Assembly: GCA_937921685.1 (NCBI GenBank)
Contig: CAKZUF010000014.1
Span: forward strand, 4,219-28,218
DNA: 24,000 bases
DNA from: an uncultured archaeon
GTDB lineage: Archaea; Thermoproteota; Nitrososphaeria_A; Caldarchaeales; Calditenuaceae
Direction: 5' to 3'
The notes beneath the pieces are model-generated. The model was not told the DNA's origin, did no database searches, and saw only the letters and a program-made list of their open reading frames with translations. Position 1 is the first letter of the stretch; each line of letters opens with the position of its first letter. Made by a program: the position numbers and the translations under genes. Shown in pieces: positions 1 through 24,000 of this stretch.

Positions 1-59
1 AGGGCGCCGGCCAGCAGCAGCACTACGTTAACCAGCAGACCCTCTACGGTAATGTCCAT
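1..59 (-). CDS. 5' end of a gene that continues beyond the left edge (hydrophobic N-terminus, product unknown)
   Basis: ATG at 59..57 on the minus strand with the frame open to position 1. It translates to MDITVEGLLVNVVLLLAGA. Only 19 codons are visible. Confidence 0.25.
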   Translation of the reverse strand, partial: MDITVEGLLVNVVLLLAGA

Positions 60-189
60 GGCTACATATTATGTATGCAAGGGATACTTATGCTTTACAA
101 GGATACAAGGACTTCATGGTTAGTAGACCTTCCTGGCCATGGGAATAGGGTTTTTTACCAGCCTATACATCTAGAATGCACTAAACGGC

Positions 190-1299
190 TTGATACTCGG
201 CCCTGAATCCTATGGAGATAGGCTCGAAGCGATTAACAACATAGTTAGGACCAATCTTCCTGTTCGCGAGGCAGTCTATGTCGAGGGTGTCTTGACTTTC
301 AAGGTCATGACGAGAGAGATTAAGGAAAGCTTCAAGACAATATACTCGGAGCTTTCCCGCATAGGCTTTGTCCCAGTCGCACAGGATGTCGAGGGTGAAG
401 TAATGTTAAAGATCTATCCCTACACCTCACCGGGGAGGCGTAGAAGCAGGTGGCCACTAATCCTGTTTATCGTCACCGTCTTCACGGTCTTTGTCGATGG
501 TGTGATAAGGTCGGGGGGAATAGATGCTTTCCCGGCTGGCCCGAGATTTTGGGAAGCCGTCGCCTACACCGTCGGTGTTCTTTCCATAATAGGGATACAC
601 GAGCTCGGGCACAAGGTCTCTGCATGGCAGGACAGGATCGACTCCAGTCTGCCATACTTTATACCGGGCATCCCCGGCGTTATGCCGACATTCGGAGCCA
701 TAATCTTCCAGCGTGGGCCGATACGGAACAGGGATGACTTATTCGATCTGGGTGTAAGTGGACCTATAGCGGGTTTCCTTGCGAGCTTGGTCGTGATGGC
801 GTTTGCATTCCAGCAGGCTGAGTGGGTTGAGAGGAGGGTTGTCGAGGAGTTAGTCCAGCGTGGAGCCGTCTCACTCCTACCTTCCCCCCTCATCTTCAAT
901 CTAGCCAACACCATATTCTCGCAAGGTGATCTCGTCCCCATCTTCCCCGCTGTAGGATTCGCCGCTTGGCTGGGAATGGTGGTGACCAGCCTAAACCTTC
1001 TACCCGTCTGGCAACTAGACGGCGGCAGGATATTCAGAAGCCTCACAAGCTTCAAGCGTTACAGGCTACTCTCCTTCATCTCAGTCGGAATACTATTCAT
1101 GACAGGCTACTACTATCTCTCACTCTTACTACTCTTCTTCCTAATGACGCCGATAGATTTTGCACCACTAGACATGGTCTCGCCCCTCTCAAAGTTCCGA
1201 AAGATCTCCTTCATGGGCGTAATTCTGATGCTTGTTGTTACATTTGTGATCCTTCCGGGGCCACTCCTAGGACTCCTCTCTTCACTACTACGCTTCTAG
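190..1299 (+). CDS. site-2 protease family (peptidase M50) intramembrane zinc metalloprotease
   Basis: HExxH motif (GIHELGHKVSA) and second M50 motif NLLPVWQLDGGR. Several hydrophobic segments. The start is TTG at 190, the first start codon after the in-frame stop at 172-174. The nearby ATG at 176 is out of frame, so the start is uncertain. Confidence 0.85.
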   Translation: MILGPESYGDRLEAINNIVRTNLPVREAVYVEGVLTFKVMTREIKESFKTIYSELSRIGFVPVAQDVEGEVMLKIYPYTSPGRRRSRWPLILFIVTVFTVFVDGVIRSGGIDAFPAGPRFWEAVAYTVGVLSIIGIHELGHKVSAWQDRIDSSLPYFIPGIPGVMPTFGAIIFQRGPIRNRDDLFDLGVSGPIAGFLASLVVMAFAFQQAEWVERRVVEELVQRGAVSLLPSPLIFNLANTIFSQGDLVPIFPAVGFAAWLGMVVTSLNLLPVWQLDGGRIFRSLTSFKRYRLLSFISVGILFMTGYYYLSLLLLFFLMTPIDFAPLDMVSPLSKFRKISFMGVILMLVVTFVILPGPLLGLLSSLLRF

Positions 1300-2306
1300 C
1301 CTGTTGCCAGCATGCGGAGGTCTGTGTGCAATCCCTCCCGAACTAGTAGCATCCTGTGGCCCCGTCCATGAAGCCTGAGTAGTTGGGTGAAGCCCTCCTG
1401 CAACGTCTCGAACGTCTTGAGTCCTAGTAGCAACCTGGCAAGGCTCCGTGGAAGGGCGGTGACTAGGTAAGTCCTATAGCTCCGAAGAGCGGACGCTAGC
1501 TCAGCTGCCACGAGTCTATATGGATTAGCATCCAAGTTTAGCTCGCCTTCCGGACCTGCTTTTAGGGTCTCGTAGAGTTGCCGTACAAACTCAGGCGGTC
1601 CCAGCCCCTCCTTACACTCTGAGACCGAGAGTATCGTGGCCCCCTCCCCGCATGCTGGTGATGAGAGGATGATGGACTGGGCTGCTAGGTAGAAGGTGGA
1701 ATCTAGAGGTGTCTTACCAGGCGAGACTATGACCGAGTCGAATACAGGAAGTTTTTGGCCTGTCCTATTATTCTGGGTCCAGATGCCCTGGACTAAGCCA
1801 TCGAGGCTAAAAGAGATCTCCACAGGAAAGAGATTGATGCGGATGGGGTCGAAGCAATTGATTCCATGGATTTTGAATAGCCATGCGAGGTATTCATTTT
1901 GGCTTGTGGCTATTCTGTTTAGGAGCAGCCTCGATGTGACAGGATATGTGAGTATAGCTGACTCTGGGTTTTGAGTCTCCTGGGCTAGCTCTCTGAGCGG
2001 TGCGAGGGGAGGCTTCTTCTCCAGCCTCTCCAGCTCTGCTATCGACTCACCAACCCTCTCCAGCCCAAGCCGCCAGGACGAGACATAGGCGATCTTACAC
2101 GACTCGGCCAGCCTCTCGAGCAATGCCTTATAGGCTGTTGGTGGGGGCAGGTAGTCGATGAAGAGGTATGGCGTATCCGGCATGGCTGAGACCCTAGACA
2201 ACACCTCTTCATTGGAAAGAGGAGTTAGTTTGGGGGTTGTGACTGATAGTTCGGGTGGGGCTTCGAAGAAGACCTCGGTGCTGCCCCACGGGATCCAATA
2301 CTCCAT
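1296..2306 (-). CDS. LarA-fold (lactate racemase / DUF2088-like) protein, apparently lacking the canonical catalytic residues
   Basis: N-terminus MEYWIPWGSTEVFFEAPPE resembles the LarA N-terminal strand. The C-terminal half aligns by eye with LarA (SPGKTPLDSTFYLAAQS vs GGYPLDQNIYQAVKG; GATILSVSECKEGLGPPEF vs GGTIIMVAGARDGHGGEGF). It is 336 aa versus about 424 aa for LarA. Its ATG lies 6 nt after the gnd stop. Confidence 0.5.
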   Translation of the reverse strand: MEYWIPWGSTEVFFEAPPELSVTTPKLTPLSNEEVLSRVSAMPDTPYLFIDYLPPPTAYKALLERLAESCKIAYVSSWRLGLERVGESIAELERLEKKPPLAPLRELAQETQNPESAILTYPVTSRLLLNRIATSQNEYLAWLFKIHGINCFDPIRINLFPVEISFSLDGLVQGIWTQNNRTGQKLPVFDSVIVSPGKTPLDSTFYLAAQSIILSSPACGEGATILSVSECKEGLGPPEFVRQLYETLKAGPEGELNLDANPYRLVAAELASALRSYRTYLVTALPRSLARLLLGLKTFETLQEGFTQLLRLHGRGHRMLLVREGLHTDLRMLATG

Positions 2307-2312
2307 CCCCTA

Positions 2313-3713
2313 TCACTCACTGCTGCGTCCCCAGTCTGAGTGGAAGTATCCCTCCCTGTCCACCCTCTTAAACATGTGTCCGCCGAAATAGTCCCTGATT
2401 CCCTGTATCAGGTTTGCAGGCAGCCTCTCAGACCTCAAGGATAGATAGTAGGAGAGGGCGCTCATGGAGGCTGGTGTGGGGATTCTCATTCTGGATGCGT
2501 CTGTGATGAATTGGAGCCAGTGTGGCATCAGCTCCTCGATCTGAGGTATGCTCTTATCGAGAGTCACTGACGCAGGATCGCCCGGAGACCATGAAAGCTC
2601 CCTGTAAAGCTCTTCAACAATCCTAGACCTTATTATGCAACCAGCCCGCCATACTCGGAGGGCCTCTGAAACCCTGAAACCATAGATCCGAGCTCCTGCT
2701 TGGAGGAGTGATATGCCTTGGATGTAGGAGAGGAGTGTCGTGACGAGTAGCGCGCTTCTGGCTGCCTCCACAGCCTCTTCCACATTCTTATCTCTGTTGA
2801 ATCCTACTCCTTCCCTGGGTCTCCTGAGTATACGCTGGGTCGTGAGGGTCCTCTCGTTCACGGCCGCAGCTATGGTAGGGGCTGAGACCCCCAGCTCCAT
2901 GGCGGCCTCGACCGCCCATCTGCCTGTCCCCTTCTGCTCCGCCTCATCCAAGATTAGCTCAACAAGCGGCTTACCAGTTTCAGTGTCAATGTACTTTAGA
3001 ACTCTTGCCGCCGCCTCAAGCAGAAATGAGCGGAGAATACCCCTCCCCCAGTCCTCAAAGACGGAGCCAACCTCCCCAGTCGAGAGGCCAACTCCTCTCG
3101 CGAGATAGTCATATGCCTCGGCTATCGCCTGCATTATCGCATACTCGATGCCGTTGTGTACGATCTTGACGAAGTGTCCTCCCCCGCCCTCTCCGAAGTA
3201 GCTGACGCATCTTGAGTTCTCGAAGACCGCTGCGGCGCGCCCTATCTTATTCTCTGCCTCGACATAGGCGGAGAAGTCTCCTCCAAACATCATGGATGGG
3301 CCTTTTAACGCCCCTTCCTCTCCACCACTCACACCCACGCCCAGAAATCTAATACCCCTACCCCTAAGTTCGGCAAATCTCCTGTCGGAGTCCCTGTAAT
3401 GCGAGTTGCCACAGTCCATGATAATGTCTCCCTTCTCGAGCATGCCTGTCAAAGTCTCAACCACCTCGTCTACCGGCCTTCCAGCCTTCACGAATAGCAC
3501 AATCATCCTAGGCTTTGAGAGAGATCTCACAAACTCCTTCAAATCCGTGAAGCCCTGTATTCTCCTACCCTTGGCCCTGCCTTGGAGAAACTGTGTTGTT
3601 CTCTCGGCAGTTCTGTTATAGACGGCCACGGCGAGGCCCCTGCTTTCAAGGTTGAGGGCGAATGCCTCGCCCATCACGCCCAAACCGTAGACCCCCACAT
3701 CCAGCGCGTTCAA
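2313..3713 (-). CDS. gnd: 6-phosphogluconate dehydrogenase, decarboxylating
   Basis: Rossmann N-terminus VGVYGLGVMGEAFALNLESRG. Also GVGVSGGEEGALKGPSMMFGG, HFVKIVHNGIEYAIMQ and C-terminal IRDYFGGHMF. Full length at 466 aa. TTG start 3 nt after the upstream stop. Confidence 0.9.
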   Translation of the reverse strand: MNALDVGVYGLGVMGEAFALNLESRGLAVAVYNRTAERTTQFLQGRAKGRRIQGFTDLKEFVRSLSKPRMIVLFVKAGRPVDEVVETLTGMLEKGDIIMDCGNSHYRDSDRRFAELRGRGIRFLGVGVSGGEEGALKGPSMMFGGDFSAYVEAENKIGRAAAVFENSRCVSYFGEGGGGHFVKIVHNGIEYAIMQAIAEAYDYLARGVGLSTGEVGSVFEDWGRGILRSFLLEAAARVLKYIDTETGKPLVELILDEAEQKGTGRWAVEAAMELGVSAPTIAAAVNERTLTTQRILRRPREGVGFNRDKNVEEAVEAARSALLVTTLLSYIQGISLLQAGARIYGFRVSEALRVWRAGCIIRSRIVEELYRELSWSPGDPASVTLDKSIPQIEELMPHWLQFITDASRMRIPTPASMSALSYYLSLRSERLPANLIQGIRDYFGGHMFKRVDREGYFHSDWGRSSE

Positions 3714-3716
3714 TCC

Positions 3717-4070
3717 CTATTGGGCCACCCTCTTTTCTCGGGGATGGTCAACTATTTTTAGGGCATCCTTACCAGCGTAGACCTCGTCTCCCAAAATGAC
3801 TATAGGGCGTATAAGCCTCTTAGGCTCGAGCCTAAGCTTCTCCAGAAACCTCTCAAACCCCTCAACATCATAAATCTTCTTCGCCTCCGCCTTACCGACC
3901 CTAACAACACCCTCAGCACCGTACTTCTCCACGAGCTCTTTTAGAACCCTCTTCTCCGGAGGGTTCTTGATTATGTCTATAAATTTAAGCTCCAGCCCGT
4001 GCGACGTTAGAGCCCTTTCAACCTCCCTGCTCGTCTTACACCGTTTATAGCCATAGAAGATGATGCTCAT
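3717..4070 (-). CDS. ArsC/Spx/YffB-family thioredoxin-fold protein
   Basis: N-terminal IIFYGYKRCKTSREVERAL (Cys in the first loop) and C-terminal LIRPIVILG, in 117 aa. This pattern is typical of the ArsC family (PF03960-like). Recognised by eye only. Confidence 0.6.
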   Translation of the reverse strand: MSIIFYGYKRCKTSREVERALTSHGLELKFIDIIKNPPEKRVLKELVEKYGAEGVVRVGKAEAKKIYDVEGFERFLEKLRLEPKRLIRPIVILGDEVYAGKDALKIVDHPREKRVAQ

Positions 4071-4077
4071 GAGAGGG

Positions 4078-5112
4078 TCACTCTGAAGTGATCCTTATCG
4101 GTATTCGGAGGCTCTCGTAGTACTCCCTTACCCAGGGCAGTATCTCCCTCCCAAGCAGGTTTAGGAACTTCTCCTCGTCTGGCGAGGAGCTGTGGATGAA
4201 TACTCTATCAAAGCCGAGCTTGAGGAATTCTCCGAGCGCCTTATAGATGTCGTCTGGATCGCTCGTTATTAGCCAAGTCTTCTTAATCTTCTCAACCTCG
4301 CTCTCACCAACCATTGCCTCAAGTTCACGCGGGTCTGCGACCCTCTCCCTCTTCTCCCTTGGAATAGCGGTGGGGGCCCAGAAGAGGGCGCCTCCAAGCG
4401 CCTTATCATAGTCGGGATCATATGAGACTTTAAACTCCATACACTTGCTGAGGGTCGATATATCCTTCCCAGCCTTCTTGGCACCGTCTTCGAGGGATTT
4501 CACTATCAGCTCATAGTTCTCGAGTCCGCGGGGATTCGTGAGAATTCCGTCGGCGTATTGTCCAGCTATCTCAGCCACTTTCCTATCCGCGGTGGCAATG
4601 TATAGTTTGATATGCTTCTTTGGCTTGGTGTATAGCTTAGCCTTTACTAGGCGGTAGTATTTTCCCTCATAGTCTACAAAGTCTCCGCGCCAGAGGAGCT
4701 GGATTATCTCTACCGCCTCCTTCAACCTCTCAACTTTTTCTTTATAGCTGGGCCACTGGAACCCGAGTGGCACCTCATTCATAGCATGCCCGGTGCCTAC
4801 TGTTAGGAAGATGCGCCCGGGATACATGTAGTCGAGGGTTGCGAAGGCTTGGGCTACGATGGCCGGATGGTACCTGAAAAGAGGGGTTGTGACTGCAGTA
4901 CCAACCTCAACCCCCTTCAGCCTCTCCGCAACCGCCGTCATCCATATCCAAGGGTGTGCGGAATGGCCCCCATTGTCCCTCCACGGGTGGAAGTGGTCGC
5001 TCGTCACAATAGTGTCGAAGCCCACGATGGAAGCATGTATCGCGAACTCCATAAGCCTGTCTGGCGGATACTGCTCCTGCGCTACCCAGTAGCCGAGGCT
5101 GATACCCCTCAT
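4078..5112 (-). CDS. luciferase-like (LLM) F420-dependent oxidoreductase of the glucose-6-phosphate dehydrogenase (Fgd) family
   Basis: Collinear blocks shared with actinobacterial Fgd: TSDHFHPW, TPLFRYHPAIVAQAFATLDYMYPGRIFLTVGTG, YYRL, VSYDPDYDKA, FWAP, WLITSDPD. I place the start at ATG 5112, preceded by GAGGGGGTG. The track start at 5184 adds 24 non-conserved residues. Confidence 0.8.
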   Translation of the reverse strand: MRGISLGYWVAQEQYPPDRLMEFAIHASIVGFDTIVTSDHFHPWRDNGGHSAHPWIWMTAVAERLKGVEVGTAVTTPLFRYHPAIVAQAFATLDYMYPGRIFLTVGTGHAMNEVPLGFQWPSYKEKVERLKEAVEIIQLLWRGDFVDYEGKYYRLVKAKLYTKPKKHIKLYIATADRKVAEIAGQYADGILTNPRGLENYELIVKSLEDGAKKAGKDISTLSKCMEFKVSYDPDYDKALGGALFWAPTAIPREKRERVADPRELEAMVGESEVEKIKKTWLITSDPDDIYKALGEFLKLGFDRVFIHSSSPDEEKFLNLLGREILPWVREYYESLRIPIRITSE

Positions 5113-5190
5113 CCGCGGATACACCCCCTCCTGCCAAATATATCTGTAATCCGTCTCGAGCGGCAGAGTAATTAAACAAAACACGCTAGA

Positions 5191-5877
5191 ATGGGATGGG
5201 CAGGTAGAAAGCCTTTGAGGCTCGTCCTACTCTCCCATAAGCTGGGGAGAAGTACTCCACTCTACCCCGGAACACCCCCAATACAGCTCACACACTACAG
5301 GAGCATCGAGCGCGGGGACTCAAGCAACCTCTGGATCATCAGCATGGCCAATCACACCGGCACCCACGTCGATGCGCCAAACCACTTCTACAGGGACGGT
5401 CGAAAAATATCTGATTACTCGCTGGAGGAGCTCGTCTTTGAGAACGTCCGACTGATCGATATACCGAAGCAGCCGGGTGGAGAGGTCTTGGCCGAGGATT
5501 TGGAGCCGTACAGGGAGATTATTCAAGCCTGTAGCCTGCTCTTAATCAGGACCGGTCTCCAGGCCCACAGGGACAAGGATCCAGAGGCATACGCTTGCAA
5601 GGGCCTCCTCTTCTCACCTTCAGCCGCCAAGTTTCTCAAAGACTCGTCCCCCAACCTCAAGGGTCTCGGAATCGACGCAATCAGCGTCTCCACGCCTCTG
5701 CGGAGAAACGAGGGGCGAGAAAGCCATAGAATACTCCTGTCTGACAACCGGTTCCTAATAATCGAGGATATGGACCTTGCTGGCAAGCCTAACGCCTACA
5801 GGTACGTTATCTTGGCACCACTCTTTTTAGACGAGGTCGACAGCGCTCCCTGCACCGCCATCGGAGTCACCGATTGA
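5191..5877 (+). CDS. cyclase-family metal-dependent hydrolase (kynurenine formamidase / isatin hydrolase-like)
   Basis: Signature HTGTHVDAPNHF (HxGTHxDxPxH), N-terminal LSHKL...PLYPGTPP, 228 aa. Divergent from the fgd-like gene across a 78-nt A/T-rich spacer. Confidence 0.75.
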   Translation: MGWAGRKPLRLVLLSHKLGRSTPLYPGTPPIQLTHYRSIERGDSSNLWIISMANHTGTHVDAPNHFYRDGRKISDYSLEELVFENVRLIDIPKQPGGEVLAEDLEPYREIIQACSLLLIRTGLQAHRDKDPEAYACKGLLFSPSAAKFLKDSSPNLKGLGIDAISVSTPLRRNEGRESHRILLSDNRFLIIEDMDLAGKPNAYRYVILAPLFLDEVDSAPCTAIGVTD

Positions 5878-6280
5878 GGCCACTAAGACTCCTTAGCCTC
5901 TTCGACAGCCTCTCGACCTCTCCCTTAAAGTCTAGGCTGCCATGTCTGATCAACCCGCCACCCATCGTCTTGGGTATGTGAAGTAGCTCGTGAAGTATGA
6001 CTTCCACCTTGTCTTCACTCGACAACCTGTCAAAGACCTCCGAGACAAACTCAATCACGTAGCAGGGGCGGAGGCCGAGACCAGCCCATAACGCCCTGCT
6101 CCCAGCATGGACGCGTGCGGCTACGCTCCTAGACCTGGTCTCATAGCTTCTAACACACTTAATCCTAGTGTAGTCGAGATAGACGAGCCCAACGCGCGAC
6201 CCAATCTCTTTAACATACTCCTCGAGTGATCTGTCCCTCACATATCTAGCCATCGCCAGGACCCAGCCCCGCCGCCTCAT
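5867..6280 (-). CDS. small predicted zinc metallopeptidase (HExxH)
   Basis: VILHELLHIPKTMGGGLIRH contains HExxH followed by a downstream His. The 137-aa size resembles small archaeal predicted metallopeptidases. Its 3' end overlaps the convergent cyclase gene by 11 nt. Confidence 0.5.
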   Translation of the reverse strand: MRRRGWVLAMARYVRDRSLEEYVKEIGSRVGLVYLDYTRIKCVRSYETRSRSVAARVHAGSRALWAGLGLRPCYVIEFVSEVFDRLSSEDKVEVILHELLHIPKTMGGGLIRHGSLDFKGEVERLSKRLRSLSGLNR

Positions 6281-6340
6281 TTAACTGTATAGCGAGAGAT
6301 GCGACAAAAGATATAACCAACAGCCCAAAGGCCCATTAGT

Positions 6341-6396
6341 GGGATGATGACCAACGTCCACGCCGAGTCGTGAGGCGTCGATGGGCAGTCTGACCC
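6341..6396 (+). ncRNA. C/D box sRNA candidate (2'-O-methylation guide)
   Basis: GGG (6341-43), C box AUGAUGA (6344-50), 12-nt guide CCAACGUCCACG, D' CCGA (6363-66), 3-nt spacer, degenerate C' GUGAGGC (6370-76), 13-nt guide GUCGAUGGGCAGU, D box CUGA (6390-93), CCC (6394-96) closing a terminal stem. Intergenic. Confidence 0.6.
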
Positions 6397-6402
6397 CCCT
6401 AC

Positions 6403-8748
6403 CTACCCCTCTTCTACTATGTTGTGCATTGCTACTAGGTCTTCCCTGAAGGGTGATAGTTCTTCTGGCACGCTTATCCTTATCGGCTCCCTCAGCGAGA
6501 GGTTCATCTCCTTCTTTCGACGCCAGACATCACTGTTGAAGAAGACTAGCCGCTCGGTGTATTTTGTGTAGGATTTGTCCCACCTAGGCCTCGGGAACCT
6601 CTCTAAGTGTATGGACCTCTCGGAGTACAGGGTCCGCCAGATATAGTCTGTTACGAAGGGTGTTATCGGTGCCAGTAGCAGGAGGCAAGACTTTAGCACA
6701 GTGTGTAGGGTGTACCACGCGGCCCTTGCCCCCTGCCCGTTCGACGTCCTGCCGAGGGCCCTCATCTTAGTCATCTCCACATAGTGGCTGGCGAAAAGGT
6801 TCCAGAGAAAGTTTCTGACCTTCGTGGCAGGGATGAAAAAGTTGTACTCCTTGTACCCATTCAACACCTCTCCAATCAACGCCGAGAGCTCCGATAGTAT
6901 CCACCTATCAGAGGGCAGAAGCCTCGCTCCCTTGGGTTGGGGGAACTGTGAAACATATCTCGCAACGTTCCAGAGCTTGGTTAAGAATTTGCCGGCGGCC
7001 TGTATCCGGGCCTCCGATATCCTGAAGTCGTAGCCGAGGCTCGCCTCCTGCGCACACCAGAACCGGAAGATATCAGCACCATACTTCTCGAGTACTGGGC
7101 GTGGGTCAATTACGTTCCCCTTACTCTTACTCATCTTCTCGCCCTTCTCATCAAGCCCCATTCCACTGACCCACACGCTCTTGAAGGGCGGTCTCCCCGT
7201 CAGCTGATAACACCTTAGGAGGGTATAGTATAGCCAAGTCCTCACTATGTCCTTCCCCTGAGGCCTGAGGGCTACGGGGTATGCGCGGCGGAAGAACTTC
7301 TCATCTCTCATGTATCCGGAGATGAATAGAGGGGAGATGCTAGAGTCAACCCACGTGTCGAGTGTCCTCTCCTCACCCTCGAACTCTCCGCCACCACATT
7401 TCTCGCACCTGCTGAAGGGCGGACTCTCCTTCCACGGCCGATAATACTTGCCGGGAGGTGGTAGGTTTGGCCAGCCACAAGACTTACAATACCAGATAGG
7501 TATCTCGGTCGCGTAGTATCTACGCCTGGAGATCGGCCAGTCAAATTTCAAGGAGTTTATCCAGTCGACGAGTAGCTGTCTATGGAACTCGGGATAAAAG
7601 GTCATCCTCGAGCCTGCATCCAGCAGCTCCTCCCTCAAACTCAACTGTGTCAAGTAATACTCCTCCATAGGTATGATCTCTATGGGCGTGTTCGACCGCT
7701 CGCATATCGGCACCTGGTGCATGATCTTCTCAACTTTTACGACCCGGCCCTCGCTAGACAACAGCTCAACAATTCTACGCCTTGCCTCCTCGACAGTCAT
7801 CCCTTTCAGCGGCCCCGCAGCCTCAAGCATGCGGCCATCCAACCCTATCAGGATGACCTCTTCAAGACCCAGCTCCCGGAATAGCTGGACATCCGTCCTA
7901 TCGCCATAGCTGCAGACCATCACGAGCCCTGTCCCAAACTCTGGCCTCGCGGCGCTGTGCGCAATTATCGGAACCTCTCTGCCATAGATGGGGACAACCG
8001 CCCTTTGACCATCGAGGTGCTGGTACCTCTCGTCTGAGGAGTTGTATATGACTGCCCTGCATGCTCCAAGGAGCTCTGGACGGGTGCTCGCCACGACTAT
8101 CTCTCCACCATCGGCGAGGTCGAAGCGCATGTAGACGAGGTCTGTCGGCATCTCGGCATAATCCACTTCGGCGTCAGCTATTGTCGTCCCGCAGTCAGGG
8201 CAGAAGTTGTTCGGTCTGGAGGCCCTGTAAATCAGCCCCTTCCTAAATAGTTCAATAAACGTGGCCTGGGTAAGGGACCTGTACTCCTCAGAGTCTGTCC
8301 TATACTTGTTTTCGAAGTCTCCAGAAAGGCCTGCCCTCTTCATGATCCAGAGCATCTCGGCCTCGAGCTGGTCAAGGGTCTGGGAGCAGATGCGAATAAA
8401 CTCCTCGCGTGGTAGGCTAGTCAGCCTTATCTTCATCTCCCGCTCCACAAACCTCTCCACTGGTATGCCGTTTCTATCAATACCTATTGGGAAGTAGACT
8501 TCATATCCCATCATCCGGGCGGTCCTCGCTATCATGTCTATCTGGGTGTAGTGTGCAGCGGCACCTATGTGCCAAGGCCTACCTGAGGGATATGGTGGGG
8601 GTGTGTCGATCAGGAATAACCTCCTCCTCGAATCCTTCCTGAAGACGTAAAGTTTCTCAGAATCCCATCTGGCGAGGAGCTCCTCCTCCAGCTTGGGCTC
8701 CCACCGCGTCTCCCTCAACTTGGGCTCAAGCTTAATAGTCTCCGACAC
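6403..8748 (-). CDS. valS: valine--tRNA ligase (class I aaRS with editing domain)
   Basis: KMSKS motif (KMSKSKGN), HIGH-region PPPYPSGRPWHIGAAAHY, editing-domain block GTGLVMVCSYGDRTD, DTWVDSSISP, RPQGKDIVRTWLYYT. 781 aa. The ValRS versus Ile/Leu assignment was made by eye. Confidence 0.72.
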   Translation of the reverse strand: MSETIKLEPKLRETRWEPKLEEELLARWDSEKLYVFRKDSRRRLFLIDTPPPYPSGRPWHIGAAAHYTQIDMIARTARMMGYEVYFPIGIDRNGIPVERFVEREMKIRLTSLPREEFIRICSQTLDQLEAEMLWIMKRAGLSGDFENKYRTDSEEYRSLTQATFIELFRKGLIYRASRPNNFCPDCGTTIADAEVDYAEMPTDLVYMRFDLADGGEIVVASTRPELLGACRAVIYNSSDERYQHLDGQRAVVPIYGREVPIIAHSAARPEFGTGLVMVCSYGDRTDVQLFRELGLEEVILIGLDGRMLEAAGPLKGMTVEEARRRIVELLSSEGRVVKVEKIMHQVPICERSNTPIEIIPMEEYYLTQLSLREELLDAGSRMTFYPEFHRQLLVDWINSLKFDWPISRRRYYATEIPIWYCKSCGWPNLPPPGKYYRPWKESPPFSRCEKCGGGEFEGEERTLDTWVDSSISPLFISGYMRDEKFFRRAYPVALRPQGKDIVRTWLYYTLLRCYQLTGRPPFKSVWVSGMGLDEKGEKMSKSKGNVIDPRPVLEKYGADIFRFWCAQEASLGYDFRISEARIQAAGKFLTKLWNVARYVSQFPQPKGARLLPSDRWILSELSALIGEVLNGYKEYNFFIPATKVRNFLWNLFASHYVEMTKMRALGRTSNGQGARAAWYTLHTVLKSCLLLLAPITPFVTDYIWRTLYSERSIHLERFPRPRWDKSYTKYTERLVFFNSDVWRRKKEMNLSLREPIRISVPEELSPFREDLVAMHNIVEEG

Positions 8749-8762
8749 CAGAGCCGAGTTAT

Positions 8763-9134
8763 CTATGGGGACATAAATATCTGATGTATTGTTCTTAGCC
8801 CTCTCCTGTATTTCAGCGTCTTCCTAAGCCTCAACCTTGCCGTATTGTCCAATCTTAGAAGGCTTGAGAACCTCTCCTCTAACCTTTTTAAAATACTTTC
8901 ACCCTCCCTATCCAAGTCGAGCAGCGTTATCAGCCTCAAACCACCCAGGTCGTTTTTCACAGCCCTATAGAGCTCGTGTAGTGTCAGAATCCTCCCCCTA
9001 ACACCCCTCATAAGGAGGGCCTCCCGGTCGCTTACACCCTCCACCAGTATGCCAGCACCCCTATCACACTCTTCATTGATGTACCTGATGATCTCCTCGA
9101 TTTCCTCGTCTTCGCGCCCCCTTAAAATCTTCAT
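8763..9134 (-). CDS. small Toprim-domain protein
   Basis: Conserved Glu context ILVEGVSDREAL and DxD motif LLDLDREG, in 123 aa. Its stop lies 14 nt before the valS start, so it is probably co-transcribed with valS. Confidence 0.55.
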   Translation of the reverse strand: MKILRGREDEEIEEIIRYINEECDRGAGILVEGVSDREALLMRGVRGRILTLHELYRAVKNDLGGLRLITLLDLDREGESILKRLEERFSSLLRLDNTARLRLRKTLKYRRGLRTIHQIFMSP

Positions 9135-9247
9135 TATCCGACAAAATGTAGACGCCGCACCTATTTAGCATTATCATTTTCTGCAACAGAAACCCCCTTT
9201 CTTCCATGGAGAGTCATTACACGATATTAATCACCGTATTACGAAGC

Positions 9248-9255
9248 TTTATTTG
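9248..9255 (+). promoter_or_regulatory. TATA-like box upstream of the RHH-ftsZ pair
   Basis: TTTATTTG lies about 40 nt upstream of GTG 9293. The predicted TSS would leave a short leader containing GAGGTG (9280-9285) as the SD. Confidence 0.35.
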
Positions 9256-9292
9256 AGATTCACTTTCAGATGCCTCTCCGAGGTGTGGTGAA

Positions 9293-9439
9293 GTGAAGGT
9301 TGTGACTGTTCACCTCCCTGAAGCATACCTTGAAGCTATAGATGAGCTGGTCAAGAAGCGGCTGTACCCGAACAGGGCAGAGGCCATCCGCATGGCGGTC
9401 CGCGACTTCATTAAGGAGGAGGCTAGGTCTAGTGAGTAG
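9293..9439 (+). CDS. ribbon-helix-helix (CopG family) small DNA-binding protein, CdrS-like
   Basis: Not in the ORF track (48 aa). GTG start preceded by GAGGTG. Translation: [48 protein letters not shown]. This gives a beta-strand (VVTVHLP), helix 1 (AYLEAIDELV) and helix 2 (NRAEAIRMAVRDFI), the classic RHH layout. Confidence 0.75.
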   Translation: MKVVTVHLPEAYLEAIDELVKKRLYPNRAEAIRMAVRDFIKEEARSSE

Positions 9440-10598
9440 CCAGGAAGCCTCTCAGGGCTTTGAGGATGGTTTCGGCGTCAAGATCAAGCTAATCGGCTTA
9501 GGCGGTGCTGGAAGCAATACTGTTCATAGGCTCGTCTCCTCGGGGCTATACGGGGCGACGGCAATCGCGGCAAACACGGACAGGCAGCACCTAGACACAG
9601 TAAACGCTCACCACAAAATCCTCCTTGGCCCCAAGACTACAAAAGACCACGGCGCGGGTGGAAACCCCGAGGTAGGGAAGCTAGCCGCTGAAGAAAGCAT
9701 AGAAGAGATTAGAAGGGCCTTGGAGGGCTCCGACCTCGTCTTTATCGCCGCCGGTCTTGGCGGGGGGACTGGGACTGGCGCAGCACCAGTCTGTGCCAGG
9801 GTTGCGAGAGAGCTTGGAGCAATAGTCGTGGGTGTCGTAACTATGCCCTTCAGGTTTGAGGGTGGGGTTCGAAAGAGGATCGCCCTAAAAGGCCTCTCAG
9901 AGCTTCAGCAATTCGTAAACACGGTCGTCGTGGTCGACAACAACAGGCTACTCGAACTATACCCCCAGTATAATCTAAAGACCGCCTTCGCCCTCGCGGA
10001 CGAGGTCATCAACAACATGATACTGAGCATAACGGAGTCAATAGTAAAGCCAAGCCTCATAAACATCGACTTCGAAGACTTTAAGACAGTAGTCTCTAGG
10101 GGCCGGCTTGCAACCCTCGGGATAGGAAGAAGCAGCTCGCCCAACAGGGCTGAAGAAGCCACATTCAACGCCCTCCAATCACCACTCTTTGAGGGTAGTG
10201 TAGGCCTCGAGGGAGTATCCGCCGCAATAGTCCACGTCACGGGCGGGGAGGACATGAAGCTGAAAGAAGCCTCAAGGCCGCCTGAGATAATCTATGAGCT
10301 AATGGGAGACGATGGCCTAATAGTCTGGGGGGCGAGGGTCGACAACTACTACAACTCGACAATCCAAGTATCGCTAATACTCGCCGGGCTAGAGACCGAG
10401 AGCTACATCCGTGAGATGGAGGCATCCGTACAGACAATCGATGAGCGCTTCTTCAAACGAGAGCCTCCACAGGACCTACCCCAAAGGAAGGAGGCCACAG
10501 AGCCTCTCACAGCCCACTCGAAAGAAGAGGACGAGCTCGACAAAATAATATCAGAACTCGGCATAAAGAGGCTCAAAACAGAGAGAGCAACAATCTAA
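9432..10598 (+). CDS. ftsZ: cell division GTPase FtsZ
   Basis: [17 protein letters not shown], tubulin signature [14 protein letters not shown]7-like INIDFEDF, C-terminal peptide [12 protein letters not shown]. Start placed at GTG 9432, which overlaps the RHH stop (GTGAGTAG). The track start at 9342 adds an Arg/Ser-rich non-homologous extension. Confidence 0.85.
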
Positions 10599-10610
10599 CA
10601 TCCATATTCG

Positions 10611-11501
10611 TCACAGCAACTTGTACAATATTTTAAACTTGATATATTCCCATAGGAGGGTCCTAAAGAACTCCCTAAACGCCCCCCTCGGGTAAACAAC
10701 ATCACTTACCCCCTTCTCACTCATCTCATACTCCAAACCCCTTATGACAGCTACTGGAATCCCCTCACCTGTTTGGCCGAAGACAAGATTAGCTGCTGCC
10801 GAGACCAGATCCGTTAAATCATCAACACCACCAAACTTCGGCTTACCATAAAGGTCTCTACCCGCAAACTTTCTCGAAACAGGCTGTATGCCTGAGGAGC
10901 CTATAGCAATATCAACTGTTCCAAACTTATCCAATTTCCACTCTGTGTCTGCAATGACGACGGCAACATCCCTCCCCGTCAGCTCCTTTATCCTTATCCT
11001 TATACGCCTAGCCGACTCATCCGGGTCTTTAGGAATAGACGTGCAGTGTCCGGGTGGGGAGTTTGAGAAATCTATGCCTCCCCAGGTGAGAAGCCTATTA
11101 GACACATCAATTAGGAAGAGATAGGGGTGCTCGCCTATGACTTTTCGAGCATCCTCCCTATCAGCAGCATAATCCTCATACAGGTGTCCATATTTCTCTG
11201 CAAGTTTTTCGATCGGTACTACTGCCTTTATCTCTCCGGCCCTGAGGTACAGCTCCATAGCTGCTGGATGTGTCTTATAGATTCTCGACAATCGGTAGGC
11301 CTTTCGGGAGGGCTTCACATCGCTTAAGTTATAGGTTTGCCCCTCAGCCTTTGAAACTATCTTCGATGTAATTACAATAACGTCACGATCTGTAATACCA
11401 CCCAATTGGTTCTGAGCCTCCCTAACAATCAGCTCCGCAATATCAATCCCATATTCGATCTCCTCACTAATCCTTAACCCATAAATCTCCACCTTCTTCA
11501 T
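10611..11501 (-). CDS. cofE: coenzyme F420-0:L-glutamate ligase (CofE family)
   Basis: ITSKIVSKAEG, GIDFSN, DESARRIRIRIKELTGRDVAVVIADTE, GRDLYGKP, GEGIPVAVIRGL. These are collinear with archaeal CofE as I recall it. At 296 aa it is somewhat longer than typical. Confidence 0.72.
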   Translation of the reverse strand: MKKVEIYGLRISEEIEYGIDIAELIVREAQNQLGGITDRDVIVITSKIVSKAEGQTYNLSDVKPSRKAYRLSRIYKTHPAAMELYLRAGEIKAVVPIEKLAEKYGHLYEDYAADREDARKVIGEHPYLFLIDVSNRLLTWGGIDFSNSPPGHCTSIPKDPDESARRIRIRIKELTGRDVAVVIADTEWKLDKFGTVDIAIGSSGIQPVSRKFAGRDLYGKPKFGGVDDLTDLVSAAANLVFGQTGEGIPVAVIRGLEYEMSEKGVSDVVYPRGAFREFFRTLLWEYIKFKILYKLL

Positions 11502-11539
11502 ATTATAATTCCAAGTCGAGATTATGAATTAGAAATAAA

Positions 11540-11577
11540 AATCTTCTCTTATTTACTGAAACAAATAAGAGAAGATT
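11540..11577 (-). terminator. perfect 15-bp hairpin followed by a T-run (on the minus strand) downstream of metG
   Basis: AATCTTCTCTTATTT (11540-54), 8-nt loop, AAATAAGAGAAGATT (11563-77). On the minus strand it is followed by TTTATTTCT. It starts 18 nt after the metG stop. Confidence 0.5.
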
Positions 11578-11594
11578 ATTTTCTCTCTCAGCTT

Positions 11595-13277
11595 TTATGC
11601 TGTTGTATGTAGCTTTTCCTTCCTTTTGAGTATGTCCTGCTCATCCACTTTCTTGAATAGGGGTGTAGGTCTTGTGATTTGGGTGTTTGGCTTGATCAGG
11701 ATATTCCCTATTTTTTTCCAGCTACCGGTTGTGTTGAGTCCCATGCCTATTGTCTCTCGGAGGCGGTTTGCTGTATCTGGTGTAAAGATTTCTAGGAAGA
11801 TTGTTAGGGCGGCGACGACTTGGGATGCCACGTAGAGTGTTGTGGCTGCCTTCTGGGGGTCTTTCTTCTGCAGCTTCCATGGCTCCTTAAGGTTGAGGTA
11901 ACTGTTTGCCTCCTTAACTAGCGTGAGCACCTCTATCAGTGATTGTCTCTCCCTGACCTCGCCCATCAGCTCGTCTATCCTGTCTCTGGTCTCGGCGATT
12001 TTGGCGAGGACTCTCCTATCATCGTCGTCTAATCCGTGAGGCTCGGGGACTCTGCCGCCGAAGTTTTGGTAGACGAATGTCAAGACCCTGTGAATATAGT
12101 TTCCTATATCGTCGTTGAGGTCGCTGTTTACCGTGGATACGAAGTCCTGCCACTTGAAGTTTGTGTCGCTGGTCTCGGGCCTTATCTTGACTAGGTAGTA
12201 TCTCCAGTAGTCGCTTGGCAGTATCTCTAGCGCCTCATCAAGCCATACTCCAATCCTCTTACTCTTGGAGAATTTCTGGCCCTCAAATGTTAGGTACTCC
12301 GTAGCCGAGACGTTCCAGGGCAGGACAAAGCCCTCCCCATGCGCCAAAAGGAGAGCAGGTAGGATTATGGTGTGGAATGGTATGTTATCCTTCCCTATGA
12401 AGAAGACTGTTCGTGTCCGCTTGTCCAGCCAGTATCTCTCCCAGAGGCTCGGATCCCCCCTAGATATTCCAAGCTCTACCGTTGCGGAGATGTAGCCCAG
12501 AACCGCCTCGAACCAGACGTAGATTGTTTTTCCATCCGCTCCGGGGAAGGGTGCCGGGATTCCCCACTTATTGTCGCGGGTTACAGCCCGTGGGCGCAGC
12601 CCCTCCTCTATCCAGCTCATGCTGAAGGCCCTGACCCGCTCATGCATGTGTTGGTTTGAGGCGAGCCAGTTTCTGATGGGATCAGCTAGCTGGGGTAGGT
12701 CGAGGAACCAGTGTCGTGTGGTTTTGACTACGGGTGTTGAGCCGCAGATTGCACACACCGGGTTTTTGAGGTCTAGCGGGTCTAGAACTCTTCCACAGGC
12801 CTCACATTGATCCCCCCTCGCATAGTTGTATCCGCAGTGTGGGCAAGTCCCCAGCACGAATCTGTCCGGCAGAAATCTTCTGCAATTCTCGCAGTAGAGC
12901 TGGTCAATTTCCCTCTCGAAGATGTAGCCGTTCTCATATACTCGCTTGAAGAAATCTTGGCAGAATGATATGTGTATTGGGTTGTGCGTCCTAGTGTAGT
13001 TGTCAAACGAGAGGCTGAATCTCTTAAAAATTTCCACGACTCTCGTGTGGAATCTATCGGTCAGGGTTTTCGGGTCTACTCCCTGCTTAGCCGCCTCGAC
13101 CTCTATTGGCGTGCCATGTTCGTCTGAGCCGCTGACAAAGAGGACGTCTTCGCCTCTCAGCCTCAGATACCTCGCATAGACGTCGGCTGATAGCTCGGAC
13201 CCTATGAGATTACCAATATGTGGGATCCCGTGGATATACGGCCAAGCGCCCCCGACAACCCACTTGCCGAGCTCTAC
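11595..13277 (-). CDS. metG: methionine--tRNA ligase (catalytic core plus anticodon-binding domain, no C-terminal tRNA-binding domain)
   Basis: The track ORF (start 13037) lacks the HIGH region. The same frame is open up to 13277 and encodes GKWVVGGAWPYIHGIPHIGNLIGSELSADVYARYLRLRGEDVLFVSGSDEHGTPIEVE, a typical crenarchaeal-type MetRS N-terminus. Also Zn knuckle CPHCGY...CEACG and KFSKS. No canonical start codon upstream of 13037 (see findings). Confidence 0.85.
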   Translation of the reverse strand, partial: VELGKWVVGGAWPYIHGIPHIGNLIGSELSADVYARYLRLRGEDVLFVSGSDEHGTPIEVEAAKQGVDPKTLTDRFHTRVVEIFKRFSLSFDNYTRTHNPIHISFCQDFFKRVYENGYIFEREIDQLYCENCRRFLPDRFVLGTCPHCGYNYARGDQCEACGRVLDPLDLKNPVCAICGSTPVVKTTRHWFLDLPQLADPIRNWLASNQHMHERVRAFSMSWIEEGLRPRAVTRDNKWGIPAPFPGADGKTIYVWFEAVLGYISATVELGISRGDPSLWERYWLDKRTRTVFFIGKDNIPFHTIILPALLLAHGEGFVLPWNVSATEYLTFEGQKFSKSKRIGVWLDEALEILPSDYWRYYLVKIRPETSDTNFKWQDFVSTVNSDLNDDIGNYIHRVLTFVYQNFGGRVPEPHGLDDDDRRVLAKIAETRDRIDELMGEVRERQSLIEVLTLVKEANSYLNLKEPWKLQKKDPQKAATTLYVASQVVAALTIFLEIFTPDTANRLRETIGMGLNTTGSWKKIGNILIKPNTQITRPTPLFKKVDEQDILKRKEKLHTTA

Positions 13278-13364
13278 TCACCTACCCTATGATGCAGACC
13301 CGCCCTCCCTCTATTAAATTTAATCCGGCTCTAGACGCGGCGGCAAAAAGCCCCTAAACATGGC

Positions 13365-13637
13365 CTATTTCAACTTGAGGAGTAGAAGGAGGGCGACGGC
13401 TAGGACGGCTTGCCATATGGCTAAATCGATAGCGAGTGTTGTAAGGTCTACGCTCCAGAAATCGGCTGGCCCGGCGAATGTGGATAACGTATGCGTCGCC
13501 CAGCTGAGGGGGAGGCCGTGAACGTCGTGGACGAAGTCAGGCCACTCACGCCTAAACCCCCACACCAAGCCGAGGATGGAGCCGAAAGACCAGACCGCTA
13601 AGACCGCTAAAACACGCCCAACTACGGACATACACAT
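13365..13637 (-). CDS. small hypothetical membrane protein (two predicted TM helices)
   Basis: 90-aa ORF with hydrophobic N- and C-terminal segments (VLAVLAVWSFGSILGLVWG; AIWQAVLAVALLLLL). No recognisable family. Confidence 0.4.
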   Translation of the reverse strand: MCMSVVGRVLAVLAVWSFGSILGLVWGFRREWPDFVHDVHGLPLSWATHTLSTFAGPADFWSVDLTTLAIDLAIWQAVLAVALLLLLKLK

Positions 13638-13726
13638 AAACCTAGAGGTGCATTATATTAACAAATGCCAGAGAGGAGACTTCCCGTCCCACCAATCAGG
13701 ATTCGATCTTTTCCAGGGTTGTTACG

Positions 13727-13736
13727 TTTAAATTAA
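13727..13736 (+). promoter_or_regulatory. TATA box for tRNA-Lys
   Basis: TTTAAATTAA is centred about 26 nt upstream of tRNA position 1 (13757), the canonical archaeal TATA-to-TSS distance. Confidence 0.5.
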
Positions 13737-13756
13737 TCGTGAGGGTCCATCTGATT

Positions 13757-13859
13757 GGGCCCGTAGCTCAGGCAGGTAGAGCGGCCGGCTCTTAACCGGG
13801 AAGTCGGCCACTGGTAGGGAGAAACCGGTAGGTCGAGGGTTCAAATCCCTCCGGGCCCG
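13757..13859 (+). tRNA. tRNA-Lys(CUU) with a 29-nt intron at the canonical 37/38 position (13795-13823)
   Basis: Acceptor GGGCCCG/CGGGCCC, D arm GCUC-AGGCAGGUA-GAGC, anticodon stem GCCGG/CCGGU, loop CUCUUA|A, T arm GAGGG-UUCAAAU-CCCUC, discriminator G, no encoded CCA. Mature length 74 nt. A 4-bp helix 13789-92/13818-21 and the AAA bulge form the 3' half of a BHB. Confidence 0.85.
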
Positions 13860-13953
13860 GGACTTAACTACAGGGATACATGCTAGTGTGTTTTGCTGCG
13901 CAACTTAATATTTATGGAATTTCCAGATATACGCTGGAGTAGGGTGCTGAATT

Positions 13954-14412
13954 ATGACTAGGAAGATTGTTGAGGAGGTTGTCAAGCTGATAAGTAGTCC
14001 CAGCACAACTGGCCTCGCCACCCTTAGGCATTATCCCATGGAGAGGAGGATCTATCAGAAGTTCGGGTCATGTGGGTTTAGCTTAGAGATCTTACAGTCT
14101 GAAGGTGGGAAGAAGCGGAGGGTCTATGTGCTTGTGGAAGCTCAGGCGCGGGGGGCGGGGCGTGGCCGGAAGACGGGCTACGAGAAGGTGGGAGGAGTCG
14201 TTAGATGTGTGATAGCGGAGGATGTTAATGGTGAGCTGAAATACAGGGTCCTGAGGGGGCGTTACAGAAACATGGCCGAGCTCTTCAAGAGTGTCGAAGA
14301 AGTGAGGAGTGCGTTTTATGATAAGTATAGGGCCCTTAAACCTGGGGTGGCCGAGAAGGAGATCTTCCACGCCGCGGGAATCCCTGACGATGAGCTCCTG
14401 CTCGGAGTATAG
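13954..14412 (+). CDS. hypothetical protein (152 aa), no family recognised
   Basis: ATG preceded by GGAGTAGGGTG. Basic, charged composition with an RGAGRGRK stretch. No motif I can name. Confidence 0.5.
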   Translation: MTRKIVEEVVKLISSPSTTGLATLRHYPMERRIYQKFGSCGFSLEILQSEGGKKRRVYVLVEAQARGAGRGRKTGYEKVGGVVRCVIAEDVNGELKYRVLRGRYRNMAELFKSVEEVRSAFYDKYRALKPGVAEKEIFHAAGIPDDELLLGV

Positions 14413-14475
14413 AATTAGGAGAAAAATTGTAGATGTAAATAATTATTCAGGTTGTTTATCTGGGCGTGTCCTCTT

Positions 14476-15006
14476 TTAGCCTGTAAGGGGCGTGAGCTGG
14501 CCTCTTATCTCTCCTGCCGGGAACCTTGCGGTATGCACATTTACATAGGCGGCGCCAGCCCTTATCGCTTCTATCACAGAGTCGAGGTCGCCTGCGTTCA
14601 GCCCCTGCCCCGTTATCGCCTGTACATCAGAGGCTGTTAATGTCCCTGTGACTCTACCATGTGAGCTTGGGCATGCAGGTTTGGGGCCTCCGCAGAGCCA
14701 TACTGCTACACCTCCGACATGGCCGTCCTTACCTATGTGTATGTGTGCCATAGATACATCGGCGAGGCCAAAGTAGACAAGCTCGTAAGATATGCTTCTT
14801 CCATCCTCAGATATCCTTACAGTTGCCCAGCCGACACCTCCCGAGACAATGGATGGGACCTCGTTAAAGCCTGAAAGTGTGGCTGTGAAGAGTCTCGCAC
14901 CAGAGGAGGCCGGTACGATTACTGTAAAAACTAGAGCCGTCGCGACAGCTATGGTCAATATCGATAAAATCAATAGAGCTGCTAAACTGGTTGTTATTCT
15001 CGCCAT
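14476..15006 (-). CDS. CHRD-domain protein with N-terminal signal/anchor
   Basis: N-terminal hydrophobic helix (LAALLILSILTIAVATALV). CHRD hallmarks LSGFNEVP, AHIHIGKDGHVGGV, YVNVHTARFPAGEIRGQL. Confidence 0.75.
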   Translation of the reverse strand: MARITTSLAALLILSILTIAVATALVFTVIVPASSGARLFTATLSGFNEVPSIVSGGVGWATVRISEDGRSISYELVYFGLADVSMAHIHIGKDGHVGGVAVWLCGGPKPACPSSHGRVTGTLTASDVQAITGQGLNAGDLDSVIEAIRAGAAYVNVHTARFPAGEIRGQLTPLTG

Positions 15007-15140
15007 GACGTCCCTGCCGTGGCGATGTTATATATTATTTCACTACCTACTCCATATTGGTGTCGTAATACCGTGGCATCCTTGGCTGTCTGGGAGGGAG
15101 AAATCCTTTATTTTTGGATGGGTGTCGTTGGGTCTTCGGG

Positions 15141-15431
15141 ATGGATAGAGTAGCTCGGGGACTCTTGGAGGTGGGGGTCGGTCTGGGGCTTGGTGTGGTG
15201 CCTACACTGGCTGTGCTAGCCTTGGTTGCTTTTGGATCGGCGTCCTCACCGCTTGTACAGGGGCTGATGGTGGAATTGGGGGGTTTGTTCTCGGTTAACC
15301 TTGTTCTCAGCATTTTGGCGTGCCCTGTTGTGGTGCTGGGTCTATGGGACTTTAGGGGTGGTCTGAGGGCTAGGGCTGAGCAGTTGAATACTGAGAGTGA
15401 GGCGGGCCGAGAGATTCCAGCGCCTCCCTAG
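15141..15431 (+). CDS. small hypothetical membrane protein
   Basis: ATG 15141 lies 30 nt downstream of TTTATTTTT (15107-15115), a leaderless-type geometry. Two hydrophobic helices. The opposite-strand ORF 15047-15313 is P/S/T-rich low complexity and looks like a shadow. Confidence 0.4.
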   Translation: MDRVARGLLEVGVGLGLGVVPTLAVLALVAFGSASSPLVQGLMVELGGLFSVNLVLSILACPVVVLGLWDFRGGLRARAEQLNTESEAGREIPAPP

Positions 15432-15436
15432 ATAGG

Positions 15437-16552
15437 CTAAGCCGCCTGTCTGACTGCTGCTTCAGCGGCCTCAAACATCCTCGTGAAATACTTGATATTC
15501 CTTGACTCTAGGATTCTCTTCCCCTCCTCCTCCCTTGTCCCTACCAGCCTTACAACAATTTTCTTAGAGCCGCGAAACTCGTCAAGGGCCTTCACTATCC
15601 CTTCTGCAACTTCATCACATCTGGTAATGCCGCCCAGAACGTTTAGGAAAACTAGCTTGATGTGAGGCCTGTTGAGGAGGAACTTGAGGGCTGTGTATAC
15701 CCTCTCCGAGGATGCTCCCCCACCGAGGTCGAGGAAGCACCCGGGCCTACCGCCCAAGGTGTATATTAGGTCCATGGTAGCCATGGTGAGTCCAGCCCCG
15801 TTACAGACAACCCCAATATCGCCTTCGAGCTCCACATAGTTAAGGCCCAGCTTCTCCGCCTCGCTCTCGGCGCTACTCTCAGCAGCGAATCTGAACCCCT
15901 TCATCCGCGCAGCATTATCATCGACAATAATCTTGGCGTCCAGTGCGACCAGCCTCTCATCACCAGTCAATGCCAGCGGATTTATCTCCGCCAAGTCGCA
16001 ATAATACTGTGTGTAGAGGTTGTATAGTTTCTTTACAATATCTTGGAGCTGTGTTGCAGCGTTTGTAGGGAGGTTGAGCTGAGCTGCTAATTTTCTTGTC
16101 TGCCAATCCCGAAGCCCGGTTAGTGGGTCGATGGAGAGCTTGAGGAGGGCTTCTGGATGGCTCTTTGAAAGCTCCTCCACATCAACACCCCCCATCCGAG
16201 AGGCGAGTATCATGTGCCTGTTAGACGCCCTGTCCACGATTATGGATAGGTAGAGCTCCTCAGAATGTTTAACTGCTTCTGCGACGATCAACTTCCTAAC
16301 CTTCTCACCCCTAATCTCCGAGCCTAGAAGGCTTTTTGCGACGCTTCTAACATCTTCGAGGGTCTCAACAAGCCTCACCCCACCAGCCTTCCCCCTCCCC
16401 CCAACAAGCACCTGGGCCTTCAAGACCACCGGGAGACCTATCTGCCTGGCAGCCTCCACAGCCGCCTCAGGCTCGTCAACCACGCTGAACCGCGGGGTGG
16501 GTATACCTGCCTCTGAGAGCAGCCTGAAGCCCTCATACTCGATAATCCTCAT
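15437..16552 (-). CDS. sucC: succinate--CoA ligase (ADP-forming) beta subunit / ATP-grasp acyl-CoA synthetase beta-like
   Basis: EYEGFRLLSEAGIPTP, VLKAQVLVGGRGKAGGV, NGAGLTMATMD, LDLGGGAS, NVLGGITRCDEVAEGI. 371 aa. No alpha-subunit gene adjacent. Confidence 0.8.
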   Translation of the reverse strand: MRIIEYEGFRLLSEAGIPTPRFSVVDEPEAAVEAARQIGLPVVLKAQVLVGGRGKAGGVRLVETLEDVRSVAKSLLGSEIRGEKVRKLIVAEAVKHSEELYLSIIVDRASNRHMILASRMGGVDVEELSKSHPEALLKLSIDPLTGLRDWQTRKLAAQLNLPTNAATQLQDIVKKLYNLYTQYYCDLAEINPLALTGDERLVALDAKIIVDDNAARMKGFRFAAESSAESEAEKLGLNYVELEGDIGVVCNGAGLTMATMDLIYTLGGRPGCFLDLGGGASSERVYTALKFLLNRPHIKLVFLNVLGGITRCDEVAEGIVKALDEFRGSKKIVVRLVGTREEEGKRILESRNIKYFTRMFEAAEAAVRQAA

Positions 16553-16591
16553 TACTGACCGGCACCGGTAGTGGGGTTGTAGCTCTACTTT

Positions 16592-17197
16592 CTAAACCTT
16601 AGCTTTGCTGAACCTATTCTCCACATCGTCCCAGTTTACTACCTGCCACCAGGCATCCACGTAGCTGGCGCGGTCATTCTTGTATTGTAGATAGTATGCA
16701 TGCTCCCAGACATCGAGTGAGAGCAGAATAGGCAGCTGGGCAAGGTGCATGAGATTCTGCTTCTCAATCTGCGTTAAGACTAGCCTGTCCGCCTCAGGGT
16801 CGTATAGGAGGAGGGCCCAGCCGACACCCTCAACCGTTTTAGCCGCATCGCTAAACAGTTTTTTAAACCTGTCGAACCCTCCGAACTCCTTTTCAATACG
16901 ATCTGCTATGCCGCCGCCGGGCTTTCCGCCCCCTCTGCCGGGTGGGGCCATGTTGGGCCAAAAGATGGAGTGGAGCTTATGCCCATCTAAGTTAAAGCTC
17001 AAATCCCTCAATACGGCTCTTACATCGATCTCTATCTCGCCGCGTGCCGCCTTCTCAATCTTCTCTAAAGCCGCGTTGGCTCCATTAACATAGGCTTGGT
17101 GGTGTTTTGTGTGGTGTAGCGTCATGATCTGCTCAGAGATGACTGGCTCGAGTGCGTTGTACGCATATGGAAGTTGTGGAAGAGTATATTTCGGCAT
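16592..17197 (-). CDS. sod: Fe/Mn superoxide dismutase
   Basis: LPQLPYAYNALEPVISEQIMTLHHTKHHQAYV and DVWEHAYYLQYKN (metal ligands His, His, Asp, His). 201 aa. Confidence 0.92.
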   Translation of the reverse strand: MPKYTLPQLPYAYNALEPVISEQIMTLHHTKHHQAYVNGANAALEKIEKAARGEIEIDVRAVLRDLSFNLDGHKLHSIFWPNMAPPGRGGGKPGGGIADRIEKEFGGFDRFKKLFSDAAKTVEGVGWALLLYDPEADRLVLTQIEKQNLMHLAQLPILLSLDVWEHAYYLQYKNDRASYVDAWWQVVNWDDVENRFSKAKV

Positions 17198-17236
17198 GCT
17201 ACAGAAAAGATCTACCGCGTATTTGAGCCTTTCTCA

Positions 17237-18094
17237 TCAACTACCCGGTTGGTTGGAGTAGGCTCGCCTATACAAATTCCTCAAATCATATCGGGTCTCC
17301 AAAGCCCTTTTAACCCTCTCTACACTCTTGACGGCCTCGCCCCTCTCAAACGCCTCGACCAGCTCTTTAACCGTCTCGCCATATCTCCTGAACAGCCTGA
17401 GCGCCTCAGGGCTTGTCATGGGGTATCCTGCATAAAAATCGCTGGACTCGTTTAAGCTGACAGAGACTAGAGAGAGCAGTATGCTTAGGCTCTTTGTCTC
17501 AACCTTAATTGGTTTCACCTTCGAAAGAAGATTGGCTGCTGAGACTCCTATGAAGTGTGTGAGGGATAGGGCGGTGAGCATGGCCCTATCATGTTCAGGC
17601 CAAGACATTCTGAGAACCCTTGTCCTAGGAAGGAGACTCCATATAAGAGCGTCTTCACCCCTACTCGCCCTCTCAACGTGAATAGTAACAGTGCCTCTAT
17701 CATCCCTCTGACCAGGCCCAAAAAGCGGGTGTATCGAGGCCACAACATGACCTCTCCTCCTCGCAAAGAGTATTTGTCTCATTAGGGGCCTCTTGAACGA
17801 AGATATCTCAACTATCCTGAGCCCCTGACTTTTAATCTTGGCAAGCCGGCCTAGGACTTTAACGGTTGAGTTAATGGGCAGGGCGAGTAGGACCGGCGCT
17901 CGTGGTGGAATCTCGTTTAAAGAGTTTAAAACCCGCCCACCAACTCTTCCCGCAATATCGACAGCTCTTCTCCGCTCTTGGTCGAGGAGCAGAAGATCCG
18001 CACCCCTTTTAGCAAGTCTCTCAGCAAACCATGAACCCATCCTACCACATCCAATTATTGTAAATCTCACTTCTAGTGAGTCCATACGCGTCAT
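17237..18094 (-). CDS. tyrA: prephenate dehydrogenase (TyrA family)
   Basis: Rossmann FTIIGCGRMGSWFAERLAKRG and the TyrA signature HPLFGPG. Start moved to ATG 18094 (or 18085). The track start at 18196 adds 34 residues before the dinucleotide fold. Confidence 0.62.
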   Translation of the reverse strand: MTRMDSLEVRFTIIGCGRMGSWFAERLAKRGADLLLLDQERRRAVDIAGRVGGRVLNSLNEIPPRAPVLLALPINSTVKVLGRLAKIKSQGLRIVEISSFKRPLMRQILFARRRGHVVASIHPLFGPGQRDDRGTVTIHVERASRGEDALIWSLLPRTRVLRMSWPEHDRAMLTALSLTHFIGVSAANLLSKVKPIKVETKSLSILLSLVSVSLNESSDFYAGYPMTSPEALRLFRRYGETVKELVEAFERGEAVKSVERVKRALETRYDLRNLYRRAYSNQPGS

Positions 18095-18252
18095 GCTATT
18101 GAATTTTTCCCTGAAGTAGATGCGAAGGTTATGAGTGCGCCGCGAAGACTGAAAAGGTCTTCCACATATACGCGGAAGCATACAGAACCCATACAAGCTT
18201 GGGTTGTTGCCTGAGATTTGGTCAGGTCCTGAGGTGTGTCACCAACACAGTG

Positions 18253-18606
18253 TTACTTCATCAATGTCCTCATAGGTCTTAGCTCCCTTTTGAGGGGATC
18301 GAGGACTAGCCCGCATATTTCAAGCGTTACCGTTCCCAAGAGGTTTTCGTCTTCAGCCACGCCGAGAATAACGGGCGTATGGTATTCTCCAAAACCTGGA
18401 ATCTCTATCGTGGCCTCTTGAAAGCTTTCTCCTTATTATAGAGCCGTCCGCGGGAATCAGCTCCACCCCCTCTTAGGAGTGAAGCCAAGCTCTTGCCAAA
18501 CGTCTTACCGTAGCGTCGTATATGTAGCTCCAGAATCCACAAGAAGATTTACCTTAAACTCCTTACCTTCATCCCTTACATAGGCCTCAACATAAACGCG
18601 GCCCAT
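18253..18606 (-). pseudogene. decayed retropepsin-like (clan AA) aspartic protease gene
   Basis: Minus strand from ATG 18606: MGRVYVEAYVRDEGKEFKVNLLVDSGATYTTLR, then in-frame TAA, then DVWQELGFTPK. The homologous reading moves to another frame (EGVELIPADGSIIRRK) and returns (ATIEIPGFGEYHTPVILGVAEDENLLGTVTLEICGLVLDPLKRELRPMRTLMK*). The DSGA active-site motif is present. Confidence 0.65.
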
Positions 18607-18702
18607 CTCTAAAAAACATTCTACGGCCACGCACAAATTAACATTGCCCAACCGACCTATCTGGAAAAAGTTTCTCCCGGATGTTTGTGAGTTAGATAAA
18701 TC

Positions 18703-19512
18703 CTAAACTATGTAGCCTGGGGGTCTTGACTCCTCGTCATATTCTTTCTCCAAACTTTCAACAATCCGTCTAAGATCACTGTCGTTCTCGATTAGGCTCG
18801 CTACTTTGCCCTCAAACACCGAGGCCTCAACATAAAGTCTGTCAAGGTTGAACTGCATGTCCAGGACTGCGCCCACCTTCTCGAGCACGCTCGCGACTAC
18901 GCGTGGATTAGCTATGTTGAGGTAGTGTGGGACATGGCCCCATATGGATACCGCCTTCAAGCCTAGCTTTCCACACTCGTACATGAGGTAGCTGTGGATG
19001 CTTGCTGGGCCCTGATAGTTTGACGGCCTCAACCCTAGTGAGAGGGCCTGATAGTAGATCTCCCTGTCTGTTGTCAAGAATGATATTCTGACTGGCCTAG
19101 TGTGTGGCACCCTGTCTAGAAGTCCTCCGATAGAGACTAATCTCTCCACCCCAAACCTATCTACGAGTGAGAATATTGCTTTGACCAGCTTGTCCCAGCC
19201 ACTCATCGGCTCATATCCGCGTATCATTATTACATCTCTCTCGGCGGCAATTCCCCAATAGACCTCGAAGCCCGGCATACCTATAGACTTCAGAATCCCA
19301 TCCTCGATAACCACTAACGGCCTATGCTGTGTATGGTCGATGAACTGGGACATGTCGATGTGTCCAATCTGGCTGGCATTCAGCAGCTCTATGAGATAAG
19401 AGATCGAGAGGGAGGACACTCCACCCGCATCCGGCCATCCAGCGAACCCAATGACTATGGCTGGGCTCCTCATCTCGGGGGTGAATCTTAAATGGAGTAG
19501 TGACTCGCTCAT
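18703..19512 (-). CDS. PAC2-family (proteasome assembly chaperone-like) protein
   Basis: 269 aa. The N-terminal AIVIGFAGWPDAGGVSSLSISYL pattern and overall length are typical of archaeal PAC2/COG1938 proteins. Recognised by eye. Confidence 0.65.
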   Translation of the reverse strand: MSESLLHLRFTPEMRSPAIVIGFAGWPDAGGVSSLSISYLIELLNASQIGHIDMSQFIDHTQHRPLVVIEDGILKSIGMPGFEVYWGIAAERDVIMIRGYEPMSGWDKLVKAIFSLVDRFGVERLVSIGGLLDRVPHTRPVRISFLTTDREIYYQALSLGLRPSNYQGPASIHSYLMYECGKLGLKAVSIWGHVPHYLNIANPRVVASVLEKVGAVLDMQFNLDRLYVEASVFEGKVASLIENDSDLRRIVESLEKEYDEESRPPGYIV

Positions 19513-19611
19513 CTAATCCGCCACAACATATTGGCCTGGAGATGGTTAAAAAGATGCGCACTCGCGGCAATAAGAATAAAATACCAGCCTCCGTAACATT
19601 ATCTCGAGAAT

Positions 19612-19733
19612 AGCCCGGTCGTCTAGCGGCCAAACCCCAATGGCCAGACGTGAGGGGCCAAGGATCCCGGGCTCTGGATCCCCCTAGCTGGAGGAGATCC
19701 CCGGGGACGCCGGTTCGAATCCGGCCCGGGCTA
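19612..19733 (+). tRNA. tRNA-Gln(CUG) with two introns: 28 nt in the D-loop (about 19634-19661) and 21 nt at 37/38 (19678-19698)
   Basis: Spliced form: AGCCCGG UC GUCU AGCGGCCAA GGAU C CCGGG CUCUGGC CCCGG GGAC GCCGG UUCGAAU CCGGC CCGGGCU A (73 nt, A1-U72). The anticodon intron has a full hBHBh' (helix 19672-75/19693-96, bulges GGA and AUC). The D-loop intron is flanked by the repeat GGCCAA, with a central helix GGCC 19628-31/19656-59. Confidence 0.8.
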
Positions 19734-19734
19734 C

Positions 19735-19742
19735 TTTTATTA
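19735..19742 (+). promoter_or_regulatory. T-rich element directly after tRNA-Gln: likely tRNA terminator and possibly the TATA box for mscS
   Basis: TTTTATTA begins 2 nt after the tRNA discriminator base and is centred about 32 nt upstream of ATG 19771. Confidence 0.35.
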
Positions 19743-19770
19743 CTTGGATGGACTCAGAGCGAGCATAGGC

Positions 19771-20862
19771 ATGTCCCTTCCTGAGGAGTATCTGTATCCT
19801 GTTCTTGTTTTTTCTGTAGTCTTAGCCGTTGGTTTCGCTGTTAGGAAGATCTTGACAAGAATTATTCGGCACTGGGCGGCGAGGACTGAGACTAAGCTTG
19901 ACGATGTCATCCTCGGCTCCATCCGCTCGCCGATAATTGTCTGGTTCCTCGTGGGAGGAGTGTACGCTGCTGTTGGTCTAGTACATCTGCCCACCAACAT
20001 AGCCGGGGTGATTGATAAGGGTCTTCTTGCCCTACTCATACTCTCGATCGCCTGGACTCTAGCCAACATAGCCTCGGGAGTGATAAAGTATTATGGCTAC
20101 AGGATTGGAGCCGCCATTCAAGTGACTAGTCTTGGACAGATCATTACAAAGTTCGCCATCCTCTCGCTGGGAATCGTGATAGTCCTGTCGGAGCTGGGAA
20201 TCGAAATTACGCCGCTCGTAGCCTCTCTGGGTATTGGGGCCCTTGCGATAGCCCTCGCTCTCCAAGACACACTGGCAAACTTCTTCTCCGGCTTCTACAT
20301 CTTGGCCGAGAAGTCGATAAGGGTTGGAGACTTCATAAGCATCGAGGGTGTGGGCGAGGGGACGGTGGTCGACATCAGCTGGAGAACAACTAAGATCCAG
20401 ACACTCCCAAATAACCTAATAATAATCCCGAACAAGAAGCTCGCTGAGTCGATAGTGACTAATTACGATTTGCCCGAGCGGGAGCTCTCACTCTCCACGG
20501 TGATAGGCGTTAGCTATCACGAGGATCCCGACAGGGTTGAGCAGATACTACTCGATGAAGCGAGCAAAGCAGTCAAGGAGATGGGAGGGACAAACCCCGA
20601 CTTCACTCCACTAATAAGGCTCGCACCAGCAGATTATTCTCTTAATTTCACGGTGATCTGGAGGGCTACTAACGTGAGAGAGCGCGGCAGGCAGATCCAT
20701 GAGATGAATAAGAGGCTTGTCAAAAGGCTGAAAGCCGAGGGAATCGAGATACCCTTCCCCGTCAGAACAGTATATCTCAGGCAGGAAAGGAGTCAGAGGC
20801 TTAAACCTCCCTCTAGGAGACCGGCGACTAGAAGGGCGGTGGAAGGCTCTAAAAGTGATTAA
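19771..20862 (+). CDS. mscS: small-conductance mechanosensitive channel (MscS family)
   Basis: N-terminal TM helices, pore-helix/beta-domain block ALALQDTLANFFSGFYILAEKSIRVGDFISIEG..GTVVDISWRTTKI, and a basic C-terminal tail. Start set at the first ATG. The track start TTG 19744 lies 11 nt after the tRNA. Confidence 0.85.
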   Translation: MSLPEEYLYPVLVFSVVLAVGFAVRKILTRIIRHWAARTETKLDDVILGSIRSPIIVWFLVGGVYAAVGLVHLPTNIAGVIDKGLLALLILSIAWTLANIASGVIKYYGYRIGAAIQVTSLGQIITKFAILSLGIVIVLSELGIEITPLVASLGIGALAIALALQDTLANFFSGFYILAEKSIRVGDFISIEGVGEGTVVDISWRTTKIQTLPNNLIIIPNKKLAESIVTNYDLPERELSLSTVIGVSYHEDPDRVEQILLDEASKAVKEMGGTNPDFTPLIRLAPADYSLNFTVIWRATNVRERGRQIHEMNKRLVKRLKAEGIEIPFPVRTVYLRQERSQRLKPPSRRPATRRAVEGSKSD

Positions 20863-20888
20863 TACGACTGTATGGTAGAGTTGAAGGG

Positions 20889-20896
20889 TTTATATA
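20889..20896 (+). promoter_or_regulatory. TATA box for the Lrp/AsnC gene
   Basis: TTTATATA ends 4 nt before the track start GTG 20900. It is centred about 28 nt before the in-frame GTG 20921, which would therefore be a leaderless start. Confidence 0.4.
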
Positions 20897-20899
20897 GGT

Positions 20900-21388
20900 G
20901 TGTCCAAGGATTTATGCGAAGTGTTGAAAAAAGTTGATGAAATAGACCTGAAACTCATAAACGTACTCAGTCGCAACGGGCGCGCCTCGTATAGAGAGCT
21001 GGCGAAATCATTAGGTGTCTCGGTTGCAACTGTTGCATACAGGGTTGCACGGCTGCAGAGGAACGGTCTGATTAAGGGATTCGCCGCAATAGTAGACTAC
21101 GAGAAATTCGGCTACGACATAACGGCTGTGATAGAGCTTGTTATTAGAGAGGGGAGGCTGCTCGAGGTCCAGAGGGAATTGGCCAAGGAGCCGAATGTTG
21201 TCGCAGTCTATGATGTTACTGGTGAGGTTGACTCGATAATTGTGGCAAGGTTTAGAGACCGCCAAGAGCTTAGCCAGTTTGTGAAGAAGGTGCTAAGAAT
21301 GCCCTACGTCGAGAGGACATCGACCCACGTTGTATTGGAGGTTGTGAAAGAGGACTTCTTCTCGCCCCAGCTAGTGGGAAGCGTCTAG
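20900..21388 (+). CDS. Lrp/AsnC-family transcriptional regulator
   Basis: HTH region LINVLSRNGRASYRELAKSLGVSVATVAYRVARLQRNGLIKGF, followed by a RAM/ACT-like effector domain (AVIELV...VVAVYDVTGEVDSIIV). The true start may be GTG 20921. Confidence 0.85.
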   Translation: MSKDLCEVLKKVDEIDLKLINVLSRNGRASYRELAKSLGVSVATVAYRVARLQRNGLIKGFAAIVDYEKFGYDITAVIELVIREGRLLEVQRELAKEPNVVAVYDVTGEVDSIIVARFRDRQELSQFVKKVLRMPYVERTSTHVVLEVVKEDFFSPQLVGSV

Positions 21389-23463
21389 CCCTCTTCAGGC
21401 TCTTCTACTCTCGTAGGCGTATCCGGCTTCGGGTAAATTACCGTAAAATACTCCTCCTCAACAACTCTATCCACCTCTTTAGCTATATTGAAGACCTTGC
21501 CAAATTCTTCAAAGTGTGGTTTAAGAATTGTCATGTCATCGTCGTTTAGTCTCCGATACTCGACGACAAGTTCCTTCCAGTATTTGTTCACGTATAGTTT
21601 GGAGACGCGTTTTACAGCTTCCGGGGATAGTATGTCTCTGAGAGTTATGAGTGAGAAGTCCTTAAGCGACCCTACTGCTTTATATTCCTTAGTTGAGAGC
21701 AGCCCTTCTAATAATAGTCCGCGTAGATACTGCATAACGTCGCCCTTGGGAGGGTTAAGCCCTATCTTGCCCGGACTGACCCTACCTCTAATGTATATTC
21801 TGCCGCCAACCATACCGCTAGCCACACAGTCTCCAACGATCTCCACATCTGTATTGAGATAGTTCAGGCCCAGAACAACAATCACTCCACCAGCAATATA
21901 CTCTCCGAGATAGTCGTCGACCCTACCCCCAATCATCAATAAAGGTCGCCTATCTCTATACTCTCTCATCTGTATGCCACACCTGTTGCCCGCGTTGCCC
22001 TTGACATAGATAGCGCCACCCTGCAGGGCCTGGGCTAGAACATCCCTAGCATCACCGTGAACGATCAGGCGTCCACCGGTCATGACATCTCCAACATCGT
22101 CTTGGACGTTTCCGAAAACTTCTATATCGAGGCTCTTGTTCAGGTTCGCGAGGCAGTTCCCGGGCGTGCCGAATATTCTGAGCTTTACTGGACAGTCCAG
22201 CCCCACACCAATATATCTTTGCCCCCTAACGTTGATGATGTCTACTTGCGCAGCTCCCGCTTTTATCCTCTCCAATATGGCTTGGTTGAGCATCCTATAG
22301 TTCATGTGTGACGCGTCTATGCATTCTTTAGTGGCGGCTGAGCGCTTGAGCTGGGTGGACAGGATATAGAATCTTTCATGAAGAGTTCTCCCCGGATAAA
22401 TTACCCCTCTCTTCAGGGAGGCGAGGAAGTAGTCTCCAGGCTCTATGGTCCAGACATTGGCTTCTGGGCTGATCGTCCTTATCTGGGCCTCCTCGCTAGC
22501 GGCGTAGATGTAGTTCTCGTCTTCGCCTACGATTATTGGCCTGAATTTAAAACGGTCCGCGAAAGCTACCATGTAGACGTCGTCCCCATCGCTGAAGCCC
22601 GCTATGACGCTGAACGGTCCATCGAGCTTGGCTCCACGCCATCTGTAGAACAGCCTAACAGTCTCCGTGTCTGGTAACTCTCTGTTAAACCTGTTGCACA
22701 GTATTTTTACCGCCTCTTGGACATTGAGGTGCTGGAAGCTGGTGAGATAGTCGAGAAGGTAGGCGATAACCTCACTATCCGTGCCTACAAAACTCTTATA
22801 GCCCAACGACCAGAGAAGCTCCATGTTAGAGCCGAAAGAGCTTATGTCACCATTATGTACAATAGCCCAGTCACCGCTGGAGAACGGATGCGACCAGACA
22901 GGCAGCCTTCCCGGCGAGTTTGTGGGCTGTCTCGTGTGTGCAATCCATAGGTCTCCCTCTAAGCCCCTATCACCCATCTGGTAGAGGTTGTAGACATCCA
23001 GCGGGTATCCCACACCCTTATACACGTCGACAAACCTGCCCCAAGAATAGATTCGCCCCTTGAACCCATCTGACCAAAGCTCTCCATTAACCTCTTGGAC
23101 AGCCTGCCAGAGTGCCTCGTAGCTGGCCTCTACATATGTGGTATAGGATGTTAGGGCCCCATTCGGGGAGGTGTACTCAGGTTTGGGCTGGGATAAGACC
23201 TCTACACGCGCCTTTTGTTCCAGCATGCTGAATATCTGAAAAGCCACTGTATCGGACACCGCGAAGGCCTTCACCCTCCAACTTGGTCTGGAGTCCAGCC
23301 TAACTCTCGCGAATCCAGCCCCCATCTTGCTCCCCCTATATCTTACACACTCGATGGCGTTGAGGGCTGCGGTGGATGGTATCGGCCCTGAATGTGCCTT
23401 CCTTAATATGCCGAAGATCCCGCATCCAGACTTGACTTGGCGTACGTGGTGGTTACTCTCCAG
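21385..23463 (-). CDS. class-II (Ntn) glutamine amidotransferase fused to a GXGXG domain (glutamate synthase domains 1 plus 3-like)
   Basis: GATase-II blocks CGIFGIL (Cys codon 23424-22), ECVRYRGSKMGAGFA, AHTRQPTNS, HPF, VHNGDIS, GTDSEVIAYLL. C-terminal GXGXG repeats: FGTPGNCLANL, VFGNVQDDVGDVMTGGRLIVHGDA, VKGNAGNRCG, IGGRVDDYLGEYIAGGVIVVLG. The 5' limit is uncertain: the frame is open from 23469, the only candidate start is CTG 23463, and the track start ATG 23325 truncates the conserved N-terminus. Confidence 0.75.
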   Translation of the reverse strand: MESNHHVRQVKSGCGIFGILRKAHSGPIPSTAALNAIECVRYRGSKMGAGFARVRLDSRPSWRVKAFAVSDTVAFQIFSMLEQKARVEVLSQPKPEYTSPNGALTSYTTYVEASYEALWQAVQEVNGELWSDGFKGRIYSWGRFVDVYKGVGYPLDVYNLYQMGDRGLEGDLWIAHTRQPTNSPGRLPVWSHPFSSGDWAIVHNGDISSFGSNMELLWSLGYKSFVGTDSEVIAYLLDYLTSFQHLNVQEAVKILCNRFNRELPDTETVRLFYRWRGAKLDGPFSVIAGFSDGDDVYMVAFADRFKFRPIIVGEDENYIYAASEEAQIRTISPEANVWTIEPGDYFLASLKRGVIYPGRTLHERFYILSTQLKRSAATKECIDASHMNYRMLNQAILERIKAGAAQVDIINVRGQRYIGVGLDCPVKLRIFGTPGNCLANLNKSLDIEVFGNVQDDVGDVMTGGRLIVHGDARDVLAQALQGGAIYVKGNAGNRCGIQMREYRDRRPLLMIGGRVDDYLGEYIAGGVIVVLGLNYLNTDVEIVGDCVASGMVGGRIYIRGRVSPGKIGLNPPKGDVMQYLRGLLLEGLLSTKEYKAVGSLKDFSLITLRDILSPEAVKRVSKLYVNKYWKELVVEYRRLNDDDMTILKPHFEEFGKVFNIAKEVDRVVEEEYFTVIYPKPDTPTRVEEPEEG

Positions 23464-24000
23464 CCGGCTTCACCCCGAGCTTCTCACATACGTGATAGGG
23501 CAGATCAATGGCCCTAAACAATTCCCGGCTCCCAACTATCGAGGACTGATATGAGCTGACCCCCGCAGCGCCCATCAAGAGCTTTATCTCCCTCTGCATG
23601 CCGATGAGAAGGTTTTCAATCCTCTCCGACAACAGGTGGGCGGGCATCTCTGGCTTGTAATCCACCCCGATACGCCACGCCTCTCTTATAATGCAGGCAT
23701 CCGCTCCCAATCCGCCAAGCTTGAATATGTCAGAGCTTGAACGAATCCGATTCGAGGCCGCTATTAGCCCCATAAGGTATCGGGCGGGGAATCCATTGAT
23801 TGTCAACCTCTTTAACATGTGGTCAGCCTCCGAGAGAGAAACTTCAAGCGGTTCAACACCGCCCAAGTCCTCATCGATGATAACCGTCTGAAACCCAGAC
23901 TTTACAATCTCTTGATAGAATAGACTGTTAGCTGTGGAGGGGATCCTAGCAACCAGCTGTGTGCTATGCGCTAGACTTTTCAACACCCTTCTCACCCTCG
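23453..24000 (-). CDS. glutamate synthase FMN-binding (domain 2)-like protein, 3' part (continues beyond the right edge)
   Basis: The frame is open to position 24000. GFPARYLMGLIAASNRIRSSSDIFKLGGLGADACII resembles the GltS/TIM-barrel FMN-domain C-terminal region, but looks divergent. Its position directly upstream of the amidotransferase/GXGXG gene supports the call. Confidence 0.45.
   Translation of the reverse strand, partial: RVRRVLKSLAHSTQLVARIPSTANSLFYQEIVKSGFQTVIIDEDLGGVEPLEVSLSEADHMLKRLTINGFPARYLMGLIAASNRIRSSSDIFKLGGLGADACIIREAWRIGVDYKPEMPAHLLSERIENLLIGMQREIKLLMGAAGVSSYQSSIVGSRELFRAIDLPYHVCEKLGVKPAGE

Follow-up and report, generated by a model that had tools for sequence, protein, structure and literature searches.

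A candidate F420-linked oxidative pentose-phosphate operon in the archaeal family Calditenuaceae

The locus studied here raises the question of whether a hot-spring archaeon couples a luciferase-like F420-dependent dehydrogenase (LLM) to 6-phosphogluconate dehydrogenase (6PGDH, encoded by gnd) and thereby converts hexose phosphate to pentose phosphate. Within the 24,000-nucleotide stretch of DNA that we analysed (the window), both genes belong to a compact four-gene cluster, and we consider it reasonably probable that what is encoded here is an F420-linked oxidative pentose-phosphate pathway (PPP) module in its Calditenuaceae form (Aigarchaeota, order Caldarchaeales). A sequence-only reading of the window had presented this as a new pathway variant; the novelty of the idea is low, since it had been predicted before from genomes. 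[quoted passage not shown] 2016, PMC4681859), and similar genomic inferences were made for Nitrososphaera gargensis and evergladensis (Spang 2012; Zhalnina 2014). The entry for Fgd in a review of F420 reads ‘Thaumarchaeota?’, and the Caldarchaeum genome paper describes RuMP and no oxidative PPP.

Operon layout and gene products

The four co-directional minus-strand ORFs (Table 1) are separated by gaps of exactly 7, 3 and 6 nt according to both the ORF listing and the sequence itself, the tight layout that had first drawn attention to them, and their order is kept in relatives. From this layout we infer that the four genes are co-transcribed as a single transcript. They are not chance ORFs, because LLM matches TIGR03554 (E=2e-92) and Pfam Bac_luciferase (167 bits) and gnd matches NF006765 (E=1e-154). 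Although the longest possible LLM ORF begins at GTG 5184, we place the start at ATG 5112, because the resulting N-terminus (M-R-G...) is conserved in orthologues and a conserved TATA-like box lies upstream; for gnd, the TTG is the sole start codon 5' of the conserved N-terminus DVGVYGLGVMG. The box, ATATATTT, occupies positions 5136-5143 of the minus strand, 23 nt 5' of the LLM ATG, and a similar box ([A/T]TATATT) stands 22-27 nt before ATG-AGG in the window and in lineages L081, L090 and L091. The position of this putative promoter points to an operon transcript with a short leader or none. Antisense ORFs are also present in the region, at 1696-1974, 2740-3108 and 4849-5175. Neither Rfam families nor tRNAs were found in positions 1-6500 of the window. 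The surroundings of the operon (ValRS, FtsZ, MetRS, M50 peptidase) represent ordinary housekeeping synteny, and a SOD gene is also present in the window.

Table 1 Coordinates of the operon and associated features in the window
Feature	Positions	Strand	Description
LLM gene (luciferase-like F420-dependent dehydrogenase)	4078-5112	minus	344 aa; operon gene 1
ArsC/Spx/YffB-family thioredoxin-fold gene	3717-4070	minus	117 aa; operon gene 2
gnd	2313-3713	minus	466 aa, TTG start; operon gene 3
LarA-like gene	1296-2306	minus	336 aa; operon gene 4
Cyclase-family (PF04199) metal-dependent hydrolase	5191-5877	plus	divergent from LLM gene
Divergent intergenic region	5113-5190		TATA-like box inside
cofE (F420-0:gamma-glutamyl ligase)	10611-11501	minus	Pfam F420_ligase 178.2 bits

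The gnd product, already recognized as a full-length decarboxylating 6PGDH from the sequence, clears the equivalog cut-offs of both NF006765 (515.6 bits, cut-off 413) and TIGR00873 (486.7 bits, cut-off 426.7), contains the Pfam domains NAD_binding_2 and 6PGD, and is a bona fide enzyme of the long (466 aa) type. Its residues N33-R34-T35, invariant in seven orthologues, form an NRT motif which we take to be the 2'-phosphate site, and the cofactor is probably NADP.

The kinship implied by the labels arsC-like and larA-like holds at the level of family or fold, but the specific family tests failed. The ArsC-like protein has one invariant Cys (C11) in the motif RC-x-T-S and stays below the cut-offs (in brackets) of TIGR01617 (34.9 bits (75)), TIGR00014 (26.9 (106)) and the Pfam families Glutaredoxin (22.6 (22.9)) and ArsC (17.8 (24)). 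A four-orthologue profile matches PDB ‘putative arsenate reductases’ (2M46, E=3e-9), YffB (1RW1) and Spx, and by these similarities we assign the protein to the ArsC/Spx family. Its gene holds the same operon slot in L081, L090 and L091, and follows the LLM gene in L011.

The LarA-like protein scores above the cut-off for Pfam LarA_C (26.1, cut-off 25) and far below that for NF033504 (28.4, cut-off 460). Its AF2 model (pLDDT 82.6, pTM 0.86) has LarA structures as top Foldseek matches (2YJG/5HUQ, E=1e-10, TMq 0.6), and hhalign pairs it with LarA-type proteins at a probability of 100 with ~85 middle residues absent. It thus shares with LarA and the LarA-homologue 2-hydroxyacid racemases/epimerases a predicted two-domain fold and the C-terminal GGxPxDxxLY and AEC-EG-G motifs, while being ~85 residues shorter and missing the segment in which the catalytic His pair, the NPN-binding/tethering Lys and the Ni-ligand His are located. 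Residues 1-296 include no invariant His or Lys, and we read the protein as having, according to the model, a LarA fold, with the catalytic and cofactor residues missing. The family comprises ~20 full-length representative clusters out of 1.84 billion, and its gene always lies directly 3' of gnd (in the window, L081, L090, L091, L087, L088 and L092); the protein diverged to 43% identity while the four-gene operon was kept.

Divergent from the operon lies a cyclase-family hydrolase gene that the sequence-only reading overlooked and that is a more conserved partner of LLM than gnd (13 vs 10 of 20 lineages). Since the copy in the database has 220 aa, the true start may be at ~5215; the window protein is 87% identical to the copy of Calditenuaceae HR02. 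It exceeds the Pfam Cyclase cut-off (90.4 bits, cut-off 23.1) and falls short of that for TIGR03035 arylformamidase (68 bits, cut-off 223). It belongs to the same family as KynB and isatin hydrolase (PF04199) and conserves the metal-binding motif HxGTHxDxPxH as well as the distal His/Glu, both of which align with kynurenine formamidase 4CO9; it differs from KynB in the arylformamidase score and in its partners, which are F420 dehydrogenase, 6PGDH and RpiA rather than tryptophan-catabolic genes. It may be the missing 6-phosphogluconolactonase.

A distinct LLM clade with an altered pocket

The first gene had been read as resembling an F420-dependent G6PDH (FGD) of actinobacterial type. All motifs quoted for it are present (SDHFHPW, FRYHPAIVAQAFATL, VGTGHAMNE, VSYDPD, FWAP, WLITSDPD, KKTW), and its best single matches are indeed FGDs (TIGR03554; PDB 5LXE, 300 bits; 3B4Y, 293 bits), followed by Adf (1RHC) at 254 bits. 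The proposed HMM comparison gave a split outcome: LLM passes TIGR03557, the F420 ‘G6P-dehydrogenase family’ (236.4 bits, cut-off 210.4), but misses the FGD equivalog TIGR03554 (309.5 bits, cut-off 420) and the FMN-type TIGR03885 (243.1 bits, cut-off 398.7, thus 155 bits short). The raw score for TIGR03885 is slightly higher than that for TIGR03557. In neighbour-joining analysis the LLM clade was monophyletic in 100/100 bootstraps and paired with FGD/FSD in 0/100, its nearest relatives being archaeal LLMs that have no assigned substrate and whose pockets are unrelated. Identity is ~40% to FGD/FSD and up to 50% to archaeal LLMs in which the pocket is quite different. Orthology to FGD is ruled out by the equivalog score, the identity and the bootstraps; LLM is a member of a distinct Nitrososphaerota clade within the TIGR03557 family.

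The clade signature, H W H [S/A] N R R E [T/S], corresponds to FGD1 positions 40/44/109/177/195/198/259/260/283. Glu13, His40 and Trp44, to which catalytic roles have been ascribed in FGD (PMC12384609), are invariant. Both caveats raised beforehand, the replacement of Glu109 by His and of a pocket Arg in KKTW, are real and hold clade-wide: position 109 is His in 86/86 sequences, and Arg283 has become Thr or Ser (Thr in the window). The phosphate-pocket Lys198 and Lys259 are replaced by invariant Arg, and Thr195 and Lys9 by Asn and Trp. Strict conservation of the three pocket residues is reported for active FGDs, and R282Q virtually abolishes the activity of Rh-FGD1. Ser/Ala at position 177 is shared with the FSDs of Nocardioides and Cryptosporangium (Mascotti 2018), where FGD has Gly, and could reflect a relaxed hexose-6-phosphate range; the FSDs, however, retain Glu109 and the K/K/R pocket (signature HWESTKKHR at Nocardioides loci L057 and L065-68) and cluster with FGDs. 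Because of its gene context, we regard LLM as a candidate hexose-6-phosphate (G6P) dehydrogenase.

Gene neighbourhoods and alternative readings

The identical four-gene order is found in the window, L081-L086, L090 and L091, which represent four Calditenuaceae lineages. Across 20 lineages, the commonest partner of the LLM clade is a homologue of sugar-phosphate isomerases whose SIS domain is PHI-like (14/20), and the partners recur in shuffled arrangements. The fgd-like/gnd pair, whose conservation had been posed as a check, extends beyond the window genome: gnd lies within the examined flank in 10/20 lineages, in four different arrangements, and is absent from it in the other ten, Caldarchaeum included. 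Besides the operon these arrangements include LarA-like<-gnd | cyclase<- ->LLM-><-SIS (L087, L088, L092), cyclase<- ->LLM-><-SIS ->gnd (L002, L004) and SIS, LLM ... cyclase->gnd (L172), where the hydrolase gene is directly 5' of gnd. The re-association of these families spans Caldarchaeales, Conexivisphaerales-like and Nitrososphaera lineages, and in the other arrangements the families remain a few kb from one another at most. LLM, cyclase or LarA-like neighbours were seen at none of 79 bacterial-type gnd loci. Nitrososphaera has a parallel operon, LLM-rpiA-cyclase-cupin-gnd, whose 6PGDH is of the short type and whose LLM (signature HWETYADSA) lacks all of the pocket residues.

That LLM acts on other or broader sugar phosphates, either as an FSD-like enzyme (F6P, M6P) or on a hexulose phosphate or amino-sugar phosphate that the PHI-like SIS neighbour would process, is a less likely but still plausible view; gnd would then be loosely coupled and the cluster a general hexose-/pentose-phosphate neighbourhood. 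It draws on the R/R/T pocket of LLM (K/K/R in strict FGDs), on position 177, on the isomerase being the most conserved neighbour (14 lineages, 10 for gnd) and on Cryar-FSD, which oxidizes F6P through intrinsic isomerase activity. However, F6P/M6P oxidation by FSDs yields the same product class, and the tight LLM-gnd operon (7 and 3 nt, four lineages) together with cyclase->gnd in L172 most simply means that the product is 6-phosphogluconolactone or 6-phosphogluconate.

We think it improbable that LLM is no sugar-phosphate enzyme at all but an Adf-like alcohol/aldehyde dehydrogenase or an F420H2-/FMN-dependent reductase, in a redox/oxidative-stress housekeeping cluster where LLM would not feed Gnd, where NADPH would come from Gnd and where the ArsC-like thiol protein and nearby SOD would contribute. 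The relatives without assigned substrates, the Adf and TIGR03885 scores, the altered catalytic acid (E109H), the ArsC/Spx-family protein and SOD, which in L009 lies between the cyclase and LLM genes, all fit such a role. Yet the invariant Arg pair occupies phosphate-pocket positions, where Adf has no basic residue at 198 and fHMAD has no pocket residues; each recurring partner is a sugar-phosphate enzyme (PHI-like SIS, 6PGDH or, in Nitrososphaera, RpiA); TIGR03885 is missed by a wide margin; and F420 maturation genes are nearby. More doubtful still is that the adjacency is a lineage-specific rearrangement accident of four independently expressed housekeeping genes: ten flanks without gnd and the ordinary synteny around would agree with it, but gaps of 3 to 7 nt are too small for promoters, the same families rejoin in at least four arrangements, and the 79 bacterial-type gnd loci lack such partners.

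The proposed pathway and known systems

In the module that we favour, the promoter just 5' of the LLM gene would drive one four-gene transcript. LLM would reduce F420 while oxidizing a hexose 6-phosphate (most likely glucose 6-phosphate) at C1 to form the lactone, transferring hydride through the conserved His40/Glu13/Trp44 machinery of F420 dehydrogenases; the Arg pair at the FGD Lys198/Lys259 sites would hold the phosphate, and the invariant His would replace Glu109 as proton donor. The lactone may open spontaneously at high temperature or be opened by the divergently encoded hydrolase, and Gnd would decarboxylate 6-phosphogluconate to ribulose 5-phosphate with formation of NADPH. If true, the net yield is pentose phosphate, F420H2 and NADPH, obtained without the formaldehyde release of the reverse RuMP route. 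Half of the lineages having no gnd in the flank and the pocket-less LLM of the Nitrososphaera operon argue against this module, as do the missed FGD cut-off, the changes at 109 and 283, the failure of the clade to group with FGD/FSD and the raw TIGR03885 score. The TIGR03557 score, FGDs being the closest characterized relatives, the invariant catalytic residues and Arg pair, the equivalog-level gnd, the conserved operon, the recurring partners, the parallel gene order in Nitrososphaera, cofE and the independent published inference argue for it. The cofE gene was correctly spotted in the window; it scores just below the TIGR01916 cut-off (166.5 bits, cut-off 180.65), L091 likewise has an F420_ligase gene, ~6 kb away from its operon, and we treat cofE as context evidence that suggests F420 maturation in the organism.

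The Calditenuis and Nitrososphaera inferences concern the same organism group, proposed pathway and lactonase gap; function there was assigned by annotation only, and those papers are silent on how the operon is built, on the active-site signature that departs from FGD and on the conserved partners (hydrolase, isomerase, ArsC-like protein and LarA-like protein). The oxidative PPP of Haloferax volcanii is likewise an archaeal route from G6P to Ru5P through a non-canonical G6PDH and 6PGDH; it is biochemically characterized and uses an unrelated SDR-type fold with NAD+, whereas the module proposed for the window would use an LLM TIM barrel with F420. Compared with FGD, the window LLM is archaeal and thermophilic, and its gene shares an operon with gnd beside a cyclase-family hydrolase gene, a setting unseen at the bacterial-type gnd loci. 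Both proteins have the TIM-barrel LLM fold and equal length, align end to end and share His40, Trp44, Glu13, Asn112, the GTGxxxNE and SDHFxPW motifs and basic residues at 198 and 259. The proposed role is shared as well, as mycobacterial FGD also feeds the pentose-phosphate pathway.

Gene content of the operon and its surroundings

The four ORFs of the minus-strand operon are genuine genes (see table), and reading the sequence bore out the sequence-only reading in its structural details, i.e., four co-directional genes with gaps of 7, 3 and 6 nt, every peptide motif that it quoted, and the presence of cofE in the window. The base composition showed nothing unusual, and no Rfam family or tRNA was found in the operon region. 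When upstream regions were compared by eye, a TATA-like box (ATATATTT) was seen 23 nt upstream of the ATG of the luciferase-like F420-dependent dehydrogenase (LLM) gene, with a comparable box 22-27 nt upstream in three related operons. This placement points to a promoter directly before the LLM gene, from which the four genes would be transcribed together with a short or absent leader. Since both the box and the N-termini of orthologues support it, the LLM start was set at the ATG at 5112 and not at the upstream GTG at 5184. Both the LLM and the divergent cyclase-family protein have their closest homologues in MAGs of Nitrososphaerota, Aigarchaeota and Caldarchaeum, and the cyclase shares 87% identity with its counterpart in "Candidatus Calditenuaceae archaeon HR02".

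Features of the window and of related loci (window coordinates unless a locus is named; arrows give gene direction)
Feature	Position or loci	Strand	Remarks
LLM gene (first in operon)	4078-5112	-	Pfam Bac_luciferase 167 bits; TIGR03554 E = 2e-92
ArsC-like gene (second)	3717-4070	-	Weak family matches only
gnd (third)	2313-3713	-	NF006765 and TIGR00873 equivalog cut-offs passed
LarA-like gene (fourth)	1296-2306	-	Weak family matches only
TATA-like box	5136-5143		Upstream of LLM
Cyclase-family gene	5191-5877	+	Pfam Cyclase; divergent from LLM
HExxH protein	5867-6280	-	137 aa; Pfam PhageMetallopep 75 bits
cofE	10611-11501		F420 maturation gene
MetRS frame	11595-13277	-	
tRNA (Rfam)	13757-13859	+	57.7 bits
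CHRD-domain protein	14476-15006	-	97 bits
Fe/Mn superoxide dismutase	16592-17197		
Prephenate-dehydrogenase-like Rossmann protein	17237-18196	-	Pfam F420_oxidored marginal, 22.5 vs 21.6
SIS gene (PHI-like isomerase homologue)	L088 7040-8197; L089 7066-8223; L002 9043-10212; nine other loci		
cyclase<- ->LLM-ArsC-like-gnd-LarA-like	window, L081-L086, L090, L091		Calditenuaceae type; four-gene operon, divergent cyclase
LarA-like<-gnd / metallopeptidase / cyclase<- ->LLM-><-SIS	L087, L088, L092		
cyclase<- ->LLM-><-SIS ->gnd	L002, L004		Terraquivivens
cyclase<- ->LLM-><-SIS	L001, L089		Caldarchaeum; flank without gnd
LLM and SIS only	L003, L005-L008, L010		Labelled Bathyarchaeia or Conexivisphaerales
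SIS and LLM 3 kb from cyclase->gnd pair	L172		Conexivisphaerales-like; pair 55 nt apart
LLM-RpiA-cyclase-cupin-6PGDH	L036 1591-5401; also L031		Nitrososphaera sp. MAG contigs; one direction

The product of the third gene had been read as a full-length decarboxylating 6-phosphogluconate dehydrogenase (6PGDH), and this identification is secure: it exceeds two equivalog cut-offs (TIGR00873, 486.7 bits against 426.7; NF006765, 515.6 bits against 413) and has the two-domain architecture of Pfam NAD_binding_2 and 6PGD. It is of the long form, with a motif read as VYNRTAERT, in which seven orthologues all share N33, R34 and T35. Taking Asn-Arg-Thr after the first beta-alpha-beta unit of 6PGDH to be a mark of NADP+ preference, as we assume here, the motif would predict a preference for NADP.

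The remainder of the window carries archaeal housekeeping genes (ValRS, FtsZ, MetRS, succinyl-CoA synthetase beta, superoxide dismutase (SOD), PAC2 chaperone, MscS, Lrp/AsnC regulator), together with the CHRD-domain and prephenate-dehydrogenase-like proteins. In the MetRS frame, the conserved N-terminus with its class-I HIGH motif (VELGKWVVGGAWPYIHGIPHIGN) directly follows an in-frame TGA (13280-13278), and no ATG, GTG or TTG precedes the GTG at 13037. The same start situation is found in the 82%-related lineage L081-L086 (L081 852-2534), and both the window and this lineage have a GTG overlapping this upstream stop codon in another frame (TAGGTGAG); recoding, a frameshift or use of an unusual start codon could each account for the anomaly. 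The tRNA detected by Rfam spans 103 nt, was not reported by ARAGORN, and is probably an intron-containing archaeal tRNA. Besides the SOD of the window, one related locus (L009) has a SOD (7334-7966) between the cyclase and the LLM, and such proximity may link the supply of F420H2/NADPH to oxidative-stress defence.

The luciferase-like dehydrogenase and its clade

The proposal that the first gene encodes an F420-linked glucose-6-phosphate dehydrogenase stood at the level of family and failed at the level of function-specific models. The protein belongs to the TIGR03557 ("F420_G6P_family") subfamily (236.4 bits, cut-off 210.4), and close homologues carry matching names at NCBI, but it scored 309.5 bits against the cut-off of 420 for TIGR03554, the equivalog model of bacterial F420-dependent glucose-6-phosphate dehydrogenases (FGD). 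FMN-type membership, which the sequence-only reading had set against its own proposal, was likewise not found (TIGR03885, FMN-dependent "flavin-revert" LLMs, 243.1 bits, cut-off 398.7). The nearest solved structures are FGD1 from Rhodococcus (300 bits) and M. tuberculosis (293), then the archaeal alcohol dehydrogenase Adf (254); PDB 9HAV ("luciferase family protein") also matches (217 bits), and since our literature search found no paper for it, it gave no functional lead.

An alignment of 193 relatives and reference sequences was inspected at FGD1 positions 40, 44, 109, 177, 195, 198, 259, 260 and 283. FGD and bacterial enzymes of the type of the F420-dependent sugar-6-phosphate dehydrogenases (FSD) have the signature H-W-E-[G/S/A]-T-K-K-x-R, and the window protein and 85 other sequences have H-W-H-[S/A]-N-R-R-E-[T/S]; these 86 comprise all matches of at least ~56% identity (P0001-P0083 and loci L001-L011), hereafter the clade. 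His40 and Trp44 are invariant in 193/193 sequences and Glu13 in alignment A1. In FGD, Glu13 and His40 make up the proposed catalytic dyad, and the source that describes it and the role of Trp44 assigns protonation of F420 N1 to Glu109 (PMC12384609). With Glu13, His40 and Trp44 invariant, the hydride-transfer core is intact. Both caveats raised from the sequence alone proved well founded. Position 109 is His in the window and throughout the clade (86/86), where every FGD/FSD and 98% of the other sampled LLMs have Glu, and the phosphate-pocket triad reads Arg, Arg, Thr in the window and R, R, T/S in the clade, such that two of three positions retain a positive charge and Arg283 is replaced by Thr/Ser. 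Active FGDs reportedly retain all three residues without exception, and Rh-FGD1 loses virtually all activity when R282Q is introduced.

Further clade-specific invariants include W9 (Lys in FGD), D46, T104, K126, K159, N193 and P194. A new invariant basic residue compensating for Arg283 was sought and none was convincing, the clade-specific K159 and R322 included. A Glu109His/His260Glu "charge swap" was also considered as a compensatory pair and rejected: His260 occurs in only ~30% of the sampled FGD/FSD, and the combination marks one clade, therefore representing a single evolutionary event and not covariation.

In a neighbour-joining tree of 106 representatives (100 bootstraps), in which relatives of the query are over-represented, the clade was monophyletic in 100/100 replicates and FGD/FSD in 88/100, and the two were sisters in 0/100. 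Nearest to the clade are other LLMs from archaea, whose pocket signatures are unrelated; identity to these archaeal paralogues reaches 50%, compared with ~40% to FGD/FSD. The LLM is thus a member of the F420-dehydrogenase subfamily and no orthologue of FGD, and homology does not allow its substrate to be transferred. The literature that we searched reports no assay of any archaeal family member.

Partner genes in the window and in relatives

Twenty contig lineages bearing a clade LLM, drawn from one genome per species and from exact-protein look-ups, were scanned with the proteins of the window. The LLM/gnd pairing, proposed earlier as a mark of a coupled pathway, is conserved in part, with gnd near the LLM in 10/20 lineages and other flanks lacking it. 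The cyclase-family hydrolase accompanies the LLM in 13/20 lineages, and a SIS protein of 385-390 aa, absent from the window, lies convergent to it in 14/20; the ArsC-like gene directly follows the LLM in five lineages, and the LarA-like gene directly follows gnd in seven, associating with gnd and not with the LLM. In the lineage of the window, the ArsC-like, gnd and LarA-like genes occupy the place held elsewhere by SIS. A metagenome scan with the gnd alignment served purely as a negative control for neighbourhood: 79 of the 80 matches listed were bacterial-type, and among these, 0/79 gnd loci had partners of the LLM locus.

The C-terminal domain of the SIS protein resembles 6-phospho-3-hexuloisomerase (TIGR03127, 79-91 bits, below the cut-off of 160), its best PDB matches are an HPS-PHI fusion and MJ1247, and its N-terminal half (~200 aa) was assigned to no family. 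On L172 (1-7193), where the cyclase precedes gnd in the same orientation and a clade-type LLM and SIS lie 3-4 kb away, the LLM and SIS genes are broken by frameshifts and stops, which are probably long-read assembly errors. Pairs of SIS and an LLM of ~67% identity also occur on contigs labelled Acidobacteriota (L007; proteins P0047 and P0053; Acidoferrum, Terriglobales, Acidoferrales), which suggests mis-binning or inter-domain transfer.

The cyclase protein passes Pfam Cyclase (90.4 bits, cut-off 23.1) and falls far below the kynurenine formamidase equivalog TIGR03035 (68 bits, cut-off 223); with kynurenine formamidase it shares the HxGTHxDxPxH metal site and the distal His/Glu. Genomic association makes it a candidate 6-phosphogluconolactonase; no paper linking PF04199 proteins to lactonase activity was found in the literature searched. 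The family has further sugar-related contexts, as homologues at 37% (L173) and 32% (L174) identity lie in sugar-nucleotide/polysaccharide biosynthesis clusters, and the pentose-phosphate link is therefore limited to closer relatives (at least ~44%) and the Nitrososphaera branch. Neighbours in the L173 and L174 clusters include epimerases, a 2-hydroxyacid dehydrogenase, HAD hydrolases, methyltransferases and radical SAM proteins. Every locus of types A and B (window, L081, L087, L088, L090-L092) has the HExxH protein beside the cyclase.

The Nitrososphaera cluster is an independent parallel to these loci. Its LLM belongs to another subclade (TIGR03557, 232 bits) with the signature HWETYADSA, without any FGD phosphate-pocket residue; its RpiA passes TIGR00021, its cupin has weak similarity to sugar-phosphate isomerases, and its 6PGDH is of the short type (TIGR00872, 305 against 297). 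Together, the cluster looks like a complete oxidative route from F6P to R5P.

The two remaining operon proteins keep their earlier labels at the level of superfamily or fold only. For the 117-aa ArsC-like protein, which has one invariant Cys, a four-sequence profile matches PDB 2M46 (3e-9) as well as YffB and Spx, supporting a place in the ArsC/Spx/YffB family of thioredoxin-fold proteins, but the specific cut-offs are missed (TIGR00014 (glutaredoxin-coupled arsenate reductase ArsC), 26.9 vs 106; TIGR01617 (Spx), 34.9 vs 75; Pfam ArsC, 17.8 vs 24), and the single-sequence AF2 model (pLDDT 51) was too low for use. The AlphaFold model of the 336-aa LarA-like protein was confident (pLDDT 82.6, pTM 0.86), and its sole significant Foldseek neighbours were LarA-type racemases (2YJG and 5HUQ, E = 1e-10, TMq ~0.6), which predicts the LarA two-domain fold. 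Profile-profile comparison by hhalign aligned it full-length with LarA-type proteins (probability 100), except that the central LarA segment is short by ~85 residues. In LarA, that segment holds the catalytic His pair, the tethering Lys of the nickel-pincer (NPN) cofactor and the Ni-ligand His. Among nine orthologues, no invariant His or Lys was found in residues 1-296, and with the central segment deleted or unaligned the protein lacks these residues of NPN racemases (LarA/LarAH). It also fails the family models (NF033504, 28.4 vs 460; NF052593, 38.8 vs 500), with Pfam LarA_C the only LarA model passed, and that marginally (26.1 vs 25). The family is tiny: of 1.84 billion representative clusters, ~20 contain it at full length.

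Proposed pathway and known systems

We propose that the LLM would oxidise a hexose 6-phosphate, most probably G6P, with reduction of F420, that the lactone would open spontaneously or through the cyclase-family hydrolase, and that Gnd would then yield Ru5P, CO2 and NADPH. Our main argument that the clade uses a hexose phosphate and feeds Gnd is that closeness to sugar- and pentose-phosphate enzymes has been kept through repeated rearrangement, and the mechanism as a whole seems to us reasonably probable. Genes, residues, fold and synteny are observations; substrate, cofactor, co-transcription and the roles of the partners are inferred. The altered phosphate pocket and the frequent SIS neighbour would also suit a different or broader sugar-phosphate specificity, a doubt already voiced from the sequence alone; against it stands the tight operon with gnd, and we consider it rather unlikely. 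A non-sugar redox role would accord with the position of the clade among archaeal LLMs of unrelated pocket signature, and has against it the two Arg retained in the pocket and the company of sugar-phosphate genes; we regard it as the more improbable of the two.

Beyond oxidation of a hexose 6-phosphate by the LLM, a joint reading of the loci can be entertained tentatively, although we think it doubtful in its entirety. Nitrososphaerota would have a self-contained, all-non-canonical oxidative pentose-phosphate module, covering Aigarchaeota, Thaumarchaeota and relatives, in which oxidation of hexose 6-phosphates would have arisen in the His109-type F420 dehydrogenases separately from bacterial FGD/FSD, a metallohydrolase of kynurenine-formamidase fold would be the missing archaeal 6-phosphogluconolactonase, and a dedicated isomerase, either the double-domain PHI-like SIS protein or, in Nitrososphaera, the cupin, would make G6P from F6P. 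The short LarA-fold and ArsC-family proteins would be accessory or regulatory factors linked to Gnd. With its compact operon and conserved partners, among them the PHI-like isomerase and the cyclase as candidate lactonase, the locus opens the pathway to direct testing. If it is true, a thermostable F420-regenerating dehydrogenase, a new activity for the cyclase/formamidase fold and a central pathway built independently from different protein families would be gained; if the LLM turns out to act on a different substrate, the metabolic reconstructions published for Aigarchaeota and Thaumarchaeota would have to be corrected.

To our knowledge, the oxidative pentose-phosphate branch is thought to be absent from most archaea, and we know of only one archaeal version demonstrated biochemically, the haloarchaeal SDR-type pathway. 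The novelty claimed for the pathway in the sequence-only reading did not survive, as an F420-dependent oxidative branch has already been predicted in print for the aigarchaeon Calditenuis aerorheumensis (Beam et al., 2016, PMC4681859). An F420-dependent oxidoreductase of the G6PDH family was listed for Nitrososphaera, and a 6PGDH in N. gargensis, by Zhalnina et al. (2014), up to 12 K15510 copies have been reported for Gagatemarchaeaceae, and metabolic maps of Aigarchaeota and Thaumarchaeota have shown the branch for a decade from annotation alone, with the lactonase step missing. A 2021 review of F420 entered Fgd as "Thaumarchaeota?", with no TACK F420 enzyme experimentally confirmed, and the ADH, FSD and FGD subfamilies were defined from bacterial enzymes and Adf (Mascotti et al., 2018). 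The enzyme behind the decade-old annotation is no FGD orthologue and lacks two residues considered essential in FGD, and the annotation therefore needs an assay. As a pathway, what we describe is a published prediction. As an enzyme, it is a previously unrecognised variant, which forms a clade of its own, differs in catalytic acid and pocket, and has a conserved set of unusual partners.
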